From an uncultured Verrucomicrobiae bacterium (GTDB lineage Bacteria; Verrucomicrobiota; Verrucomicrobiia; Chthoniobacterales; JAATET01): a stretch of 64,000 nucleotides of DNA. Under the pieces are notes generated by a model that ran no database searches, was not told the origin of the DNA, and worked only from the letters and a program-made list of their open reading frames with translations. This document shows, piece after piece, positions 1 to 64,000 of the stretch (positions within the stretch are counted from its first letter, which is position 1; each line of letters opens with the position of its first letter). The DNA is taken from positions 7,113 to 71,112 of the forward strand of contig CAWHTR010000002.1 of assembly GCA_963832325.1 (NCBI GenBank), in the 5' to 3' direction. The position numbers and the translations under genes are program-made.

Positions 1-617
1 GTATCCCCGGCGAGCGTCAGATCGACGTGCAGCTCCGAGCAGGGTCCGCACGGGCCGGTCTCGCCCATCATCCAAAAATTATCCGCCTTGTTCCCGTTCA
101 CGATCTGCACCGCCGGATCAAGTCCGACGCCGCGAAAGAGATCCGCCCAGATGTCCCACGCTTCCTGATCGAACTCACTGGGATCTCCCTCCCCGGGAGC
201 GTAAACCGTCGCGTAGATCCGCTCCGCCGGAAACTTCCACGTTCCCACCACCAACTCCCAGGCCCACTCGATCGCCTCGCGTTTGAAGTAGTCCCCGAAA
301 CTCCAGTTCCCCAACATTTCGAAAAACGTCTGGTGGTAGGTGTCCAACCCGACATCCTCGAGATCGTTGTGTTTCCCGCCCGCGCGGATGCATTTCTGCG
401 TATCCGTCGCCCGCGTGTCCCGCCCCGGCACGCCCCCCGCCCACCGACTCACGTCCGCCGCTTTCTGACCCAGAAAGATCGGCACGAATTGATTCATCCC
501 CGCGTTCGTGAAGAGCAAATTCGGCGAATCCGGCATCAGGCTCGATGACGGCACCACCGAATGTCCCTTCGCGGCAAAAAAATCCAAATACGACTGCCGA
601 ATTTCAGAACTGGTCAT
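1..617 (-). CDS. alaS: Alanine--tRNA ligase, N-terminal part (gene runs off the left edge)
   Basis: Not in the ORF track because there is no stop in the window. Reverse complement from ATG at 617 reads [44 protein letters not shown]...[18 protein letters not shown]...[15 protein letters not shown], the classic AlaRS N-terminus. Track ORF 27..548(+) is its shadow. Confidence 0.93.
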
Positions 618-689
618 CCCAAAAACCGTAAGCGTTCCCCGACCCCGATAGCAACCTCCGGCAAGTTGACCGCCGCCATTTCCATCACC

Positions 690-1682
690 CTAGATCTCGG
701 GAATCAAATCCACCGTCTCCCCAAGCGGGAATTCCACCCCGTCCCCCGCCAGCCCCTCACCATCAATCCGCAGTTCCATCTCCGCAACGCCGTCCAGCTC
801 CCCTTCCCCCTCCGAGATCACTTCCACCCGCCGCCCGCGCCAGACGGCATCCCCCTCCTCCGTCCGCTCGACTCCGCCGACAAACCGCACAGCCGCCCGC
901 GGCGTCCCGCCCGTCGTCACCACCGTCATCACCTCGTCATCACGATCCGCCCCGCGCGACACCACCATCCGCGCCGCCGCCCCCCGGACCGTCCCCTCGT
1001 AAGCCAGCCCCGTCGCCAACCGCTCCTTCAACGCACCTTCCGCCGCCACCGCCCGCCGCTCGAACTCCGCCAACCAATCCGCCCGCATCGTCTCCAGACC
1101 GTCCACGACCAAAGCCATTTCCGCCACCGCCCGGGCCGCCCCGTCCGTGCCCTCCACCGGGATCTCCGGCCGGACCACCGCCGCTCCCGCCACCTCCAGC
1201 GTATTCCCCGACTCCTCGATCACCCAACCGCCCTCCAACGTTGGCCGCATTTCCAGCGAGACCAAAGCCGGCAACACCGCTCCCACCGGCACCTCCACCC
1301 GCTTTAACAGGAACCCATACCTCGCCTGCTGCCACGTCCGCTCCACCGCCGTCCGCAGCGCTTCCCCCTCGGGCAAACGCTCCACAGCCCACGCCCGCAC
1401 CGCGTCCAGCCTCAACGCCAACGCCCCACCCGCCTCCGTCCCAAACCCGTCAAAAATCGTCACCGTCTCCCGCAGCGTCCGGTACCGCACCGGCACGTTC
1501 GTCCGAAATCTCCCCTCGCCAATCGCCTCGATCGGAAACTCCCCCGTGATCTCCACCAGCACGGTGTTCTCCGGCGGATTCGCCGCGACGAAATCCCGAA
1601 CCATCTCACCCCGCCGATCCGAGCACCCGACCACCGCAATGGCCAGCAACCCCAGAAGCATTCCCCTCACCCAAACCATCAC
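690..1682 (-). CDS. Hypothetical lipoprotein
   Basis: N-terminus MMVWVRGMLLGLLAIAVVGCS is a signal peptide plus lipobox Cys. No family recognised. Confidence 0.6.
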   Translation of the reverse strand: MMVWVRGMLLGLLAIAVVGCSDRRGEMVRDFVAANPPENTVLVEITGEFPIEAIGEGRFRTNVPVRYRTLRETVTIFDGFGTEAGGALALRLDAVRAWAVERLPEGEALRTAVERTWQQARYGFLLKRVEVPVGAVLPALVSLEMRPTLEGGWVIEESGNTLEVAGAAVVRPEIPVEGTDGAARAVAEMALVVDGLETMRADWLAEFERRAVAAEGALKERLATGLAYEGTVRGAAARMVVSRGADRDDEVMTVVTTGGTPRAAVRFVGGVERTEEGDAVWRGRRVEVISEGEGELDGVAEMELRIDGEGLAGDGVEFPLGETVDLIPEI

Positions 1683-1688
1683 GATCCC

Positions 1689-2255
1689 TTATTGACCCAA
1701 CAGCCCACTCTTGAGAGCCGCCGCCGCCGGCTTCGACCCGAAAAACAAACTCAGAAACGCCTTCTGAAAATTCCGTCCCTTCACCGACCCTTTGTAAGTC
1801 CCCACGTCGTAAACCATGGTCTCTTCGCCCACCAACACCACCCGCTGCGTCTCACCCTCGCCAATCGGATCGAACAAACCGACGAATTTTGCCTGATCGT
1901 CCGCGAACCCCGGGTAGGAATCCGTCACGCTGAAGGCGAACTGCTTGTTCCACCCGTCGTCGACCTGTCCCTGATTCGCCGACCGCAGGAACGTAAATTG
2001 AAACTCCAGCGGCCCCTCCGAGTTCATCACCGCGTCCGCCGTCGCTAGCGCTTCCGGTGCAAAAAACGCCGCGACGTAAACCTTGATCGGAATGAACGCC
2101 AACTTCACCGACCGCACCCCCGTGCCGTTCAGCGAAAGCGACTTCCCCTGGACCGCCACCGACTCCGGCACGTCCACGCCTTCGACCGTCCTCGCGAACA
2201 ACGACCCGCCGGCAAATACCGCGACCGCCAGAATCGCTCCAACCAATATCTTCAT
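1689..2255 (-). CDS. Chalcone-isomerase-like periplasmic protein
   Basis: Signal peptide MKILVGAILAVAVFAGG. The VKLAFIPIKVYVAAFF / FQFTFLR pattern is typical of bacterial chalcone-isomerase-like proteins (recognised from memory). Confidence 0.6.
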   Translation of the reverse strand: MKILVGAILAVAVFAGGSLFARTVEGVDVPESVAVQGKSLSLNGTGVRSVKLAFIPIKVYVAAFFAPEALATADAVMNSEGPLEFQFTFLRSANQGQVDDGWNKQFAFSVTDSYPGFADDQAKFVGLFDPIGEGETQRVVLVGEETMVYDVGTYKGSVKGRNFQKAFLSLFFGSKPAAAALKSGLLGQ

Positions 2256-2295
2256 CCACCAGATTTAGCGCCCATCCCCGCCCCGCACAAATTCA

Positions 2296-3078
2296 TTGCA
2301 CGCCACCCTCCTCATTTTCGTATATCTCTCCTCCGTGATCGACCGATTTGCCCTCCTCGCCACCCTGCCGCTTCTCGCCCTCCTCGCCAGCTGCGCCTCC
2401 GTCACCGCCGTCAAGACCGACGCCGAACCGACCGCCTCCCCCACCGAACTCCCGGCGAAAATCTACGTCCGCGACTTCGCCGCGCCGGCCGCGAATCTCC
2501 GCGCCGACCGCGAGGGCGAGCGGCTCGCCGCCTTCCAGCGGGACATCACCACCAAGCTCACCAATTTTCTGGTCCAAAAACTAGACCGCAGCGTCGCCCC
2601 AGCCGCCCCGCTCGAGGCCGACGCCGACCTCCCGACCGGCAAGGCCTGGCTCATCACGGGCGAGTTCGACCGGGTCAACCAAGGCAGCCGCGTCCTCCGC
2701 GCCGGGATCGGCTTCGGTGCCGGTGGCACCAAAGTCGTCGCCACCGCCAACGTTTACGACCTTTCGACCAACCCACCGACCCCCCTCTTCGCCGTCCGCA
2801 CCAGCGGCGGCTCCAACGCCATGCCAGGCATCATCCTGAACGCGAATCCCCTCACCGTCGCGGGTCCCATCATCTTCGGCATCGGCGGAGCCATCGCCGG
2901 AGGCGGCGTCGGCCTCCTCCCGGGTCTCACCGCCGATCTCCGTCGCACCGCTCGCGAGATCACCGCCACCATCTCCGCCTACTCGGCCAACCAAGGCTGG
3001 ATCTCCGAAGAGCGGGCGATGAACCCCAAGCGCCCCGGCACCGGAGCCGTCCGCTTCGCCGATCCCAAGCGAAAATAG
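2296..3078 (+). CDS. Hypothetical lipoprotein (DUF4410-like?)
   Basis: Track start is TTG at 2296. GTG at 2335 is more likely (VIDRFALLATLPLLALLASCAS, lipobox). C-terminal half is Gly-rich. The family name is from memory and unverified. Confidence 0.6.
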   Translation: MHATLLIFVYLSSVIDRFALLATLPLLALLASCASVTAVKTDAEPTASPTELPAKIYVRDFAAPAANLRADREGERLAAFQRDITTKLTNFLVQKLDRSVAPAAPLEADADLPTGKAWLITGEFDRVNQGSRVLRAGIGFGAGGTKVVATANVYDLSTNPPTPLFAVRTSGGSNAMPGIILNANPLTVAGPIIFGIGGAIAGGGVGLLPGLTADLRRTAREITATISAYSANQGWISEERAMNPKRPGTGAVRFADPKRK

Positions 3079-3090
3079 CCGAACCTCCCC

Positions 3091-4065
3091 CTAAATCACC
3101 CGATTCGCCAGAGCCTCACCCGCGACGAAACGCCGCAGGTTCGCGGCGAAATGCTCGACGAGAGCGAGCGTCTCATCCCCCCGCCCACCGGCAATGTGCG
3201 GCGTGATGTGGCAATTTCCCACCGACCGAAGTGGATGATCTCCGTCCAACGGCTCCGGCTCCGTCACGTCCAGCCAAGCCGCACCGAGCGCCCCCGAGCG
3301 CAGCGCCGCTTCGAGCGCCACCTGATCCACCGTCGTCCCTCGTCCGATGTTGTAGAACGCCGCCCCCCGCTTGATCGCGCCGAGCCTTTTCGCATCGAAG
3401 AATCCTCCCGTTTCCGCGCTCGCCGGCAGGATGTTCACCACGTGATCCGCCCGGCCAAGTTCCACCTCCACATCCTCGTCCGTTGCCACCACCCTCACTC
3501 CCTCGTCACCCCGCGCCCGCCGCCGAAACGCCACGACCTCCGCCCCAAACGGCCGCAACAGCTCGACCAGCCTCCGCCCAATCGCGCCGTATCCCACGAC
3601 GAGAATCCGATCTGCCCGCAGCGTGCCACAATCCGCCCGCAGACCATTCCATTCGTCCGACCCATTCTCGCAACCATTCCCCAACGCCCGCGGCAGCACC
3701 CGCACCTGCGCCAGCAGAAATCCCAGCACGTGCACCGCGCAGGCCTCCGCGTAAACGTCCGAGCTGTTCGTCACGGCCACGCCCGCTTTCCCCATCGCCC
3801 CCCGAAACGCCGCGTTGTCGTACCGCGTGATCCCCGCCGAACTCACCTGCACCCACCGCAACTGATTCGACGCCATCAGGGCCTCAGGATCTGGCTGACC
3901 GAAGACCACCTCCGCATCGCCAACCCTCGGATCAATCGCCCCCGCCGCCAGCACCGACGTCGAACGATTCTCCGCCGAGATCACCTCGTGCCCTGCGGTC
4001 GCCTCCCGAAAAACCGCCCCCGCCCGCTCCGACATCTCGAAATCCACAAAAATCCGCATCCCCAC
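3091..4065 (-). CDS. D-isomer-specific 2-hydroxyacid dehydrogenase (NAD-binding)
   Basis: Rossmann motif VGYGAIGRRLVELLRPFGAEVVAF and the catalytic-His region NCHITPHIAGG. Confidence 0.85.
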   Translation of the reverse strand: MGMRIFVDFEMSERAGAVFREATAGHEVISAENRSTSVLAAGAIDPRVGDAEVVFGQPDPEALMASNQLRWVQVSSAGITRYDNAAFRGAMGKAGVAVTNSSDVYAEACAVHVLGFLLAQVRVLPRALGNGCENGSDEWNGLRADCGTLRADRILVVGYGAIGRRLVELLRPFGAEVVAFRRRARGDEGVRVVATDEDVEVELGRADHVVNILPASAETGGFFDAKRLGAIKRGAAFYNIGRGTTVDQVALEAALRSGALGAAWLDVTEPEPLDGDHPLRSVGNCHITPHIAGGRGDETLALVEHFAANLRRFVAGEALANRVI

Positions 4066-4077
4066 CCAATAGGCGCA

Positions 4078-4875
4078 TCACCCCCACCGATCAACCCCGA
4101 CCCAAACACCACCCCCGCTCGCCGCCCCATCCCCGCACCCACCCCGCTCAATCAACCGCTGCGCAAACCAGAACTTTCCCAGCGCCAGCTCAAGAAATGC
4201 CCCCCGCGACACTCCCGCCAATCGCATCACCCGCCCGTGCCCCACCCACACGGCCCCGCAGACGACCAGATAGAAGGCCAACTCCAACCTCCCGATCCCC
4301 CACCGCACCCAACCCGGCAGACCCCGTCGCGCGACCGCCAAATGCTCGCATTGAAACTGAATGTGCCGCACCTCCTCCCGCAGGATCCGTTCGCAATCCG
4401 ACCGCAACCGCGGGCACGTCGTGATCCGCCGCACCGACGCGTAGTAGATCTCCGCCATCGACTCCACCATCACGACCACCGACGCCCACACGGCGTAATT
4501 CGGAATCGCGTACCGACACCCGCGAAACAATCCGTCGCCCAGATCCCGCGACTTCCGCAGGATGCCCACCCGGTCCAGCCATTCCCCCAGCGCCGCCCCG
4601 TGCCGCTGCTCCTCCCTGATAAATAGATTCACCGCCTCCAGAAATTCCGGGTCCTCGTGCGCCGACGCGTATTGCCGCGCCGCCGCCCTCAGATGCCGTC
4701 CGTCCGAAGTCTCCCCCAGCTGCCACGCCGGCAGCGAACCGGCCAAAGCCCGCCGGACCGTCGTCGGCATCGTCTTCTCCGCCGGCGGTTTAAAATCCTC
4801 GCTCGTCACGCTCAACGCGTTCTTTCGGAAATACGCGATCCACTCGCGCGAAGTCAGCAATCGGTTCGTTTTCAT
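4078..4875 (-). CDS. Ferritin-like / di-iron carboxylate protein
   Basis: Two ExxH motifs (REEQRHG and REEVRHI) about 95 aa apart. Exact family unknown. Confidence 0.55.
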   Translation of the reverse strand: MKTNRLLTSREWIAYFRKNALSVTSEDFKPPAEKTMPTTVRRALAGSLPAWQLGETSDGRHLRAAARQYASAHEDPEFLEAVNLFIREEQRHGAALGEWLDRVGILRKSRDLGDGLFRGCRYAIPNYAVWASVVVMVESMAEIYYASVRRITTCPRLRSDCERILREEVRHIQFQCEHLAVARRGLPGWVRWGIGRLELAFYLVVCGAVWVGHGRVMRLAGVSRGAFLELALGKFWFAQRLIERGGCGDGAASGGGVWVGVDRWG

Positions 4876-5006
4876 CCGGGAATGATTCCGCTCACCCGTG
4901 AACCGCTGATGAAGCTCCGGTGAATATTCAGTGAATTGCCTTCACCCCTTTGCGTCCTTTGCGTCCTTCTGTTCCTCACGCATTGTATCGTATTCGTATT
5001 CCTCGC

Positions 5007-5768
5007 ATGTCACCCGCAATCGCCACCGACAACCTCACCCGCGCTTTCGACGGCATGAACGCCGTGGACTCCCTCACGCTCTCCGTCGCACCCGGCACCT
5101 TCTACGGGTTCCTCGGCCCCAACGGCGCGGGCAAATCCACGACCATCAAAATGCTCACCGGCCTCCTCGCTCCCACCGCCGGCAGCATCTCCCTCCTCGG
5201 CCACGATCTCGCCGATCCGGTCGCCGCGCGCGCCGTCAAATCCCGCATCGGTGTCGTCCCGGAGAACCTCGCCCTCTTCGACAACCTCACCGGGAGCGAA
5301 TACCTCACCTTCGTCGGCCGCATGCACAAATTACCCAACGACACCATCCGCACCCGCCGCGAAGAACTCCTCGCCGTCATGCAACTCGACCACCAGCGGG
5401 GAAAGCTCACCGTCGAATACAGCCACGGCATGAAGAAAAAGCTCTCCCTCGCCGCCGCGCTCATCGCCCGTCCCGACCTCCTCTTCCTCGACGAACCCTT
5501 CGAAGGCGTCGACGCCGTTTCCGCCCGCATCCTCCGCGACATGCTCCGCCGCGCCTGCGCCCGCGGAGCCACCGTCTTCGTCACCTCCCACGTCCTCGAA
5601 ATCGTGGAAAAACTCTGCACCACCGTCGGCATCATCGCCCACGGCCAACTCGTCTATGAAGCCACGATGGAAACCATCGCTGCCACCGGATCCCTGGAAG
5701 ATCGATTCCTCCAAGCCGTTGGCACCGAGGACGCCGACCTCGGTCGCCTCTCCTGGCTCGACGAGTAA
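5007..5768 (+). CDS. ABC transporter ATP-binding protein
   Basis: Walker A GPNGAGKST and Walker B region LSLAAALIARPDLLFLDEP. ATG 5007 (MSPAIATDNLTRAF) is preferred over track start 4950. Confidence 0.9.
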   Translation: MSPAIATDNLTRAFDGMNAVDSLTLSVAPGTFYGFLGPNGAGKSTTIKMLTGLLAPTAGSISLLGHDLADPVAARAVKSRIGVVPENLALFDNLTGSEYLTFVGRMHKLPNDTIRTRREELLAVMQLDHQRGKLTVEYSHGMKKKLSLAAALIARPDLLFLDEPFEGVDAVSARILRDMLRRACARGATVFVTSHVLEIVEKLCTTVGIIAHGQLVYEATMETIAATGSLEDRFLQAVGTEDADLGRLSWLDE

Positions 5769-5881
5769 CGTCCACGGAATGTCGGAAATGGCCTGTCCGC
5801 ACCACCCTTCCCGTTTGTAGTCTCTGCAACCACTCTTACCTTCAGCTCAGGACCGTCTTCACCTCCCCCGCCGTCCCCACC

Positions 5882-7570
5882 ATGGACACCGCCCAATTCC
5901 GCACCATTCTCTGGCTCCGCTGGCGGTTGGCCGTCAACCAATGGACCCGCAACAGCGGCTTCGGAGCCGTCGTCGCCACCCTCCTCGGGGCCGGCGCCAC
6001 CCTCGCCGCCCTCTCGTCGCTCGCCACCGGCATCCTCGTCGGCTCCACCGCGCTCACCAAGGCCTCCCCCGACATGCTCCTGCTCGTCTGGGACGTCGTC
6101 GTCGCGGTGTTTCTCTTCTTTTGGGTCATCGGCATCGCCAGCGAACTCCAGCGCTCCGAGATCGTCGACCTCCCACGCCTCATGCACCTCCCGGTTTCCC
6201 TCCGCGAGGCTTTCCTCATCAACTACCTCGCCTCCCACGTTACCCTCAGCCTCATCATCGTCGCTCCCGCCATGGCCGGACTCGTCATCGGCCTCACCTT
6301 CGCCCGCGGCCCGCAATTCCCCCTCATCGCCTTCCCCGCCTTCGGTCTCCTCTTCGCCGTCACCGCCTGGACCTACTGCCTGCGCGGCTGGCTCTCCGCA
6401 CTCATGATCAATGCCCGCCGCAAACGCGCGATCATCGTCTGGGTCACCATCGGCGTCATGCTCGTCGCCCAGGCCCCGAACCTCTACTTCAACCTCGTCC
6501 GCGACACCGACGCCCCGGTCAGTTGGACCGGCGACGCCGCCCTCTCCGCGAACCTCGACACCGCGCACCGCTTACTCCCGCCGCTCTGGGTCGGGTTCTC
6601 CGCCCGCGCCCTCGCCAACGACGCCAACTGGCTGCCCGCCGTTCTCTCCGGCTGGGGCCTCTTTCTTCTCGCCGCCCTGGGATTCAACCAGGCCTATCGC
6701 TCCACGGTCCGCTTCTACGCCGGATCCAACGATGGCTCAAAAAAAACCACCCGCCGCCCCGCCGCCGATTCTTTCGCCTTCCTCGAGCGATCCATTCCGG
6801 GCGTGACCGACGACGTGGCCGCCGTCGCCACCAGCACCCTCCGCTGCATCGCCCGCTCCCCGGAGTTGAAGATGGCTCTCGGCAGCGCCGTCGCGATGGT
6901 CGTCGTCTTCGCCGTCCTCTTTCTCCATCCGGAATCCGACGTCCTCCCCAATTCCCTCCGCCCTTGGTCTCTCTTTGGCGGCATCACCCTCGCGCTCATG
7001 ATCGTCAACCAGCTCTACGCCAACCAATTCGGAGCCGATCGCGACGGCTTCCGCTCCTACGTCCTCGCTCCGATTTCGGGGCGAGATTTACTCCTCGGCA
7101 AAAACCTCGCGCTTCTCCCGGTGATCCTTTCGCTCATCACCATCCTTCTCAGCCTCCTGGCCACCGTCTGGGGGACCCCCATCAGCGCCTTGGTGGAAGC
7201 CCTCTTCCAAGGAGCTGCGGCCACCCTGCTCGTCCTCACCGCCGGCAACGCGACCTCCATCTTCCTTCCCTACCACATCGTCCCCGGCACCCTCAAACCC
7301 ACCAAGACCTCCCCCCAGGTCATGGTCGCCCTGGTCCTCTTCACCTTCATCCTTCCGATCCTCCTCCTCCCCGTCGCCGCGCCGCTCATTGCCGAGACCA
7401 TCCTGACGGTGGCCCTCGGCACACCCGCACCCTGGATCGGCCTCGTCGGTTCGCCCTTGATCCTCATCGCGACCGGCACCCTCTACACCCTCACCCTCCG
7501 ACCCCTCGGAGCTGCCCTGGAGGCTCGTCAACTCAAGATTCTCAACGCCGTCACCCACGCCGTCGAATAG
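5882..7570 (+). CDS. Polytopic membrane protein, putative ABC exporter permease partner
   Basis: 562-aa very hydrophobic ORF with many TM stretches, 114 nt downstream of the ATPase. Assigned by context. Confidence 0.65.
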   Translation: MDTAQFRTILWLRWRLAVNQWTRNSGFGAVVATLLGAGATLAALSSLATGILVGSTALTKASPDMLLLVWDVVVAVFLFFWVIGIASELQRSEIVDLPRLMHLPVSLREAFLINYLASHVTLSLIIVAPAMAGLVIGLTFARGPQFPLIAFPAFGLLFAVTAWTYCLRGWLSALMINARRKRAIIVWVTIGVMLVAQAPNLYFNLVRDTDAPVSWTGDAALSANLDTAHRLLPPLWVGFSARALANDANWLPAVLSGWGLFLLAALGFNQAYRSTVRFYAGSNDGSKKTTRRPAADSFAFLERSIPGVTDDVAAVATSTLRCIARSPELKMALGSAVAMVVVFAVLFLHPESDVLPNSLRPWSLFGGITLALMIVNQLYANQFGADRDGFRSYVLAPISGRDLLLGKNLALLPVILSLITILLSLLATVWGTPISALVEALFQGAAATLLVLTAGNATSIFLPYHIVPGTLKPTKTSPQVMVALVLFTFILPILLLPVAAPLIAETILTVALGTPAPWIGLVGSPLILIATGTLYTLTLRPLGAALEARQLKILNAVTHAVE

Positions 7571-7640
7571 CCTACCGGCTCACCCCCATCAACAAAATCG
7601 ACCCCGCCCAAATCGGCGAAGTCGATTCTCCCGCCGTCCC

Positions 7641-9329
7641 CTAATTCGACACGAAGACCGGCATCTTCCGCCCCTTGAACTTCAGCCCGTTGCACTCCGC
7701 GATCACTTCCTGAACGGCCTCGTCCGCGACGTCCACCGTCGTGTGTTTGTCCGACAGCACGATCGCACCAATCTTCTCTTTCCCGAACTGAGTCTGACCC
7801 GTGATCATTCCCACGATGTCCGCCGGCCGCATCTTGCTCAGCTTTCCGGCCATGAACACCAACCGCGTCATCCCCGGTTCCGCTTCCTGATTCGCCCGGT
7901 CCCGTCCCCCACGATCCCGCGGCGGCCTCGAATCCCGGTCACCGCGTTCGCGGAAATCATCGCGCCCACCCCGGTCGCCGCGATCCTTGGACCCACGCGA
8001 ATCCCGTTCCTGGATTTCCTCCGTCGGACCCGCTCCCTTCCGCTCGCTCATCAGCAGATGCAGCAGCGCACTCGCGATGTCCGTCGGCGTGTGACCCTGA
8101 TCCAATAACCGGTCGATCAAATCGTCCTGCCGGGGGAAATCCCCGCCTTCCAAAGTCTCCTTCAGCTGCTCGAACGTCACGTTCGCCCGCTTCTCCTCCA
8201 ATTGCTCGATCGTCGGCACCCGCTCGCGCCGAATCCGGCCGCCGGTGTAATGAATCATGCTCTCCAACTTCCGCACCTCGCGCCCCGCGACGAACGTGAT
8301 CGCCCGCCCGCTCCGCCCGGCCCGTCCCGTCCGACCGATCCGGTGGACGTAATCCTCGCCGTCGTGCGGCAGGTCGTAGTTGAAGACGACCTCGATGTCA
8401 TCCACGTCCAACCCGCGCGCCGCCACGTCGGTGGCCACCAAAAACTCCACCCGCCGCTCGCGGAATCGCTTCATCACCCGCTCGCGTCCCACCTGCGTGA
8501 TGTCGCCGTGCAGCTTGTCCGCCACGTAACCCCGCGCCGTCAGGTGCTCGGTGAGCTGATCACACATCATCTTCGTCGCGCAGAAAATGATCGAACACTT
8601 CACGTCCTCCAGATCGATGATCCGGCACAACGCCTCCAACTTCGACCGCCGATCCACTTCGTAATAAATCTGATCAATCGCCGGAGCCGAAGCCGCCTTG
8701 GACTCGATCTTCAGCGTCACCGGGTCATTCGTGTAGCGCTTGACCAGTTCCTGAATCGCCCGCGGCATCGTCGCCGAGAAGAACACCGTCTGCCGGTCCG
8801 CCGGCGTCTGATCGAGGATCGTCTGGATGTCGTCGCGAAATCCCATGTCCAACATCCGGTCCGCCTCGTCCAACACCATCGTCGAGAGCTGATCCAGCTT
8901 GAGCGTCCCCCGCTCGAGGTGGTCCATCACCCGGCCCGGCGTTCCGATGATGATCTGAGCCCCATCACGCAACCCGCGATTCTGCCGGTCGTACGAAGCA
9001 CCACCGTAGATCGGCAACTCCGACACACCACGCTTCCCGGAGGCCAACTTTGCCACTTCCTCGGCCACCTGCACCGCCAACTCACGAGTCGGACACAGGA
9101 TCAAAGCCTGCGGCACCTTGTTGGCCGCATCCACCCGCTCGATCACCGGTATCGCGAAAGCCGCCGTCTTACCCGAACCCGTCTGCGACTGCCCCACCAC
9201 GTCCCGCCCCGTCATCAACACCGGAATCGCCTCCGACTGAATCGGAGACGCCTCCTCGAATCCCATCTTCTCGACCGCCCGCAGAACCTCGGGCGATAAC
9301 CCAAGTTCCGAAAATTTCTTCTTTTCCAT
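7641..9329 (-). CDS. deaD: DEAD-box ATP-dependent RNA helicase with DbpA-type C-terminal domain
   Basis: GQSQTGSGKTAAF, VLDEADRMLDMGF, SAT and HRIGRTGRAGRSG motifs. RD/RG-rich linker followed by a DbpA-like RNA-binding domain. Confidence 0.9.
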   Translation of the reverse strand: MEKKKFSELGLSPEVLRAVEKMGFEEASPIQSEAIPVLMTGRDVVGQSQTGSGKTAAFAIPVIERVDAANKVPQALILCPTRELAVQVAEEVAKLASGKRGVSELPIYGGASYDRQNRGLRDGAQIIIGTPGRVMDHLERGTLKLDQLSTMVLDEADRMLDMGFRDDIQTILDQTPADRQTVFFSATMPRAIQELVKRYTNDPVTLKIESKAASAPAIDQIYYEVDRRSKLEALCRIIDLEDVKCSIIFCATKMMCDQLTEHLTARGYVADKLHGDITQVGRERVMKRFRERRVEFLVATDVAARGLDVDDIEVVFNYDLPHDGEDYVHRIGRTGRAGRSGRAITFVAGREVRKLESMIHYTGGRIRRERVPTIEQLEEKRANVTFEQLKETLEGGDFPRQDDLIDRLLDQGHTPTDIASALLHLLMSERKGAGPTEEIQERDSRGSKDRGDRGGRDDFRERGDRDSRPPRDRGGRDRANQEAEPGMTRLVFMAGKLSKMRPADIVGMITGQTQFGKEKIGAIVLSDKHTTVDVADEAVQEVIAECNGLKFKGRKMPVFVSN

Positions 9330-9430
9330 CGGAGCTTCTAGTCAGGTCTCGCCTTCGACGGCGAGCACGAACGCGCGCCCGCCACCTCCCCGCAAACGTC
9401 CGTCCGCCTGACCAGCCACGATCTCCTGCC

Positions 9431-9883
9431 ATGACCAACGACGAAACGCTCAAGATCCTCGACGACCTCATTCAAACCGCCCGGGACGGGTCCGAGGGCT
9501 ACCGCCTCTCCGCCGACGCGGTCGAAGACGCCGACCTCTCGGCGATCTTCTCGACCTTCAGCTCCCAACGCGATGCCTTCGTGTCAGAACTCCAGGGTCT
9601 TGCCACCGGTTTCGGCGGGGATCCAACCGACTCGAGCACCGTCGCGGGCACGCTCCACCGTGGTTGGATCAACCTCACCCACGCGATCAGTTCCAACGAC
9701 CGCGCTGCCGTTCTCGCCGAATGCCAACGCGGCGACGAACACGCCGTCGAATCCTACGAAGACGCCATCGGCACGCCGCTCCCAGAATCCGTGCAGCAGA
9801 TCCTTCGCCTCCAGCTCACGTCCATTCGCGAAGCTCTGGAAAAAATTACCTCGCTCGCCGACCTCGGTCGCGCCGCTAGCTAA
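9431..9883 (+). CDS. PA2169/DUF2383-family four-helix-bundle protein
   Basis: ATG at 9431 lies inside a longer shadow ORF (9050..9883). MTNDETLKILDDLIQTARDGSEGY...ECQRGDEHAVESYEDAI is typical of this ferritin-like family. Confidence 0.7.
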   Translation: MTNDETLKILDDLIQTARDGSEGYRLSADAVEDADLSAIFSTFSSQRDAFVSELQGLATGFGGDPTDSSTVAGTLHRGWINLTHAISSNDRAAVLAECQRGDEHAVESYEDAIGTPLPESVQQILRLQLTSIREALEKITSLADLGRAAS

Positions 9884-9901
9884 CCAGCGCGCTCGTCGAC
9901 C

Positions 9902-10594
9902 CTAAGCGGCGACCTGATCGTCTTCGCTCCGCAGCGCCTCGGCCACGCCGCCAAACTTCGGATAGACGTACTTCGCCGCCGGCGACACCGTCGGCGTGAG
10001 ACCGAGCGCCTCGCTCAATCCCGCATCGCGCAGGAGCTTCAGCGACGCGTGCAGCAGGACAGAACCAATCCCACGACTCCGATACTCGTGCAAGATGCAC
10101 GGCCCGGTCAGCAGATGATTGACCGCGTCCGGCGTCGCGCTCAGCACCGACGCACCGATGATCCGCGTCCCGTGTTGCACGACCACGCAAAGCGGCGGCT
10201 CGGACGAAAAAGCCGTCTCGCATTTCTCCTCCAAACCTTCCAAATACACCCGGGAATCTTCGGTCCAACCCAAATCCTGGGAAAATGCCGTCAGCACCGT
10301 TCGCGACACGACCATCTCCTCCTCCGGCTCCGCCAACCGAAATGTGAAGGGGTCCAATGTCGGCTCAACGTCGGCGGGCAACCCTGCCAAATCCCACCGG
10401 AAAACTCTCCAATTATCGCGCATCAGCTCTTCTGGTGCTACGTTCCCAATCCCCGCCCGGATTGTTCGCAGTCCCGAAATTAAGAAACGTCTTCGTCGTT
10501 CCGGCAAACCCACCAAACGCATCCGAGCAGGGCGCTCGCCATCACCGTAAATGCCGTCAAAGTTATCATCTTCGCTGGCAGACTCTTCATCCAA
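9902..10594 (-). CDS. GNAT-family N-acetyltransferase
   Basis: Acetyl-CoA-binding motif LHEYRSRGIGSVLLHASLKLLRDAG in the C-terminal half. Confidence 0.75.
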   Translation of the reverse strand: MDEESASEDDNFDGIYGDGERPARMRLVGLPERRRRFLISGLRTIRAGIGNVAPEELMRDNWRVFRWDLAGLPADVEPTLDPFTFRLAEPEEEMVVSRTVLTAFSQDLGWTEDSRVYLEGLEEKCETAFSSEPPLCVVVQHGTRIIGASVLSATPDAVNHLLTGPCILHEYRSRGIGSVLLHASLKLLRDAGLSEALGLTPTVSPAAKYVYPKFGGVAEALRSEDDQVAA

Positions 10595-10647
10595 CGCCGT
10601 TGGTCAAACTTATTTGCATCACTGCGACAATTAATTTCCCGAAACGT

Positions 10648-11097
10648 TCAAAGTTCGATTCCAAAAAAATCCCGGAACACGTCCCGGTACACCCCGCGCT
10701 TCATCGGAGCCACCCACTCAAGGTCGAACTCTCCCGCTTCGATCCATCGCACCTCCCGAAACTCCGGCGTCTCGGGGTTTATTAAAATTCCCTGCCCAGC
10801 GCCGATCAACTCCGCCAGGAAATACGTCTGCTCCTGCCCCCCACAACCCTGCTTCGTCCGCCCCCCCCCGAACTCGTAACGATACGGTCCCTTCCGCTCC
10901 ACCACCCGGTAATCCTTCGCCGCCAGAGCGAGCTCTTCCCACACCTCCCGCTTCAACGCCGTCTCCGGCGATTCCCCCGCATCCACCCCTCCTTGTGGGA
11001 ATTGCCATGCCCCCGCCACGTCCAGCCGCTCCCCGATGAGCACCCGCCCATCCGCTCGCCGCAAAATCAACGCCACGTTCGGTCGATATCGAATCAT
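10648..11097 (-). CDS. rppH: RNA pyrophosphohydrolase (Nudix)
   Basis: MIRYRPNVALIL N-terminus and Nudix box GGVDAGESPETALKREVWEELAL. Confidence 0.85.
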   Translation of the reverse strand: MIRYRPNVALILRRADGRVLIGERLDVAGAWQFPQGGVDAGESPETALKREVWEELALAAKDYRVVERKGPYRYEFGGGRTKQGCGGQEQTYFLAELIGAGQGILINPETPEFREVRWIEAGEFDLEWVAPMKRGVYRDVFRDFFGIEL

Positions 11098-11249
11098 CCT
11101 CCCAATATACGCAGATCCCCGCGCCCCGGTCGCCTCCGTTCTGCTCCGCCCCCCCGCCAGATCCGCCCCCCCCGCCGGAAAGTGATGGGGGCCACGTGTT
11201 TGGATGGCCGACGCCGAAAGGTTCCTGTAGATTTCCCGTTCCGCAAAAT

Positions 11250-11747
11250 ATGACCCGCACTCGCCTCCTCCTCGCCATCACCGCCCTTGCCCTCCTCGTC
11301 GGCGGCTATGGCGTGTACCAATTCCAACCCCGTCGACAAATCGAAAAAGCCACCGAGCGACTCCTGAACGCGATCGAAAATCGCGACTGGGACCGGGTCC
11401 GCGACACCCTTGCACCCGATTACGTCGACGTGTGGAAGCTCGACCGATCCTCCATCATCGAACTCGCCTCTCAAGGATTCAGCCAATTTTTCTTCCTCGA
11501 AATCACCCCCTCGAACTGGCGCATCGAGCTCACCGGCGACGACTCACCCCGCGCCACCGTCACGGTCAACCTCACCTTCCAGGGTAACGGCACCGGCCTC
11601 GCGCAGGTCGCTCTCAACCGGCTGCAGGAGCTCAAGGACCCCTTCGTCTTCGACTGGCGCAAGGAAAGCTGGCAACCCTGGTCGTGGCGTTTATATTCCG
11701 CCGGTCAGCCCGAACTCCGCCTGTCCCGCGACCTGCCGTCCCTTTGA
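11250..11747 (+). CDS. Hypothetical membrane-anchored protein
   Basis: ATG 11250 (MTRTRLLLAITALALLVGGYGVY, N-terminal TM) within track ORF 11196..11747. No family recognised. Confidence 0.5.
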   Translation: MTRTRLLLAITALALLVGGYGVYQFQPRRQIEKATERLLNAIENRDWDRVRDTLAPDYVDVWKLDRSSIIELASQGFSQFFFLEITPSNWRIELTGDDSPRATVTVNLTFQGNGTGLAQVALNRLQELKDPFVFDWRKESWQPWSWRLYSAGQPELRLSRDLPSL

Positions 11748-11754
11748 TTTGACC

Positions 11755-12405
11755 ATGATCTGTCGTTTCCTGCTTCCGACCGCCTGCTTCCTCGCGGTCG
11801 TGAGCCAACCCGCCCGCGCTCAGTTTCCGGGCACCCCGACACCGACCCCCTCCCCGACACCCGCCGGCGACGACGACACCCCCGAACCCACGAACTACGA
11901 CACCATCACCTACTGGAAGGCGCAGCTTCCCGGCGGCACCTTCCTGGTCGCCCACGACTCGATCAACGCCATCAGCACCCAGGAATACGTCCTCGACGGA
12001 GCCGCCCGCGTGCTCGAGGTCAACGTCAGCACGTCCGGTGTCTTCCAACCCCGATTTTATTTCATCGAACCAATCAACGTCCCCGGACTCGTCGGCCAGA
12101 CCGCCGAGCGCGCCCTCACCGCCGCCCAGGCCGCCGCCACCCGCGTGATCCCCGGCGACCCCATTTGGGCCAAGGTCATCAAGGAATATCCAACCACCAC
12201 TCACTCCGGCACCATCGAGTATCGGCTCGAAACCAAGGCCCAACTCGAAGCCCTCTACCAAAGCCTCGAATCCTCCTGGATCGCCGGTCGCAGCGAAACA
12301 TTCACTCCCGCCGGCGCGTCGGAATTTGACACGGACAAAGAAGACTCGGACGACGAAAGCGACGAAGACCCGTCCGACACTGCGGACGACACCGCCAACC
12401 CATGA
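11755..12405 (+). CDS. Hypothetical secreted protein with acidic C-terminus
   Basis: ATG 11755 (MICRFLLPTACFLAVVSQPARAQ signal peptide), Pro/Thr linker and a DSDDESDEDPSD tail. Its stop overlaps the purF start by 4 nt. Confidence 0.5.
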   Translation: MICRFLLPTACFLAVVSQPARAQFPGTPTPTPSPTPAGDDDTPEPTNYDTITYWKAQLPGGTFLVAHDSINAISTQEYVLDGAARVLEVNVSTSGVFQPRFYFIEPINVPGLVGQTAERALTAAQAAATRVIPGDPIWAKVIKEYPTTTHSGTIEYRLETKAQLEALYQSLESSWIAGRSETFTPAGASEFDTDKEDSDDESDEDPSDTADDTANP

Positions 12406-13895
12406 GTAGCGACACCCACCTTCACGCCCAGGACCCCGCCGACGGCAAACCCCGTCACGAATGCGGCGTCTTCGCCGTCTTCAATCACCCGAACGCCGCC
12501 ACCCTCAACTACTACGGCCTCTTCGCCCTGCAGCACCGCGGGCAGGAGAGTGCTGGCATTGCCTCGACCACCGGCGGCGGCGCCCCCTTCCTCACCCACA
12601 AGGGCATGGGCCTCGTGTCCGGCGTCTTCGAGAACGACGCCCTCGAGACCATCGCCGGCACCCGCGCCATTGGCCACGTCCGCTACTCGACCACCGGCTC
12701 CAGCAACCTCAAAAATGCCCAGCCTCTCGTCGTGGACACCGCCCGCGGTCAGCTCGCCGTCGCCCACAACGGCAACCTCGTCAACGCCGCCCAGCTCCGG
12801 CTCGAACTCGAGAGCGAGGGCTCGATCTTCCAGACCACCGTCGACAGCGAGATCGTCCTCCACCTCCTCGCCCGCCCGGCCAAAAACGTGAACCCCATCG
12901 CCGCTCTGCGCCGCCTGGAAGGTGCGTTCTCCATGGTCATCATGGGCGAGAACGAGATCATCGGCGTCCGCGACCCGTTCGGCTTCCGCCCCCTCTCCCT
13001 CGGCCTCCTCGACGGCGCCTACGTCCTCTCGTCCGAGACCTGCGCCTTCGACCTCATCCACGCGGAATTCATTCGCGAGATCGAACCCGGCGAAGTTGTC
13101 ATCATCGACGAGAACGGTATCCGCTCCGAGTGGCCCTTCCGCCGCGCCAAGAAGTCGTTCTGCATCTTCGAATACGTCTACTTCGCCCGCCCCGACAGCA
13201 CCATCGACGACATGAACGTCAAAGAAGTCCGCGTGCAAATGGGCCGCGAACTCGCCCGCCTCCACCCCGTCGACGCGGACATCGTCGTTCCCGTTCCCGA
13301 CTCCGGCATCTACGCCGCCCTCGGTTTCGCCAACGAACTCAACATCCCCTTCGACCTCGCGTTCGTCCGCAATCACTACATCGGCCGTACGTTCATCCAG
13401 CCCAGCCAGCTCATCCGGGATTTCAACGTCCGGGTGAAATTGAACCTCATCGGCGAAGCCGTTCGGGGCAAACGCGTCATCGTGGTCGACGACTCCGTCG
13501 TCCGCGGCACCACCGCTCGCGCCCGCGTCGTCAATCTCCGCGAGGCCGGTGCGAAGGAGGTCCACCTCCGCGTCTCCTGCCCACCTCACAAACACGCCTG
13601 CTACTACGGCATCGATTTTCCGGACCCCGAGAAGCTCATCGCTAACCAGATGACGACCGACGAAATCCGCGACTACCTCGGTGCAGACAGCATCGGTTAT
13701 CTCGACGTCGACAGCATGGTCCGCGCCACCGGTCTCCCGAAATCCAATTTTTGCATCGCCTGCTTCAACGGCGAATACCCGCTTCCCTACGACGAATCCT
13801 TCGACAAGCTTTTCATGGAAAAGCGCCGCAACCACGCCCGCCTCCTCGATCCCGAGGAAGCCCAGGCTCCGCTCTTCGCCGACCGGCTCGGCTGA
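12402..13895 (+). CDS. purF: Amidophosphoribosyltransferase
   Basis: N-terminal nucleophile region ECGVFAVFNH, YGLFALQHRGQESAGIA, and PRPP loop VVDDSVVRGTT. Confidence 0.95.
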   Translation: MSSDTHLHAQDPADGKPRHECGVFAVFNHPNAATLNYYGLFALQHRGQESAGIASTTGGGAPFLTHKGMGLVSGVFENDALETIAGTRAIGHVRYSTTGSSNLKNAQPLVVDTARGQLAVAHNGNLVNAAQLRLELESEGSIFQTTVDSEIVLHLLARPAKNVNPIAALRRLEGAFSMVIMGENEIIGVRDPFGFRPLSLGLLDGAYVLSSETCAFDLIHAEFIREIEPGEVVIIDENGIRSEWPFRRAKKSFCIFEYVYFARPDSTIDDMNVKEVRVQMGRELARLHPVDADIVVPVPDSGIYAALGFANELNIPFDLAFVRNHYIGRTFIQPSQLIRDFNVRVKLNLIGEAVRGKRVIVVDDSVVRGTTARARVVNLREAGAKEVHLRVSCPPHKHACYYGIDFPDPEKLIANQMTTDEIRDYLGADSIGYLDVDSMVRATGLPKSNFCIACFNGEYPLPYDESFDKLFMEKRRNHARLLDPEEAQAPLFADRLG

Positions 13896-13900
13896 TCCTC

Positions 13901-14929
13901 ATGGCTAAAAAATCTCAAAAAGCCTACGCCACCGCCGGCGTCGACGTCGACCTCGGCAACCAAGTCAAACGCGGCATCCAGCGCCAGGTTCGCTCCACCC
14001 ACGGCCCGGAAGTCCTCGGCAAAATCGGCGGCTTCGGCGGTCTCTTCCAGCCCGACCTCACCGGAATGGCCGAACCCGTCCTCGTCTCCAGCGTCGATGG
14101 CGTGGGCACCAAGCTGAAGATCGCCTTCCTCACCGGCCGCCACGACACCATCGGGCAGGATCTCGTCAATCACTGCATCAATGACATCGCCGTCATCGGC
14201 GCCAAACCGCTGTTCTTTCTCGACTACCTCGCGAGCGCCAGCCTCGACCCCAACATTTTTTCCGAAATCCTCAGGGGCTTCGCGAGAGCCTGCCGCGATG
14301 GCGGCTGCGCCCTCATCGGCGGCGAAACGGCCCAGATGCCCGGCATGTATCAACCCGGCGAATACGATGTCGCTGGCACGGTCGTCGGCATCGTCGATCG
14401 ATCAAAGATGCTCGACGGCTCAAAGGTCGCCCCGGGCGACGTCCTCCTCGGCCTCCCGTCCAACGGACTTCACACGAACGGCTATTCCCTCGCTCGCGAC
14501 GTCCTCTTCCGCCAGCTGAAGCTGAAGCCCGAATCAATGGTCGACGGCATCTCCGGCACCCTCGCCAGTGAACTCCTGAAAGTTCACAAAAATTACCAGC
14601 CCCTCATGGCCAGCCTCCCCGCAGGAGCGCTCAAAGCAGCCGCCCACATCACCGGCGGCGGTCTCGTCGATAACCTCCCCCGCGTGCTTCCGAAGAAGTG
14701 CAACGCCGTCATCGACACGACCAGTTGGAAGACCCCTCCCATCTTCACCCTCATCGGCGAGGGTGGCAAAGTTCCCGCCGACGAGATGCACCAAGTTTTC
14801 AACATGGGGATCGGCATGGTTCTCATCGTCAGTCCGGAGGACGCCCCCGCCATCGCTAAACGGACCCGCTCGAAATCCATCGGCGAGATCACCAAAGGCA
14901 CGGGCAAGGTCCGTCTGACGGGCATTTGA
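13901..14929 (+). CDS. purM: Phosphoribosylformylglycinamidine cyclo-ligase (AIR synthase)
   Basis: ATG 13901. YATAGVDVDLGN, GGFGGLF and SVDGVGTKLK motifs. Confidence 0.95.
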   Translation: MAKKSQKAYATAGVDVDLGNQVKRGIQRQVRSTHGPEVLGKIGGFGGLFQPDLTGMAEPVLVSSVDGVGTKLKIAFLTGRHDTIGQDLVNHCINDIAVIGAKPLFFLDYLASASLDPNIFSEILRGFARACRDGGCALIGGETAQMPGMYQPGEYDVAGTVVGIVDRSKMLDGSKVAPGDVLLGLPSNGLHTNGYSLARDVLFRQLKLKPESMVDGISGTLASELLKVHKNYQPLMASLPAGALKAAAHITGGGLVDNLPRVLPKKCNAVIDTTSWKTPPIFTLIGEGGKVPADEMHQVFNMGIGMVLIVSPEDAPAIAKRTRSKSIGEITKGTGKVRLTGI

Positions 14930-14938
14930 TTCAACGCT

Positions 14939-14961
14939 GCGGAGGCGAATCACGCCTCCGC
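14939..14961. terminator. Stem-loop between convergent purM and csbD-like genes
   Basis: GCGGAGGCG-AATCA-CGCCTCCGC, a 9-bp perfect stem. No U-run. Confidence 0.4.
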
Positions 14962-14970
14962 CCGCTGATC

Positions 14971-14992
14971 GCTGGGGCTTTTGAACCCCAGC
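14971..14992. terminator. Second stem-loop between convergent genes
   Basis: GCTGGGG-CTTTTGAA-CCCCAGC, a 7-bp stem. Confidence 0.35.
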
Positions 14993-15003
14993 CTGTCGCC
15001 GAT

Positions 15004-15183
15004 CTATTGATCGAAGACTTTCTTCACGTCGCCGGTCTTCTTCTGCACCGAGCCTTCCGCCTTGTCGGCGCGGCCCTCGGCTTCCAGACGCTCGTTGTCC
15101 GTCGCTTGACCGACGGCTTTCTTCACGGATCCCTCGGCTTTCTTGAGAGTTCCTTCACCTTTGTCTTGTTCACTCGATTTCAT
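15004..15183 (-). CDS. CsbD-family stress protein
   Basis: 59-aa MKSSEQDKGEGTLKKAEGSVKKAVGQATDNERLEAEGRADKAEGSVQKKTGDVKKVF (ATG at 15183). The rest of track ORF 15004..15351 is upstream read-through. Confidence 0.75.
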   Translation of the reverse strand: MKSSEQDKGEGTLKKAEGSVKKAVGQATDNERLEAEGRADKAEGSVQKKTGDVKKVFDQ

Positions 15184-15353
15184 ACAGAGAAGAGATCGCC
15201 CGTCGTCCGCCTTCAGGCCGTAAGAAAATCTCCTCACTCCCCGCGCCGCCGCACCCCGCCCGTCCCACCGTTTGGCGTGTCGGCCACGGCCATCCACCGC
15301 AACTCCCCCCTCGACATCCCCCTCCGCCCGGCCGATACCTTTCCGTTCCATTT

Positions 15354-16589
15354 ATGTCATTCGAAAACTTAGGACTTCCCGAGCAAGTCCTCCACGGCGT
15401 CCAGCGACTCGGCTACGTCGATCCCAGTCCGATTCAAGCCCAAGGCATCCCGGTCGCCCTCGAAGGTCGCGATCTGATTGCTTCCGCCCAGACCGGCACC
15501 GGCAAGACCGCCGCTTTCGGCCTCCCCATTCTCAGCAAACTCGGGGACCCCAAGGGCTATCCCCGCTGCCTCATCCTCGAACCCACCCGCGAACTCGCCC
15601 TCCAGGTCGACGACGCCTTCCGGGATTTCGCCTTCTTTACCCACCTCGAAGTCACCGTCCTCTACGGCGGCGTCGGCTACGGCAAGCAGCGCGAAGATCT
15701 CCAACGCGGCTGCGACATCCTCTGCGCCACCCCGGGCCGCCTCCTCGACCTGATGAACCAGGGCGACGTGGACCTCAGCCGCATCGAACACCTCGTCCTC
15801 GACGAAGTCGATCGCATGCTCGACATGGGCTTCCTGCCGGACGTCCGCCGCATCATCGAGAAGTGCCCGAAGGAACGCCAGACGCTCCTCTTCTCCGCCA
15901 CGATTCCGCCGGAGATCGAAGGCCTTTCGCAGTGGTGCCTCCGCGATCCGGAAAAAATCTCCATCGGCGCCCGCCGCTCCCCCGCCGAGACCGTTTCGCA
16001 CGCCATCTATCCCGTCGCCGCCGACCAGAAGTTCGACCTCCTCCTCGCGATCCTGGAAGAAACGAACTACGACAGTGTCCTCATCTTTTCACGCACAAAG
16101 GACGGAGCCGATCGCATCGCCCGCCGCCTCGTCGACGAGAAACACACCGTCGCCGTCCTCCACTCAAATCGCTCCCAGGGCGAACGCGTCGACGCCCTCG
16201 ACGGATTCAAATCCGGTAAATACGAGGTCATGGTGGCCACCGACATCGCCGCCCGCGGCATCGACATCTCGACCATCACCCACGTCATCAATTACGACGT
16301 CCCCCAGCACCCGGAAGACTACGTTCACCGCATCGGCCGGACCGGACGCGCCTCGGCCGAGGGCGACGCTTTCACGATCATGACCGCCGAAGAGCTCCCG
16401 CACGTGCAGGACATCGAGCGATTCATCGACCAGAAGGTCGAGCGCAAGAAACTCGCCAGCTTCACCTACAAATACTCCGCCGTCTTCGACGAAGCCCGCG
16501 TCACCCAAGTCCTCAAAGGAGCCAAAGGCGTTCGCACTCACAAAGGGATCAAGTTCGGCGGCAGCGGCGGCCGCAAACGCGGCCGGTAA
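15354..16589 (+). CDS. rhlE: DEAD-box ATP-dependent RNA helicase (RhlE-like)
   Basis: AQTGTGKTAAF, VLDEVDRMLDMGF, SAT and HRIGRTGRA motifs, with a short basic tail. Confidence 0.88.
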   Translation: MSFENLGLPEQVLHGVQRLGYVDPSPIQAQGIPVALEGRDLIASAQTGTGKTAAFGLPILSKLGDPKGYPRCLILEPTRELALQVDDAFRDFAFFTHLEVTVLYGGVGYGKQREDLQRGCDILCATPGRLLDLMNQGDVDLSRIEHLVLDEVDRMLDMGFLPDVRRIIEKCPKERQTLLFSATIPPEIEGLSQWCLRDPEKISIGARRSPAETVSHAIYPVAADQKFDLLLAILEETNYDSVLIFSRTKDGADRIARRLVDEKHTVAVLHSNRSQGERVDALDGFKSGKYEVMVATDIAARGIDISTITHVINYDVPQHPEDYVHRIGRTGRASAEGDAFTIMTAEELPHVQDIERFIDQKVERKKLASFTYKYSAVFDEARVTQVLKGAKGVRTHKGIKFGGSGGRKRGR

Positions 16590-16637
16590 ACACCCGACGC
16601 CGCTTGCAATCCACGGCGCGGATGCAATAGTCCCGCC

Positions 16638-17363
16638 ATGATCGCTCGCATCCTCATGATCGTCAGCTTCACGCTGACCGTTGCCACCCTGCAAGCCGCT
16701 TCCGAGTCCCGCACCTGGACCAGTAAGGACGGCACCGCCACCATCGAGGCAAAGTTCCACAAGCTCGAAGGTAGCCGCGTGACCCTCATTCTCCCCAACG
16801 GTCGCTCTCAATACGTTGAAACCACTTTTTTGAGCGACGCCGACCTCGAGTGGATCGATGCCGAGAGCCAAGCGCCGACCGCCGCCACCGGCGCTCCTGC
16901 CACCGCAGCGATCCCCGCCGCTCTCGAGGGCAAGCTTCTCGACGACCGCGGTAATTCCGCCTCGGTTCTCAATCCCGACGGCACCGCGCCGAAGCACTAC
17001 CTGTTTTACTACTCCGCATCCTGGTGCGGCCCGTGCGTGGCCTTCACCCCCGATCTGGTTCGTTTCTACCGCAAAATGAAAGCACGCGACGCGTCCTTCG
17101 AGATCGTCCTCGTCCCCAGCGACAAATCCCGGGACGACGAGATCGCTTACCTCAAGGATCACCGCATGCCCTGGCCCGGCATCGACTTCGACAAAAAAGC
17201 CCCCGGCGTTCCCGCCAGTAATTACGGCTTCATTCCCTCAATGGTCCTCGTGGATGCCGACGGCAAACGCCTCCTCGAAGTGAGCAAATCTCTCGGTCGG
17301 GACGAGTTTCTCGATCAAGCCGGAGACATCCTTTCCGCGAAGGACGACCTCGCTTCGAATTAA
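16638..17363 (+). CDS. SHD1-domain / thioredoxin-like (nucleoredoxin-type) fusion protein
   Basis: Signal peptide. RTWTSKDGTATIEAKFHKLEGSRVTL is SHD1-like, and YYSASWCGPCVAFTP is the thioredoxin CxxC motif. Confidence 0.75.
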   Translation: MIARILMIVSFTLTVATLQAASESRTWTSKDGTATIEAKFHKLEGSRVTLILPNGRSQYVETTFLSDADLEWIDAESQAPTAATGAPATAAIPAALEGKLLDDRGNSASVLNPDGTAPKHYLFYYSASWCGPCVAFTPDLVRFYRKMKARDASFEIVLVPSDKSRDDEIAYLKDHRMPWPGIDFDKKAPGVPASNYGFIPSMVLVDADGKRLLEVSKSLGRDEFLDQAGDILSAKDDLASN

Positions 17364-17378
17364 CTCCGGTTTTCAGAA

Positions 17379-17795
17379 ATGATTGAAATCTCCCTCCGCT
17401 ACACCGGCGACCTCCACTGCGAAGCCGTTCACGGACCGTCCGGAGCCACCGTCGAGACCGATGCACCGACCGACAATCACGGCCTCGGCGAAGCGTTCTC
17501 GCCCACCGATCTCTGCGCCACCTCCCTCGGATCGTGCATGATGACCATCCTGGCCATTGTCGCCGGGCAGCACGACCTCGACGTCAAGGGAACGACCCTC
17601 CGCGTCCGCAAGCACATGACCTCCGCCCCCCCGCGCCGGATCGCCCGGATCGAAGTCGACTTCGATCTTCCAATCGACCCGACGGCCGATCAGCGCACCG
17701 CGTTGGAGGAAGCCGCGCGGACCTGCCCGGTCGCCCTCAGCCTCCATCCCGACATCGAGAAACTCACCACCTTCACCTGGCGTCAGCCAAGCTAG
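17379..17795 (+). CDS. OsmC-family protein
   Basis: 138 aa with two conserved Cys contexts (LGSCMMT and ARTCPV) typical of OsmC/Ohr. Confidence 0.8.
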   Translation: MIEISLRYTGDLHCEAVHGPSGATVETDAPTDNHGLGEAFSPTDLCATSLGSCMMTILAIVAGQHDLDVKGTTLRVRKHMTSAPPRRIARIEVDFDLPIDPTADQRTALEEAARTCPVALSLHPDIEKLTTFTWRQPS

Positions 17796-17832
17796 GAAGC
17801 GAAGCGGGAGGGGTGCTCAGCGGCGGCTGACT

Positions 17833-17852
17833 CCGGTGCCTGCCGGCACCGG
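17833..17852. terminator. Stem-loop between the convergent OsmC-like and RNase genes
   Basis: CCGGTGCC-TGCC-GGCACCGG, an 8-bp stem. No U-run. Confidence 0.3.
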
Positions 17853-17876
17853 CCGTCCGCCCCGCCAAACCGCCCG

Positions 17877-19616
17877 CTACTTCATCGTCTCGCCCGTCAC
17901 GCCGTTCGTGATCACGAAATGCTCGTGGTGGAACGTCGGATCCGACCGGAACGATAGACGACCGGCGTAGCGACGCTCGATGTCGATGAGCAGTTCCTCG
18001 TCTTCCTCGCGCAGTCGCTGCAGCAGCATCGGATGAACGATCACCTTGATCTCGTGCACGTCGTCGACGTGCCGCTTCATCACCGTGTGCAGCGCACGCT
18101 GCATCTCGACACTCATCGTCATCGGACTCTTGATCATGCCGCGGCCATTGCAATGCGTGCAGGTCATGTATTGCGAACTCGCCAGACTCTCCTGCGCCCG
18201 TTGGCGGGTCATCTCCATCAGTCCAAGCTGCGAGATCGGGAGGACGTGCGTCCGGGCCTTGTCGCGTTTCAAATGATCCCGCACGCGCTGATACACCGCG
18301 TTCTGGTCCTTGCGTGACTTCATGTCGATGAAATCACCCACGATCAACCCGCCGATGTTCCGCAACCGGAGCTGACGCGCGATCTCGTCCGCCGCCTCCA
18401 GATTGGTCGTAAGGAGGTTCTTGTCCATGTCCTTCGCGCCCTTGTTGCGGCCCGTATTCACGTCGATCGCGATCATCGCCTCCGTCTCGTCGATCACGAT
18501 GTACCCTCCGCACGGCAGCCAAACCTGCCGCTGAAACGCCGAGTCGATCTGTGATTGAACCCCGAAGAAATCGAAGATCGGCTGCGCCCCACCGTAGTGA
18601 TGCACCCGCTTCTTCGCGCGCTTCGAGATCTGCTCGATCAGCAGCTCCATCCGCTCGAACGCCACCAGATCGTCGACCAGCACTTCGTCCACTTCGTCGG
18701 TCAAAAAGTCACGCACCGTCCGGTCGATAAGATCCGGCTCCCGGAACAGCTCAGCGGGGGCCGGTTTCTCCTTCATCCCCGTCTCAATCGCCTCCCACTG
18801 CTCGAGCAGCAGACTCAGATCGCGAACGAAATGCCGAGCGCGCTGACCCTGACCAGCCGTCCGCATGATCACGCCCATTCCGTCCGGCAGATCGAGTTCA
18901 CGCAGGATCTGACGCAGGCGGTCGCGCTCTTTCGGATCGTCGATTTTACGGGAGATTCCGCACTCCGCGCTGAACGGCATGAGGACGAGGTAGCGCCCAG
19001 GCATGCTGATGTTTGTCGTGATGCGCGGCCCCTTGTTGCTGATCGGCCCCTTGCTCACCTGCACCATCACCTCGGCACCGACGGGATAAATGTCCGGGAT
19101 GTCCTTGGCGGTGATCTTCGCCTGGCCACCACTGCCGCCACCCTTGCCGGCACCGCGACCGCCGCCACTCGGCTTGCCTTTGCCGCTGCGGCCACGCCTC
19201 CGTCCACCGCCGGCCGGTTTCACGCCTTCGCCATCCTCGCTCTCGCTTTCCTCCGGCTCCGCGGGAGCGGCGGCTTTCTTCGAAGCTTTCGCGCTCTTCG
19301 ACGATCCTTCGCGCGAAACCGACTCGACTCCGCTGTCGAGCGCCGCCGGGATCGCGTCCCAGAAGTGCAGGAACGCGTTCTTCTCGAATCCAATGTCCAC
19401 GAACATGGCTTTGAGGCCGTGCTCGATGTTGCGGACTTTGCCCTTGTAGATGCCACCGACGATGTTCCGGTCGGTCTCGCGTTCGATCGTGTACTCTTCG
19501 AGCCGGTTGTTTTCGAGGAGAGCAACTCGTTTCTCGAGCTTCTCGCAACTGACGATGAGTTTGGTTCCGGTGGGTTTACGGCCGAGGCCGAGCATGCGTT
19601 TGACAGTATCGATCAT
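17877..19616 (-). CDS. Ribonuclease E/G family protein with a low-complexity insertion in the S1 region
   Basis: S1 motif GGIYKGKVRNIEHGLKAMFVDIG, the catalytic core IAIDVNTGR, and CxxC (CTHCNGRG). See the finding on the K/G/R/E-rich insert. Confidence 0.9.
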   Translation of the reverse strand: MIDTVKRMLGLGRKPTGTKLIVSCEKLEKRVALLENNRLEEYTIERETDRNIVGGIYKGKVRNIEHGLKAMFVDIGFEKNAFLHFWDAIPAALDSGVESVSREGSSKSAKASKKAAAPAEPEESESEDGEGVKPAGGGRRRGRSGKGKPSGGGRGAGKGGGSGGQAKITAKDIPDIYPVGAEVMVQVSKGPISNKGPRITTNISMPGRYLVLMPFSAECGISRKIDDPKERDRLRQILRELDLPDGMGVIMRTAGQGQRARHFVRDLSLLLEQWEAIETGMKEKPAPAELFREPDLIDRTVRDFLTDEVDEVLVDDLVAFERMELLIEQISKRAKKRVHHYGGAQPIFDFFGVQSQIDSAFQRQVWLPCGGYIVIDETEAMIAIDVNTGRNKGAKDMDKNLLTTNLEAADEIARQLRLRNIGGLIVGDFIDMKSRKDQNAVYQRVRDHLKRDKARTHVLPISQLGLMEMTRQRAQESLASSQYMTCTHCNGRGMIKSPMTMSVEMQRALHTVMKRHVDDVHEIKVIVHPMLLQRLREEDEELLIDIERRYAGRLSFRSDPTFHHEHFVITNGVTGETMK

Positions 19617-19670
19617 CTAAATGGGTTCCGGCCCTCAGTGGGTCGGTAAAAGTTGAGTTGGTGGGAATCT

Positions 19671-21911
19671 TCAACGGCGGAAAGGATTTCTCGGAGCGCG
19701 GCGCGTTGCGTCGCCCCCCGAATTGGATTCATTTCCGCCACCAGAATTGAAGAAAGCATCTAAGAGACCCCGACTCTCGTCGGAGCGCTCGGTCACGCGG
19801 CCCTGGTCATCGGGTTCCGCTCGGATCGTGGGTTCGGGAGCCCGTGAAGGACTTTCGCTCACCTGGGACGGACCGTCCCCGGTCGGCACTTCCTCGGCCA
19901 CCCCGGTCGTCGCCGCCGGGATGTCCCGACCAAAGTCGATCCCATCAATCTGAACAAAATTTCCAACCGCCGGTTCCAACGGTTCCAGTTTCACCTCGAG
20001 TTCACCCGAGTCCAGCGCCAACGCTTCGTCGAGAATACGGGCCGCCACCGGCCCCGCCACGCCACCACCAGACTTCGCGCCCTGCACGAGCACGCACACG
20101 GCGTACTTCGGCGCATCGTATGGGGCGAAGGCGATGAACCACGTGTGGTTGTCCTTCACGACGGCACCCGTTTTCGTTTTCCGCAAATTTTGAGCCGTTC
20201 CCGTTTTTCCCGCGACTTCGGCCCTCTCCAATCGTGCCCTTCGAGCCGTGCCGCCGGACTCGTTCACCACCTGCCACATCCCCTTGCGAACGTGCTCGAT
20301 GTCCTCCGGCGTCAGCCCGCCTTCCGTCAACAGATCCGAACGCACTTGCGCCGGCTCCTGCATGACGACCGCTCCATCCTGAGACACGACCTTGTCCACG
20401 ATCCGCGGGAAGTAGACCGTCCCGCCGTTCGCGACCGCAGCCGTCACCATCGCCATCTGCAACGGCGACGCGAGGACGAATCCCTGCCCGATCGACACGT
20501 TCGCCGTGTAGCCGGGGCGCCAGGTATCTCGAGGATAAGTCTGCGCGAGCCACTCCTTGCCGGGGAGGATGCCCGGACTTTCTCCCGAGAGCGGCAGTCC
20601 GCTTCTCTGCCCCAATCCGAGCATGTTACCCACGGCCACGATCTCGTCGATCCCCGCCACGTTGCCGCCGAGATAATAGTAGGCGTTGCAGGAGTTTTTG
20701 ATGGCGCCTTCGAGCCCGAGGGTGCCGTGCGACCCTTTTCCAGAGATCCAGCACTTCATGTAAGTATTTCCGTAGCTCACTCCCCCGGAGCAGGTGAACC
20801 GACGGTCGCCGACCCCCGCCCGCAACATCGCCAGCGACGTGACGACTTTGTAAGTCGATCCCGGCGCGTAGCCGTTGATGGCGCGATTCATCAGCGGGGA
20901 CGTTTCGTCGTTGATCAACACCGCCCAATCGTCGGGCGCGATGGATGGGATGAAATTGTTTGGATCGAACGAAGGCACCGACGCCATCGCCAGAATGTCG
21001 CCGTTGTTGGGATCCACGACCACCGCCGCCGCGCGACCCGCCGCCCGGAGTGTGTCTTCGACGATGTACTGCAACCTCGCGTCGATGGTGAGGTAAACGT
21101 TGTCGCCCTGGACCGGCTCGACGAGTTCCTCGCTGTCCTCGAGGATCTGGCCCTTCACGTCCTTCTGCAGGATGCGCGACCCGGCCGTGCCCCGTAGATA
21201 TTGGTCCATCGCCTTCTCGATTTGAACCCTTCCAACGACGTCCGGTTGGTAAAAATTGAATTTCGCCGCCTCCTCCTTGTCGACCTCCGTTTCCGCCCCG
21301 ACGTAACCGAGGATGTGGGCCGCGAGCGACTTGTACGGGTAGAACCGCACGGGCTTCACGTCCGCCTTCAAGCCCGGCAGTCCCAGATTACTCTCGAGCA
21401 ATTTCGCCATCGAGTCGAAGTCCAGATCCTGCGCGTAATTGAAGGGGATCAGGGTGTCATTACGGTAATGCACCTGCATCCGCTCGGCGTTGTAGTTCTG
21501 CTCGACGTCGAGATCTTTGAGGCGCGGAATGATCGTCTCGTTCACGATCTGGGCGATGTCGATTTGATCGCGCTCCTCCGCCATGCCCCGCACCGTCAGC
21601 CGAAGCTTGTCGGGGTGGATCGGCGCCTTGCCGTTGTGCTCCTTCCGGTAGGCCCGGACGATATCGGGAAGGTAGAAATCGATCTCGAAGCTCTTCCGGT
21701 TCTCGACGAGCGGCACGCCGTTGCGGTCCATGATCTCGCCGCGCACCGCGGGCAGTCGCACCGAGACGCGCGACCCACCCTGCACCTTCTCCTTGTAATA
21801 ATCGCCCCGCGCGATCTGCACCCACCACAGCCGCGCCACGATCGCGCTCAAACAGGCAATCGTGATGAACGCCAACGTCAGAACGCGGAAAATCGGTGTC
21901 CCTTTCTTCAT
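19671..21911 (-). CDS. mrdA: Penicillin-binding protein 2 (elongasome transpeptidase)
   Basis: ATG 21911 (MKKGTPIFRVLTLAF). Active-site motifs PGSTYK and KTGTA, directly downstream of mreD. ~100-aa disordered C-terminal tail. Confidence 0.9.
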   Translation of the reverse strand: MKKGTPIFRVLTLAFITIACLSAIVARLWWVQIARGDYYKEKVQGGSRVSVRLPAVRGEIMDRNGVPLVENRKSFEIDFYLPDIVRAYRKEHNGKAPIHPDKLRLTVRGMAEERDQIDIAQIVNETIIPRLKDLDVEQNYNAERMQVHYRNDTLIPFNYAQDLDFDSMAKLLESNLGLPGLKADVKPVRFYPYKSLAAHILGYVGAETEVDKEEAAKFNFYQPDVVGRVQIEKAMDQYLRGTAGSRILQKDVKGQILEDSEELVEPVQGDNVYLTIDARLQYIVEDTLRAAGRAAAVVVDPNNGDILAMASVPSFDPNNFIPSIAPDDWAVLINDETSPLMNRAINGYAPGSTYKVVTSLAMLRAGVGDRRFTCSGGVSYGNTYMKCWISGKGSHGTLGLEGAIKNSCNAYYYLGGNVAGIDEIVAVGNMLGLGQRSGLPLSGESPGILPGKEWLAQTYPRDTWRPGYTANVSIGQGFVLASPLQMAMVTAAVANGGTVYFPRIVDKVVSQDGAVVMQEPAQVRSDLLTEGGLTPEDIEHVRKGMWQVVNESGGTARRARLERAEVAGKTGTAQNLRKTKTGAVVKDNHTWFIAFAPYDAPKYAVCVLVQGAKSGGGVAGPVAARILDEALALDSGELEVKLEPLEPAVGNFVQIDGIDFGRDIPAATTGVAEEVPTGDGPSQVSESPSRAPEPTIRAEPDDQGRVTERSDESRGLLDAFFNSGGGNESNSGGDATRRAPRNPFRR

Positions 21912-21912
21912 C

Positions 21913-22467
21913 TCAATACCCCCGCACCGCCCGCCCCGGCATCTTGACCCGACCCGCCGCAAATCCAATCAAAAAATACAGGATCGGTGCCAGCAGCAGC
22001 GCAATCACCCCCGGCCCCAAAATCCACCAAAACACCGACTCGTTGTAAACGAACCCTCCGGCGTCAAACCGGCGCAAAGAAATCGCAAAGAACTGCATAG
22101 CGAGGATCACCGATGTCGACAACCCACTCATGCCCGCGTGAATCTCCCAATGTCCCCGGAGAACCAACGGGCGCAAACCCTGACAAATCGATCCAATCGC
22201 GACATAGACGAGGATAGACCAGCCGACCGAGATTTCAACCGAGTCCCCAATCACCTGGAGATTCGCCAGATCGCTCAGCAACCCCGCGAACAGCGCCAAT
22301 CCCAGCATCGCCGGGAAGGGCAACGTCAGCGCGCCGTAGCAGAAGACGGCCGGCACCAGCAACACCCTCGCCCCGAGAAACATGTCCACCGGTGGGATCA
22401 GCTCCTGCAAGACCAGGGCCACGAAGATCGCCGCCAGCAGACTCGCCGTGAGGATGGCGGCCTTCAT
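21913..22467 (-). CDS. mreD: Rod shape-determining protein MreD
   Basis: 184-aa polytopic membrane protein between mreC and mrdA. 4-nt overlap with mreC. Confidence 0.8.
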   Translation of the reverse strand: MKAAILTASLLAAIFVALVLQELIPPVDMFLGARVLLVPAVFCYGALTLPFPAMLGLALFAGLLSDLANLQVIGDSVEISVGWSILVYVAIGSICQGLRPLVLRGHWEIHAGMSGLSTSVILAMQFFAISLRRFDAGGFVYNESVFWWILGPGVIALLLAPILYFLIGFAAGRVKMPGRAVRGY

Positions 22468-23270
22468 TCCTGCGTCCCCACGATGACGAACACGTCGCCG
22501 AGCGTCGAAAAATCCACCGCTGGCTTCACGATCGCCTGGCCATCCAACTCCCGAGGCTCAAACTGCACCACGTCGCCAATCAGCAACCCCGGCGGAAAAA
22601 CCGCCCCCACCCCTTGCGTGTAAATCTTCTGGTCCGGCTGCAGATTCGCGCTCTTCGAAAGGAAATTCATCTGCAGCCTCCCGTCCGCCGAACTCTGCAC
22701 CCGCTCGCCGTTCACGATCCCCTTCTCCCGGCTGCCTTCGACGTAGGCGCCGACCTTGCAATTTTCATCGGTCACGAGCAGCACGATCGCCTCGTTTTTG
22801 GAAACCGTCATCGTCTTGCCGACCAGACCCTGATCCGTGATGACGGTCCGCTCGGCCTCGACCCCGTCCTCGAATCCACGGTTGATCTTGATCGTCTGCC
22901 ACCACGTCGACGCGTCGCGGGAGATCACCTGCGCAGCAACCAGGCGGAACAATGACCGCTGGCGGTAATCCAACGCCGCCCGCAGCCGGTTGTTGTCCGT
23001 CTCCATGTCACGCAGGATCGTGTTCGTCGCCCGCAGCTCTTTGTTCTCGCGGGCGAGCGTCGCGTTTTCGTCCTCGAGTTCGTCCAGCGTCTTCAAGCCC
23101 TTACCCATCGCGCCGAGTCCTTCCTGAACGGCGCTCCCGGTCTTGAGAAATGGCGAGACGACCGCGAGATATGCCGATTGCATTGATTGCATCGCGTCCG
23201 TCGTGAGCGCCATGAACGCACCACCAACGAGCAACACCAGCACGGCCAGCGCGATGTTGACTTTCTTCAC
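22464..23270 (-). CDS. mreC: Rod shape-determining protein MreC
   Basis: N-terminal TM, coiled-coil (ENATLARENKELRATN) and a beta-rich C-terminal domain. Positioned after mreB. Confidence 0.9.
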   Translation of the reverse strand: MKKVNIALAVLVLLVGGAFMALTTDAMQSMQSAYLAVVSPFLKTGSAVQEGLGAMGKGLKTLDELEDENATLARENKELRATNTILRDMETDNNRLRAALDYRQRSLFRLVAAQVISRDASTWWQTIKINRGFEDGVEAERTVITDQGLVGKTMTVSKNEAIVLLVTDENCKVGAYVEGSREKGIVNGERVQSSADGRLQMNFLSKSANLQPDQKIYTQGVGAVFPPGLLIGDVVQFEPRELDGQAIVKPAVDFSTLGDVFVIVGTQE

Positions 23271-23341
23271 GGCGCAATCCTCCGTCGCGAAGTGCCGCGG
23301 AGAAGTGCCCCCGGCCCGGTCGACGCCTTAGCCACCACCGA

Positions 23342-24391
23342 TCAGAGGTTGACCGCTGTGTGCACCCGTTCGGTCGAAGCAATCGAGCGCAGCAATTTCA
23401 ACTCCTGGAGCGCCTTGCCGGTCCCTTCGGCAACCGCGCTCAGCGGATCCTCGGCCACGTGCACCGGCAGACCCGTCTCCTCGGCCAACAGCCGATCCAA
23501 CCCGCGCAACAGCGCCCCACCACCCGCCAGCACCAGGCCGCGGTCAACGAGATCGGCCGACAACTCCGGCGGACAACGCTCGAGCGTGATCCGCACGCTG
23601 TCCACGATGGTCGAGATGGGTTCCATCATCGCCTCGCGCACTTCCTGAGAGGTAATCGTGATCGTCTTCGGCAGCCCGGCAACCAGATCGCGCCCCTTCA
23701 CTTCCATCGACACTTCCTTCTCCAGCTTGTAGGCCGATCCGATCTTGATCTTGATGTCTTCGGCCGTCCGCTCGCCAATCATCAGGTTGTAGGCCCGCTT
23801 CATGTACTGGGAAATCGCCTCGTCCAACTCGTCACCCGCCACCCGCACACTCCGGCTGAAGACGATGCCCGACAGGGAAATCAACGCGACTTCCGTGGTG
23901 CCGCCGCCGATATCGATGATCATGTTACCCGCCGCGTCCAACACCGGCAATCCGGTCCCGATCGCCGCGGCCATCGGCTCCTCGATGAGGTAAACCTCCC
24001 GCGCCCCGGCGTGCGTGGCCGAGTCCTTGACCGCACGTTTCTCGACTTCGGTGATCCCGCTCGGCACGGCGATGACGACCCGTGGTCGCACCATCCGGCG
24101 GCGATTGTGAACCTTGCTGATGAAGTGCCGCAACATCGCTTCGGTCACCTCGAAATCCGCGATCACACCATCTTTCAGCGGGCGAATCGCGACGATGTTT
24201 CCCGGCGTCCGGCCCAACATCCGCTTGGCCTCCTCGCCGACCGCCAGCACCTTGTTCGTGCCGGCCTGCACCGCGACCACGGAGGGCTCGCGCAGGACAA
24301 TCCCGTGGTCTTTGACGTAAACGAGGGTGTTGGCCGTGCCGAGGTCAATGCCGATGTCGTTGGAGAAAAATCCTAAAAGCTTGTCAAACAT
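23342..24391 (-). CDS. mreB: Rod shape-determining protein MreB
   Basis: [26 protein letters not shown] and [13 protein letters not shown] actin-fold motifs. Confidence 0.97.
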
Positions 24392-24657
24392 CTGATAATT
24401 AGAGAGTTAGATATTGAAATTGGAGCCGCCGACCCCGCGTCACCGGTCGGCGTAAGAGAAAACCCCATTTGAACCGCGACACTAGGAACCCCCATTTCCA
24501 ACAGTCAAGGTAAACCAGCGGGTCGAAGGTCCGAGGTCGGAAAAGTCAGGCTGGAATCGCTGGTGCGATTGAGGGGGGAACCCCCGCGACGCCGCTCAAG
24601 GAGCGGCGATCCGCAATCACCAATCCAACGTGACCCGCCACTCTGGACCTTCCGACT

Positions 24658-25794
<1,137 letters not shown>

Positions 25795-25931
25795 TTAAAC
25801 CCAGCCGCCGGGAGGAATTCCAGACTCGAAAACTTCCAGCGCAAAGAGGCGCAAAAAGCGCAAGATCCGACCCCGTGGAGGTGAGAATACGATCCCACCC
25901 TCTTGAGCCTTTTGCACCTCTTTGCGGCCAA

Positions 25932-26594
25932 TCACCCCGCCTTCGCCGCCGCGACAAACTCCCGCACCCGCTCCGCATCCTTCCGCCGCGCGTCGCCCAC
26001 CACCTCGACGCCACTCGCCACGTCCACACCGTGCGGACGCACCGTCCGCACCGCCGCGCCCACCGTCTCGGGACGCAGGCCCCCAGCCAGGATCACCCGC
26101 CGGTCCCGCTCCATCCGCACAAACTCCCCCGCCAACCCGAGATCCACGCCCGCCCCGGTCCCGCCGTATCCCGCCGCGCTGAACGCATCCAGCAACAACC
26201 ACGGCGTCGCGTATTCCAAAGCCGCCACCAGCGAGGCCCATTCCTTCACCCGCACGGCCCGCAGCCACCGCCCGCCACCCGCCGCGCAATCCCCCGGTGC
26301 CTCGTCCCCGTGATACTGCACCGCGTCGAAACACCCGGCCTCGCGCACCGCCGCCAATTCGTCCGCCGTGGCGTTCACGACCACGGCCACCCGCGTCACG
26401 GGCAATTCCGCCACCCAATCCCGCACCGCCGCCAGCTCGACGAACCGCTTCGATCCCGCAAAAAGATTGATCCCCACCGCGTCCGCGCCCGCTCCGACCA
26501 CCATCGCCGCGTCCGCCGCGTTGGTCACCCCGCACACCTTCACCCGCGTCCCTCCACTCAGGAACAAAGCCTGCCGCCCGTCGTCACTCGTCAT
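25932..26594 (-). CDS. trpF: Phosphoribosylanthranilate isomerase
   Basis: VKVCGVTNAADAAMVVGAGADAVGINLFAGSKRFV and ILAGGL motifs. Confidence 0.9.
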   Translation of the reverse strand: MTSDDGRQALFLSGGTRVKVCGVTNAADAAMVVGAGADAVGINLFAGSKRFVELAAVRDWVAELPVTRVAVVVNATADELAAVREAGCFDAVQYHGDEAPGDCAAGGGRWLRAVRVKEWASLVAALEYATPWLLLDAFSAAGYGGTGAGVDLGLAGEFVRMERDRRVILAGGLRPETVGAAVRTVRPHGVDVASGVEVVGDARRKDAERVREFVAAAKAG

Positions 26595-27330
26595 GCAACG
26601 GAAGATCCGGCATCTCCCGGATCAAATCAACCAACCCGCGCTGCCACCGCTCGCGCGTCTCACAAAGCCACGGATCGTTCTCGTGCAGCACCGCCCGTTT
26701 CCCGACCGTCAAGCTCCCGGCCCCGTAACAAAATACCTCGAACGGCGTCCCAACCGACACGTTGCTCTTCGCCGTCGCGTCCAGGGACAAAATCCCGTAG
26801 CGCACCGCCTCGGCGAGCGGGGTCTCGAAGTTGAATCCCCGATCCAAGATCGGCTTGCCGTACTTCGCCTCCCCGATCTGCAGGAACGGTGCCTCCCGAC
26901 TCGCGTGGATCGCGTTCCCTGGCGAATAAACCCGAAAGATCTGCGGCGGCTGCCGCCCGATTTGCCCGCCTACCAGGAAGCTCATCGTCGAGGCAATCCC
27001 GTCCTCCTCGAGCCAGCTCCCCGGCGTCTTCCGCACCACCCGCATCTGCTCGCCGAGGTAACGCACCGTGTCGAAGAGATTGTCCTGATTCAACAGGCAC
27101 CCGCGCGCCCCGTCCGCCCCGCACTCCCCGATGTCCTGCTCGATCAACTGAACCACCGACTGCGTCAGCGACAAGTTTCCCGAACTCAAAATACAGATCA
27201 CCCGGTCCTCCGAACGGTGGTAAATTCGCATTTTCGGGTGCACGGTGATGTTATCCACCCCCGCGCTCGTCCGCGAATCCGAGAGGAAGACGATCCCCTC
27301 GCGGCAAAGCAGGCTCAGGCAATAAGTCAT
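26584..27330 (-). CDS. Anbu-type bacterial proteasome homologue (COG3484-like)
   Basis: Starts MTYCLSLLCREGIVFLSDSRTSAGVD (Thr2 nucleophile context) and is ~248 aa. Recognised from memory of Anbu sequences. Confidence 0.8.
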   Translation of the reverse strand: MTYCLSLLCREGIVFLSDSRTSAGVDNITVHPKMRIYHRSEDRVICILSSGNLSLTQSVVQLIEQDIGECGADGARGCLLNQDNLFDTVRYLGEQMRVVRKTPGSWLEEDGIASTMSFLVGGQIGRQPPQIFRVYSPGNAIHASREAPFLQIGEAKYGKPILDRGFNFETPLAEAVRYGILSLDATAKSNVSVGTPFEVFCYGAGSLTVGKRAVLHENDPWLCETRERWQRGLVDLIREMPDLPLHDE

Positions 27331-27391
27331 CGTTCACCCACCCTGGCATTCACCGCTTTGACGTTGGACCTGCGACCTTTCGACCACTCCC

Positions 27392-27829
27392 TCACTCCTC
27401 CTCCACGACGTGCGCGTCCGCCCGCTTCATCGTCCGACGCTGGGCCACCTTCTCGTGGTGCGTGATCAGCCGCACCCTCCCGTCACTCGTCCGGAAGTAG
27501 GAACTCAGGATCCAGCTCACCAAACTCACGATGATCGCCCCGAAAAATGCCGACCAAAATCCCTCGACCACAAATCCGGGAATCACTTTTGAAACGAACA
27601 AGAGCAACAACGCGTTCACCACGAAAATGAACAACCCCATCGTCGCGATGATGAACGGCAGACTCAACAGCAGGAGAAATGGCCTCACCAACGCATTGAT
27701 GATTCCCAACAACAACGACGCCCCCAACAGCACCCCCAGATTTCCGCTGAATCCGATCCCTTGAATCAAACCCGCCGCACACATTACCGAAACCGCCGTG
27801 ATCATCCAGCGAATCAAAAAAGCACTCAT
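27392..27829 (-). CDS. Phage-holin-4_2 / YvlD-like small membrane protein
   Basis: Four hydrophobic helices. GIINALVRPFLLLLSLPFIIATMGLF is typical of this family. Confidence 0.75.
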   Translation of the reverse strand: MSAFLIRWMITAVSVMCAAGLIQGIGFSGNLGVLLGASLLLGIINALVRPFLLLLSLPFIIATMGLFIFVVNALLLLFVSKVIPGFVVEGFWSAFFGAIIVSLVSWILSSYFRTSDGRVRLITHHEKVAQRRTMKRADAHVVEEE

Positions 27830-27908
27830 CCAATCAACCTAGGAACCACGAGCAGATTTTGAAAATTTATTTTGCAATCAGTTCACCGATCTAACTAATT
27901 CCACCACC

Positions 27909-28367
27909 ATGCCCAAGCCCACGAAAACCGAAGCCGCCAAATCAGCGAAAGCTGCGCCGAAAAAGACTGACGGGAAACCGACCGCGACCGCGAAGAAGAG
28001 TCCGGCTGCGCGAAAGATCAGCGAAGCTAAAGCCGCCATCGCCGCCGTCAAAGATGCCGTCGTCGACGTGATTCCCGCTGGTAAGGGAAAATCAAAGGCC
28101 GCCTCGGCGCCAGCCAAAACCAGTGCCCCCGCCACCAGGACCGCCGCAGCGAAGACGACCCCTCCTCCGAAGACCCCTCCCGCCGCCGCGAAGACCAAGC
28201 CAGCTTCCAAGGGCCGGAAGGAGAAGCTCCCCGTCGCCCACATCACCAGCGAGGACATCGGACTTCGCGCCTACTACATCGGCGAACACCGCCAGCAGCA
28301 CAATTTGGAAGGCGATTCCGCGACGGATTGGATCGAAGCCGAGCGCCAGCTCAGAGCCGGGAAGTAG
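27909..28367 (+). CDS. DUF2934 protein with Lys/Ala/Pro-rich histone-H1-like N-terminal region
   Basis: AKKSPAARK/AAKTKPASK repeats followed by EDIGLRAYYIGEHR...DWIEAERQL (DUF2934 signature). Confidence 0.6.
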   Translation: MPKPTKTEAAKSAKAAPKKTDGKPTATAKKSPAARKISEAKAAIAAVKDAVVDVIPAGKGKSKAASAPAKTSAPATRTAAAKTTPPPKTPPAAAKTKPASKGRKEKLPVAHITSEDIGLRAYYIGEHRQQHNLEGDSATDWIEAERQLRAGK

Positions 28368-28506
28368 CCTCGGTCCACCGGTAGCCGGCCCGCGGGGCAA
28401 TCTGCGGGCCGCGGGTGCGAGGTGCCAGCCCGTCGCGCCGGCGGAGGGTGGCGCTCCCACCAATACAATTGACCTTCCTGCCTCGACTCCCTATTGGCAA
28501 CGGGCT

Positions 28507-29181
28507 GTGGAAATTCATCGCGTTCCGAACCAATCCCTAGCCGCCTGCGCCGCCGCAGTGGCGGCCCTCGTTCTCGGCCTCCTGACGACCGGTTGCGACG
28601 AATCAAGTCCTCCGTCCGCTCCCCCCACCCCGGCAGCCTCCGCGACCGCCACCCCGTCCCCGACCGAGCCAGCCACTCCAGCCGCTTCACCGACGGTACA
28701 GACCGACTCCGACGAGGCTCCGGTCGCATCGGAGCCGATCGACATGTACTCGCTCGATTACGACGAGGAGAATGACCGCTTCCTCGTGGTCGGGACCCAG
28801 ACCGGCTACACCGGCCCCGTCTTCGCGGTTTACGACGACGGCACCAAGGAAGAAGTGGGTGCCCTCAAGGACGGCGTCGAGGACGGTCCCTACGTGACCT
28901 ACTACGAAGACGGAAAGAAGGAGAGCGAGGGCACCTACGTCGACGGCCTCGAAGATGGTCCCTGGAGCTACTACCACGAAAACGGCAATCTCGAATCCAG
29001 TGGTTCCTACGAGATGGGTTCCCTCATCGGCCGGTGGACTTCCTTCTTCGAGAACGGCACAATCGACTCCGACGGGATCTACACCGACGGCCTCATGGAC
29101 GGTGAATGGAAATTCTACGACGAAGCGACCGGCGAAGCGCAGATCATCACCTTCGACAAGGGCCGGGAAACCGGGCGCTGA
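28507..29181 (+). CDS. Lipoprotein with MORN-variant (YwqK-type) repeats
   Basis: GTG 28507 within track ORF 28123..29181. Lipobox LLTTGC, a Pro/Thr/Ala linker, and repeats such as GPYVTYYEDGKKESEGTYVDGLEDGPWSYYHENG. Confidence 0.7.
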   Translation: MEIHRVPNQSLAACAAAVAALVLGLLTTGCDESSPPSAPPTPAASATATPSPTEPATPAASPTVQTDSDEAPVASEPIDMYSLDYDEENDRFLVVGTQTGYTGPVFAVYDDGTKEEVGALKDGVEDGPYVTYYEDGKKESEGTYVDGLEDGPWSYYHENGNLESSGSYEMGSLIGRWTSFFENGTIDSDGIYTDGLMDGEWKFYDEATGEAQIITFDKGRETGR

Positions 29182-29409
29182 CCCCCACCTACTCCCTGGG
29201 CACCGCCTCCGAGATCCGGGAGGGCAGCCTAGCTACCCTCGACCTGAGCCGGCGCGTGAACAAGTCTCCGATCGCCTCCGGCCCGCCCGTCATCGCAAAC
29301 GCCATCGCCGCGTCCGCCTTCTGACCCAATTCGACTTCCGCTCCTGAGCGGTCGTCAAAGGACTGGGAAAACCTTCACCGAGACCACCTCGAGACTTCCT
29401 CGCGGTAGA

Positions 29410-29470
29410 ACTTTGTTAAAATATGGTTCTTCATTGTTTCAAACTATTGGTTCACTATGAAACCATAGCA
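29410..29470 (+). promoter_or_regulatory. AT-rich island with an inverted repeat upstream of the priming glycosyltransferase
   Basis: The only strongly AT-rich stretch in this GC-rich neighbourhood. Possible TTGTTT-N16-TATGAA promoter. TATGGTT (29422-28) and GGTT (29449-52) can each pair with AACCATA (29461-67). Confidence 0.3.
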
Positions 29471-29501
29471 ACTGGCTGAACTCTCCCTGGGCCGCTAATC
29501 C

Positions 29502-30896
29502 ATGATCCGCTCGCGCACCAAAGGACTTTTCAACGCCTACATCATGGCGCAGTCCCTTGCGCTCGTCGTTTCGTTCTGGGGCTACTTCCTTCTGCTCACC
29601 GAGTTATTCGGCATGCAGCTCGATCCAACGCGCTATTTTTCTTATTCGCTCATCGCGCTGTTCGGGCTGCTCATTCACCTCTTTGGCATCGACCTGACGT
29701 CGACCAATCTGCTCTCACGCGACGCCCTCCAGTCCTTCCGGTTGGCCGTTCGTCAGGTTGTTTACGTCTTCGGAGCGATCATGTTCATGGTGCTTCTCAC
29801 CAAGGATACCAACATCTCGCGCTTCTTCCTCCTCACCTACATCCCCATTCTGGGCGCATCGCTCATTGTCGTTAATCTACTCGTTCCCCGGTGGCTCTGC
29901 GCATTCTTCTTCTCCGGCCGACGCCTCACCCGCACGCTCCTCGTTGGACCCGCCGCCCGGGTTTCCCACATTGCTCGGTGGTTAAAAGTCGTCGAGAACT
30001 ACGGCGTCGGGATCGTCGGGATCGTGAATAAAAAGCAGGAGCCTTCCGGTGATATTCCTGTCCTCGGCACGGTCGACCATCTTGACGAGATTATCCGCAA
30101 CAACGACATCCATTCTGTCCTGCTCCTGGAAATTCCGGAAGACAAGAAGCAGCTCAACCACATCCTAGAAGCCTGCGAAAGCGCCGGCGCCCGCCTCTCG
30201 GCGGTGAATTCGCTGTCCGAAGTGTTCCAACATTCCCTGCGCTACTTTCACCATTTCGGTTTCGACTTCGTCAGCCTCCACGAGGAACCCCTTGAGGATC
30301 CAATCAGCCGCCTCGGGAAACGCCTCCTCGACGTTCTCATTTCCCTCCCCCTCGTCCTCCTCGTCCTCCCGATCCTCGCTCTCTTCGTCGCGTTCATCCA
30401 TCGCCGGAACTCGCCTGGCCCGCTTCTTTTCCGCCAGCTCCGCACCGGAATTGGCAACCAACCCTTTGAAATTCTCAAATTCCGAACGATGACCGTCGAT
30501 AACGACGACCACTCCCGGCAAGCGTGCCCTTCGGACCCTCGGGTCTTCTGCGGTGCAGAAGTTCTCCGCCGCACCAGCATCGACGAATTCCCGCAGTTCA
30601 TCAACGTCCTCCGGGGCGAGATGAGCATCGTGGGTCCTCGCCCGCACATGCTCAAACACGACGAACGATTCGCCGCCGTCTTTCGCTCCTACCACGTCCG
30701 CTCCTACGTCAAACCCGGACTCACCGGACTCGCCCAGATCCGCGGCTACCGCGGCGAAGCCCGCAGCAATCAGGACATCCGCCGCCGCGTCCAATGCGAC
30801 ATCGAATACATCGAACGATGGTCCCCCATCCTCGACCTCCTCATCATTCTCAAGACCGCCTGGCAGGTCGTTCGTCCGCCGAAGACGGCGTATTGA
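29502..30896 (+). CDS. Polyprenyl-phosphate sugar phosphotransferase (WbaP/EpsB-type priming enzyme)
   Basis: Five N-terminal TM helices and a C-terminal Bac_transf domain (DEFPQFINVLRGEMSIVGPRPH, GLTGLAQI). Confidence 0.9.
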   Translation: MIRSRTKGLFNAYIMAQSLALVVSFWGYFLLLTELFGMQLDPTRYFSYSLIALFGLLIHLFGIDLTSTNLLSRDALQSFRLAVRQVVYVFGAIMFMVLLTKDTNISRFFLLTYIPILGASLIVVNLLVPRWLCAFFFSGRRLTRTLLVGPAARVSHIARWLKVVENYGVGIVGIVNKKQEPSGDIPVLGTVDHLDEIIRNNDIHSVLLLEIPEDKKQLNHILEACESAGARLSAVNSLSEVFQHSLRYFHHFGFDFVSLHEEPLEDPISRLGKRLLDVLISLPLVLLVLPILALFVAFIHRRNSPGPLLFRQLRTGIGNQPFEILKFRTMTVDNDDHSRQACPSDPRVFCGAEVLRRTSIDEFPQFINVLRGEMSIVGPRPHMLKHDERFAAVFRSYHVRSYVKPGLTGLAQIRGYRGEARSNQDIRRRVQCDIEYIERWSPILDLLIILKTAWQVVRPPKTAY

Positions 30897-30977
30897 TGCG
30901 GTCGGAAGGTCGAAGGTCGGAGCGCGTACTCCGACCGCTTGGTCCACGATCCTCGGACCGTTCTCTGAATCTTCGCC

Positions 30978-31856
30978 CTACGCCTCGAGCCGGAAACCCT
31001 CCGGCGTGCCCGGTGCCCCGTCCACCCGCTCCCGGGCGACCTCGACGAACGTCTCCTCCAGCTCAAACCCAATGAATCGCCGCACCCCGCACCGCTTCGC
31101 CGCCACCCACGAACTCCCGATCCCCAGAAACGGATCCATCACCGTCAACCCCGCGCAGTTCCCCTGCAGCCGAATGCAGCGCTCCGGCAACGCCACCGGG
31201 AACGTAGCCGGGTGCGGGCGATCCTTCGAGCGGCTGGTGATCGTCTCGTAGGGGATCAACCAATTGTTCCCCCGACACCGCCGATCCTCCCCACCCGTGT
31301 GCCCCCAGCGGGCGATGTTCGACTTGTGCTCGTACGGTACGCCGACCGCCCGCCGGTCGACCGGCACCTCGCCGGACCGGGTCAAATGGTAAACCGGTTC
31401 GTGGCAATCGGTCACGAATCGCGGCGAATTGATCGGCTTGAAGTGTCCCACCGTTCGCTCGGCACCCTCCAGAGGAACCGCGATGGACTTGATCCAATGA
31501 AACGTATTCTGCAGCCTCCAACCCCCACCGTCCACGAGCCGCAACAGGAGCCGAAACGGGAGCATCGGTAGCTTCGGCGACGATCCCAGATTCAAAAAGA
31601 ACGACCCATTCGGCGCGAGCACCCGCGCAACCTCCGACGTCCATTGCCCGCACCACTCCAGATATTCCTCCTCGGCCCGAGTGTCCGAATATTTGCCGTA
31701 GCGAATCCCAAGATTGTAGGGCGGCGAGGTCACCACCACGTCCACCGACTCCGCAGCCACCGCGGACTGCATGCCGGCCACGCAATCACCGATAGAAACG
31801 AGGGATGTCATGAATGAACGATCGGTCATTGAGGCCGTCCCAGGTCGGAAAGTCAA
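30978..31856 (-). CDS. DNA methyltransferase, beta-class N4-C/N6-A (SPPY)
   Basis: Motif IV DVVVTSPPYN comes before motif I VMDPFLGIGSS. The real start may be the downstream Met (MTDRSF, 31829). No adjacent endonuclease. Confidence 0.85.
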   Translation of the reverse strand: MTFRPGTASMTDRSFMTSLVSIGDCVAGMQSAVAAESVDVVVTSPPYNLGIRYGKYSDTRAEEEYLEWCGQWTSEVARVLAPNGSFFLNLGSSPKLPMLPFRLLLRLVDGGGWRLQNTFHWIKSIAVPLEGAERTVGHFKPINSPRFVTDCHEPVYHLTRSGEVPVDRRAVGVPYEHKSNIARWGHTGGEDRRCRGNNWLIPYETITSRSKDRPHPATFPVALPERCIRLQGNCAGLTVMDPFLGIGSSWVAAKRCGVRRFIGFELEETFVEVARERVDGAPGTPEGFRLEA

Positions 31857-31962
31857 AGCGTGAGTTCAGAATCGCTGGTGCAATGAAGCCGGGAGACCCA
31901 ACCTTCCCACCACCGCCACCCACCGAACTTACTAAACCACCCCAATGCTCTCGCCGAAAAAC

Positions 31963-33563
31963 CTAGCAGCCTGTCGGGGTTAGCGAGTGAGAGAGGATGG
32001 GGGAATTTTGGGTTTTGGGAAGATGCGGGAGTTTTTTGGAGCGAGAATTGGTCTTGATTGAGAATGAGCGGAGCACTGGCATCGATGGAGGGGAGTCGAG
32101 GTCGGGTGGCCGTTGGGCAGGGCTGCTTTTAGGCTATTCTCAGGGGAGTTCCGACGTGGAAGAGTCGTTTGAGGTTGTAGGCCAGGCCAACGAGGTTCCA
32201 TTCGAGGGAGACTTTGGCTTCTCCTCGCAAGGAGAAGCGCCGGAAGCCGAGGGTTTGCTTGATGATGCCAAAAACGGGTTCCACGGTTTGTTGTCGTAAT
32301 TTGTAACGCTTTGCTCCGGCTTTGGTAGCCACGCGGTGGGCCAGGTGTTCGGTGAAGGGGGCGTCGGCGGCTGGCGGGGGCGGGTCGGCCTTTTTCTCGA
32401 GTTGGCTGACGCTGCGGCCATGCTTTTGGCGTTTGAGCGCCGCCAGAACCCGCAGGCCGGTGGGCGTGCCCCCAGCATTGGTTTCGACTGCGGTGACGGC
32501 TGCTTCACTGACGAATCCGCTGTCGATGAGTGCCTCGGCCACGGGCCCGGCTTCCGGCGCGATGGCGGCCAGGTCGGGCAGGAGTTGTTCCTTGTCGTTG
32601 GGGGCGGTGGAGACTCGCGCTCCGACCATGAGCCGACTCTCGACCTCCACGGCGGCCTGCGCGTTGTAGCTTTGCTGGAAGCCGTCTCCGTGGGTCTTCA
32701 TGATGCGGCTCGCCGGGTCGGTAAAGTTATACTGGTCCTTGGCCGTAGGCTTTTCACTTGGAGGCTGGGGCTCCTTGCCGCGAGGCTTTTTCCCAGCTTC
32801 TCGCGCCGCTGCTCGTGCGGCGACCTTCGCTTCGTATTCAGGCTGCTGGACTTGCGCTCGCGCGTAGGCTCGCACTTCCATCTCGGCTCGTGCCTGGGCC
32901 AGCTTCGCCTTGCGTTGCTGCCGACGAGTGATCTCCTCCGGGATGCTCAATCCATCCTCGAGCGGCGTCGAATCCGCCTTCTCGGCCTTGGCCAAGAGCT
33001 CAGCGATCTCCAAATCGCACTCCTGCATCTTCGTCTCGACCCGTCCGTAACTCACCGCCGCATGTTTGCTGGCGTTGGCCAGCACCTTCGTCCCATCGAT
33101 GGCTACCGTGATCGCTCCGACTTTGAGAACCCCGCAACCTGCCGCCAACTCCAGCACCTGCCCGAAGCTCGAACTCAACAACTCCGCGTTGGCCCGCCGA
33201 AACGTGCACCACGTGTCGTGATCGGGGTGCGTGTCCGCGCACAACAGTCTCATCGCCACGTTCTCGTAGGTGCTGCGCTCAATGCCCCGACTCGAAAACA
33301 CTCCCGTCGCGTAGCTGTAAATCAACCCTCCCAGCATCATCGACGGCGGATACTGCTTGTCCCCGGTCCCCCGTTCGTTGACCCGCGCCTTGCTCACATC
33401 CAATTGCGCAACCGCGTCCATGATGAAATGAACCAAATGCCCTTCTGGAACCCACTCCCGAACATCCGGCGGCAGTAACAATGGCGTGTCGTGATCCACG
33501 TTCACATATCTCGCTCCCATCCCTCTTTCTTTATCAGTGTCGGCAAGTCCGACAGGCTGCTAG
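31963..33563 (-). mobile_element. IS1182-like (IS5 superfamily) insertion sequence
   Basis: 15-bp perfect terminal inverted repeats CTAGCAGCCTGTCGG (31963-77) and CCGACAGGCTGCTAG (33549-63) enclose a single transposase gene. The outer CTAG could be the IR tip or a palindromic 4-bp target duplication. Confidence 0.8.
32129..33520 (-). CDS. IS1182-family transposase
   Basis: LLLPPDVREWVPEGHLVHFIMDAV...YPPSMMLGGLIYSYATGVFSSRGIE N-terminal domain and a DDE C-terminal domain. Confidence 0.85.
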   Translation of the reverse strand: MGARYVNVDHDTPLLLPPDVREWVPEGHLVHFIMDAVAQLDVSKARVNERGTGDKQYPPSMMLGGLIYSYATGVFSSRGIERSTYENVAMRLLCADTHPDHDTWCTFRRANAELLSSSFGQVLELAAGCGVLKVGAITVAIDGTKVLANASKHAAVSYGRVETKMQECDLEIAELLAKAEKADSTPLEDGLSIPEEITRRQQRKAKLAQARAEMEVRAYARAQVQQPEYEAKVAARAAAREAGKKPRGKEPQPPSEKPTAKDQYNFTDPASRIMKTHGDGFQQSYNAQAAVEVESRLMVGARVSTAPNDKEQLLPDLAAIAPEAGPVAEALIDSGFVSEAAVTAVETNAGGTPTGLRVLAALKRQKHGRSVSQLEKKADPPPPAADAPFTEHLAHRVATKAGAKRYKLRQQTVEPVFGIIKQTLGFRRFSLRGEAKVSLEWNLVGLAYNLKRLFHVGTPLRIA

Positions 33564-33567
33564 AAAC

Positions 33568-35649
33568 TTAGGGACCCCTCGGAGTCCCCCCGACGACGTC
33601 CACCTGAACGCGGTAGGTCGCCGGACTCCGCACGGGATAGAATCGCAACTGAACCTCGCGAATCGCCTCGGGCCGGAAGATCGGTCGGTCGGTCAGACGA
33701 CCGAACGCGTAAGGGTGAAAATCCGCGTAAGCCAGCAGCACCATTTCGGGATTCGAACGAACGGGATTGCGGCCCAGACCCTCCGCGACGCTGAATCGCT
33801 GCCCGTCCTCGTCGACCAAATCCAGCCGGATCCCCCCCGGCGGCGAATCTTCCCCGAGATACCGCAGCCTCAAGAAGCCATTCTCCAAAAGCGGCAATCC
33901 GTCCACCCGGGTGACCGCCATCGGCGGCAGCCGTGGATCGCTCGACTCCCCGTCGACAACGAATTCCGACGTTCGGCTCAGCGATCCCTCTCGCGACTCC
34001 TCACCCCCCACCGGCCGCGAATCCTCCGCCGCCCCCACCCGATTCATCACCAGCCACGGGCCGACCCCGAGCACGTCTTCCGGCGGCTCGGGTGCCCAGA
34101 TCCATTCAAATCGATCCGGGTCCGGACGGCTCCCCACCAAGCTCGTCGCGTTCCCCACTGTTGTTCGATTCGGCACCGTCTCGAACCCGACGGTCGCCAC
34201 GGATTCCCGCAAACCCGCCCCCGGCACCGCCGGAGTGAAGCGGGCCGTGACCCGCTCCCGCACGTAGCCCCCCGACGAAACCCCGATCTCGACCGGAATC
34301 TCCACCCGCGAAAACGCCCCGACCCGCAGCATCTGACCCCACCCGCCCGTTACCCGCAAGCCACCACCCTCGCCCTCGCCATTCGTCCCTCGTCCCTCGC
34401 CCGCCCTGACCTCCAACCTCCCGACGACCGGTCTCGCGGAGAAATTATACACCCACCAGCTGCCCCGGATCGGCTCGGGATCAGCGGCGATTCCGCGAAA
34501 CCAATACGTCCCACTCACCTTGTGCGGAATGCACGTCGAATTATCCGGCAGCCACTGCACGACGATCCGATTCGGCTCCGCCGGCCGGGCCACCGCCGTT
34601 TTCCTCCGCAACGGATTCTCGCGGGTGAAATCCGCGTAGGCCGTCCAGGCCGGATACGGCTCGCCCGAGTCCCGGATCAGCGACCAAAACGGATTGGTTC
34701 GCCACGCCATCACGAATGGCATGAAGACCGCCACATCCTCCTCCAGCGCCGTCCGGGCCGTTTCCACCGTGAAGGCCCGCTGGATCTCGCGTCCCCGTGC
34801 CTCTTCGAAGTCGTCGAAGGGCACCGCGTTGATCCCGCACTCCGTGACCCAGACCGGCAGTGTTCGATCCGGAGTCCAGGATTCGGCAAACTCCCGGTGC
34901 GCCCGGATCGCGCCCCCCAGATCGCGGGCATGACCGTAAAAATGGACGTTGAGAGCATCCGTGTAGTCGAAGAGTCCGTTCGCCGCCGCCCGATCCAACC
35001 ACGGACCCGGAAAATTCCCGAGCGCCCCCATCAGGACGGCTGGCTGTCGATCCCGGCGTCCAGCCGTCCCGTCCCGCAAACCGAGATAAATCGCCTTCGA
35101 ATACGCCGCGAATCGATCCGGCAGGTCCTTGACGTAATGCACGTCCGGTTCGTTGGGCAGTTCCCAAGCCGCGACCAGCCCACCCGTTTGCCGCCCCAAT
35201 TCCCGCGCCGCGTCGTAAACGGTCAGCAGATCCTCCCGCAGCTGATTCCCGGGGATCTCAGCCACCGGACGCCCCGGCAACGTCGCGAACGCCACCGCCT
35301 CGAATCCCCGCTCCCGCAGGTCCGCGTAAACCCCGAACTCCCCGGAACGCCAAATCTCCGGGTCCCGCGAGTCCCCGTGGTTGCGTTCGCGCAGATAGCG
35401 GACCGGCGTCTCCTCGAGAAGTTGCAAAAAAGTCGGCCGCTGCTCGGGCCGCAGGTGCCGGGCAACGATAGCGTCCAGCCCCCAGCCGGAGCTGAGTGTT
35501 CGGAGATCAGACGTCGAGTGCCGAGAGTCGAGGGTCGCGTGATCGACAAGAAATACCGAGACGCCAAATCCCACCGTGAGCGCGAGACCCACCAGCACGG
35601 TCAAGCCCGCAGCCAGCCTTCCGATCAACTGTTCGCCGTTAGCTTTCAA
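33568..35649 (-). CDS. Membrane-anchored glycoside hydrolase-like protein (clan GH-A TIM barrel)
   Basis: TTG start. N-terminal TM helix. WELPNEPD (acid/base NEP) and LPVWVTECG (nucleophile Glu) motifs. Large C-terminal beta-rich region. Confidence 0.7.
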   Translation of the reverse strand: MKANGEQLIGRLAAGLTVLVGLALTVGFGVSVFLVDHATLDSRHSTSDLRTLSSGWGLDAIVARHLRPEQRPTFLQLLEETPVRYLRERNHGDSRDPEIWRSGEFGVYADLRERGFEAVAFATLPGRPVAEIPGNQLREDLLTVYDAARELGRQTGGLVAAWELPNEPDVHYVKDLPDRFAAYSKAIYLGLRDGTAGRRDRQPAVLMGALGNFPGPWLDRAAANGLFDYTDALNVHFYGHARDLGGAIRAHREFAESWTPDRTLPVWVTECGINAVPFDDFEEARGREIQRAFTVETARTALEEDVAVFMPFVMAWRTNPFWSLIRDSGEPYPAWTAYADFTRENPLRRKTAVARPAEPNRIVVQWLPDNSTCIPHKVSGTYWFRGIAADPEPIRGSWWVYNFSARPVVGRLEVRAGEGRGTNGEGEGGGLRVTGGWGQMLRVGAFSRVEIPVEIGVSSGGYVRERVTARFTPAVPGAGLRESVATVGFETVPNRTTVGNATSLVGSRPDPDRFEWIWAPEPPEDVLGVGPWLVMNRVGAAEDSRPVGGEESREGSLSRTSEFVVDGESSDPRLPPMAVTRVDGLPLLENGFLRLRYLGEDSPPGGIRLDLVDEDGQRFSVAEGLGRNPVRSNPEMVLLAYADFHPYAFGRLTDRPIFRPEAIREVQLRFYPVRSPATYRVQVDVVGGTPRGP

Positions 35650-35661
35650 GGAATCAATTAG

Positions 35662-37689
35662 CCCGAGTTCCGCAGTTGGGTAAGGTTAAGAAAAAAGTTT
35701 ACAGAGTGACGAGCTGAGGGGCGGCGGCGATTTACAGAGTAGGGTCGAGGCGAAGGCCGATGTAGTGGAGAAGAGGCCATTGCGGGGCGGTCAGGGTGCG
35801 GAGAAGCTATGGCATGTTTCTGCGCAAGAACCGTAAGCGATCCGGCGGGGAGTATTACGAGTATTGGACGTTGTGCGAGACGGTTCGAACGGAGCGGGGA
35901 CCGCGCCAGCGGGTGGTCGCCAGCTTGGGGAAGCTGAGCGAAGAGGATCTGTCGGCGGGCTGGGAAGACATCGAAGCGTTGCTGGAAGGGAGATCGCCGA
36001 GTCCGCGACAGGGTCGGTTGGGAGAGAAGTCTCAAAACCGAAATGGAAAGCGGGGCGAAGCTCGACCGCGATGGGAGTTGGCGGATTTGAGCCAGTTGAG
36101 CGTGGAGCGGGTCCGGGAGTTTGGGCGGGTGTATCTGGCGTTGGCGCTGTGGCGGCGCCTGGGTCTGCACGAGCTATTGGGCGAGCTTATGGAGGGCGGG
36201 CGTGAAAGCATCCCGTGGTCGGAAGTCGCCGCAGTGCTCACGGCGGGGAAGTTCTGCGGAGTGGCCTCGGAGCTGAGTTTGGCCCAGGAGTGGTATGGCC
36301 GCACGGCCATGGAGGATCTTACCGGGATCGACGCGCAACTCATCAACGACGACCGCCTTTACCGGGGCCTGGACGCCCTCGGCGCGCACAAGGATCGGCT
36401 TTGCGAGCACCTGATGGAACGCTACCGGGATTGGTTCGGCGTGCGGTTCGAGTTTTTGCTCTACGACGTGACGAGCACGTATTTTGAAGGCGCGGTCCCG
36501 GGCAACGAGCAAGCCGCCCGCGGTTACAGTCGGGATAATCGCAGCGACTGCAAGCAGGTCTGCATCGGTCTGGTCTGCACGCCCGAAGGTCTGCCGCTGA
36601 ATTTCGAAATCTTCCGCGGCAACCGCACCGACGTGACCACGGTCGAGGAGATCGTGAGCAAAATGGAAGACCGTTTCGGCCAGGCCGATCGCATCTGGGT
36701 CATGGACCGCGGCATGGTCAGCGAGAAGAACATCGACTTCCTGCGAGCCCGCAAAGCGCACTACATCGTCGGCACACCGAAAGCCTCGCTGCGGCACTTT
36801 CAAGTCGAACTCGCCGAGCAGGAGAACTGGGTCGACGTCCAGGACGGGCTCCAGGCCCGCCTGGTCGAGCACCCCGACGGCCAGGGCGACGAGCGTTACG
36901 TCCTCTGCCGCTCTCAGGCCCGATCGGCCAAAGAACGTGCCATGCTCGAGCGCCAGATGGACGCGCTCACCCGCGAACTTTGCAAGATCGATACCGCCTT
37001 GGGCAAACGCGCCGTCGCGCCCAGCGATCAGGAAAAGCTCGGTCGCCGCATCGGCCGCTGGCTCGGACGCTACCCCGCCGCCGCCCGGCTCGTGGATGTC
37101 CTCGTCGAAAAAGACAAGACGGGCCACGCCATCAGCCTGCGCCTGAGTTGCCCGGTCGAGTCAGGCACCCACGCCGATCTGGCCCGCGGAGCCTACCTGC
37201 TACGAACCAATTGCACTGAAACCGACCCAGCCAAGCTCTGGCGCTGGTATATCCAATTGACCCAAGCCGAAGCCGCCTTCCGCACCGTCAAAAGCGACAT
37301 CGGACTGCGACCCATTTACCACCACAAAACCGAGCGAGTTCAAGCCCACCTGCTCGTCTGCTTCCTGAGTCTGGCCCTCTGGCGTTCGCTGGAAATGTGG
37401 ATGCTCGGCAAAGGACTCGGCAGTAGCGCCCGCGTGCTCATCAACGCCGTGGCCACTATCCGCTCCATGGACGTCATCGTCCCCGTGCGCCGCGGCGATC
37501 AGACCCTCCCGCTGCGCGTGCGAACCGTCTCCAAACCCGATCCCGACGTCGCCATGCTCCTGGCCCACCTCGGTCTCCAACTCCCCAAACGTTCCAAAAT
37601 TATCGAAAATGTAGTGGAGAAAATCCCTTGAAAATCCCCACCGATCCCCATCCCTACAGCATTCGCTTCCTCCAACTGCGGAACTCGGG
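35662..37689 (+). mobile_element. IS1634-like (IS4 superfamily) insertion sequence with a 4-bp TTAG target duplication
   Basis: 18-bp perfect IRs CCCGAGTTCCGCAGTTGG (35662-79) and CCAACTGCGGAACTCGGG (37672-89), flanked by TTAG at 35658-61 and 37690-93. Confidence 0.85.
35814..37631 (+). CDS. IS1634-family transposase
   Basis: MFLRKNRKRSGGEYYEYWTLCETVRTERGPRQRVVASLGKL is typical of IS1634 transposases. ATG 35814 is preferred to GTG 35796. Confidence 0.85.
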   Translation: MFLRKNRKRSGGEYYEYWTLCETVRTERGPRQRVVASLGKLSEEDLSAGWEDIEALLEGRSPSPRQGRLGEKSQNRNGKRGEARPRWELADLSQLSVERVREFGRVYLALALWRRLGLHELLGELMEGGRESIPWSEVAAVLTAGKFCGVASELSLAQEWYGRTAMEDLTGIDAQLINDDRLYRGLDALGAHKDRLCEHLMERYRDWFGVRFEFLLYDVTSTYFEGAVPGNEQAARGYSRDNRSDCKQVCIGLVCTPEGLPLNFEIFRGNRTDVTTVEEIVSKMEDRFGQADRIWVMDRGMVSEKNIDFLRARKAHYIVGTPKASLRHFQVELAEQENWVDVQDGLQARLVEHPDGQGDERYVLCRSQARSAKERAMLERQMDALTRELCKIDTALGKRAVAPSDQEKLGRRIGRWLGRYPAAARLVDVLVEKDKTGHAISLRLSCPVESGTHADLARGAYLLRTNCTETDPAKLWRWYIQLTQAEAAFRTVKSDIGLRPIYHHKTERVQAHLLVCFLSLALWRSLEMWMLGKGLGSSARVLINAVATIRSMDVIVPVRRGDQTLPLRVRTVSKPDPDVAMLLAHLGLQLPKRSKIIENVVEKIP

Positions 37690-37996
37690 TTAGCCGCCCT
37701 CACCGGCCCACCTTGCTGCAAGCATCGCCACCGGTCACAGCCAAAAGTCCCGCTATCCCGAAAACCCCACCGACCTTCGACCACAGAACCTCAGGAATGT
37801 CGCCCCTGCGGGCCGCTCCGCAGAGCCAAGAACCTCAAAACTTAAAAACTTGGAAACTTGGAACCCCCGCCTCCACCGACTCGGCGCAAAGAATCCGTAG
37901 TCCGGTATTGAGGCCGACGCCCGACGTAACTATACCAAGGCGCCCGGCCCGCCGCGGGCGCAACCGTTCAATCCGCTTCCATACCTTCGGTTCTCC

Positions 37997-39766
37997 ATGC
38001 ATCAAATCCCTTACGGCGGCTTCATTTTTCGAAGGCAGGGCCCGATGCCGTCTTACCGATCTCCAGCTTTGGTCGTTTCCCGACCGCATCACCACCCATC
38101 CATCAAACCAAGCTATCCGCGGTCGGTTTTCCTGGTTGCGAGCCTGCTGGTTGGCATTGCCAGCGGCCCAGCCGCGGCCCAGAACGAAGCGATTCCGCTG
38201 GAACCCGACTGGTCTCTCACCACCAGGTCGGAGAATGCCCCGATTTCTCTCGAGGACGACCTCCAGAAGCCAGACCCAGCACCACCCGCCCCGCTCCCAT
38301 CGACAAGCCCGACTCCCCAGCAACCTGAACCCGACATCGATCCGACGGACCCGACCGTCGATCCGATCCCGTCCCTCCCGACCGACCCGCTACCGGATCC
38401 CAGGAACGACGAACCCGTGATCGGCCCGGCGCCGGAGGAACTGGATCCCGACTTTTTCACCCGCCCGGCTTCCCCGCCCTCGGCGGACCCCGACCCACTC
38501 GCGGATGAATCCGGTATCAGCCGAGAAAATTCCGACGCCCTGCTCACCGACCCCATTCCCGACGAGGAAAGCACCGCTTCCGTGGCGGCCGCGGAGAGCA
38601 TTCAGCTCTTCCGCATGGAGGGGGCCAAGTTCCAGATCTTCGGAGCCGACATCCGGTTCGGCCTCAATACCCGCTTCACCTACAACGATAATATCCTCAC
38701 CTCCGAGACCAATCCCACGTCCGACTACGTCGCCCTCATCACCCCCACCATCGTCATCGGCATCGGGGACGTCGAGCTGGAGGAGGAAAACTTCTTCCTC
38801 CTCGAATACGCCCCCACCTTCCAGCGCTACGCAACCAACACGGAGCTCGACACCGTGGACCAGTTCTTCAACGTCCGGACCCGCTACAACCTCAGTCGCT
38901 TTTCCTTCCTCCCCGGCTTCCGCTACATCCAGCAGACCGACACCGACGACGAAATCGGCCGCCGCAACGAACGCACCACCGTGAGCGCGAACTTAACCAC
39001 CATCTACGCACTCTCGGGAAAGACAGGACTCCAGACCGATCTCTCTGCCGCCGCCTACGACAGCGAACTCGGCATCAGCAACAACGTTTATACCTTCGGA
39101 TCTTACCTGCTTTATCAAATCACCGACCGCACCGAAATCACTTTGGGGGGTTCGGTCGGCTACGTCGACATTGAGACCGGGGATTACCAGACCTTCCAGA
39201 CCCTCACCGGCCAACTCAGCTACGAAGGTACGTCGAAGCTCACTTACGGCCTCACGCTCGGAGCCGAGAACCGTCAATCCACAACCACCGTGTTCTCCCA
39301 GTCCATCGTCGAGACCGGCGACCCATCCTTCCCCTTCGCGTTTGAATTGGAGGAAAGCCAGGAAACCACCAACGAACTCACTCCCATTTTCGCGCTTTCC
39401 GCCCGGTATCTCCCCTTCGATTCCACCTCGCTGAACTTCTCGGCCTCCCGCCGCGTCAGCGCCTCCTCGTTCTCCGCCGGCCAGGTCGTCAACTCGACCA
39501 GCTTCCAACTCCAGGCCTCCCAACGCTTCATCCAGCGCGTCTTCGTCGAAGTCCTCGCCCGCTATCAATTCGACGAATACGAATTCGAATCCCGGGACGA
39601 CCGCCAGGACAACATCATCGTTTTCCAGCCCCGTCTCCGCTACGCCTTCCACGACGACGACTACTCCGTCTCGCTCTTTTACACCTACCGCCAGAATCAA
39701 TCCACGCAGACCTCCGTCTCCTACACCAATTCCATCATCGGCCTGGAGTTCGACTTCGACTTCTGA
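37997..39766 (+). CDS. Putative outer-membrane beta-barrel protein of the polysaccharide locus
   Basis: Signal-like VFLVASLLVGIASGPAAAQ (real start probably ATG 38045 or later), a Pro/Asp-rich linker, alternating beta-strand pattern, and a C-terminal ...IIGLEFDFDF ending in Phe. Confidence 0.6.
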   Translation: MHQIPYGGFIFRRQGPMPSYRSPALVVSRPHHHPSIKPSYPRSVFLVASLLVGIASGPAAAQNEAIPLEPDWSLTTRSENAPISLEDDLQKPDPAPPAPLPSTSPTPQQPEPDIDPTDPTVDPIPSLPTDPLPDPRNDEPVIGPAPEELDPDFFTRPASPPSADPDPLADESGISRENSDALLTDPIPDEESTASVAAAESIQLFRMEGAKFQIFGADIRFGLNTRFTYNDNILTSETNPTSDYVALITPTIVIGIGDVELEEENFFLLEYAPTFQRYATNTELDTVDQFFNVRTRYNLSRFSFLPGFRYIQQTDTDDEIGRRNERTTVSANLTTIYALSGKTGLQTDLSAAAYDSELGISNNVYTFGSYLLYQITDRTEITLGGSVGYVDIETGDYQTFQTLTGQLSYEGTSKLTYGLTLGAENRQSTTTVFSQSIVETGDPSFPFAFELEESQETTNELTPIFALSARYLPFDSTSLNFSASRRVSASSFSAGQVVNSTSFQLQASQRFIQRVFVEVLARYQFDEYEFESRDDRQDNIIVFQPRLRYAFHDDDYSVSLFYTYRQNQSTQTSVSYTNSIIGLEFDFDF

Positions 39767-39802
39767 CGAAGAACCCCGGCCCGTCACGTCGCCTCCGGGC
39801 AC

Positions 39803-39838
39803 AAAAAAAGGACCGTCAGCAAGATTTGCCAACGGCCC
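39803..39838 (-). terminator. Intrinsic terminator (minus strand) at the distal end of the cassette array
   Basis: On the minus strand an imperfect hairpin (GGGCCGTTGGCAAA/CTTGCTGACGGTCC) is followed by TTTTTTT. It shares the 13-mer GCACAAAAAAAGG with the terminator at 45705. Confidence 0.4.
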
Positions 39839-40049
39839 GTCACGGACTTCTGGTTCGGTGTGGTTCGGATCATCCGCGACCCCGGGAGAAAATCTCCGTG
39901 TTATCCGTGCAATCCGCGGTTCGCGTTTCAAAAGCGGTCGCAGTTTTGAACCGCGTGGAGGAAATCGTGTACGGCCCGATGAAAAATCAAACTTGGAAAA
40001 TCAAAAGACCACCAGCCACCGCAGCGGAACTGTCCGACCTCTGACCTCG

Positions 40050-40448
40050 CTACCCTTCCCAGTTCTCGACGCGGAGACCGGGAACCCGGGCAAATTCCTT
40101 GGTGTTCCGACTGACCAGCGTCACGTCAAGGGACAGCGCGTGTCCAGCAAGCTGAATATCATAAGGGCCGATCAGTCTGCCGACCCGCTCGAGCGTGCAT
40201 CGCACAAACGCCGACCGCCGCGCTGCGTCCCAATCGAATGACAGCAGGTGGAGCGGGGCGAGGAACTCCTCGATCTTTTTCGATTCTCCCAAAGGATCGC
40301 TGCAGCGGTAAACACCGGCATACAGCTCGTAGAGCGCGATCATCGAGACTCCGCAGTCGTCGGGGCGATTTCCCGCCAACTTGCGCCGCGCTAAATCATG
40401 ACCCCGCAGGCAAGCGATGCAAAAATTCGTATCCAGCAGATAAATCAT
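40050..40448 (-). CDS. vapC: PIN-domain toxin VapC (cassette 1)
   Basis: MIYLLDTNFCIACLRG... with acidic PIN residues. 4-nt overlap with the upstream antitoxin. Confidence 0.9.
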   Translation of the reverse strand: MIYLLDTNFCIACLRGHDLARRKLAGNRPDDCGVSMIALYELYAGVYRCSDPLGESKKIEEFLAPLHLLSFDWDAARRSAFVRCTLERVGRLIGPYDIQLAGHALSLDVTLVSRNTKEFARVPGLRVENWEG

Positions 40449-40678
40449 TCGTCCAATCGAGGAATCGGGGGAACCGCCCCCTGATCCGGTCTCTCAAACG
40501 CCGGGTCATCAATCCGAATCGCATCGAAGTATCCGGGAGGCCAGGAGTCGTCCTTGACCGGTTCAATCAGCACACCATCGCCCAGACGCCGCAAACTCAC
40601 CGTCCGGCCTTCAAATCTCAGCTCTTTCGGAATCCGAACGGCTTGTGACCGACCATTCAAGAAAAGGGTTGTCGTCAT
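40445..40678 (-). CDS. vapB: VapB antitoxin (AbrB/SpoVT-type, cassette 1)
   Basis: MTTTLFLNGRSQAVRIPKELRF is the classic VagC/VapB N-terminus. Confidence 0.85.
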   Translation of the reverse strand: MTTTLFLNGRSQAVRIPKELRFEGRTVSLRRLGDGVLIEPVKDDSWPPGYFDAIRIDDPAFERPDQGAVPPIPRLDE

Positions 40679-40684
40679 AGATCG

Positions 40685-40713
40685 TCTATACCTATGGCAC
40701 CACGAAAGATCAA
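40685..40713 (-). promoter_or_regulatory. Sigma70-like promoter, leaderless geometry (cassette 1)
   Basis: Minus strand reads TTGATC-N17-TATAGA-N6-ATG. Confidence 0.4.
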
Positions 40714-40744
40714 ACCGGGAAAATCAGAGATGCCCCTCCCTCCG

Positions 40745-41000
40745 CGCGTTGCCTTGCAGGCTGTCTCGCAAGCTCGGCTCGCGCGAGTCCCTGTATTGGT
40801 GCTTTTATCCAGCAGAGGCGCTGAGACGCGGAGGGCTGAAATTCAGTTATTGGTTATTGGGAGCAGCTGATCTGTCGATTTAGCGCTCCTGGCGTGAAAC
40901 CCATCACCATCTTCATTCTCTGCGCCTCTGCGCCTCTGCGCGAGCCCCGCATCGGTATTCCTCATCCCCACAACCCGCTACCCGTTACCCGCTCCCGCCA
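40745..41000. repeat. Mosaic hairpin-repeat block B
   Basis: Module CGCGTTGCCTTGCAGGCTGTCTCGCAAGCTCGG, loop GAGTCCCTGTATTGGTGC, reverse core 40812-40835, variable segment type a, forward core CTCTGCGCCTCTGCGCCTCTGCGCGAG 40918-40944, then a GGGTAGCGGGT-type tail. Confidence 0.85.
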
Positions 41001-41027
41001 CCGAGACAACGTCGCCTCCTCGTTCGT

Positions 41028-41432
41028 TCAGGGACATTCAAGCGGAAGTCGGCATCCGAAGCTTAGAAAATCCCGCTTGTTCAGCGTCAGGATCTGTTCA
41101 GCGCCCGCTTTTTCCGCAGCAGCCGCGTGAAGGAAATCGTGCACCAAGCCACCTCGCACGCCCGATTCCTGACAAACAGACAAGGCCGCAAGAGTGTCCT
41201 CCCCGTCCAATTCGACCAGTGCGACGGAACCCGTCAATTCGCGGATCATTCGGAACGCATCGTCCGGCTGGCACCGAAACCCCAGCCGACCACCGGTGAG
41301 AGTCGAAAACACCTCCGCCAGCGAATGCGGCCTCGTCCAACCGCCAGCTGCCTCCAGTCGATCCCTCACTCCATCCGACTGCAAGGCTTCCACCAGCGCC
41401 GAGGCATCCCAATAGAGTCGACTACCTCGCAT
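41028..41432 (-). CDS. PIN-domain toxin (cassette 2)
   Basis: 134 aa. LYWDASALVEAL N-terminus and ...GGLVHDFLHAAAAEKAGAEQILTLNKRDF C-terminus, PIN-like. Confidence 0.8.
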   Translation of the reverse strand: MRGSRLYWDASALVEALQSDGVRDRLEAAGGWTRPHSLAEVFSTLTGGRLGFRCQPDDAFRMIRELTGSVALVELDGEDTLAALSVCQESGVRGGLVHDFLHAAAAEKAGAEQILTLNKRDFLSFGCRLPLECP

Positions 41433-41664
41433 CGCGTTCCGCTCGAATCGCAGCAGCGATCGTCTCCGCAGCGGCCCGCGTCGGTGGCAACATGGTCCGT
41501 CCTCCGCGTGTCGTCACCGCCACACACTCCACTTCCCCGGGTTTGATGAGCCGAAATGTCACCCGCTCAGCGTCCTGCACATCCCTCACCAGAATATCAC
41601 CCGGCTGAAACGGAGCCGGAAACACCCCCCGCCTCCTCGAATCCAATTTCGTCACAGCCTCCAC
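41422..41664 (-). CDS. Putative AbrB/MazE-fold antitoxin (cassette 2)
   Basis: 80 aa with a GTG start and an 11-nt overlap with the PIN gene. Contains GVFPAPFQPGDIL. Confidence 0.65.
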   Translation of the reverse strand: MEAVTKLDSRRRGVFPAPFQPGDILVRDVQDAERVTFRLIKPGEVECVAVTTRGGRTMLPPTRAAAETIAAAIRAERDAR

Positions 41665-41665
41665 A

Positions 41666-41699
41666 GTGGGAAATTCCCACGGCCAGATCTCGATGTCAA
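41666..41699 (-). promoter_or_regulatory. Promoter-like element with a perfect 7-1-7 palindrome (cassette 2)
   Basis: Minus strand reads TTGACA-N17-GAATTT-N6-GTG. Palindrome GTGGGAA-A-TTCCCAC (41666-41680) overlaps the -10 box. Confidence 0.35.
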
Positions 41700-41711
41700 A
41701 CTCAGGAAAAG

Positions 41712-42089
41712 CGGTGTCGAGAGACGAGGGTCGAGCAACGAGTGGCGAGAGTGGAACTCCGTAACCTAAAAACTTAGAAACCTAAAAACCCAGAAACTTG
41801 GAACCCCAAGACCTCCGAAGCTCCCGACATGGCCTTTATAGTGCCCCCCCTCTGCGCCTCTGCGCGAGTTCCTGTATTAATACTGATGCTTTTATCCCGC
41901 AGAGGCGCTGAGGCGCGGAGATCCTGAAATACAGGTGATAGTTATTAGGTATTGGGAGCAGCTGATCTGTAGACCTGCCGCTCTTCGCTCGAGGGCCGCG
42001 TGAAATCCATCACCATTTTTATCCTCTGCGCCTCTGCGCCTCTGCGCGAGTCCCTGTATTGATACTTTTCCCCGCAGAGGCGCAGAGGG
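41712..42089. repeat. Mosaic hairpin-repeat block C
   Basis: AACCTAAAAAC-type module (41763-41805, also present at 44649-44688), forward core 41850-68, reverse core 41899-920, segment type a, and a complete hairpin unit 42024-42089 (15-16 bp stem, ~30-nt loop) ending 10 nt from the vapC3 stop. Confidence 0.85.
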
Positions 42090-42098
42090 AATGCCTTT

Positions 42099-42509
42099 TC
42101 AGGGAGTCGTCGAGGGATCAACGATGGTGAGGCCATCGAAGTAGTCGCGATAATATCCACGATCCCGGGCAAGGAGCCTTCCCGCGTGGCAAGCCGCGTG
42201 GGATCCAATGAGAAAATCCGCCATCACGCGCTTTGGAGCTGCGGTCCTTCCCAGATATCGACGCATCATTTCACCGGCAGACTGCGCGGATGCCTGGGTC
42301 GAGGGCACAAACTGGATGTTCCACTCTGCAAGAAAATGCGTCACATCGCCTTCAGGCAGTGCCGGGGTGATTTCCGCCAGAGCGCATTCCCCGATGATGA
42401 GGGACCCGGAGGCAATCGCGGTTCGCACGGCCGCCACCGAGCCACCTGCCCAACGCGGATCGTCCGTGAGGATATCCAGAACCACACTGGAATCCAGAGC
42501 GGTCTTCAC
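42099..42509 (-). CDS. PIN-domain toxin (cassette 3)
   Basis: Probable GTG start at 42509 (VKTALDSSVVLDIL) gives a GTGA overlap with the antitoxin stop. Track ORF extends to 42581. Confidence 0.8.
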   Translation of the reverse strand: MKTALDSSVVLDILTDDPRWAGGSVAAVRTAIASGSLIIGECALAEITPALPEGDVTHFLAEWNIQFVPSTQASAQSAGEMMRRYLGRTAAPKRVMADFLIGSHAACHAGRLLARDRGYYRDYFDGLTIVDPSTTP

Positions 42510-42733
42510 GGCTCCCGGCGGGTGAGGTCGAGGTATTCGTCCACCGAACAGCCCTTCGGAAGCTGCCCTTTCCCTCGCCATCTCGCGACGGGATCCTCCA
42601 TCATGACTTTTCGGATGATCACGGAGCCAGCCTCTTCCCGAAAATTCAAAACCGATCCGGGAAGCAACCCGAGGTCGTCGCGGAGTTTTTTCGGGATGGT
42701 GATCTGACCTTTTTCAGAGAGGACGGCATTCAT
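42506..42733 (-). CDS. AbrB/MazE/SpoVT-type antitoxin (cassette 3)
   Basis: MNAVLSEKGQITIPKKLRDDLGLLPGSVL is the canonical SpoVT-AbrB motif. Confidence 0.85.
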   Translation of the reverse strand: MNAVLSEKGQITIPKKLRDDLGLLPGSVLNFREEAGSVIIRKVMMEDPVARWRGKGQLPKGCSVDEYLDLTRREP

Positions 42734-42739
42734 ACCGAT

Positions 42740-42767
42740 ACTGTAGGATTTCCTACTTGTTCGTCAA
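42740..42767 (-). promoter_or_regulatory. Sigma70-like promoter, leaderless geometry, with operator-like palindrome (cassette 3)
   Basis: Minus strand reads TTGACG-N16-TACAGT-N6-ATG. GTAGGA-TT-TCCTAC (42743-56) spans the -10 box and the adjacent spacer. Confidence 0.4.
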
Positions 42768-42794
42768 GACGGAGCCGCGAAGGCGCGCTTCGCG

Positions 42795-43095
42795 TTGCCT
42801 TGCAGGCTGTCTCGCAAGCTCGGGTTGCGCGAGTTCCTGTATTGATACTGATACTTTTATCCCGCAGAGGCGCTGAGACGCAGAGAGGATTCTTTCGAAG
42901 ATTCACCTTCCTCAGATTCCATCCGTTTTTGTTCTTCAACTTTTCCTCATCCGCATTTGTATCAATCTCTGCGTCTCTGCGCCTCTGCGCGAGTCCCTGT
43001 ATTGATACTTTTAGCCCGCAGAGGCGCAAAGACGCGGAGGGAATGGCGATGAGATGCGGGTAGCGGGTTAAATCCAACGCGCAACCCGCCACCTG
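42795..43095. repeat. Mosaic hairpin-repeat block D
   Basis: CGCGTTGCCTTGCAGG module, reverse core 42864-88, variable segment type c, forward core 42967-93 plus loop plus reverse core 43018-41, then the GGCGATGAG..GGGTAGCGGGTT..AAATCCAACGCGC module shared with 44796-44860. Confidence 0.85.
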
Positions 43096-43107
43096 CGAAA
43101 CGGTCCG

Positions 43108-43136
43108 TTGACATAGCCACCATGATACCATAAAAG
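43108..43136 (+). promoter_or_regulatory. Sigma70-like promoter, leaderless geometry (cassette 4)
   Basis: TTGACA-N17-TAAAAG-N7-ATG on the plus strand. Confidence 0.45.
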
Positions 43137-43143
43137 CATAATC

Positions 43144-43398
43144 ATGCGAACGACCCTGGATTTGCCTCCAGATGTGAGTGCCACCTTGCGCCACGAATCC
43201 GCTCGCCGGGGCGGGCGCGGGAGGGCCCCCCTCTCGCTTCTTGTCGCAGAAGCCGTGCGAGCAAAATTCGGGGGCGAATCCGATTCGAGCGCCCGAGCGT
43301 TGGATCTCGATTCGGACTTTCCAACCGTTCGGCGAACCCGCCCGGAGGAACTCATCGACCAAAAATCCATCGATCAAGCACTCGACGAAATTTTGTGA
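43144..43398 (+). CDS. VapB-type antitoxin (cassette 4)
   Basis: The MRTTLDLPPDV start is typical of RHH/VapB antitoxins. 4-nt overlap with the PIN gene. Confidence 0.7.
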   Translation: MRTTLDLPPDVSATLRHESARRGGRGRAPLSLLVAEAVRAKFGGESDSSARALDLDSDFPTVRRTRPEELIDQKSIDQALDEIL

Positions 43399-43808
43399 AG
43401 TTCCTGCTCGATGCCAACATCGTCTTCGGCGCGATCACGGAAGCCCACCCGCACCATCTCGCGTTCCGGCATTGGATCGTCGATCAGCGCAGAGCGGGCC
43501 TGGCCACTTGTGCGGAGGTCCGACTCGCTTATCTGCGGCTTTCGATGAACCCAGATGTCATGAATCAGGCTCCACTCACCGCACTCCAAGCGTGGACAAT
43601 GCTTCAAAGATTCGTCTCAGCACCCGCACCCGGGTGGGTTGTGTCAAATCCGCCCCGGGAAGAATTCATCACTTCTGCCGGTCGTCATCGAGAGATTCAG
43701 GACAATTACCTCGTTCAAATCGCGACGGAAGCCGGGTGCAAACTCGCAACGCGAGACGCGCGATTGGTCAAGCACTGGCCGGATCGGACCATTTTTGTCC
43801 CAGCATAA
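43395..43808 (+). CDS. vapC: PIN-domain toxin VapC (cassette 4, the only plus-strand cassette)
   Basis: MKFLLDANIVFGAI... and ...QDNYLVQIATEAGCKLATRD, PIN motifs. Confidence 0.85.
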   Translation: MKFLLDANIVFGAITEAHPHHLAFRHWIVDQRRAGLATCAEVRLAYLRLSMNPDVMNQAPLTALQAWTMLQRFVSAPAPGWVVSNPPREEFITSAGRHREIQDNYLVQIATEAGCKLATRDARLVKHWPDRTIFVPA

Positions 43809-43868
43809 CGGCTGGCGCGCCGAGGACGACGGGCGAACTGCCGCCGACCGCAGACCCTCTCCCCCCCG

Positions 43869-44135
43869 CTCTGCGCGAGTCCCTGTATTGATGCTTTTGT
43901 CCCGCGGAGGCGCAGAGGCGCGGAGATCCTGAAATACAGGTGATCGTTATTGGTTATCGGAAATAGCTGATCTGAAGATTTAGCGCTCTTTGCGTGAAAC
44001 CCATCCGCATTTGCATCAATCTCTGTGCCTCTGCGCCTCAGCGCGAGTCCCTCATTGAATCGACTCCCGCTTTGATTCGGTTCGCTCCCGCTCACCTCAC
44101 CTCGTGCCCCGAGCGTGTCGCCCTGCGGGCTACGT
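43869..44135. repeat. Mosaic hairpin-repeat block E
   Basis: Short forward core 43869-79, loop, reverse core 43904-25, segment type a, forward core 44021-47, then a degenerate TTCGCTCCCGCTCA...GCCCTGCGGGC module. Confidence 0.8.
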
Positions 44136-44317
44136 CTACTCAGATTTCGTCAGATCTCTGATGATCTTCTTCGCAAGGATCTCGTTAATTTCTCGGTGAC
44201 GTGGAACCGGTTGAGAGACCCCTGACGCTGGGTTGTGATAATGTCATGACGGGAACCGTGCCGCAAAAGAAGACAGCCAGCCGATTCGATTTTCGTAATC
44301 ACATCTCGGCGTTTCAA
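44136..44317 (-). pseudogene. hicA: hicA toxin with an apparent -1 frameshift
   Basis: From TTG at 44317 the sequence reads (M)KRRDVITKIESAGCLLLRHGSRHDI. The family-typical continuation YHNPASGVSQPVPRHREINEILAKKIIRDL is in the -1 frame. One missing T in GACAT(T)TATCAC near 44240 would restore it. Confidence 0.7.
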
Positions 44318-44324
44318 GCGATCT

Positions 44325-44507
44325 TCAAGCTTCCGACTCTCTTCGAATCCCGGGCAAGCTCTCGGAAGAGAAAGTCGAAAGGAGATCAACAAGTTGTTCT
44401 CTAAGATCTTGCATGTCGTCGCCCTGAGTCCAGTGATCTGGATAGTCGTTCAAGTATCCCAAATATTTTCCGTCAGCCTCTTGCCAAAAAGTGAAGTTTG
44501 CCTTCAT
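44325..44507 (-). CDS. HicB-like antitoxin (short)
   Basis: MKANFTFWQEADGKYLGYLNDYPDHWTQGDDMQDLREQLVDL resembles the HicB N-terminal fold. Its stop is 7 nt upstream of hicA. Confidence 0.6.
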   Translation of the reverse strand: MKANFTFWQEADGKYLGYLNDYPDHWTQGDDMQDLREQLVDLLSTFSSESLPGIRRESEA

Positions 44508-44580
44508 CGTTTTTTGATAACTTGGAACAGTGGCGGTATACAGTCAAACCGATGATCTTGGTTCGGTCCTGTTGCCAGTA

Positions 44581-44860
44581 GCCGAGAGTCGAGGGCGAAC
44601 CCCGGAAACCCAGTGTTTCGGTGTTTCGAGACGAGAGTGGAACTCAGCAACCTAAAAGCTTAAAAACCTAAAAACCTCCGAAGCTCCCTCCATGCCTTCA
44701 TGATGAAATCCCCCCTCTGCGCGTTGCCTTGCAGGCTGTCTCGCAAGCTCGGCTCGCGCGAGTTCCTGGATCGATACTTTTCTCCCGCAGCGGCGCGGAG
44801 GGAACGGCGATGAGTTACGGGTAGCGGGTTGCGGGGCAAATCCAACGCGCCATCCACCGA
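44581..44860. repeat. Mosaic hairpin-repeat block F
   Basis: GAGACGAGAGTGGAACTC/AACCTAAAAGC module (as in block C), short forward core 44715-23, CGCGTTGCCTTGCAGG module, reverse core 44787-802, and the GGGTAGCGGGTT/AAATCCAACGCGC module (as in block D). Confidence 0.8.
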
Positions 44861-44898
44861 CCCGCGATTTCCGATTTTCGATTTCGGAACCCTCGACT

Positions 44899-45456
44899 TC
44901 AGAGACTTCCGGCAATTTTGCGCAGCCGGGCCACGATTTCCGGCGCTTCTTTCAATTCGGCGAGTGGCGTCAATTCCTCGAAGACCAGATTCCAGTCGAT
45001 CGACTTCTGGCGTCGCATGATCCCATCGACATCCAGCCAATCGCGGTCACGCGAAGCGAAAGCCTTGTGCACCAGAAGATCTTCCGCAGAACAAGTTAAT
45101 ACCCCGCGGCCAGCTTCAAGCCTCCACTTCGTCGCGCGAGAGATCGCACGTTCTTCAAACGGCATCGCACCCAAGGCAATATCAATGGGAACCCCCGATT
45201 CGTCGGAAACGAGCAAAACCCGGTTCGCGAGAGCGAAGTCCCTGGCATTTCCAATCCGGGGCCGGTAGCGGCCCAGCAGGCGATCCACAAATTGCTCCTC
45301 CTCGCCGAACCCGGTCAGCAGGGTAATGTCGATATCCTGGGTAAAACGTGGCTCCCCCCAGCGCTGCACCGCCAGCCCACCGATCACGCAATAAAGGAAC
45401 CCTGCCTCGTCGAGATATCGCCCAAGGGCTTGAGCGCTCTCCAGCAATGGAGTCAT
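44899..45456 (-). CDS. Minimal nucleotidyltransferase-fold protein (AbiEii/MNT-like)
   Basis: The GGLAVQRWGEPRFTQDIDITLL motif (GG..A....T.DID) is the NTase fold signature. 185 aa. Confidence 0.7.
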   Translation of the reverse strand: MTPLLESAQALGRYLDEAGFLYCVIGGLAVQRWGEPRFTQDIDITLLTGFGEEEQFVDRLLGRYRPRIGNARDFALANRVLLVSDESGVPIDIALGAMPFEERAISRATKWRLEAGRGVLTCSAEDLLVHKAFASRDRDWLDVDGIMRRQKSIDWNLVFEELTPLAELKEAPEIVARLRKIAGSL

Positions 45457-45668
45457 CAGCGACCTCGCAGGAATATTTCCTGCTGCACGACAAGTCCACT
45501 CGAGGACAACGGGGTGAAGCTGGAAGGAGCCACCCGTGAAAACGCCAGCACGGCCGCCTCATCATCCAAGGCGCGCAACTCAGCGGTTCGCACCTCCTCA
45601 AGCGCCACCGCCGCAGATCCCCATTGCGCCACCCACTTCCGGGCATTGTCTTCGACCGACCGCTCCAT
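45456..45668 (-). CDS. 70-aa partner protein of the nucleotidyltransferase (putative antitoxin/regulator)
   Basis: 1-nt stop/start overlap (TGATG) with the NTase gene. No family recognised. Confidence 0.5.
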   Translation of the reverse strand: MERSVEDNARKWVAQWGSAAVALEEVRTAELRALDDEAAVLAFSRVAPSSFTPLSSSGLVVQQEIFLRGR

Positions 45669-45704
45669 CCCACCATCCTAGCCCCGCAGCAAACCGAAAG
45701 GCAC

Positions 45705-45737
45705 AAAAAAAGGCGGAAGAGCACAAGCTCTCCCGCC
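45705..45737 (-). terminator. Canonical intrinsic terminator (minus strand)
   Basis: Minus strand reads GGCGGGAGAGC-UUGU-GCUCUUCCGCC followed by UUUUUUU. It lies 37 nt upstream of the 45668 start and at the downstream end of the 1.1-kb repeat tract. Confidence 0.6.
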
Positions 45738-45807
45738 TTCAGGACCTTCGGTCATGGTTATTGGTAATGCCAAGGAGCGGCGTTTTCCAAACGCCGACCA
45801 AACGCCG

Positions 45808-46890
45808 AAGTTGACTCCCGCGTTGATTTCGGGCTTGCCCAGCCCGTCACCACCCACTCTGCGCCCCTGCGCGAGTTCCTGGATTGATACTTTTCTCCCG
45901 CAGAGGCGCGAAGGCGCGGAGATCCTGAAATACAGGTGATCGTTTTTGGTTATTGGGAGCAGCTGATTTGTAGGTTTAGCGCTCTTTGCGTGAAACCCAT
46001 CCGCATTTGTATCAATCTCTGCGCCTCTGCGCCTCCGCGCGAGTTCCCGCATTGGTATTACGAATTACCTTCTTGAGCTTCTGCGCATGTTGACTCGGTC
46101 GTTCCCCGTTGCCGATTTCGCTCCCGCTCAACAGCCCTGCGGGCCACCTATCGGTGGGCGATGTCGCTCGACTCCCGTCGGCTCCAATCTCTGCGCCTCT
46201 GCGCCTTTGATTCCCTCGCGACCCGGCTCGGTCACCCTTCGGGCTTATCGTCTACTTTCGGCTCCCCCGAGCCTTCGGTTGCGCGAGCCCCTGTATTGAT
46301 ACTTTTATCCCGCAGAGGCGCTGAGGCGCTGAGGGAATTCTTTTAAAAATTCGTTTCGGTTATTCGGAATGCGCTTCAAATAACCTGAATGCGCTCTTCA
46401 TCATTCTCATTTGTATCAATCTCTGCGTCTCTGCGCCTCCGCGCGAGTCCCTGTATTTATGCTGCGGATTACCTTCTCGAGCTTCTTGCGCATGTTGACT
46501 CGGTCGTTCCCCGTTGCCGATTTCGCTCCCGCTCAACAGCCCTGCGGGCCACCTATCGGTGGGCTATGTCGCTCGACTCCCGTCGGCTCCATTCTCTGCG
46601 CCTCTGCGCCTTTGATTCCCTCGCGACCCGGCTCGGTCACCCTTCGGGCTTATCGTCTACTTTCGGCTCCCCCGAGCCTTCGGTTGCGCGAGTCCCTGTA
46701 TTGATACTTTTATCCCGCAGAGGCGCTGAGACGCGGAGAGGATTCTTTCGAAGATTCACCTTCCTTAGATTCCGTCCGCTTTTGTTCTTCAACTTTTCCT
46801 CATTCGCATTTGTATCAACCTCCGCGCCTCTGCGTCTCCGCGCGAGTCCCGCATTGGTATTCGAATTCCCTATTTAGCTTCTTGCGCCAT
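45808..46890. repeat. Gene-free 1.1-kb mosaic repeat tract G with ~400-bp periodicity
   Basis: Forward cores at 45857, 46027, 46189, 46421, 46594 and 46819. Reverse cores at 45900, 46312 and 46718. Two ~272-bp copies (46068-46337 and 46468-46743) differ at about 8 positions. Confidence 0.9.
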
Positions 46891-46897
46891 ATTGCGG

Positions 46898-47917
46898 CTA
46901 AGCCAGCGTCTTCTCTCCGCAATCGGTCCACCAATCGCGCAGGGCTTCTTCGAGCGTGAACTGCAGCTCATACCCATCCTCCACCAGCCGTTTCCCGGAG
47001 ATATTGTTGGAGATCATGAGCTTCTTGACCCGATCCGGGTGAAACCCGCCACCGAGACCTTGGAGCGGGGTCAGCGCCGCCGCGACCGCTCGCAGCGCTG
47101 CGCCCGGCACGACCAGGCTCGGCAGCGGCGCACCGGTCACTTGCGAGATCGCTCCACAAATCTCCTCGATCGTCGGGGCGGGCTGATAAGTCAGGTTGTA
47201 GAGAAACACACCCGGCTCGGGTCGGGCCGCCATTTCAATCAACAGCCGGGCGAGATCCTTCACGTAGATGCAGGCTTTGATCGTGTTCTTCCGCCCCGGA
47301 TACACGAACCGCTTCTTCGCCATCGCCCCCGCCAACCGCGTGACATTGCCTCCCTCGCCAGCGCCGAAGACGACCCCCGGCCGCACGATGACGAGCCGCC
47401 GTTCGTCCGACCGCTCCGCCTGCCAGGTCCGATGAATGTGCTCCGCCACCAGCTTCGAGATCCCGTAGGCCGTGTTCGGCAGCGGCAGCGTGTCCTCCGT
47501 CTTGAGCGGCTCCGACGCCCCGTAGGGCGCAATCGAACTCGTAAAAACAATCGTCCGCACATCGTGTTCCCGCGCAAACGCACACACGTTCTCCGCGCCA
47601 AGCAGGTTCGTCTCGAAATACTCGCGCTTCGGATGCCCCGGCGTCCGGTGGACGGCAGCGAAGTTATAAATCGTAGCGGGTAGCGGGTCACTGGTGGCGG
47701 GTGATGGAGCAGTTCCCCTCACAGACTCGCGGCAATCCAAGCGCCACGCGCCACTCCCATCCCGGACATCACCTCGAACAAACCTCCGCGCCGCACCCTG
47801 CGGCCGATCCGACTCCGCCAGATCCACCGATACGACCGACTCGCCACCACCGAGCAACCGCTCGGCCACATGCCTCCCGATGAAGCCTTCGCCGCCGAAA
47901 ATAATTGATTCACTCAT
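46898..47917 (-). CDS. NAD-dependent epimerase/dehydratase (SDR)
   Basis: IIFGGEGFIGRHV (GxxGxxG) and an extended-SDR layout. Carries a possible repeat-derived insertion (see findings). Confidence 0.85.
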   Translation of the reverse strand: MSESIIFGGEGFIGRHVAERLLGGGESVVSVDLAESDRPQGAARRFVRGDVRDGSGAWRLDCRESVRGTAPSPATSDPLPATIYNFAAVHRTPGHPKREYFETNLLGAENVCAFAREHDVRTIVFTSSIAPYGASEPLKTEDTLPLPNTAYGISKLVAEHIHRTWQAERSDERRLVIVRPGVVFGAGEGGNVTRLAGAMAKKRFVYPGRKNTIKACIYVKDLARLLIEMAARPEPGVFLYNLTYQPAPTIEEICGAISQVTGAPLPSLVVPGAALRAVAAALTPLQGLGGGFHPDRVKKLMISNNISGKRLVEDGYELQFTLEEALRDWWTDCGEKTLA

Positions 47918-47934
47918 TTCTTAAAAATTCAGCC

Positions 47935-48240
47935 GCAAAAAGGTCGGAAGGTCGGAAGGTCGCAGGTCGCCAGCGTTCAGCTCTCGACGCTCGACTTTCA
48001 GTTGTTGACTCGGTTGTTCCCAGTTGCCCGCACTGCTCCCGCAGTTCGGCCCTTCGGACTGCACTGCAGAGCCGATGCAGTCTGCCTCAGCCGTTGATTC
48101 CGGGCTCGCCCAGCCCGTCACCGCTTTGCGGCTGTCACTTTGTTTCAGTCTATCTCAATCTCTCCCCGCGATCTCGGTTCCCGGCGGCTCGAGGCCCAAC
48201 TTTCAGCTTTCACTCCCCCGCCACTCGACGTCCCCGCTCC
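47935..48240. repeat. Degenerate copies of repeat modules (block H)
   Basis: GGTCGGAAGGTCGGAAGGTCG. TTGACTCGGTTGTTCCCAGTTGCCCG (compare 46093-46117). GTTGATTCCGGGCTCGCCCAGCCCGTCACC (compare 45822-45851). Confidence 0.5.
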
Positions 48241-48735
48241 CTATTCCCCGGCAGCGCGGGAAAGCGCATCGATCAATCCGCTGCGCAAATGATAGCCTTC
48301 CGCTTGCAGGGCCAGCAATAATGGACGGACCGCTGGGATCAAACCCCGCGACTTCGCACGAACAAGCACCCCACCCGTTCCAATCATCGGGAGATGATAC
48401 ACTTCGTGCGCCAACCGCCTTCCTTTGCGCTCATCGATGAGCAGACGAGCGTGGGGCATCTGTAGAGCCAGCGCAATGATGCTCGCTTCACCAAAATCCA
48501 GCACCGTCCCCAGCCAGACATCCGGCAAAGGAGGATCTTCTACGACTTGAATCCACGGGTGAGCGTGAATCGCGTCGCTCACCGGCTTGTCTGTCGATTC
48601 GCTGACCTCACGAAATACGGCATCCGTAGTGATGGTGGCACCGTAAAGTTCGCGCAGTAGTCCCAGCCGACCGATCAGGCTAAGCGCGATGATCGGCCCC
48701 GCATCTGCGATCACGCACTCCCTGGCACCGATCAT
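48241..48735 (-). CDS. DUF3368 PIN-like nucleic-acid-binding protein (putative toxin)
   Basis: VIADAGPIIALSLIGRLGLLRELYG is the typical DUF3368 N-terminus. Paired with a UPF0175 gene. Confidence 0.8.
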   Translation of the reverse strand: MIGARECVIADAGPIIALSLIGRLGLLRELYGATITTDAVFREVSESTDKPVSDAIHAHPWIQVVEDPPLPDVWLGTVLDFGEASIIALALQMPHARLLIDERKGRRLAHEVYHLPMIGTGGVLVRAKSRGLIPAVRPLLLALQAEGYHLRSGLIDALSRAAGE

Positions 48736-48738
48736 TCC

Positions 48739-48999
48739 TCACTCCGTCGTCGCGACCGCCAATTCCCGCGCGAGGTCGTCGGAGTCCAAATCGGTAACGG
48801 GCATTCCACGGCAGCCCGCCGCGAGAAGAAAGTCCGCACGATTCATTCCCGCCATGCGAGCCGCCTGTCCCGAACTCAGCCGCCCCGTGCAAAAATAATG
48901 GAAGGCGATTTCTCTCTGCGCTTCCTTGGACAATTCTTCCAAAGAAATCGCCTGCTGAACCACGAGGGCATCCGGGATCTTGAGCGTCAACGTTTTCAT
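48739..48999 (-). CDS. UPF0175-family antitoxin
   Basis: ...EAQREIAFHYFCTGRLSSGQAARMAGMNRADFLLAAG is the UPF0175 HTH signature. Confidence 0.8.
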   Translation of the reverse strand: MKTLTLKIPDALVVQQAISLEELSKEAQREIAFHYFCTGRLSSGQAARMAGMNRADFLLAAGCRGMPVTDLDSDDLARELAVATTE

Positions 49000-49007
49000 G
49001 CACCCAT

Positions 49008-49036
49008 CCTATCCTCTGATTTTCGCAAAATCGCAA
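49008..49036 (-). promoter_or_regulatory. Promoter-like element with a 6-3-6 palindrome upstream of the UPF0175 gene
   Basis: Minus strand reads TTGCGA-N17-GATAGG-N8-ATG. GATTTT-CGC-AAAATC (49018-32) lies in the spacer. Confidence 0.3.
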
Positions 49037-49059
49037 GACTGCGGACAATTCGCCGTCAA

Positions 49060-49462
49060 TCCAGTCCCCCTCACAGACTCGCTACAAGCCACCAGCCACT
49101 CAACACTCGCCACTGGTTATTGGCTATTGGTTATTGGTTGATAGTTGTTGGTTGATAGTTGTTGGTTATTGGAGCCCCTCGATAGACTCGTTGATGCCAT
49201 TCCCTTCTGGATCCGGCACCCCTTCCGGGCTGGCCCGACTGACGGACCAGTCTATCTCGATCGGCCACCACCGATCTCGATTCGCTCCCGCTCATGTCGC
49301 CCTGCGGGCCGTCGCTTTGCTCCAGTCTGCCCCGAGCCGTCCCACGGCTCCGGTGCTCTCGACTCTGGACACTTGACTTCCCAACTCTGCGTCTCTGCGC
49401 CTCTGCGCGAGCTCGCATTGGTATACCGAATTACTTTTTGAGCCTTTTGCGCCTGTTTGCGG
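49060..49462. repeat. Repeat block I
   Basis: CCCCTCACAGACTCGC (49067-82, identical 16-mer inside the epimerase CDS at 47715-30), GGTTATTGG microsatellite, TTCGCTCCCGCTCA..GCCCTGCGGGC module, and forward core 49385-49411. Confidence 0.8.
49115..49172. repeat. Short tandem repeat (GGTTATTGG / TTGATAGTTGTTGG units)
   Basis: Reads GGTTATTGG CTATTGG TTATTGG TTGATAGTTGTTGG TTGATAGTTGTTGG TTATTGG. Confidence 0.85.
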
Positions 49463-49870
49463 CTAAACTTCACTCGTCTTCAACGGCTTAACGCACCCGC
49501 CAAGTTTCCGCAGCAAACACCCGAGAGACAATCCGACGAATCCGCCGAGCGCGCCCCACCCCACGTCTTGGATCGAGGCCGTGCGGCTGGGAACAAAATA
49601 CTGCGCACCTTCGACCAGGAGCACCAAGGCAACGAGCACCACCGCCGAAACGATCACGCGCCGCCCAGACCGCGACAAGAACCCCGTCACCCCGCCGAGC
49701 AGCAGAAACGGCACCGCCGTCCGCACATCCTCGCCACCCCGCCCGTCGGCCCACTTCGTCAGAACCGTCGGCAGCCAGTCGATCTCTCCGAGGTGTGGAG
49801 AGGGACGAATCGAGAAATAGACAATCAGCCCGACGAGGACAGCGCCAACGACAACTAAAAGGAAACGCAT
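49463..49870 (-). CDS. VanZ-family membrane protein
   Basis: 135 aa, four TM helices, and the ...EGAQYFVPSRTASIQDVGWGALG motif typical of VanZ-like proteins. Confidence 0.75.
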   Translation of the reverse strand: MRFLLVVVGAVLVGLIVYFSIRPSPHLGEIDWLPTVLTKWADGRGGEDVRTAVPFLLLGGVTGFLSRSGRRVIVSAVVLVALVLLVEGAQYFVPSRTASIQDVGWGALGGFVGLSLGCLLRKLGGCVKPLKTSEV

Positions 49871-49900
49871 CGTCAGGTGTAAAAAGGGGCAACCCTTAGC

Positions 49901-49987
49901 GGGTTACGAGTGACGAGTTGCGGGTTACGAGTTGCGGGCACCTCCGCGCCTCTGCGCCTCCGCGCGAGAACCCGTATTCGTATTTCC
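49901..49987. repeat. Repeat block J (overlaps the 3' end of the GT4 gene)
   Basis: GGGTTACGAGT tandem motif followed by forward core CCTCCGCGCCTCTGCGCCTCCGCGCGAG (49941-68) and a loop-like CCCGTATTCGTATT. Confidence 0.8.
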
Positions 49988-51196
49988 GCCCTCTCCAGCC
50001 AGCCGCAACAATTCGCTCTCATACATCGCCAGGATTCGATCCCTTCGATAATTCTCAGCCCACTCCACCGCCCGTGCTCCCAGCTCGACTAGGGTGGCCG
50101 GTTGACGCTCCCATCGGTCGAGCACTTCGCGTAAAGCCTCAACGTCGCCCGGTTCCACGATCTCGCCGAAACCACCGCGCCCGACTTCGAGACCCAGCGG
50201 GCTATCCGCCTCGCACACCGCAAGCACCGGGGTCCCGGCCGCGAGCGCCGGCAAGAGTTTGCTCGGCAGAAAATTCGCTCCGACCCCGGGCATCTGCGTC
50301 ACCAGACACGCCGCGCACGACATGAGAGCCGTCACGTAATCCGCCTCCGACCGCACTCCGCCAAACTCGATGTGCTCGTTGCCTTCGATCGAGGCCCGCA
50401 GCTGATCCAACTGAATCCCGCCGCCCCGGATCTGCATCGTCCAATTCGCCTTCGCCGCCATGAAGGACTCGAGGAAATGCGGCAGACCCTGCTTGATCCC
50501 GAGATTTCCGCTGTAAAGCAATACCCCCGACCGCTCCCAATCGGTCGCCCGCGTCTGACGTCCCACCTCGTCCGCCAGACTTTGATGAATCCAATTCGGA
50601 ATCATCCGCAATCTCCGACCCTCGCCGACAATCTCCCGTAGTTTGCCGAGCATTCGATCACTGATGGTCGAAAGCGTCGTTGCCGAGCGATAGGTCCACC
50701 GCTCGAGCAATCGCAGCGGTGTTCCGATAAACGGCACCTTCAGTATTCCCAGTTCCAAGGCCGCATCCACGACGAAATCCTGCACAACGATCATCCGCGG
50801 GATTCGCTTCCCGAGATAAATAAACCGTTGGGCCAGGCATTGGGAAAACATCGGCGAAGCCGCCAGGATCACGTCCGGAGTCCACTCCCTGAACTTCCCT
50901 CGTCGCAGAATGGACAAAAGAAAGCTCAGATCCGAAAGCAGACGTTTGGATCCGGTCGGCTGGGCCGGAACATACATCGCGAGTCGCTGCACTGGAATCC
51001 CATTCCAAACCTCGTCACGCGATGCCACACCGACATCCTCTGCCCGCAGTTTCCAGGCCGGATAATACGAGAAGGTGCACAGCACTCGCACGTCATGACC
51101 CTGCTCCTTGAGATACAAAGCAAGGTCTGTAAACAATGCCGCACCCGCCAACTCGTCCGGGTAAAACAGATGCGAATGTAGGTAGATTTTACTCAC
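49925..51196 (-). CDS. Glycosyltransferase family 4 (WcaI-like)
   Basis: MSKIYLHSHLFYPDELAGAALFTDLALYLKEQGHDV N-terminus and a GT-B C-terminal domain. The last ~20 codons are encoded by repeat block J. Confidence 0.85.
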   Translation of the reverse strand: MSKIYLHSHLFYPDELAGAALFTDLALYLKEQGHDVRVLCTFSYYPAWKLRAEDVGVASRDEVWNGIPVQRLAMYVPAQPTGSKRLLSDLSFLLSILRRGKFREWTPDVILAASPMFSQCLAQRFIYLGKRIPRMIVVQDFVVDAALELGILKVPFIGTPLRLLERWTYRSATTLSTISDRMLGKLREIVGEGRRLRMIPNWIHQSLADEVGRQTRATDWERSGVLLYSGNLGIKQGLPHFLESFMAAKANWTMQIRGGGIQLDQLRASIEGNEHIEFGGVRSEADYVTALMSCAACLVTQMPGVGANFLPSKLLPALAAGTPVLAVCEADSPLGLEVGRGGFGEIVEPGDVEALREVLDRWERQPATLVELGARAVEWAENYRRDRILAMYESELLRLAGEGGNTNTGSRAEAQRRGGARNS

Positions 51197-51359
51197 TCTA
51201 AACGAGGGCTTTGGCTCGAAACGTAACTCTCAAATAACCTTGAGCTGATGACTTCAAGTGGACCCATGCGGTGCGGTGAGACCAATTACACTTATGGCGA
51301 TTAATCTTGCGGACTGACAACAAACGAATGAACGGATCGCTCAGGGAACTACTCACACA

Positions 51360-52100
51360 CTATCTACCGAAAAGGAAATCTGCCTGAACGAGATCTCCTT
51401 CAATGAGCATTTCATTGTGACGCGAGATCTCGCGAAACCCACGGTCAGCGAGAAATCCCGCGACCTCCACGTAGAGCGCCTGTCCCTCGTAGAGCTCCCG
51501 CGCCGAGCATTCCGCATACACGTAGGCGCAGCGGGCCAACGTCTCCGTTGCGCCCTCAAGGACCTTGAGTTCAAAGCCCTGAACATCGAGCTTGAGCAGA
51601 CCTTTCGAAAAGTCCCCGAGCTCAATCAAATACCCATCCAACCTCCGAACCGGGACGGTGAGCGTGCCCGCCTCATCCGTGCCGGAAAATATTTCCCGCT
51701 GCGCCCGCCCGATCGGCAGCAATGACGAGCTGTCTGCGCGGCGACTCACGTGAAGAATCGCCTCGCCATCCTCCGGCCCAAGAGCCACTTCCTTGAGCCG
51801 CACGCCTGGCCAATTCCCATGAACTTTTCGGAAGATCTCCGCCTCACCAGGAATCGGCTCGAACGAAACAATGGGGACGCCAGGCCTGGCAATGCGGCAA
51901 GCGAGGGAAAACTGACCGCGATTCGCGCCGACATCCAAAATTAGGTCAATCTCAAGCCGCTGGAGCACCGACAGATGATCCACCGTCGGCGCGACGCCAA
52001 GGGCGAGCGGCCGCCAACAAGCAGGATGCAAAACCGCTGTTGCAATCTTACGGATACGTAGGGATGTTAGGCTTGACACGACTGACTTGAATTTAATCAA
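51360..52100 (-). CDS. FkbM-family methyltransferase
   Basis: LILDVGANRGQFSL is the SAM motif, in an FkbM-type layout. Confidence 0.85.
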   Translation of the reverse strand: MIKFKSVVSSLTSLRIRKIATAVLHPACWRPLALGVAPTVDHLSVLQRLEIDLILDVGANRGQFSLACRIARPGVPIVSFEPIPGEAEIFRKVHGNWPGVRLKEVALGPEDGEAILHVSRRADSSSLLPIGRAQREIFSGTDEAGTLTVPVRRLDGYLIELGDFSKGLLKLDVQGFELKVLEGATETLARCAYVYAECSARELYEGQALYVEVAGFLADRGFREISRHNEMLIEGDLVQADFLFGR

Positions 52101-52196
52101 TTCTGAGAGCTAATTCGGATTGAACTGCACTGCACCGAAAACGGCAATTCGAAACTTCCCCCGCCGCCCCGTCACAAATGCACAAACCTAGTCGCG

Positions 52197-53333
52197 TCAA
52201 GAAGACACCAAAAGCTCCAGCAGATCCCGATAGCGTTGAGTAAGCATCTCTGGCCGGAAACGCGCCGCAGTTCGCATCGCCGCGGCCTTAATCTCTTCGC
52301 CTCGATTAGCCAATTCTGATCGAACCTCTAGAATTCCTTGGGCGACAGAGCGGGCATCCCGCTCGCAAACCCAAGAAGCTCCACCGCCGACTAGCTCGCT
52401 CCAGATGTAGACCTCTTTGCTGATCAAACACGGCAAACTTGCGTCAAGCGCTTCAATCACTGAAAAACCAAAGTTTTCATTGTCAGAAACGAGCGCAAAA
52501 AGATCTGCCGCCGACAGTGCGTTGGCCTTCTCACGACCTTCCAGATGTCCGAGAAAATCAATCTTCACACCCATTTTCGCACCTGCTTTCTCCCTAATTA
52601 TTCGCTCAAACCTATGTTCACCAGCACCCGCTATTAGCAGACGCAGCCCGGGACAAATCTTGCTTGCCTGCTCAAAACCGTCAATCACCCAATCGAGCCC
52701 TTTTTTATAGTTAATTCTCGACATAAAGAGGACGACAAATTCTGCCTCTTCTATCCCTAGAGCACGCCTCGAACACTGTCGCGTGACGTCGGCGAACGGC
52801 GCAACCTCGGAAACCGGCCACGGAACTACAAAACGCTGCACCATGGCCCCATACGTTTCTAATACCTCGCGCTCCTTGGACGCTGAACACACGACTCCCG
52901 CGGCCCCATCCAAATATTTCCTGATAACGGCCGGACCCAAAATACGTTTCACCAATCTCCCCTTCTGCAGATCAAACGGATCCAAGGAACCATGCGGACA
53001 AATAGCGTACGGAATCCCGCGGGATCTACATATTGATGCCGCTTGATGGTAAATGCCCGCCCAAACACCGTGCATCAGACATATAGACCCGCGAGGCTCG
53101 ACGCCGTTAATGTATGCGGCAGCTCGCTGCGAAAAAGAATACCTCGCGGGAAAAGACCTGCGAAACGCATTCACACCGAATTCCTCTAGACCGCTACTCG
53201 CATCACACGTAACGACATTTACGTCTACTCCTAGGCGCATGAACATTTTCGACAACTCCCTAACTGCAGTTGTCAAGCCTCCAGCCAAAGGCGAAAACGA
53301 ATTTGTTACATTAATAATCCGTCGTTCCATCAC
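52197..53333 (-). CDS. Glycosyltransferase family 4 (GT-B)
   Basis: The SPLAGGLTTAV N-terminal motif and ...FALVSDNENFGFSVIEALDASLPCLIS (E-x7-E region). Confidence 0.85.
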   Translation of the reverse strand: MMERRIINVTNSFSPLAGGLTTAVRELSKMFMRLGVDVNVVTCDASSGLEEFGVNAFRRSFPARYSFSQRAAAYINGVEPRGSICLMHGVWAGIYHQAASICRSRGIPYAICPHGSLDPFDLQKGRLVKRILGPAVIRKYLDGAAGVVCSASKEREVLETYGAMVQRFVVPWPVSEVAPFADVTRQCSRRALGIEEAEFVVLFMSRINYKKGLDWVIDGFEQASKICPGLRLLIAGAGEHRFERIIREKAGAKMGVKIDFLGHLEGREKANALSAADLFALVSDNENFGFSVIEALDASLPCLISKEVYIWSELVGGGASWVCERDARSVAQGILEVRSELANRGEEIKAAAMRTAARFRPEMLTQRYRDLLELLVSS

Positions 53334-53387
53334 TCAATCTTCAATGTTAAAAATCAATGCCCACACCCAAATTGACGATTGAGATCA

Positions 53388-54332
53388 TCATCTTACCAAC
53401 TGTCGGATCTTATAAAAGAGAGCCTCCGGAATAAAAACCGAGATAAACATTCTTAGGATTTTGGAAACTGAGGTATAGCGATATGCCATTTCGAACAATT
53501 GCTCATCACGGTCCTCCGAAACGTCTTCTAACTTAACATTGTCGATCAAATGACTCTCGTCAAACGACAAGCCGACGAAGCGAGACTCCTTCGAAGAGTG
53601 AGTAGCGCCGGGTCCGCAACCAACATTCTGGGCCAAATTGACCGGAGGGGCGACCGCGAATCCATTTCTTCTCCAAATGGTTAATGACCAACGCATTGCC
53701 CATGTCGAACACTTTCTTTGATGAGCAAGAGTCAGCATCAAATATAGCGCCGCTCGCAACCTAAAACTTTTCCCACACCATCTCAAATCGCGCCATAATC
53801 CGAATACTCTGTTTTCGACAATAATCTCCTCATTGTAATAGTCCCAACGATCCGCCCAGGTCGCCCAACCCCAGCACGAAACGTATTTGGTCATAAACGG
53901 GCACCCAAAGGAGCGCGACTCCCGAAGCATCACCGCAGAACTGATCTGCATTACTGAAGGATCATTGGCGCAACTACCGTCGACTAGCCGAACGAATTCG
54001 AAAAATGAGGCTGAAACCCTAACATCGTCTTCAAGGATAATTCCCATACGTTCGTGAGAGAAAAACCAGGTAATAGCATCCTCTACGGCTCGTTGGAGCC
54101 CAAGGTTCCTACTGCGAAATCGATAGGAGGCACTTACCGCCCAATCGATAGCTTCACAGGCGCTCCTGCATTCATCGACCAAAACAGACTCAGCGTTGTT
54201 CCTAGGTCCGTCTAGCGCGATATACACTCGCGCCGTTCCAATTTCTTGCAACCTATCTAAAACTTCTCGCAGGAGTTTCGGACGATTAAACCCCAACACG
54301 AGGACTGGAATATCCGAGCTTTTCTTAAACAT
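53388..54332 (-). CDS. Putative GT-A-fold glycosyltransferase
   Basis: ATG 54332 (MFKKSSDIPVLVLGFNRP...) and an acidic ILEDDV motif. Family assignment is tentative. Confidence 0.55.
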   Translation of the reverse strand: MFKKSSDIPVLVLGFNRPKLLREVLDRLQEIGTARVYIALDGPRNNAESVLVDECRSACEAIDWAVSASYRFRSRNLGLQRAVEDAITWFFSHERMGIILEDDVRVSASFFEFVRLVDGSCANDPSVMQISSAVMLRESRSFGCPFMTKYVSCWGWATWADRWDYYNEEIIVENRVFGLWRDLRWCGKSFRLRAALYLMLTLAHQRKCSTWAMRWSLTIWRRNGFAVAPPVNLAQNVGCGPGATHSSKESRFVGLSFDESHLIDNVKLEDVSEDRDEQLFEMAYRYTSVSKILRMFISVFIPEALFYKIRQLVR

Positions 54333-54716
54333 CGCTATTTTTTCCTGCGCGAATACGCGAACGTTGCAAAAGTTTACTCCGCCAACAAACAACGCTACTA
54401 ATCAACTCCTTCAAACCCTCGGTTAACCAAAGACCGTGAACGCGTTAAGCTTGGTGTTAGAATCGATTCTGAATTATGCAGAGTCATGACGTCATCTCTA
54501 GAAGAAGTTGTGACAGCCCGCTTGATACGGATCAACCTTGCGGGCAGATAGAACCACCGATCACTGATTGTCGCTACATTGCGCGAGAAGGACAAATCTC
54601 TACTCAAATAATTTTTCCTTTTGGCAGCACAACGGAATCGGTTCCAATACTGATTGCAAATCCATCATTGCGCGTGAATTTCTGATTTTTCGCAGGCTCT
54701 TTTAAAACAATTTGAA

Positions 54717-55490
54717 TTAACAAAAGATTGATTCCATCTGCTCTACGCTAGAGAATGAGTGATTAGCCCTGAAGAATCCATTCTCTTTAACGAAGACAAT
54801 ATCTATCTGTCCAAGAGCATTATCGAGCGGGCGGTTCCAACCGAGAATAATATCATAGGCAACATAGTTCCTTTGTTTCATATATGAGATCACTTCAAAA
54901 AGCTCCGGGGCTCCGATCATAAATTTAAACATAGACGCCTCCAATACAACTACCTCGGCTTGCTCAAGGGCCTGCGTTGCTCCGTCGAGTGCTGCCAACT
55001 CGGCCCCTTGCGCATCCACTTTGATGAGAAACGGACCACACAGTTTTTTTTCTTGAACTAGATCATCGATCGCTACGACAGGGACCTTGATTTGAACGCC
55101 GTCAGCTTCACTTCCCATTGATTCCTTAAATAGCGAAGAGCCCGACAAATGATTCTCATGAACGTTGAAGCTGGTCTCTCCAGATTTCGCCCCCGCGGCC
55201 GCCAAAACGTATGAACCCTTGTATTGCTTCAGAATGGCTTGTAAGGCGGATTCAAACTGAACGAGTGGCTCTACCAACAGAAAACACGAATCCTGAAAAG
55301 CTTCGTACAATTCGGGCGTCCCCGACGCGACACCCACATCGATGATCGTAGAGGGTTTGAAACCAAGACGCGAAATCAGTGCATATGACTCCTCAATGCC
55401 CATCCGCAGATGTTCCGAACCCTTTCGACGTCGGCTAATATCGAAGCCAAGCAACCTGCCAACTTGTTTCCCTATTCTTGATACCTTCAT
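54717..55490 (-). CDS. FkbM-family methyltransferase
   Basis: IIDVGVASGTPELYEAF is the SAM motif. The C-terminal half is typical of FkbM. Confidence 0.85.
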   Translation of the reverse strand: MKVSRIGKQVGRLLGFDISRRRKGSEHLRMGIEESYALISRLGFKPSTIIDVGVASGTPELYEAFQDSCFLLVEPLVQFESALQAILKQYKGSYVLAAAGAKSGETSFNVHENHLSGSSLFKESMGSEADGVQIKVPVVAIDDLVQEKKLCGPFLIKVDAQGAELAALDGATQALEQAEVVVLEASMFKFMIGAPELFEVISYMKQRNYVAYDIILGWNRPLDNALGQIDIVFVKENGFFRANHSFSSVEQMESIFC

Positions 55491-55659
55491 AATATATATT
55501 TATCGCACTGTCTGAAATACCTTCATTTATTAAACAATTAGTTACTCTCTCTGCGGCCGAATAGAAACGTTTTTGGCGAAGCTTATAAAGCTCCCCCGGA
55601 ATCGTCAAGTTGCATTGGTAGACTTCGGGAGACTAAAAGTTCATTTTAGAACTATGCCT

Positions 55660-56491
55660 CTATATTCGTCGAAGAAAAAATCGACACATTGCCTTTGAGA
55701 TGATTAGCAAAATGTTGAAACAGCGAGTTCCAAGCGGAGCGTGATCAATGACAAATCGTAAATGGTAGTATGGGTTTCTCGGATTCTTGATTGAAAGAAA
55801 TTCCCTCCAACCCGGGCGCACCCGTCTCGACTTTTCTGATCTCTGCACAAGACTATCTGGAAAACCGATCGTCAATCCCGGCCCCGACGTGAATTTGTAA
55901 CCTTTCTTCCAAAGACGGTATGTATAATCGATATCGGACAAGTAATGGGGATATCTCGCCCCATTAACTCCGTCGCAGCGAATGCAATCGTCGTATCGAA
56001 AGAAAATGGCCCGGGTTGGTACGGCCATCGCCTTTGTAAAATCTTGCGTTTCCTTCATTCTATATGGAAACCAGCTGATCGCGAAACCCACATACTCAAT
56101 TCCGTTAGTCCTGTTGATCAAATGTGCGCAAACAACCGTTTTGGGCTGCAACGCATTTGAGTTCGGCCACGATCCCTCCGAAGAAATCCGGCCCAAAGAA
56201 CGTGTCGTCATTCATAATGCCAATGTAATCGAAGACCATGGCTGGATTACATTTGAGCCATTCGTGAGCCATAGCCAAACCTCCTCCCCAAAATTGCTTC
56301 CCATCACCTGTCAGAACGTGACAGCTTGGCCCAAGAATGCGGAGAACTCGCTGAACCGTATCATCTGTCGAACCGTCATCGACTAATAATACCTCTACCT
56401 TGAGGTTCGATGCACTCACCTGCCGGCAAAACTCTTCGGTGATGTCAGGTCTATTATGAACGACAGTTATGATAAGAAGCTTGCTGGTCAT
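55660..56491 (-). pseudogene. Glycosyltransferase family 2 split by an apparent frameshift
   Basis: N-terminal ORF 56105..56491 (LLIITVVHNRPD...LLVDDGSTDDT...MNDDTFF) and C-terminal ORF 55660..56211 overlap by 107 nt in different frames (+1 shift). Confidence 0.7.
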
Positions 56492-56785
56492 ATCGCTTTT
56501 CCCTCTAAGCAGGTCGGAGTTGCATGTTCCACCGAGAAGACCGGCCTTTTTCTCTTAGGCTTTCTCGATGATTTGCATTGAGCAGGCTTCGGAGGACTCA
56601 TACAGAATATTTCTCGAAGGCCCCGTTTAGTTTCTTGGATGGCGCGTGGGAACGATGCTGCCATATTGATTGGCGATGATGTCGCGCGCACCACTCTCAC
56701 CTGTAATAAAGCTGTTACTTGCGCTCCAAATCGGATATCGCCGGGATATATTGAATCAGGTCCTGCCCTGAGCCAGAGTTACAGG

Positions 56786-58045
56786 TCATCTATTCATAGA
56801 CTGAAGCTTGATAGCCTCCACCTTTTCGGCCGGTCGCAACTTTAGGCCTCGAGACATACTCATTTTAAGAAACACGGAAATCCTCTGACTCAATCGATCA
56901 AGACTTACCCGTTCGCGCAATTCCGCCCCGGAGCATTCCTTGGGATCAAGAATTCTGTCGCGCGCCTCAGACAAGTCCTTGCAGAGATGGTAATGTCGCC
57001 CGGGTATCGCCACCGACCAACGGGCAGCTTGGGCGTTTGCCAGCACAATTGTTCCAGAGACAACGGCTTCCTGGAACTTGACGCTTGTTCCGGTTTCTCC
57101 GTCAGACCAAAAAAGAACCTGGCGACAGGAGCGGAGAAACTCGACTGCATCAGGAACTCTTCCGAGCAGTCTAACGTTTGCGGGAATCGTATATCCCAAG
57201 AGATCTTCGCAGATCGCGCCGGCGACAGCAAAGCGCTTGTCGGATAGCGTCTCATCCCTTGCGATCTCAAGAAGATGCCCGACTCCCCCGAGAGGCCCTT
57301 ATGGCGGCCTCCGATATATCCCACATCCCATTCCGGCGAGACCTTGCCCTTGCTAAACGCTGGCGGCGGCGAGATGCAAGTTTCCTCGAGCAAGACGCGC
57401 CCGGGCACTGCCTTATCGAAGAACCCGAAGTCCTCCAACGATATCGCGAGGACCCCACAACACCCCGACACTAGCCGGGACTCCTCCTTTTCGATAAGTT
57501 CTGACAACCTCAGCCGGGAGAAGCCCGGCAATTTGGCGCCCTCGAATGATTGAATCGTAGCATCTCGTCAGGTTGGCAACAGAATCGTTCGCATCAAGAA
57601 AAACAGACTGATCTGATCTTGCATTCACTAGAATCGGAGTCAGATCGCACCTTGCCAGCCAAATTGTCGCACCAGCCTTTGCGCGTAGCAGCGCCGCGAC
57701 ATTGCCGCCAATACAAAGATCTGCCCCGCCACAAATCGTAACAAGTCGGGTCCGACAGCTCTGCAGCCACCTCGCGCCTAAAAAATTAAAACCCCGCCAC
57801 ATGAAAAGACTGATACGCCCTCGCATCGAATTCTTCCAATCCAAGTATCGGGATGGGTGCAATCTCTTCCACCCTCTTTCTTTTAGAAGAGCCTCGTTCT
57901 CAGGCGACTCGGCGGGACTTACGAGGATCCTTTCCGAATACTCCGTTTGCCTTTCAAGGACGGAGAGCATCAGCGCCGTTCGAGACGCAAGACCACTGTT
58001 TTTATCAAGGAACCTCCGCGCGTGAATAAAAATTAACGTTTTCAT
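56786..58045 (-). pseudogene. Glycosyltransferase family 4 split by two apparent frameshifts
   Basis: Three successive frames: MKTLIFIHARR... (from ATG 58045), ...LPGFSRLRLSELIEKEE...WDVGYIGGRHKG, and ...GPLGGVGHLLEIARDETLSDKRFAVAGAICEDLLGYTIPANVRLLGRVPD.... Shifts lie near 57500-57540 and 57294-57298. Confidence 0.65.
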
Positions 58046-58061
58046 TCCTGAAAATTCGAGG

Positions 58062-59473
58062 CTACGGCACCACATTCATTCTACCCGGCTCAGCCGATAT
58101 GACGCGACGCTGCTTTCGTGCTTGTTGCCTGCTTGAATAGATCAACGCTTGGCTTTGCCACGCATAGGCGAGCGCTGAAGAAAAGACAACCATCTCGACA
58201 TAGGGCAGCAACTCTACGGTTAAGCCAAGCGCAACGAGAGCGACGACCAACGCTATGGAAACACTCCGAGCACCCGGCACTGCGCTCCTAGCAATTGATC
58301 GATACGCTTCACGTAACATGAAAACCAGCGCAATCATTCCAAAAACTCCACCGTATCCCATGATGTTAAAGATATACCCCTTGAACCCCATGTATCGCTC
58401 ACTCGCATACATCAGCAACATCTCCGGCGTCGGCACTATCGCGTCCAACGCTTCCCGGGTATAAACTGCGCCATTGGTATAACCAACTCCGGTCGGATGG
58501 AAAAACATCCCATACATAGCAAGTCTGGCGCTTTCGATCCGGGTATTTAACCCGGCTCCACTTTTGGAATCAAATCCGTAATTCAATAGCAGACTGATGT
58601 TCTCAAATTCCCTTCTAAGATAATCGCCAGAGTCTGTATCCTTCAAAACCGGCCATGCAAAGAATCCCCCCAAAAGCATACCTCCTACGATGAGGATAGA
58701 TAACACTCTTTGCTTGGAAACTCGTCTCTCATTTAAGAGCCAGACAGAAACAAAATACCCGGCTGCCGCCGCAACAATCATGACGAGACTCGACTTTGTT
58801 TTGGCTAAAAACATAGTTGCCAAGCCGATGGCAACGCTTCCGGAACAAACCGCAAGCCAAAAGCGGCCGGGATTGTAACGCCGGTCACTCAGCGCGACAG
58901 CCAAAATCGCTACATTTAGTATAATAAAGTAGGCGGTCATTCCCCCAACGACTCCGGCTTCAAAAGTGAAACCACCCACTCGATCGCCATAGGTGCGTCC
59001 CATTAGAAGGGGGATGTACGCATCACTAAAAATCGGGAATGGCAACTTTTCCCAGACGGGCCCCGGTACAAATCGACGAGCACGCCTACGAATTCCGCAA
59101 ACAACCAGCCGCAGTTAAAAATGATTAACCCACGCAGGCTGATCGAACGAATAAAGCAAATCACAAGGCATGCGATTATATATGAACGAATAACATACAG
59201 AGCCTGCCCATAGCTACCATCCCCGGTGAAGGCTACGACCAGAAGTCCGACGAGCCCAACGTAGGCCGAGTAAATCGCAACGATTATGGACCATCGCGAT
59301 AGGACAACTTTCGGATCGAGGACCAGAATCAACCCGAAAAGAGGCACTAGCAGTCGGACTTGGATCGGAAACTGAGGGAAGACAAACAGAATGGAAACAA
59401 AAGCCGCTGAAATCATCCAGCAGACCCATCGCGAGAAACTGACATTCGCATTCACGGCTTTCCACTCGCCCAA
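58062..59473 (-). pseudogene. Wzy-type O-antigen/EPS polymerase-like membrane protein split by an apparent frameshift
   Basis: ORFs 59003..59473 and 58062..59045 are both polytopic. Adding one G to the GGG run at 59058-60 joins them as ...VLVDLYRGPVWEKLPFPIFSDAYIPLL.... Confidence 0.6.
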
Positions 59474-59795
59474 CTAGCTTCCGTCGAACCCAAGTCAATC
59501 TCACACGCATTACACGAATGAGGCTTAAATGCTCGACCACCCTGCGGGAATTCGTCCGTCGAAGGCAAGGATTTAATCAAACTATGGAATCTGGCTCTTC
59601 TTTGGCCGGCTATAATTGATTTCCCAGCACAACGCACATGGTAACAAATCCTATTCCAACACATGGCAGAAGCCAGTCCAAAGGAGCCATGACACGCAAT
59701 CGCATCTCCCGCGTCAAATGCGGGGCTACTTGGCAGACATTCCATGGTCATTCGAAAGCAAACGGCCGGACTATCAATCCCCAATTCTATCCTAT

Positions 59796-60809
59796 TCACT
59801 TATTCAGGACCCCTCTAACACAAGGATACTTTCGTGCTCGCGCTAAAAACCGAAAACTCAGGATGATGAACTCCGGCAAGAACAGCATCATTATAACCAC
59901 GCAACTCACTCCCTTCCGCTTCGACAGCCAAATTCGCAATCGCCCTCTGTCGTGTTTTGAAGAATATATTACCAAATACAGAGTGATTCGAAGTGATGGC
60001 GAATACCGAACGAATTCTCTTACCAACAGACACTCCATTTGAGCGATCACCTCAACGGGAAGCTGACAAAGCTTAACAATTAACGAGTATCCATCTACAT
60101 CGATCAAATTTCTTCCGAAAGCACTTTGCCCAGAAAACGAATCGTTTCCCATTCGGGCCGATACAATCGGAGGCAGGCCGCACGCAATACAAGGCCGCGC
60201 CCTGAATAGAACATAAGAATGACTATATGCTGTTGAATAAATTTCTTCAGGAATCAAATCAATCGATATTTCGGATCGTCGGAAAACCAAGGAGCTGAGA
60301 AAAGCGAACGCACCTCCTAGGCATAAACATTCACTTAACCATTTCGACATTTCCGTGTCGCAACTTAGATCCCACTCATGATCACGTATCGTCTCACGAA
60401 ACCACTTTCTCTCGACAACTCGACCACCGGAATACCCTTCAAACCGGTCAAAAACCCAAACGTCGGATTTAGTGTGCTCACTGATCGCCAATTCAATAGA
60501 TCTCAATGCGTTTGACTGCACTATATCATCACTACCCATCAACCAACAATATTCTCCGCTCGCTGCAGCGATAGCCGAAATAAAATTCCGAGCGGGCTCA
60601 ATTGGCTCTTCTTGACGAACAAGTTTGAATGTCACACTTTCAGTTGAACGCGGGCTCTCTAGCGGTGGCGCACTAGCATTATCAGAAATAATTACCTCGA
60701 TCGAAGTCCAGCTTCCAAGTGCATACTTTGCCGAGACTAAAATAGATTCTATTAATTCATTGAGCTCATCTCGGCGCTCGAAAGCTGGGATACAAATCGA
60801 GAGTTTCAT
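59796..60809 (-). CDS. Glycosyltransferase family 2
   Basis: ATG 60809 (MKLSICIPAFERRDEL...) and IEVIISDNAS. ATGA overlap with the wzx stop. Confidence 0.85.
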   Translation of the reverse strand: MKLSICIPAFERRDELNELIESILVSAKYALGSWTSIEVIISDNASAPPLESPRSTESVTFKLVRQEEPIEPARNFISAIAAASGEYCWLMGSDDIVQSNALRSIELAISEHTKSDVWVFDRFEGYSGGRVVERKWFRETIRDHEWDLSCDTEMSKWLSECLCLGGAFAFLSSLVFRRSEISIDLIPEEIYSTAYSHSYVLFRARPCIACGLPPIVSARMGNDSFSGQSAFGRNLIDVDGYSLIVKLCQLPVEVIAQMECLLVREFVRYSPSLRITLYLVIYSSKHDRGRLRIWLSKRKGVSCVVIMMLFLPEFIILSFRFLARARKYPCVRGVLNK

Positions 60810-62119
60810 TTTACATCCCTCGGCATTATCCGGGATACCGCCAATGGCAAACTCCAAACAGTAGTTACGCTAAAACTAACAATTAATCCCGCGTATCCCC
60901 CAGGTGTAGACCACTGCAACGCACAGAAATATATGATGGGAATCGTAATGAACCCCTGAATTAAGCAGACAAGAAGCATAACTTTTGGGCGATCAGCAGC
61001 CAAAAGGACCGTCGCCCAAGTGTCTGTCCACAATCGTAAAGCGTAATACATCCCAGCCAAACTTAAAGTCGCCCAACCGAGACTGGAGAGCACATCAGAA
61101 GAGATTAGACGAGCAATTTCGCGATCAAATGCTATGGCGCACACCGTGCATCCAATAATAATCACATTTGGCACCAAACTGTACTGCAGCGCTAATCGCT
61201 TTATACTCCTCCAATCCTTTTTCGCAAAAAACACTGCAAACCGTGAATGCGCCGTTGCTAATAAGGACTGGGGACCAAGGAATATCAACGAGAATAACTT
61301 CTGGACAGCAATATAAATAGATAGTTGTTCAGCACTCAAAACTCGACTTAAGATAAAAACATCTATTTTTAAGACTAAAGTAGATGCGACATTGAAGCAT
61401 GTAAAGTCTCGATGACTTTCCCAAGGCGGCATTTCAATCTGCGTTCCATTTTCCCTACCCCGACCTCCTCTCACAATTCGATGGAGGACGATTGCTACTA
61501 GCGTTAAGTTTATTGGCAGAAGAGTGGCGTAAATATAGTCTTGCAACCGACTGCTACCCAAAATTCCTAAAGTGAACACCCAGACCAATGTCACTACACT
61601 CGCACCGGCAGGAACGAGGTTTGCGAAAACTCCATTGCCTTCAGCAAACATGAGCCTCTGCGCCGGGATACCTACCGCACCTACAAGCATGATCACCACT
61701 GCCGTCACTAGAGCCGCTGGCTGATCACGAAGTGCGGAAGCCGCATTTCCTTCAATTATAAAATTTACCCAAGTTGACCGTGAAGCCGACGATACGATAG
61801 CGGCTATTGCAATAGCGTATATGGGGCGAATTAGGATTTTCGCCACTGTCCGCCCTCCTGGTAAGCCGAACGCTCGGCACTTCGAAAGGTAGTTCTGCGA
61901 TACAAACCCTGTGCCAATTTCGAGTAGTCCGATCCAACCGCCGATCATTTGAATGATCCCTATTGCAGCTACGCCTTCGGCACCAATGGCGGCAAAGAGT
62001 TCACGGAATGTGAGCAAGCCGGACCCAGCAGAAGCAATTCGGGCGAACCATCCAACCCCAGCAATCGTAACGTCAGCTCTAATGGCTCCGCGGCTCATTA
62101 CATCCAGAAGGCGACTCAT
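60806..62119 (-). CDS. wzx: Wzx-type oligosaccharide flippase (MOP superfamily)
   Basis: 437 aa with ~12 TM helices. Position and size are typical. Its start directly abuts the stop of the upstream epimerase. Confidence 0.75.
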   Translation of the reverse strand: MSRLLDVMSRGAIRADVTIAGVGWFARIASAGSGLLTFRELFAAIGAEGVAAIGIIQMIGGWIGLLEIGTGFVSQNYLSKCRAFGLPGGRTVAKILIRPIYAIAIAAIVSSASRSTWVNFIIEGNAASALRDQPAALVTAVVIMLVGAVGIPAQRLMFAEGNGVFANLVPAGASVVTLVWVFTLGILGSSRLQDYIYATLLPINLTLVAIVLHRIVRGGRGRENGTQIEMPPWESHRDFTCFNVASTLVLKIDVFILSRVLSAEQLSIYIAVQKLFSLIFLGPQSLLATAHSRFAVFFAKKDWRSIKRLALQYSLVPNVIIIGCTVCAIAFDREIARLISSDVLSSLGWATLSLAGMYYALRLWTDTWATVLLAADRPKVMLLVCLIQGFITIPIIYFCALQWSTPGGYAGLIVSFSVTTVWSLPLAVSRIMPRDVK

Positions 62120-62950
62120 CTAATCTACTAAAGGAACATATCTCATTACCTCGTGCTTCCGGTATGCGATTGTACCGATGAGAAGTTCGCCTTTTGCGCC
62201 CCAGGATTTCCACCACTTACGGGCGAAGTCCACGAGGGGGGAAGGTTTCCCGCTTCCAAGATTCCGAATCACGGGGGTCTCAAGAACGAATGAGCTTCTT
62301 GCCACTTCTAGGAAAGTTTCCGCCACGTCTGATACATAAATAAAGTCTCGAACTTGGGCCCCTTCAGTCATGTTAAAGTCGTGACCAGACATTGCCGCGG
62401 CCCGAAGAGATGGCCAAAACCTTTTCTCATTTTCGCCTTCACCGAAAACGTGAAAGGGGCGGAGAATCTTGAGAGAAAGCTCTCTTTCATAAGCCAGCGC
62501 CAAGGCTGCCATTGATGCAGCGGCCTTCGATGCATGATAGCCACCTGTCGGCTCAAGTGGTGCATCTGTCGGGATGAACTCGTATCGCTCACCACTCTTG
62601 CCATACTCGAAACAGGAGCCGCAGATCACAAAATTTCTAATACCTGCATCTGCCGCTTGAATCCACAGACGCAGGCTTTGCGAAACGTTTACTTCAAAGC
62701 ACTCATCCCAGGATGCTTTGAGATCAACTCCGGTTGCCGCTAAATGGACGAGGACATCGCAATCGGAAAAGTCCAAGGCCGAAACCTGTCCCATGGTTTT
62801 ATTGATCCACTCCGGTTCTTTTATTAGTGGAATTCGTGGCCGTGAATTAGACGAGCGACGGAGCGCAACCACGTGATGCCCCGCTGAAAGCGCTGCATTC
62901 AAAAAGTGCGAACCGATGAACCCGGTCCCTCCGGTGACGAAAAGTTTCAT
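62120..62950 (-). CDS. NAD-dependent epimerase/dehydratase (SDR)
   Basis: ATG 62950 (MKLFVTGGTGFIGSHF) and a YxxxK region (YHASKAA). The track ORF extension to 63025 reads through repeat sequence. Confidence 0.85.
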   Translation of the reverse strand: MKLFVTGGTGFIGSHFLNAALSAGHHVVALRRSSNSRPRIPLIKEPEWINKTMGQVSALDFSDCDVLVHLAATGVDLKASWDECFEVNVSQSLRLWIQAADAGIRNFVICGSCFEYGKSGERYEFIPTDAPLEPTGGYHASKAAASMAALALAYERELSLKILRPFHVFGEGENEKRFWPSLRAAAMSGHDFNMTEGAQVRDFIYVSDVAETFLEVARSSFVLETPVIRNLGSGKPSPLVDFARKWWKSWGAKGELLIGTIAYRKHEVMRYVPLVD

Positions 62951-62975
62951 TTTGGATTCACGAGCAGGTTCTCGC

Positions 62976-63129
62976 GCCGAGACGCGGAGGGAGGAACGTA
63001 TAGTGAAGGATGAAATCTGAAACACTAAGCGGGAAAGAAGCGGCGACAGCAGAAGTAAGTTTCACCCAGCGTCTTTGCGCCTCCGCGCGAGCCTCACCCT
63101 CTCCCCGCGCCTCTGCGTCTCAGCGCGAG
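62976..63129. repeat. Repeat block K between the epimerase and the rfbH-like gene
   Basis: Reverse-core-like GCCGAGACGCGGAGGG (62976-92) and forward cores at 63071-91 and 63103-29 (..GCGCCTCTGCGTCTCAGCGCGAG). Confidence 0.75.
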
Positions 63130-63131
63130 AA

Positions 63132-64000
63132 TCAGAAACTCTTCACAAAACTCTTAATTATCTCAATTTCATACTCCAGCATCGCGGGGGTGAGCCCCGG
63201 ATACGTGCCAAGGAAGATCGCGGAATTCATGATCTCATCCGCGCCAGGGAAAAGCTCGGCGAGCTTTTCCGTTGTGAGTTCTTGGTTGCTGGTTGCCGAA
63301 AGGCCATGCAGCCGGAAAGCGTCAGGGCGGTCTTTACGGAGTTGAACGAACGCGGGTTGCCGAAGCAAGTTGCCGCCGAAGAGCATGCGGTTCCCGATCT
63401 TTTTCTCGTCGAGGTGCCTCCCGAGATCTGTGTGGGAGAATGGCGCAGTTGGCCGGACGCGGATCATAAAGCCGAACCAGCTGGGATCGACGTGGCAATG
63501 GGAAGAGTCCCATTGGAAGGTTGATGGTTGATGGTTGATGGTTGATGGTTGTTCCGAAGGCTCCAGATGCCCTGAACGATCAACGCTCCGCCAGGCGCTG
63601 GCGTGCGTCGGAAGGTTGAACTCGAAGACATCGTTCAGATCCGCGAGGCCGCGGCGGAGGATTTCCCAGTTCTGCTTGCGCGCTTCGATGAAGGCGGGGA
63701 GCTTTTTGAGTTGCTGCCGACCGATGGCCGCCTGGGGATCGAGGGGCTTCAAGTTATAGCCGAGGTGGCTGTAGGTGTATTTGTGGTCGTAGCCGGGTGG
63801 CAGCTCGCCGAGGTTCCAGCCGAAGCGCTTCCCGCAGGTATTATCCACGCCGCTGGGGCACCAGCAATCCCGGCCCCAGTCGCGGAAGCTCTCGGCGTAG
63901 GTCTTGAGCCCCGGTCGGCGGATGATGCTCACCGCGCCGCCCTCGCCCATCGTAAGGTGATGGGGCGGGTAGAATGATTGGGTGCTGAGGTCTCCCCACG
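63132..64000 (-). CDS. rfbH: RfbH/DdhC-like PLP-dependent sugar dehydratase/aminotransferase (DegT family), C-terminal part; runs off the right edge
   Basis: The frame stays open to base 64000: ...GDLSTQSFYPPHHLTMGEGGAV...ESFRDWGRDCWCPSGVDNTCGKRFG...YDHKYTYSHLGYNLKPLD...DPSWFGF...GNRMLFGGNLLRQPAF. Confidence 0.88.
   Translation of the reverse strand, partial: WGDLSTQSFYPPHHLTMGEGGAVSIIRRPGLKTYAESFRDWGRDCWCPSGVDNTCGKRFGWNLGELPPGYDHKYTYSHLGYNLKPLDPQAAIGRQQLKKLPAFIEARKQNWEILRRGLADLNDVFEFNLPTHASAWRSVDRSGHLEPSEQPSTINHQPSTFQWDSSHCHVDPSWFGFMIRVRPTAPFSHTDLGRHLDEKKIGNRMLFGGNLLRQPAFVQLRKDRPDAFRLHGLSATSNQELTTEKLAELFPGADEIMNSAIFLGTYPGLTPAMLEYEIEIIKSFVKSF
63519..63553. repeat. Heptanucleotide tandem repeat (GGTTGAT)x4 plus one imperfect unit, inside the rfbH-like CDS
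   Basis: Four perfect GGTTGAT units at 63519-63546, then GGTTGTT. Encodes ...QPSTINHQPST... on the minus strand. Confidence 0.9.

Follow-up and report, generated by a model that had tools for sequence, protein, structure and literature searches.

Co-oriented hairpin repeats separate accessory cassettes within a polysaccharide locus of a soil Verrucomicrobium

Recombination-prone repeats lie between swapped modules in Neisseria NIME arrays and in phage T4 PeSL cassettes, and a wave-like GC profile has been described for NIMEs (PMC1797815). BIME elements are a further likeness. The BIME-2 layout has inverted arms and two alternating spacers in head-to-tail modules, and REPs can accumulate around a rayt gene that has recently been acquired and can trap the 3' ends of genes between them (PMC2817692). 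Chromosomal integrons typically carry toxin-antitoxin cassettes (PMC13108822). The array described here appears, like NIME and PeSL, to have such repeats between swapped modules, and its GC profile is also wave-like (arms 73-76%, joint 44%, linkers 33-48%). The initial annotation had likened it to both integrons and NIME-type mosaics. The NIME-like mosaic was the much better fit and the integron architecture was not supported.

The window, the whole 64,000-nt stretch analysed, contains a run of about 10 kb of toxin-antitoxin and sugar genes inside an exopolysaccharide locus of a soil Verrucomicrobium (Table 1). The proposed placement of the array within a polysaccharide locus was supported. 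The proposed gene list was mostly confirmed by Pfam (four PIN/MazE-type cassettes, AbiEii, epimerase, UPF0175/DUF3368 and VanZ), although two of the PIN matches were weak. The hicBA assignment stood in part, as HicA was detected by Pfam only in the intact copy of a relative while the window copy had a 1-nt deletion compared to three relatives. Cassette 4 was the sole plus-strand cassette of the array.

Table 1. Coordinates of cassettes, repeat blocks and other features in the window.
Feature	Position	Strand	Detail
Cassette 1: PIN toxin (40050-40448), MazE/AbrB-type antitoxin (40445-40678)	40050-40678	-	Pfam PIN 4.7e-13, MazE_antitoxin 1.4e-9
Cassette 2 (vapBC2): PIN toxin, candidate 80-aa antitoxin	41028-41664	-	Pfam PIN 1.3e-6
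Cassette 3: weak PIN toxin, MazE-type antitoxin	42099-42733	-	Pfam MazE 6.3e-10, PIN E 0.012
Cassette 4 (vapBC4): RHH-like antitoxin, PIN toxin	43144-43808	+	
hicBA-type cassette	44150-44507	-	HicA_toxin match from intact relative copy
AbiEii-type nucleotidyltransferase (NTase, 44899-45456), upstream 70-aa ORF	44899-45668	-	Pfam
NAD-dependent epimerase/dehydratase	46898-47917	-	Pfam 2.4e-29
UPF0175/DUF3368 pair	48241-48999	-	Pfam
VanZ-like gene	49463-49870	-	Pfam
Canonical terminator upstream of NTase cassette	45709-45740		
DDE insertion sequence	31963-33563		
DDE insertion sequence	35659-37692		
Sister K-type hairpin directly 3' of trpF stop codon	25838-25928	.	Arms GCGCAAAGAGGCGCAAAAAGCGC and GCCTTTTGCACCTCTTTGCGGC
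L-b hairpin variant, linker B1, half unit	40739-40965	+	33-nt insert in 5' arm (L-b); GCGCGAG at 40781; 3' arm 40812-40833; B1 40836-40917; closing half unit (CTCTGCGC)x3 + GCGCGAG 40918-40944, without 3' arm
Hairpin 41850-41920, linker B1 41921-42023, complete hairpin 42024-42089	41850-42089	+	
L-b hairpin variant, linker B2, complete hairpin, module G	42790-43095	+	GCGCGAG at 42827; B2 42886-42966; complete 23-bp hairpin 42967-43040; G 43041-43095, simple G-rich sequence then AAATCCAACGCGC
Hairpin with one-unit 5' arm, linker B1, half unit 44021-44047, module M	43869-44140	+	M extends to hicA stop codon
L-b hairpin variant with short 3' arm, then module G	44715-44865	+	
Gene-free tract: hairpin, linker B1, tandem duplication, linkers B3 and B2	45857-46897	+	405-bp unit tandemly duplicated, 46004-46748; closes with half unit fused to K-type arm (R-b), adjoining epimerase stop codon
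Half unit (CTCTGCGY)x3 + GCGCGAG fused to K-type arm, adjoining vanZ stop codon	49385-49462	+	
Half unit overlapping and replacing 3' end of GT4 glycosyltransferase gene (49925-51196)	49942-49968	+	
Second patch: partial 3' arm 62966-62990, two degenerate 5' arms	62966-63129	+	GCGCGAG ends 2 nt from DegT-type aminotransferase stop codon; same junction in L001, L004 and L008

The repeat blocks are built from a 24-27-nt arm, (CTCTGCGC)2-3GAG, and its imperfect inverse, which alternate along the DNA. The spacers also alternate, a conserved 27-nt joint (the loop) being followed by an AT-richer linker of 81-103 nt (B1-B3). Also mixed into the blocks are the short modules G, M, U and K-arm, and the repeats have gene remnants attached to them, namely 3' ends of DegT and fragments of WecG. 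The duplicated 405-bp unit consists of a half unit, R-b, M, a 75-nt L-c insert and a loop/3' arm. The core CTCTGCGCCTCTGCGC had 35 matches in the window at ≤2 mismatches compared to 0.11 expected, all within 40918-49965 or 63073-63126, i.e. the array and the patch at about 63.1 kb. Forward and inverted core positions listed earlier were reproduced, being ≤10 bases off where checked (e.g. 46017, not 46027). The core separates the units in general, but the claim that it does so for every unit had two exceptions. Between the epimerase and DUF3368 (47918-48240) related modules are present and the core is absent, and 39767-40049 contains neither.

The core+loop 41-mer gave six window matches at ≤3 mismatches, on the plus strand every time. 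A 22-mer loop motif (≤4 mismatches) was found on the plus strand 11 times in the window and never on the minus strand. Eight related loci, stored in the opposite orientation to the window, had 46 minus-strand matches and no plus-strand matches. The loop motif is one-stranded in both, and therefore the claim of uniform polarity holds. The loop had also been described as conserved like the stem, and this was borne out by mean pairwise identities of 88.8% for the loop, 90.8 and 91.7% for the arms and 77% for the linkers. Among 24 copies from four genomes, 19 of the 27 joint positions were near-invariant. Conservation of the joint as strong as that of the arms is not predicted by pure hitch-hiking, and the joint could be a protein site. 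The proposed folding was seen in complete units, at 42020-42095 (-20.9 kcal/mol, z -5.5), 42960-43045 (-24.8 kcal/mol, z -5.6) and 41845-41925 (z -3.4). Further loop-bearing copies, in which the 5' arm is truncated or interrupted, did not fold better than shuffled sequence (43860-43930, z +0.4; 45850-45925, z -1.7; 46670-46735, z -0.7). Among the units in the window, only about 3-4 are true 16-23-bp hairpins.

The core had been regarded as the common denominator of the blocks, but it is not array-specific and its arm recurs widely between genes in viral contigs. These contigs contained 79 instances of the 5' arm (CTCTGCGC)2-3GAG, spread over 62 stretches; 48 instances were single, 29 were R-loop-Y and two were Y-loop-R. 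The related phages L025 and L029 differ in the motif by a 66-nt indel, which falls precisely between a stop codon and an ATG. Relative to most window cassettes the complete 27-nt arm is antisense, whereas in phages it tends to lie in the sense direction upstream of ORFs, so any phage function is not simply transferable.

The hairpin, arms plus 27-nt joint, was considered as the non-canonical site of a dedicated recombinase encoded elsewhere which would capture and excise cassettes, making this a CALIN-type array. Several observations fit: the sites are locus-restricted and strictly co-oriented between self-contained cassettes rich in toxin-antitoxin genes, as in chromosomal integrons (PMC13108822); polarity is independent of cassette orientation (vapBC4); the joint is conserved, as are stem mismatches (21 of 28 copies have T.G at pair 4); different flanks combine freely at GCGCGAG; and cassettes are exchanged across species. 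The explanation is nevertheless unlikely. The attC R''/R' signature was absent, with zero RYYYAAC/GTTRRRY pairs, in agreement with the initial annotation. No tyrosine, serine or HUH recombinase was found across five genomes and about 150 kb of sequence, comprising the window and about 90 kb of arrays and flanks (CAVXHK, CAVRCI, CAVUDH and the L012 genome). In the window Pfam was run on submitted ORFs and the remaining housekeeping ORFs were named by eye from translations. The earlier statement that no recombinase was in view holds for these three classes among the Pfam-submitted ORFs, but two DDE insertion sequences are present. The terminal repeats of these two elements show no relationship to the arms of the hairpins. 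Two to three hairpins plus linkers occupy the gaps between cassettes, many units are half sites and the arm is found singly in phages. Five cassettes compared in at least two contexts had non-coincident, ragged ends with no fixed point in the repeat.

In a scan of genome contigs the core+loop unit matched only three MAGs, each solely at the equivalent polysaccharide locus. All 22 matches on the 2.14-Mb contig of CAVXHK lie inside 48 kb (8-kb bins 312-328 and 344-360 kb). A nhmmer profile of the hairpin gave no matches in 72 kb of relatives' non-array DNA or in the window from 1 to 40 kb. The unit is confined to one locus in these MAGs, so it is not a genome-wide REP family. An even genome-wide spread and a lack of cassette polymorphism, which would have spoken against the initial annotation, were not observed. 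The relatives are MAGs which all come from one assembly (ERZ25039505), making the comparison set narrow. Between genomes the arrays are syntenic, with differences in the number of repeats and in the presence of whole cassettes. The NTase cassette shares 97.3% identity with that of CAVXHK (about 97% for both nucleotide and protein), vapBC4 shares 92% with a CAVXHK cassette and is missing from the CAVUDH array, vapBC2 shares 93% with one in CAVUDH (L005), and hicBA is 89-92% identical to relatives. The flanking core genes are only 74-81% identical (693-aa gene 81%, priming glycosyltransferase 74%) compared to 92-97% for shared cassettes, which indicates cassette-level exchange. The UPF0175/DUF3368 pair is missing at the equivalent position in CAVXHK and CAVRCI. 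Cassettes of the relatives again encode PIN, MNT/HEPN, HepT, AbiEii/DUF6036 and HicA. Breakpoints are ragged and at varied positions, which include the terminator stem (45735), the stop codon of hicA and the interior of the 3' arm in L002, and a point 65 nt beyond the vapC2 stop codon.

The repeats are best read, with in our estimation an even chance, as locally amplified, lineage-specific intergenic structural or regulatory elements which give portable homology for modular shuffling. The arms would pair as long hairpins in single-stranded nucleic acid, and these would most likely provide 3'-end structures or insulation for the many small units that are transcribed independently. Read on the minus strand, sense for most cassettes, parts of the array show the order R-arm/loop/Y-arm, which is also seen after ordinary genes and in phages. 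The repeats may double as portable homology because dozens of direct copies of about 90% identity adjoin each other. Unequal crossing-over and slippage would alter the number of repeat units, and cassettes would be inserted, deleted and swapped through homologous or illegitimate recombination with the DNA of co-resident relatives, homologous recombination being probably the main driver. Co-orientation would be the outcome of amplification and exchange through direct-repeat recombination. Toxin-antitoxin cassettes may be enriched because they penalise the deletions that the repeats provoke, and so would have a stabilising role. Mosaic structure is seen in left and right module types, which combine freely around GCGCGAG. 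Hairpin+linker units of 153-154 nt are repeated two to three times in tandem in CAVXHK, where two copies of a [G-hairpin-U] block flank an additional vapBC cassette. The window arrangement would follow from this duplication by direct-repeat deletion. Several points count against this reading, among them the conservation of the joint. Several junctions are anchored at the one heptamer GCGCGAG with different modules meeting there, including that at the DegT stop codon in four genomes; such junctions would also be expected from a site-specific or one-ended enzymatic event. Homologous recombination alone also leaves locus restriction unaccounted for.

An enzymatic origin is offered by REP/BIME-type non-autonomous elements, whose arm hairpins would be recognised on single-stranded DNA by a Y1 (RAYT or IS200/IS605-like) transposase that amplifies head-to-tail modules near its own gene and fixes their orientation relative to replication. 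Inverted arms with two alternating spacers in head-to-tail order match the BIME-2 layout, and the DegT and WecG remnants match gene 3' ends captured between REPs (PMC2817692). One-strand polarity within a region of strong, constant GC skew and the discrete indel between the two phages also agree with it. This origin is unlikely since none of the sequences examined contained a Y1/HUH gene, the arms do not in themselves form 20-40-nt palindromes headed by GTAG/CGTC, there are about 20-45 copies at one locus and not >100 dispersed, and no conserved flanking tetranucleotide or target duplication was visible.

The hairpins had been suggested not to be plain terminators. This was supported, as the organism's canonical terminators have a short loop and a T-run, both lacking in the array hairpins. 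They might still act purely at the RNA level as unconventional terminators, insulators or mRNA 3'-end stabilisers needed by each small operon, in which case clustering would mirror how densely independently transcribed units are packed, with recombination as a side effect. We consider this improbable. Loops are 27-100 nt, the T-run is missing in most copies, and canonical terminators coexist in the region, one of which separates the NTase cassette from a hairpin. Two to three tandem units and a 1-kb gene-free tract exceed any insulating need, and the element is absent from other operon boundaries in the 54 kb of the window outside the array. In its favour, R-type arms begin 2-60 nt past the stop codons of DegT, GT4, epimerase and vanZ, some linkers start GGAATTCTTTTT immediately past the stem, and the paired form in phages is R-loop-Y between genes. 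K-type hairpins followed by T-rich tails lie directly 3' of trpF and of glycosyltransferase and epimerase genes in CAVXHK. The hairpin behind trpF means that oligomer-repeat hairpins occur, sparsely, at housekeeping genes too.

The 16-mer core CTCTGCGCCTCTGCGC was found in 35 copies in the 64-kb window compared to 0.11 expected from shuffled sequences (two or fewer mismatches allowed). The copies were confined to 40.9-50.0 kb and 63.1 kb. The 41-mer of core and loop was present in six copies in the window, all on the plus strand (three or fewer mismatches), and a 22-mer loop motif occurred 11 times on the plus strand and not at all on the minus strand. All 57 loop-bearing units of the window and related loci were co-oriented. 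These counts bear out the repeated core and the single polarity of its loop-bearing copies proposed in the initial annotation. Pfam analysis also confirmed the cassette genes named there, comprising four PIN/antitoxin pairs (vapBC1-4), a HicA-type pair (hicBA), an AbiEii-type nucleotidyltransferase (NTase), an epimerase, UPF0175/DUF3368 and VanZ. Only 60% of the array region is coding, and its intergenic blocks are all connected by repeat families. The core had been described as lying between all of the units; it is present at most boundaries and missing from two. The coordinates of individual features are collected in the table.

Copies were aligned on the invariant heptamer GCGCGAG. To the left of the heptamer was either an unbroken arm with two or three CTCTGCGC units (the Y arm; type L-a) or the same arm broken directly before the heptamer by an insert of 33 nt (L-b) or 75 nt (L-c). 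To the right was a conserved 27-nt joint (consensus CGAGTCCCTGTATTGATACTTTTATCC) leading into the imperfect inverse arm CGCAGAGGCGC(A/T)GAGACGCGGAG (the R arm; type R-a), or a 24-nt joint-like piece joined to another pyrimidine arm, which abuts a stop codon (R-b; at the epimerase and vanZ), or the end of a gene, the DegT stop codon lying 2 nt after the heptamer in the window and three relatives. All combinations of left and right types occur. Y arm, joint, R arm and linker follow each other head to tail with a period of 153-154 nt, and the linkers between successive hairpins form three families, B1-B3, of 81-103 nt. Module G, a G-rich simple sequence with AAATCCAACGCGC, and module M recur between hairpins and genes, and module U is an upstream spacer common to hicBA, vapBC2 and another vapBC cassette. 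The arms have a GC content of 73-76%, compared to 44% for the joint and 33-48% for the linkers. Pairwise identities averaged 90.8% (5' arm), 88.8% (joint), 91.7% (3' arm) and 77% (linkers).

Stem positions were Watson-Crick paired in 88% of cases across 28 complete hairpins. Only every fourth stem position varied, and 21 of the 28 copies kept a T.G at pair 4. The arms were near-invariant, with a weak covariation signal at pair 8 alone (Fisher p = 0.03). G.T wobbles slightly favoured the plus strand (42 compared to 23), which does not settle the folding strand. Complete units had predicted stems of 16-23 bp around a loop of 26-30 nt, at -21 to -25 kcal/mol (z about -5.5), and hairpin loops overall were 26-35 nt long. 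Several loop-bearing copies had a truncated or interrupted 5' arm and folded no better than shuffled sequence. The stem-loop of the initial annotation thus describes the complete units and not these copies, and the hairpin is the ideal form of a mosaic rather than a trait of each copy. Read on the minus strand, which is sense for most cassettes, parts of the array run in the order R arm, linker, Y arm, and the conserved loop becomes a joint between units. This register is broken after the vapC3 stop codon, where the first arm is a Y arm.

The distribution of the repeat was determined with a stringent core and loop pattern in the GTDB set, one genome per species. Matches fell in eight 8-kb bins of three Verrucomicrobiae MAGs, CAVXHK, CAVRCI and CAVUDH, all from sample MFD03250. 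The bins cluster at one locus per MAG with all copies on one strand. The window represents a fourth, non-identical genome, with the array-flanking protein P0001 on a 329-kb contig (329,115 bp). An nhmmer profile of the hairpin gave about 18 sites in the window array and about 40 in CAVXHK, with none in 1-40 kb of the window and none in 72 kb from array-less relatives. The full hairpin unit had no matches in about 170 kb of non-array DNA. A core and loop scan of JGI metagenomes gave a single chance match, inside a coding region. An even genome-wide spread, given in the initial annotation as the mark of a generic REP family, was not found; the full unit lies at one locus in the three MAGs. One related stretch, L012, with a flanking protein 73% identical, carries a short array in which cores are present and the joint is absent. 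No array or repeat was found near distant homologues of the flanking 693-aa gene (L010, L015, L016 and the CAVRCI copy, L013), and the array is therefore confined to a narrow clade. The comparison genomes are all MAGs of one long-read assembly (ERZ25039505), and identities below 100% argue against cross-bin chimeras.

The arrays share a setting, with a priming glycosyltransferase/693-aa GH-like gene on one side and a low-GC glycosyltransferase block on the other. A second repeat patch lies towards DegT, exosortase and GDP-mannose dehydratase. Cassette content was polymorphic between relatives, and the differences involved whole cassettes. CAVUDH has the order hicBA-vapBC3-vapBC2 and is missing vapBC4. 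In CAVXHK an additional vapBC lies between NTase and hicBA, and the GT4 glycosyltransferase gene adjoins the epimerase. In CAVRCI vanZ adjoins the epimerase. The cassettes of relatives encode PIN, MNT/HEPN, HepT, DUF6036/AbiEii, HicA, PDDEXK_3 and 23S_rRNA_IVP, along with WecG and DegT fragments. Such remnants of polysaccharide genes inside the arrays show gene decay anchored at the repeats. Identity was 97.3% for the NTase cassette, 93% for vapBC2, 92% for vapBC4 and 89-92% for hicBA, compared to 81% for the 693-aa core gene and 74% for the priming glycosyltransferase. That the cassettes are far more similar than the flanking core genes indicates recent exchange between co-resident species. 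The window has two hairpin and linker units between vapBC4 and hicBA, where CAVXHK has three. Tandem unit duplication was seen as the 153-154-nt period in CAVXHK and as a 405-bp duplication in the window.

The hicBA, NTase, vapBC2 and vapBC4 cassettes end at different points from one context to another. Homology of hicBA stops at the stop codon in the window; in three relatives it runs on for 36 nt and ends at or inside the 3' arm. Homology of vapBC2 ends 65 nt past the stop codon and within the U spacer, while that upstream of the NTase stops within a canonical terminator stem. Junctions within the repeat were the L-type switch at GCGCGAG, the 3' arm in L002 and a 66-nt phage indel; other junctions lie outside the repeat. 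Two or three hairpins are present between cassettes. The extra vapBC of CAVXHK has the same G-hairpin-U block on both sides, which is both the substrate and the signature of direct-repeat recombination.

The array resembles integrons and CALINs (PMC4889954, PMC13108822) in having co-oriented structured sites between self-contained cassettes. In both, TA and defence genes are abundant and relatives differ in cassette content; as in CALINs there is no adjacent integrase. It differs in having no attC R/L-box architecture or GTTRRRY core, several sites per cassette pair and imprecise cassette ends. The polysaccharide genes also appear to be locus-resident rather than captured, because GT4 and the epimerase are adjacent in CAVXHK. 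In attC sites an R'' RYYYAAC and R' GTTRRRY pair closes an imperfect hairpin of 50-150 nt; a crude structural search for such pairs around a stable hairpin, run over the whole window on both strands, gave no candidates, and neither motif is inside the hairpin units. The window ORFs submitted to Pfam, and the arrays with 10-kb flanks in four other genomes, yielded no integrase, serine recombinase or Y1 transposase. The absence of a recombinase from view, noted initially, holds for tyrosine, serine and HUH types among the submitted window ORFs. These negatives are based on precomputed Pfam annotation of gene calls and on our own scans. Gene calls beyond the precomputed ones were our own ORF picks, and the remaining housekeeping ORFs of the window were named by eye from translations, outside the Pfam submission. 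An integron or CALIN was rejected on the zero attC candidates of the crude scan, the lack of an integrase match in the sequences searched, the two to three hairpins per gap and the ragged cassette ends, and with it the integron-type mechanism of the initial annotation.

The conserved 27-nt joint, the recurring junction at GCGCGAG and the strict locus restriction leave some probability for rival explanations based on a dedicated enzyme or on RNA. A site-specific recombinase acting in trans, as an integron analogue, is quite improbable given the lack of an attC signature, the ragged ends and the several hairpins between cassettes. It is very unlikely that the array is a new cassette-capture platform at which a recombinase encoded elsewhere, or carried by the temperate phages with the arm motif, acts at or near GCGCGAG and recognises the hairpin or the joint. 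Such a platform, if true, would be a functional counterpart of integrons in Verrucomicrobiota that uses an unrelated site, with fixed-polarity insertion and excision of TA, defence and glycan cassettes. In the pdif modules of Acinetobacter plasmids, 28-bp XerC-spacer-XerD sites lie in alternating orientation around TA and resistance modules. The array is similar in that small modules, often TA pairs, are bounded by repeated sites without a dedicated recombinase nearby; it differs in that the sites are hairpins of about 75 nt, all in one orientation (57/57 loop-bearing units). No dif-like 11-6-11 site was recognised.

A single-strand mechanism of the Y1/RAYT type is unlikely, as no Y1_Tnp match was found in any ORF examined and the arms have no GTAG/CGTC head. 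The array shares with the RAYT-associated REP and BIME elements of proteobacteria (PMC2817692) an extragenic location, inverted units and two alternating linkers arranged head to tail, strong length polymorphism between strains and gene 3' ends captured in clusters. The alternating-arm layout of BIME-2 is present (PMC2817692). The core and loop unit is not dispersed at high copy (>100 per genome) but is found at one locus in the three MAGs, including on the 2.14-Mb contig, and the arms begin CTCTGCGC and are not themselves palindromes. A purely RNA-level role of the repeats seems unlikely too. Strong intrinsic terminators were called at only two positions, both unrelated to the repeat. No hairpin repeat matched the terminator pattern of a GC-rich stem, 3-8-nt loop and T-run. 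A sigma-70 scan gave 5 sites compared to 3.0 expected, none of them inside repeats, and an Rfam search of 39.5-50.5 kb at a permissive threshold gave only chance miRNA-like matches to the palindrome.

There is about an even chance that the repeats are locally amplified intergenic structural or regulatory elements serving as portable homology for cassette shuffling. They would be lineage-specific intergenic elements, probably 3'-end or insulator structures, that were amplified locally to dozens of near-identical direct copies, and it is because of these copies that they could act as portable homology. Unit number would be altered by unequal crossing-over or slippage. Cassettes would be gained, lost and swapped through homologous or illegitimate recombination with the DNA of relatives. 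Co-orientation would be the expected result of direct-repeat processes. Enrichment of TA genes would also be expected because these penalise deletions provoked by direct repeats, an argument also put forward for integron arrays (PMC13108822).

Of the systems described so far, NIME arrays, T4-type PeSLs and BIME-2 clusters come closest. In NIME arrays, which are reported to be Neisseria-specific, dRS3 inverted repeats (ATTCCC-N8-GGGAAT) flank RS elements, and NIMEs were suggested to help neighbouring genes exchange with exogenous DNA (PMC1797815). Both systems have short inverted repeats in arrays between 50-150-bp spacer families, IS elements as opportunistic inserts and a proposed role in gene exchange. 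Syntenic arrays with unit number varying between relatives, wave-like GC and adjoining surface-structure genes were all found here. The differences are that ATTCCC-N8-GGGAAT is not present, the arms being (CTCTGCGC)n and its inverse, so that NIMEs are an architectural analogue only; that the arms are 23-27 nt of 8-mers forming a long hairpin; that there is one locus compared to dozens in Neisseria; and that whole TA and sugar-gene cassettes are enclosed, in a Verrucomicrobium host. The NIME-like analogy of the initial annotation matches in architecture, GC wave and variable-unit synteny. Its interpretation as a whole stands for the cassette array, polarity, locus specificity and this analogy, and falls for the integron-type mechanism.

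The PeSLs of T4-type phages are mobile regulatory cassettes made up of a stem-loop and an upstream element, with promoter and terminator activity shown (PMC2839356, PMC4122927). In both cases short repeated regulatory-type motifs flank small non-essential ORFs in hyperplastic regions. For PeSLs, the insertions, deletions and replacements that distinguish close relatives fall at the motif, and copies recombine, shuffling modules; for the repeat described here, some junctions fall within it and others outside. Phage intergenic regions also carry the arm motif, and it is an indel in one pair of related phages. The array differs in that any promoter or terminator activity of its repeats is putative and in that, on the host chromosome, it is antisense to most cassettes. 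Mosaic gene-exchange repeat arrays have been described mainly in Neisseria and T4-type phages. Mosaic recombination-prone repeat arrays are now found in a phylum and genomic setting without earlier description. The NIME/PeSL design principle is seen in uncultured soil Verrucomicrobiota, concentrated at one exopolysaccharide/exosortase locus, where the array carries TA and glycan-modifying genes that the identities indicate are swapped between co-resident species. Followed up in the long-read soil data available, it would be a tractable case for how non-integron cassette arrays arise, a test of TA genes as array stabilisers and a route to the role of the (CTCTGCGC)n motif, common to host and temperate phages.

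Relatives of the repeat were found outside the array. A sister hairpin is present at a housekeeping gene, trpF, in the window. In CAVXHK hairpins of this sister family (K-type) separate GT4 from the epimerase and also follow the epimerase. In the window the K-type hairpins are split and the gene-proximal arm is fused to array sequence (R-b). The exact 27-mer (CTCTGCGY)3GAG was found in 9 stretches from 8 IMG/VR contigs, and the 18-mer CTCTGCGCCTCTGCGCGA, or arm (CTCTGCGC)2-3GA, in 79 copies in 62 viral stretches (L021-L082, IMG/VR). Motif-bearing viral contigs include ones with a major head protein, tail fibre and integrase. The viral motif was single in 48 cases, in R-arm/loop/Y-arm pairs in 29 and in the Y-27-R register of the initial annotation in 2. 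The full unit is locus-bound, and the arm is not, given the viral contigs and the hairpin after trpF.

The viral motif is intergenic and often ends GAGAAT or GATAAT, 14-64 nt before an ORF. In an ORF-based test of a promoter reading of the arm it was in sense orientation in 48/79 copies compared to 44/79 for the control, a comparison confounded by spurious GC-rich ORFs. Of the co-directional cases that were unambiguous, 9 were in sense and 1 in antisense orientation. A tendency to sense orientation tens of nt before an ORF is suggestive only. Two related phage contigs differ by a 66-nt motif insertion exactly between stop codon and ATG. Candidate identities for the viral arm motif are a promoter-like element, a leader element and a selfish element. 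Tandem 7-8-mer oligomers are abundant in intergenic DNA, usually pyrimidine- or C-rich on the sense strand upstream of genes. Oligomer repeats also flank an AbiEii cassette in a distant relative. Arms made of short oligomer repeats thus seem to be habitual around accessory genes in this lineage.

Coordinates of features in the window, in related MAGs and stretches (L001-L018) and in viral stretches
Sequence	Position	Feature	Observation
Window	25838-25928	Sister hairpin	27-bp stem; GCGCAAAG-type and CTTTGCGC-type oligomer arms; directly after trpF stop codon, about 55 nt before leuB
Window	30978-31856	N6/N4 DNA methylase gene	Beside array
Window	31963-33563	DDE insertion sequence	24-nt terminal inverted repeats
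Window	35659-37692	DDE insertion sequence	21-nt terminal inverted repeats
Window	39767-40049	Boundary	Core missing
Window	39838-39810 (-)	Intrinsic terminator	Closes array beside porin gene
Window	40050-49924	Array region
Window	41763-41797	Tandem oligomer	AACCTAAA x3.5
Window	44150-44392	hicA	1-nt deletion near 44241 compared to L002, L003, L005; HicA_toxin match lost
Window	45740-45709 (-)	Intrinsic terminator	Shields NTase cassette from repeat tract
Window	45735	End of NTase upstream homology
Window	47918-48240	Boundary	Core missing
Window	47940-47962	Tandem oligomer	AAGGTCGG x3
Window	49114-49172	Tandem oligomer	TGGTTAT x8
Window	49925-49993	GT4 3' end	Last ~20 codons repeat-derived compared to CAVXHK orthologue; ORF reads through repeat arm
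Window	52000-63000	Glycosyltransferase/methyltransferase/flippase block	45-52% GC compared to about 62% elsewhere; no repeats between genes
CAVXHK, 2.14-Mb contig	312-328 and 344-360 kb	Core and loop bins	22 matches
CAVRCI	648-656 and 696-704 kb	Core and loop bins
CAVUDH	16-24 and 48-56 kb	Core and loop bins
L001	484-659	Polysaccharide gene remnants; across L001, L008, L002 and L012 these are DegT 3' ends still joined to GCGCGAG and WecG C-terminal fragments
L008	3682-3771	As L001
L002	3449-3793	As L001
L012	2900-3220	As L001
L017 (CAVXHK)	2098-2225, 3313-3480	K-type hairpins
L018	2020-2250	(CTTTCCA)n	About 30 copies, flanking AbiEii cassette
L025	4474-4545	Phage motif insertion
L029	5541-5546	Site corresponding to L025 insertion

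The two DDE insertion sequences lie just upstream of the array, and both, together with the methylase gene, are missing from the syntenic CAVXHK stretch. An origin of the repeats as a MITE from these elements was rejected, as the terminal repeats (TAGCCCGAGTTCCGCAGTTGG; CTAGCAGCCTGTCGG...) are unrelated to the arms. An att-type origin was considered for the repeats and for module G (AAATCCAACGCGC), and a tRNA/tmRNA scan was negative. Small ORFs in linker B1 were rejected on reading the sequences, the frame not being conserved between copies. A Chi-like role for GCGCGAG also seems unlikely; the strand bias of the heptamer outside the array tracks base composition, and the array copies are oriented oppositely. 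The hicA deletion is either a pseudogene or a long-read indel error, and single-base frameshifts of this kind may be sequencing errors. Both terminators are of textbook form, with a 13-14-bp stem, 3-4-nt loop and T-run. The low-GC block looks like a horizontally acquired glycan module bracketed by both repeat patches. Nearly all of the window had a strongly negative GC skew (-0.04 to -0.40 per kb, with four positive 1-kb bins only), independent of gene strand.

Follow-up and report, generated by a model that had tools for sequence, protein, structure and literature searches.

Near the end of the 64,000-nucleotide stretch of DNA analysed here (hereafter the window), which stems from an uncultured Verrucomicrobiae bacterium, a minus-strand gene for a conserved enzyme is traversed by a perfect tandem repeat of seven nucleotides. 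This raises the question of how a repeat with a non-triplet unit came to lie in frame within such a gene, and how it has been kept there. The original prediction had answered with an RPE-like element that had apparently been inserted in frame, accompanied by a hairpin and by motifs that recur in intergenic regions. The features that bear on this answer are collected in Table 1.

Table 1. Coordinates of the gene, the repeat and the related features in the window.
Feature	Position	Strand	Basis or remark
rfbH/ddhC 3' part, 288 codons and stop	63132-64000	-	ORF, translation, homology
Heptanucleotide array	63519-63553	-	TRF and unit search; perfect part 63519-63551
Hypervariable loop (site 1), 24 residues, RSVDRSGHLEPSEQPSTINHQPST	63519-63590	-	fragment residues 137-160
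Non-array part of the loop, 37 nt, RSVDRSGHLEPSE	63554-63590	-	lineage-specific; contains the 10-mer GAGCCTTCGG
Palindrome AATGGGA-AGAG-TCCCATT, 7-bp stem, 4-nt loop	63497-63514	.	within codons Q-W-D-S-S-H
Site 2, LHGLSATSNQELTTEKLAELFP, including GGTTGCTGGTTGCC at 63284-63297	63246-63311	-	residues 230-251
Intergenic degenerate heptamer array, about 8 units of GGTTATT / GGTTGAT / AGTTGTT	49114-49172	+	TRF, unit search
Short GGTTATT module, 2-3 units, in an intergenic mosaic block	40846-40860	+	

The gene has its stop codon at 63132-63134 and continues beyond the end of the window. Judged by homology, its product is an RfbH/DdhC-type CDP-6-deoxy-D-xylo-4-hexulose-3-dehydrase (E1). The NCBIfam model NF011936 matched the ORF with E=2.4e-96 and 323 bits over profile positions 211-437, which is below the equivalog cut-off of 423 bits because the window holds the C-terminal 288 residues only. 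The Yersinia E1 structures (PDB 3BCX and 3BB8) matched the fragment at E values of about 6e-62 to 1e-61 (HMMER), and 3BCX was also the top fold match for the AF2 model of the fragment. Both the C-x-C-x7-C motif DWGRDCWCPSGVDNTC and the segment SFYPPHHLT with its His pair line up with the E1 residues of 3BCX; we take the former to be the Fe-S motif and the latter to include the active-site His that replaces the aminotransferase Lys in E1. The open frame is unbroken across the 288-289 codons of the fragment, array included. The window protein and the E1 of Yersinia pseudotuberculosis (3BCX/3BB8) appear to be the same enzyme, with the Cys motif and the His-for-Lys exchange kept, whereas verrucomicrobial RfbH proteins differ from Yersinia E1 by a clade-specific FxWDxxGCxxD extension and by up to three variable loops with repeat-derived segments.

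The array occupies one end of a hypervariable loop that is bounded by the conserved W of an LPTHAxxW motif and the conserved F of FxWD. TRF reported (GGTTGAT)x4.7 at 63519-63551 (period 7, 100% matches, score 66), and a degenerate fifth unit, GGTTGTT, follows the perfect array at 63547-63553. The plus strand reads (GGTTGAT)x4 and then GGTTGTT, the coding strand AACAACC (ATCAACC)x4, which is translated in frame as QPSTINHQPST and adjoins the conserved Phe codon (63516-63518). These results confirmed that a (GGTTGAT)x4 tandem repeat is present with the frame preserved, that the peptide quoted for the insert agrees with the translation, and that repeat-type DNA, not ordinary coding sequence, specifies the loop. 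The size given for the insert, about 35 extra residues, held in part. As compared to Yersinia E1, there are approximately 36 extra residues at site 1 (and 22 at site 2), but about 15 of them belong to the segment F-x-W-D-x-x-G-C-x-x-D before SWFGF, which is conserved in all verrucomicrobial homologues, and the variable loop itself amounts to 24 residues. The close homologues used for this comparison were proteins of Opitutaceae and other Verrucomicrobiota with BLASTP identities of at most 72%. Within the non-array part of the loop the residual period-7 signal is weak. No source sequence was matched to these 37 nt.

The suggested alignment with homologues and mapping onto a structure placed the loop at a low-confidence beta-hairpin tip in the AF2 model and not in a conserved segment. 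The tip lies between strands 133-136 and 161-163, with pLDDT values of 54-61 in the loop. This model is poor over its first 92 or so residues because the N-terminal half of the protein is missing, and it was used for secondary structure and pLDDT near the loop alone. On the basis of the model, the site-1 loop is probably disordered, and it would be exposed at the protein surface.

Several features near the loop had been read as traces of a discrete element. The hairpin, which had been placed at 63498-63515 as a part of the insert, is found at 63497-63514 within the conserved F-Q-W-D-S-S-H-C codons and outside the variable loop. Perfect hairpins with a 7-bp stem occur 47 times in the window and about 28 times in shuffled sequences; this one is at chance level and is no part of the insert. 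DNA folds of 63510-63595 gave z = +0.92 and +0.40 against shuffles for the two strands, and the palindrome or hairpin reading of the loop DNA was rejected since folding was no better than that of shuffled sequence. The 10-mer GAGCCTTCGG has three matches in the window where 0.3 are expected, two of them inside one 405-bp tandem duplication and the third on the opposite strand. It was discarded as a marker of a repeat family, given that two of the three matches come from one duplication and that the 10-mer was chosen post hoc. A 10-nt direct repeat, GGAAGGTTGA, flanks the loop with its copies 95 nt apart. As a target-site duplication it was rejected, since it consists of conserved codons, 95 nt is not a multiple of three and excision would delete LPTHAxxW. 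Neither terminal inverted repeats nor a target-site duplication were noticed around the loop.

The recurrence of motifs in the intergenic blocks stood for the heptamers and fell for the 10-mer GAGCCTTCGG. GGTT(A/G)TT heptamers are present at about 40846, 41935, 43940, 45938 and 49114, the three middle positions being further short GGTTATT modules in mosaic blocks. The array at 49114-49172 is the sole other array of the GGTTGAT/GGTTGTT unit family within the 64-kb window. It has both of these units in common with the rfbH array, to which 29-32 nt can be aligned at 88-90% identity, and it yielded 8 matches to two consecutive units where 0.45 were expected. The alignment of the loop DNA with the five intergenic modules (BLAST and MAFFT) was confined to the heptamers. 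Full-length copies of the loop were not found elsewhere in the 64-kb window, in which the heptamer tract alone was matched (49129-49167) and the loop flanks gave matches of 9-13 nt only, a size expected by chance. As to other coding sequences, a second ORF of the window contains a heptamer array in frame (34340-34410).

DNA of relatives came from three sources, namely GTDB genomes, metagenomes and look-ups of exact protein matches. Ten loci with four heptamers each were identified, namely the window and L021, L083, L084, L085, L087, L088, L089, L091 and L095. In all ten, the heptamers (NTCAACY or CTCGACY) stand directly before the conserved TTY (Phe) codon in identical register. The nine other loci encode proteins of other Verrucomicrobiota that are 63-77% identical to that of the window. 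A palindromic element newly inserted in the source genome does not agree with nine other loci that share site and register, nor with the lack of hairpin stability. The related four-unit array that these homologues carry at exactly this position largely amounts to the refutation that the original prediction had named. The array therefore appears to be no insertion event of the source genome but to have been inherited, as it occupies the exact site and register in scattered verrucomicrobial lineages.

Comparison of the units gave insight into how the array has changed. The window carries ATCAACC; L084, L088 and L091 carry ATCAACC and CTCAACC; L083 has CTCAACC and CTCAACT; xTCAACT is found in L021, L087 and L089, and CTCGACT in L095. 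Within each lineage a variant is common to all four units, and the variants differ between lineages. The S/P, L/P, N->D and Q->R differences between the loops are single nucleotide changes of the unit that are read in different frames. This lineage-wise homogenisation indicates concerted evolution of a DNA repeat and not of a peptide. In eight of these loci, none of 6 third codon positions in the TCAAC core of the array varied, as opposed to 27 of the 30 third positions in the codons that follow. This test of heptamer phase against codon phase was significant but biased, most loci having been picked for containing TCAAC. L095 was picked by its peptide instead and in part corrects this selection bias; A->G is found in each of its four units, the concerted change of the core that was predicted. 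Between L084 and L088 the array differs at 1 of 28 positions and the flanks at 17%. The near-identical alleles L088 and L091 have one of their three differences within the array, which is not significant, and a raised mutation rate in the array was rejected on this count. While the flanks of the lineages differ by 17-35%, the TCAAC core is conserved, and with it the non-preferred codons TCA and CAA. Such a conserved core could point to a function at the DNA level or to re-seeding; ascertainment bias explains a part of it.

In a neighbour-joining tree the array-bearing lineages are scattered. The homologues with the highest identity to the window protein (81%; P0025, P0026, P0030, P0038 and P0052) have loops of 4-5 residues and no array, and the array must therefore have been lost repeatedly or moved by recombination between alleles. 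An exact search of metagenome contigs for copy-number variants of the window allele found none, and frameshifted alleles at site 1 were absent from approximately 55 genome loci and 121 proteins.

Loop lengths at site 1 in the 121 homologues peak at 4-5 and at 12-13 residues, and 57 of the 121 have the baseline loop of 4-5 residues without an array. Differences of exactly 7 residues (21 nt, three units) were observed within clades, as in MKPSTLDSRPSA versus QKPST and KAGSGERGAGSQ versus KAGNQ. Another rfbH loop, in L094, consists of a 21-nt super-unit repeated five times that encodes ELRASSL x5. The longer site-1 loops of other relatives are made of unrelated heptamers such as GCTGAAA, AGCAAGG, GCAGAAA and CCGCCAT, and adjacent arrays of different heptamers in these loops resemble the intergenic mosaics. 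The preference for this unit length extends beyond the loop: among repeats of at least three copies found by TRF in 470 kb of verrucomicrobial DNA, period 7 was represented 31 times and period 8 19 times, with at most 3 cases for each other period. In two genomes, RfbG-like dehydratases have in-frame heptamer arrays in one and the same loop, and an RmlC-like gene also contains such an array. In L002, three sites within 7 kb carry the unit AACCAAG, in at least two ORFs. In the rfbH of L082, one module of about 70 nt is present in two different loops. Module copying between loops evidently happens in the family, the case being L082 and not the window. The behaviour ascribed to an RPE is consequently seen in a relative, but the window contains no discrete element.

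Site 2 had been noted as a second, smaller stretch with a length excess. The segment comprises 22 residues in the window protein and 6 in most relatives, and its DNA carries a weak period-7 signal (0.42, shuffle p=0.003), which supports the observation. The excess is not peculiar to the window, since several other clades also have a site-2 segment of 22 residues with weakly similar sequence. Site 2 looks like an older, decayed module that may have been inherited or exchanged rather than a fresh insertion.

The explanation that we consider the probable one is that a heptanucleotide SSR is tolerated in a beta-hairpin loop of the RfbH C-terminal domain, where it is maintained by slippage and filtered by selection on the enzyme. 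Replication slippage or unequal exchange would spread unit variants through the whole array within each lineage, and three filters would act on the products. Total length would have to remain a multiple of three, which would restrict the length changes that survive to steps of 21 nt (7 residues). Units would have to be free of stop codons in three frames, which would leave only units of the ATCAACC/AACAACC type in the present orientation: GGTTATT, the commoner intergenic variant, reads AATAACC on the other strand and gives TAA, and the plus orientation gives TGA. Finally, the site would have to accept an excursion rich in P, S, T, Q and N. Slippage as the mechanism and the neutrality of the loop peptide are both inferred. 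The fixed count of four units in 10/10 loci is not what one would expect of an array that slips freely. Inheritance of the array, for its part, needs several losses or recombination between alleles, which counts against this explanation.

A source in the intergenic mosaic family, from which an RPE- or MITE-like mobile module was copied or transposed in frame into rfbH, would account for the GGTTGAT and GGTTGTT units held in common with the intergenic array at 49114-49172, for the patchy distribution of array-bearing lineages and for loops in which adjacent different heptamers resemble intergenic mosaics; the double module of L082 and the threefold AACCAAG of L002 also agree with it. RPEs are likewise repeat-family DNA that lies in frame within housekeeping and metabolic genes where the fold tolerates it, and the rfbH loop shares this trait with RPEs and intragenic MITEs. 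RPEs are, however, elements of about 150 bp with a conserved encoded peptide (PMC10969869), whereas here the unit has 7 nt and the peptide is variable. RPEs are also palindromic and found at different sites in unrelated genes, while the rfbH array is a 33-nt tandem at one site in many orthologues, with no detectable element ends and no hairpin stability (z = +0.9 and +0.4). The identical position and register in ten divergent loci, the similarity to intergenic modules that ends at the heptamers, the lack of any noticed terminal inverted repeats and a lone flanking repeat, GGAAGGTTGA, that lies in conserved codons and out of frame all speak against a mobile module, and we regard this origin as unlikely. 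Still less probable is a phase-variation switch, in which a tract longer or shorter by one or two units would frameshift rfbH, reversibly stop 3,6-dideoxyhexose synthesis and alter the O-antigen, for example in escape from phages. A switch would fit the perfect tract, its non-triplet unit and its host, an LPS/O-antigen gene. In Haemophilus influenzae an AACAACC heptamer tract lies within an ORF, and such ORF-internal heptanucleotide SSRs have been proposed as mediators of phase variation (PMC2651432). The tetra- and heptanucleotide tracts in LPS genes that form the contingency loci of this species are, like the rfbH array, perfect non-triplet SSRs within an LPS-related ORF. Unlike these loci, the rfbH array is a short tract of about 4.7 units in a middle-to-3' position (approximately 70% into the gene and not near its 5' end; compare PMC3315296), each of the 10 array loci has exactly four units and keeps the frame, no frameshifted allele was seen at the site among the roughly 55 genome loci and 121 proteins, and length differences between relatives are in-frame steps of 21 nt.

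It may also be asked whether the array is selected in its own right, be it as a factor-bound DNA or RNA motif, (GTTGA)4 / (UCAAC)4, or as a functional P/S/T-rich linker peptide. The TCAAC core is invariant at synonymous sites where 90% of neighbouring third positions vary, the array of L084 and L088 is less diverged than its flanks (1/28 versus 17%) and none of the array loci departs from four units. On the other side stand the ascertainment bias of loci mostly picked for TCAAC, concerted core changes elsewhere (TCGAC, and TCAAG-type peptides LKSQVSN), decayed arrays in some lineages together with the 57 of 121 homologues that lack an array, and a peptide that varies freely (I/L/F, S/P/H, P/L). 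Selection of this kind is in our view improbable, more clearly so than a mobile module and less so than a switch. An assembly or sequencing artefact can be set aside as extremely improbable. Tandem repeats are open to mis-assembly, the L092 contig breaks at or near such an array and L082 contains a run of N; against this, a read is longer than the 33-nt tract, 289 codons stay in frame and an equal structure is found in independent assemblies. A broader reading would see the heptamer arrays of Verrucomicrobiota as a system analogous to the cyanobacterial STRR that is actively propagated or homogenised genome-wide and repeatedly writes genome-typical units into permissive loops of O-antigen enzymes (three loops of RfbH, RfbG-like and RmlC-like). 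The rfbH array, with its TCAAC core, four units and fixed register, would then be kept as a functional or self-maintaining DNA or RNA element and not for its peptide. We hold this to be unlikely.

Heptanucleotides are the most abundant class of long-unit SSRs in many bacteria, and long-unit SSRs are mostly intergenic and often have about four units (PMC4692102; PMC4679880 summarising Mrazek 2007). A minority lies inside ORFs, in a stop-free orientation (PMC4692102, PMC4679880). The cyanobacterial STRR, the GGGNATC repeats of Xanthomonas and Nostoc and the TAACTGA repeats of Beggiatoaceae resemble the rfbH array in their 7-nt unit and their number of about four units. They form dispersed arrays with genome-typical units, and period 7 also dominates in related verrucomicrobial DNA. 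The rfbH array differs from these known cases in that it is located mid-gene in a conserved enzyme, that its orthologous codon position and register are kept across divergent lineages and that its units change in concert. Unlike the G-rich long-unit SSRs it is not G-rich, and the G-quadruplex rationale is therefore inapplicable. A literature search that paired Verrucomicrobia or STRR with heptanucleotide repeats found no paper. What appears to be new here is that a non-triplet SSR within a conserved enzyme gene has been retained at an orthologous position and evolves in concert.

To our knowledge, the origin, spread and function of heptanucleotide repeats are essentially unexplained, and these repeats are usually regarded as intergenic. 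One array at a single codon position across lineages amounts to a natural experiment, in which evolution can be read against the coding frame: the array changes by heptamer phase rather than by codon phase and its length in steps of 21 nt. For annotation, it carries a warning: where verrucomicrobial proteins contain low-complexity P/S/T/Q insertions, these often stem from repeat DNA translated in all three frames. The rfbH array provides a tractable system for measuring how non-triplet repeats within genes slip and become homogenised, and it allows one to ask whether repeats seed new protein loops and to test for O-antigen gene variation in environmental Verrucomicrobiota.

In one rfbH relative (encoding database protein P0031, on the comparison locus L082), a module of about 70 nt (GGAGCAGTTGTTRAATGAT...CAACCGGCAACC) is found twice, at L082:10312-10385 and L082:10866-10950. 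The two copies occupy different loops of the encoded protein, which implies that the module was copied between sites. In the N-terminal variable loop of the rfbH gene of locus L094, which seems to be 5'-truncated, a 21-nt super-unit of three heptamers is repeated five times and encodes ELRASSL x5 (L094:4137-4245). At the beginning of the insert in the same loop of locus L093, an in-frame TAG (L093:3970-3980) splits the gene into two called ORFs. In the window, a 10-nt direct repeat (GGAAGGTTGA) lies on either side of the hypervariable rfbH loop (63515-63524 and 63610-63619). It was rejected as a target-site duplication and judged to be due to chance, as the copies, both of which lie in conserved codons, are spaced at 95 nt, a distance not divisible by 3.

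Heptamer arrays were also detected in other genes and contigs. RfbG-like NAD-dependent dehydratases from two genomes carry different arrays at one shared loop position. In locus L002, the AACCAAG unit and its rotations appear three times within 7 kb and in at least two ORFs (446-477, 5766-5798 and 6712-6741), and an RmlC-like ORF has a perfect (AGATCCC)x8.9 array in its N-terminal part, adjoining a run of N (5188-5249). Matches of the heptamer pattern search included locus L086, in its entirety an AT-rich contig rich in (TGTCAAC)n arrays resembling the STRR repeats of cyanobacteria, and a (TGTCAAC/TTTCAAC) array in frame inside an ORF of locus L090 (400-430).

A second ORF of the window contains heptamer-type DNA with GAGGGAC units (GCGGGTAACGGG), which is similar to intergenic arrays at 41716, 44810 and 49900. 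It encodes the G/E-rich loop GEGRGTNGEGEGGGLRVTGGWG, whose length differs among homologues; database protein P0121, encoded on a 329-kb NCBI/ENA contig, is identical to the product of this ORF. Small toxin-antitoxin-type genes form a row at 40700-50000, with mosaic repeat blocks in between that consist of GAGTCCCTGTATTGATACTTTT flanked by inverted (CTCTGCGC)n/(GCGCAGAG)n arms together with heptamer and octamer arrays. The layout of this region looks cassette-like.

Coordinates of genes and repeat features in the window and in loci L004 and L094
Feature	Position	Strand	Remark
Glycosyl-hydrolase-like ORF, 693 aa	33568-35649	-	heptamer-type DNA at 34340-34410
PIN gene	41028-41432		toxin-antitoxin-type
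AbiEii gene	44899-45456		toxin-antitoxin-type
Tandem duplication, 405-bp	46004-46748		within 40700-50000
DUF3368 gene	48241-48735		toxin-antitoxin-type
NAD-dependent epimerase gene	62123-62950		next gene after rfbH stop codon
TCAACTT array, RfbG-like dehydratase	L004:1799-1825		encodes NPQLSAFNSQL
AGCTCTC array, RfbG-like dehydratase	L094:714-745		encodes SSSQLSAFSSQL

The intergenic DNA that separates the stop codon of rfbH from the epimerase gene (62955-63131) contains (CTCTGCGC)-type 8-mer modules that also occur in the mosaic blocks at 40-50 kb. In locus L004, the rfbH stop codon is directly followed by a remnant of another rfbH 3' end (...AAVRLVGGNRVTLITVTDATISAAFPGADKL..., L004:3900-4173), an arrangement suggesting that the locus has undergone recombination or cassette replacement in the past.
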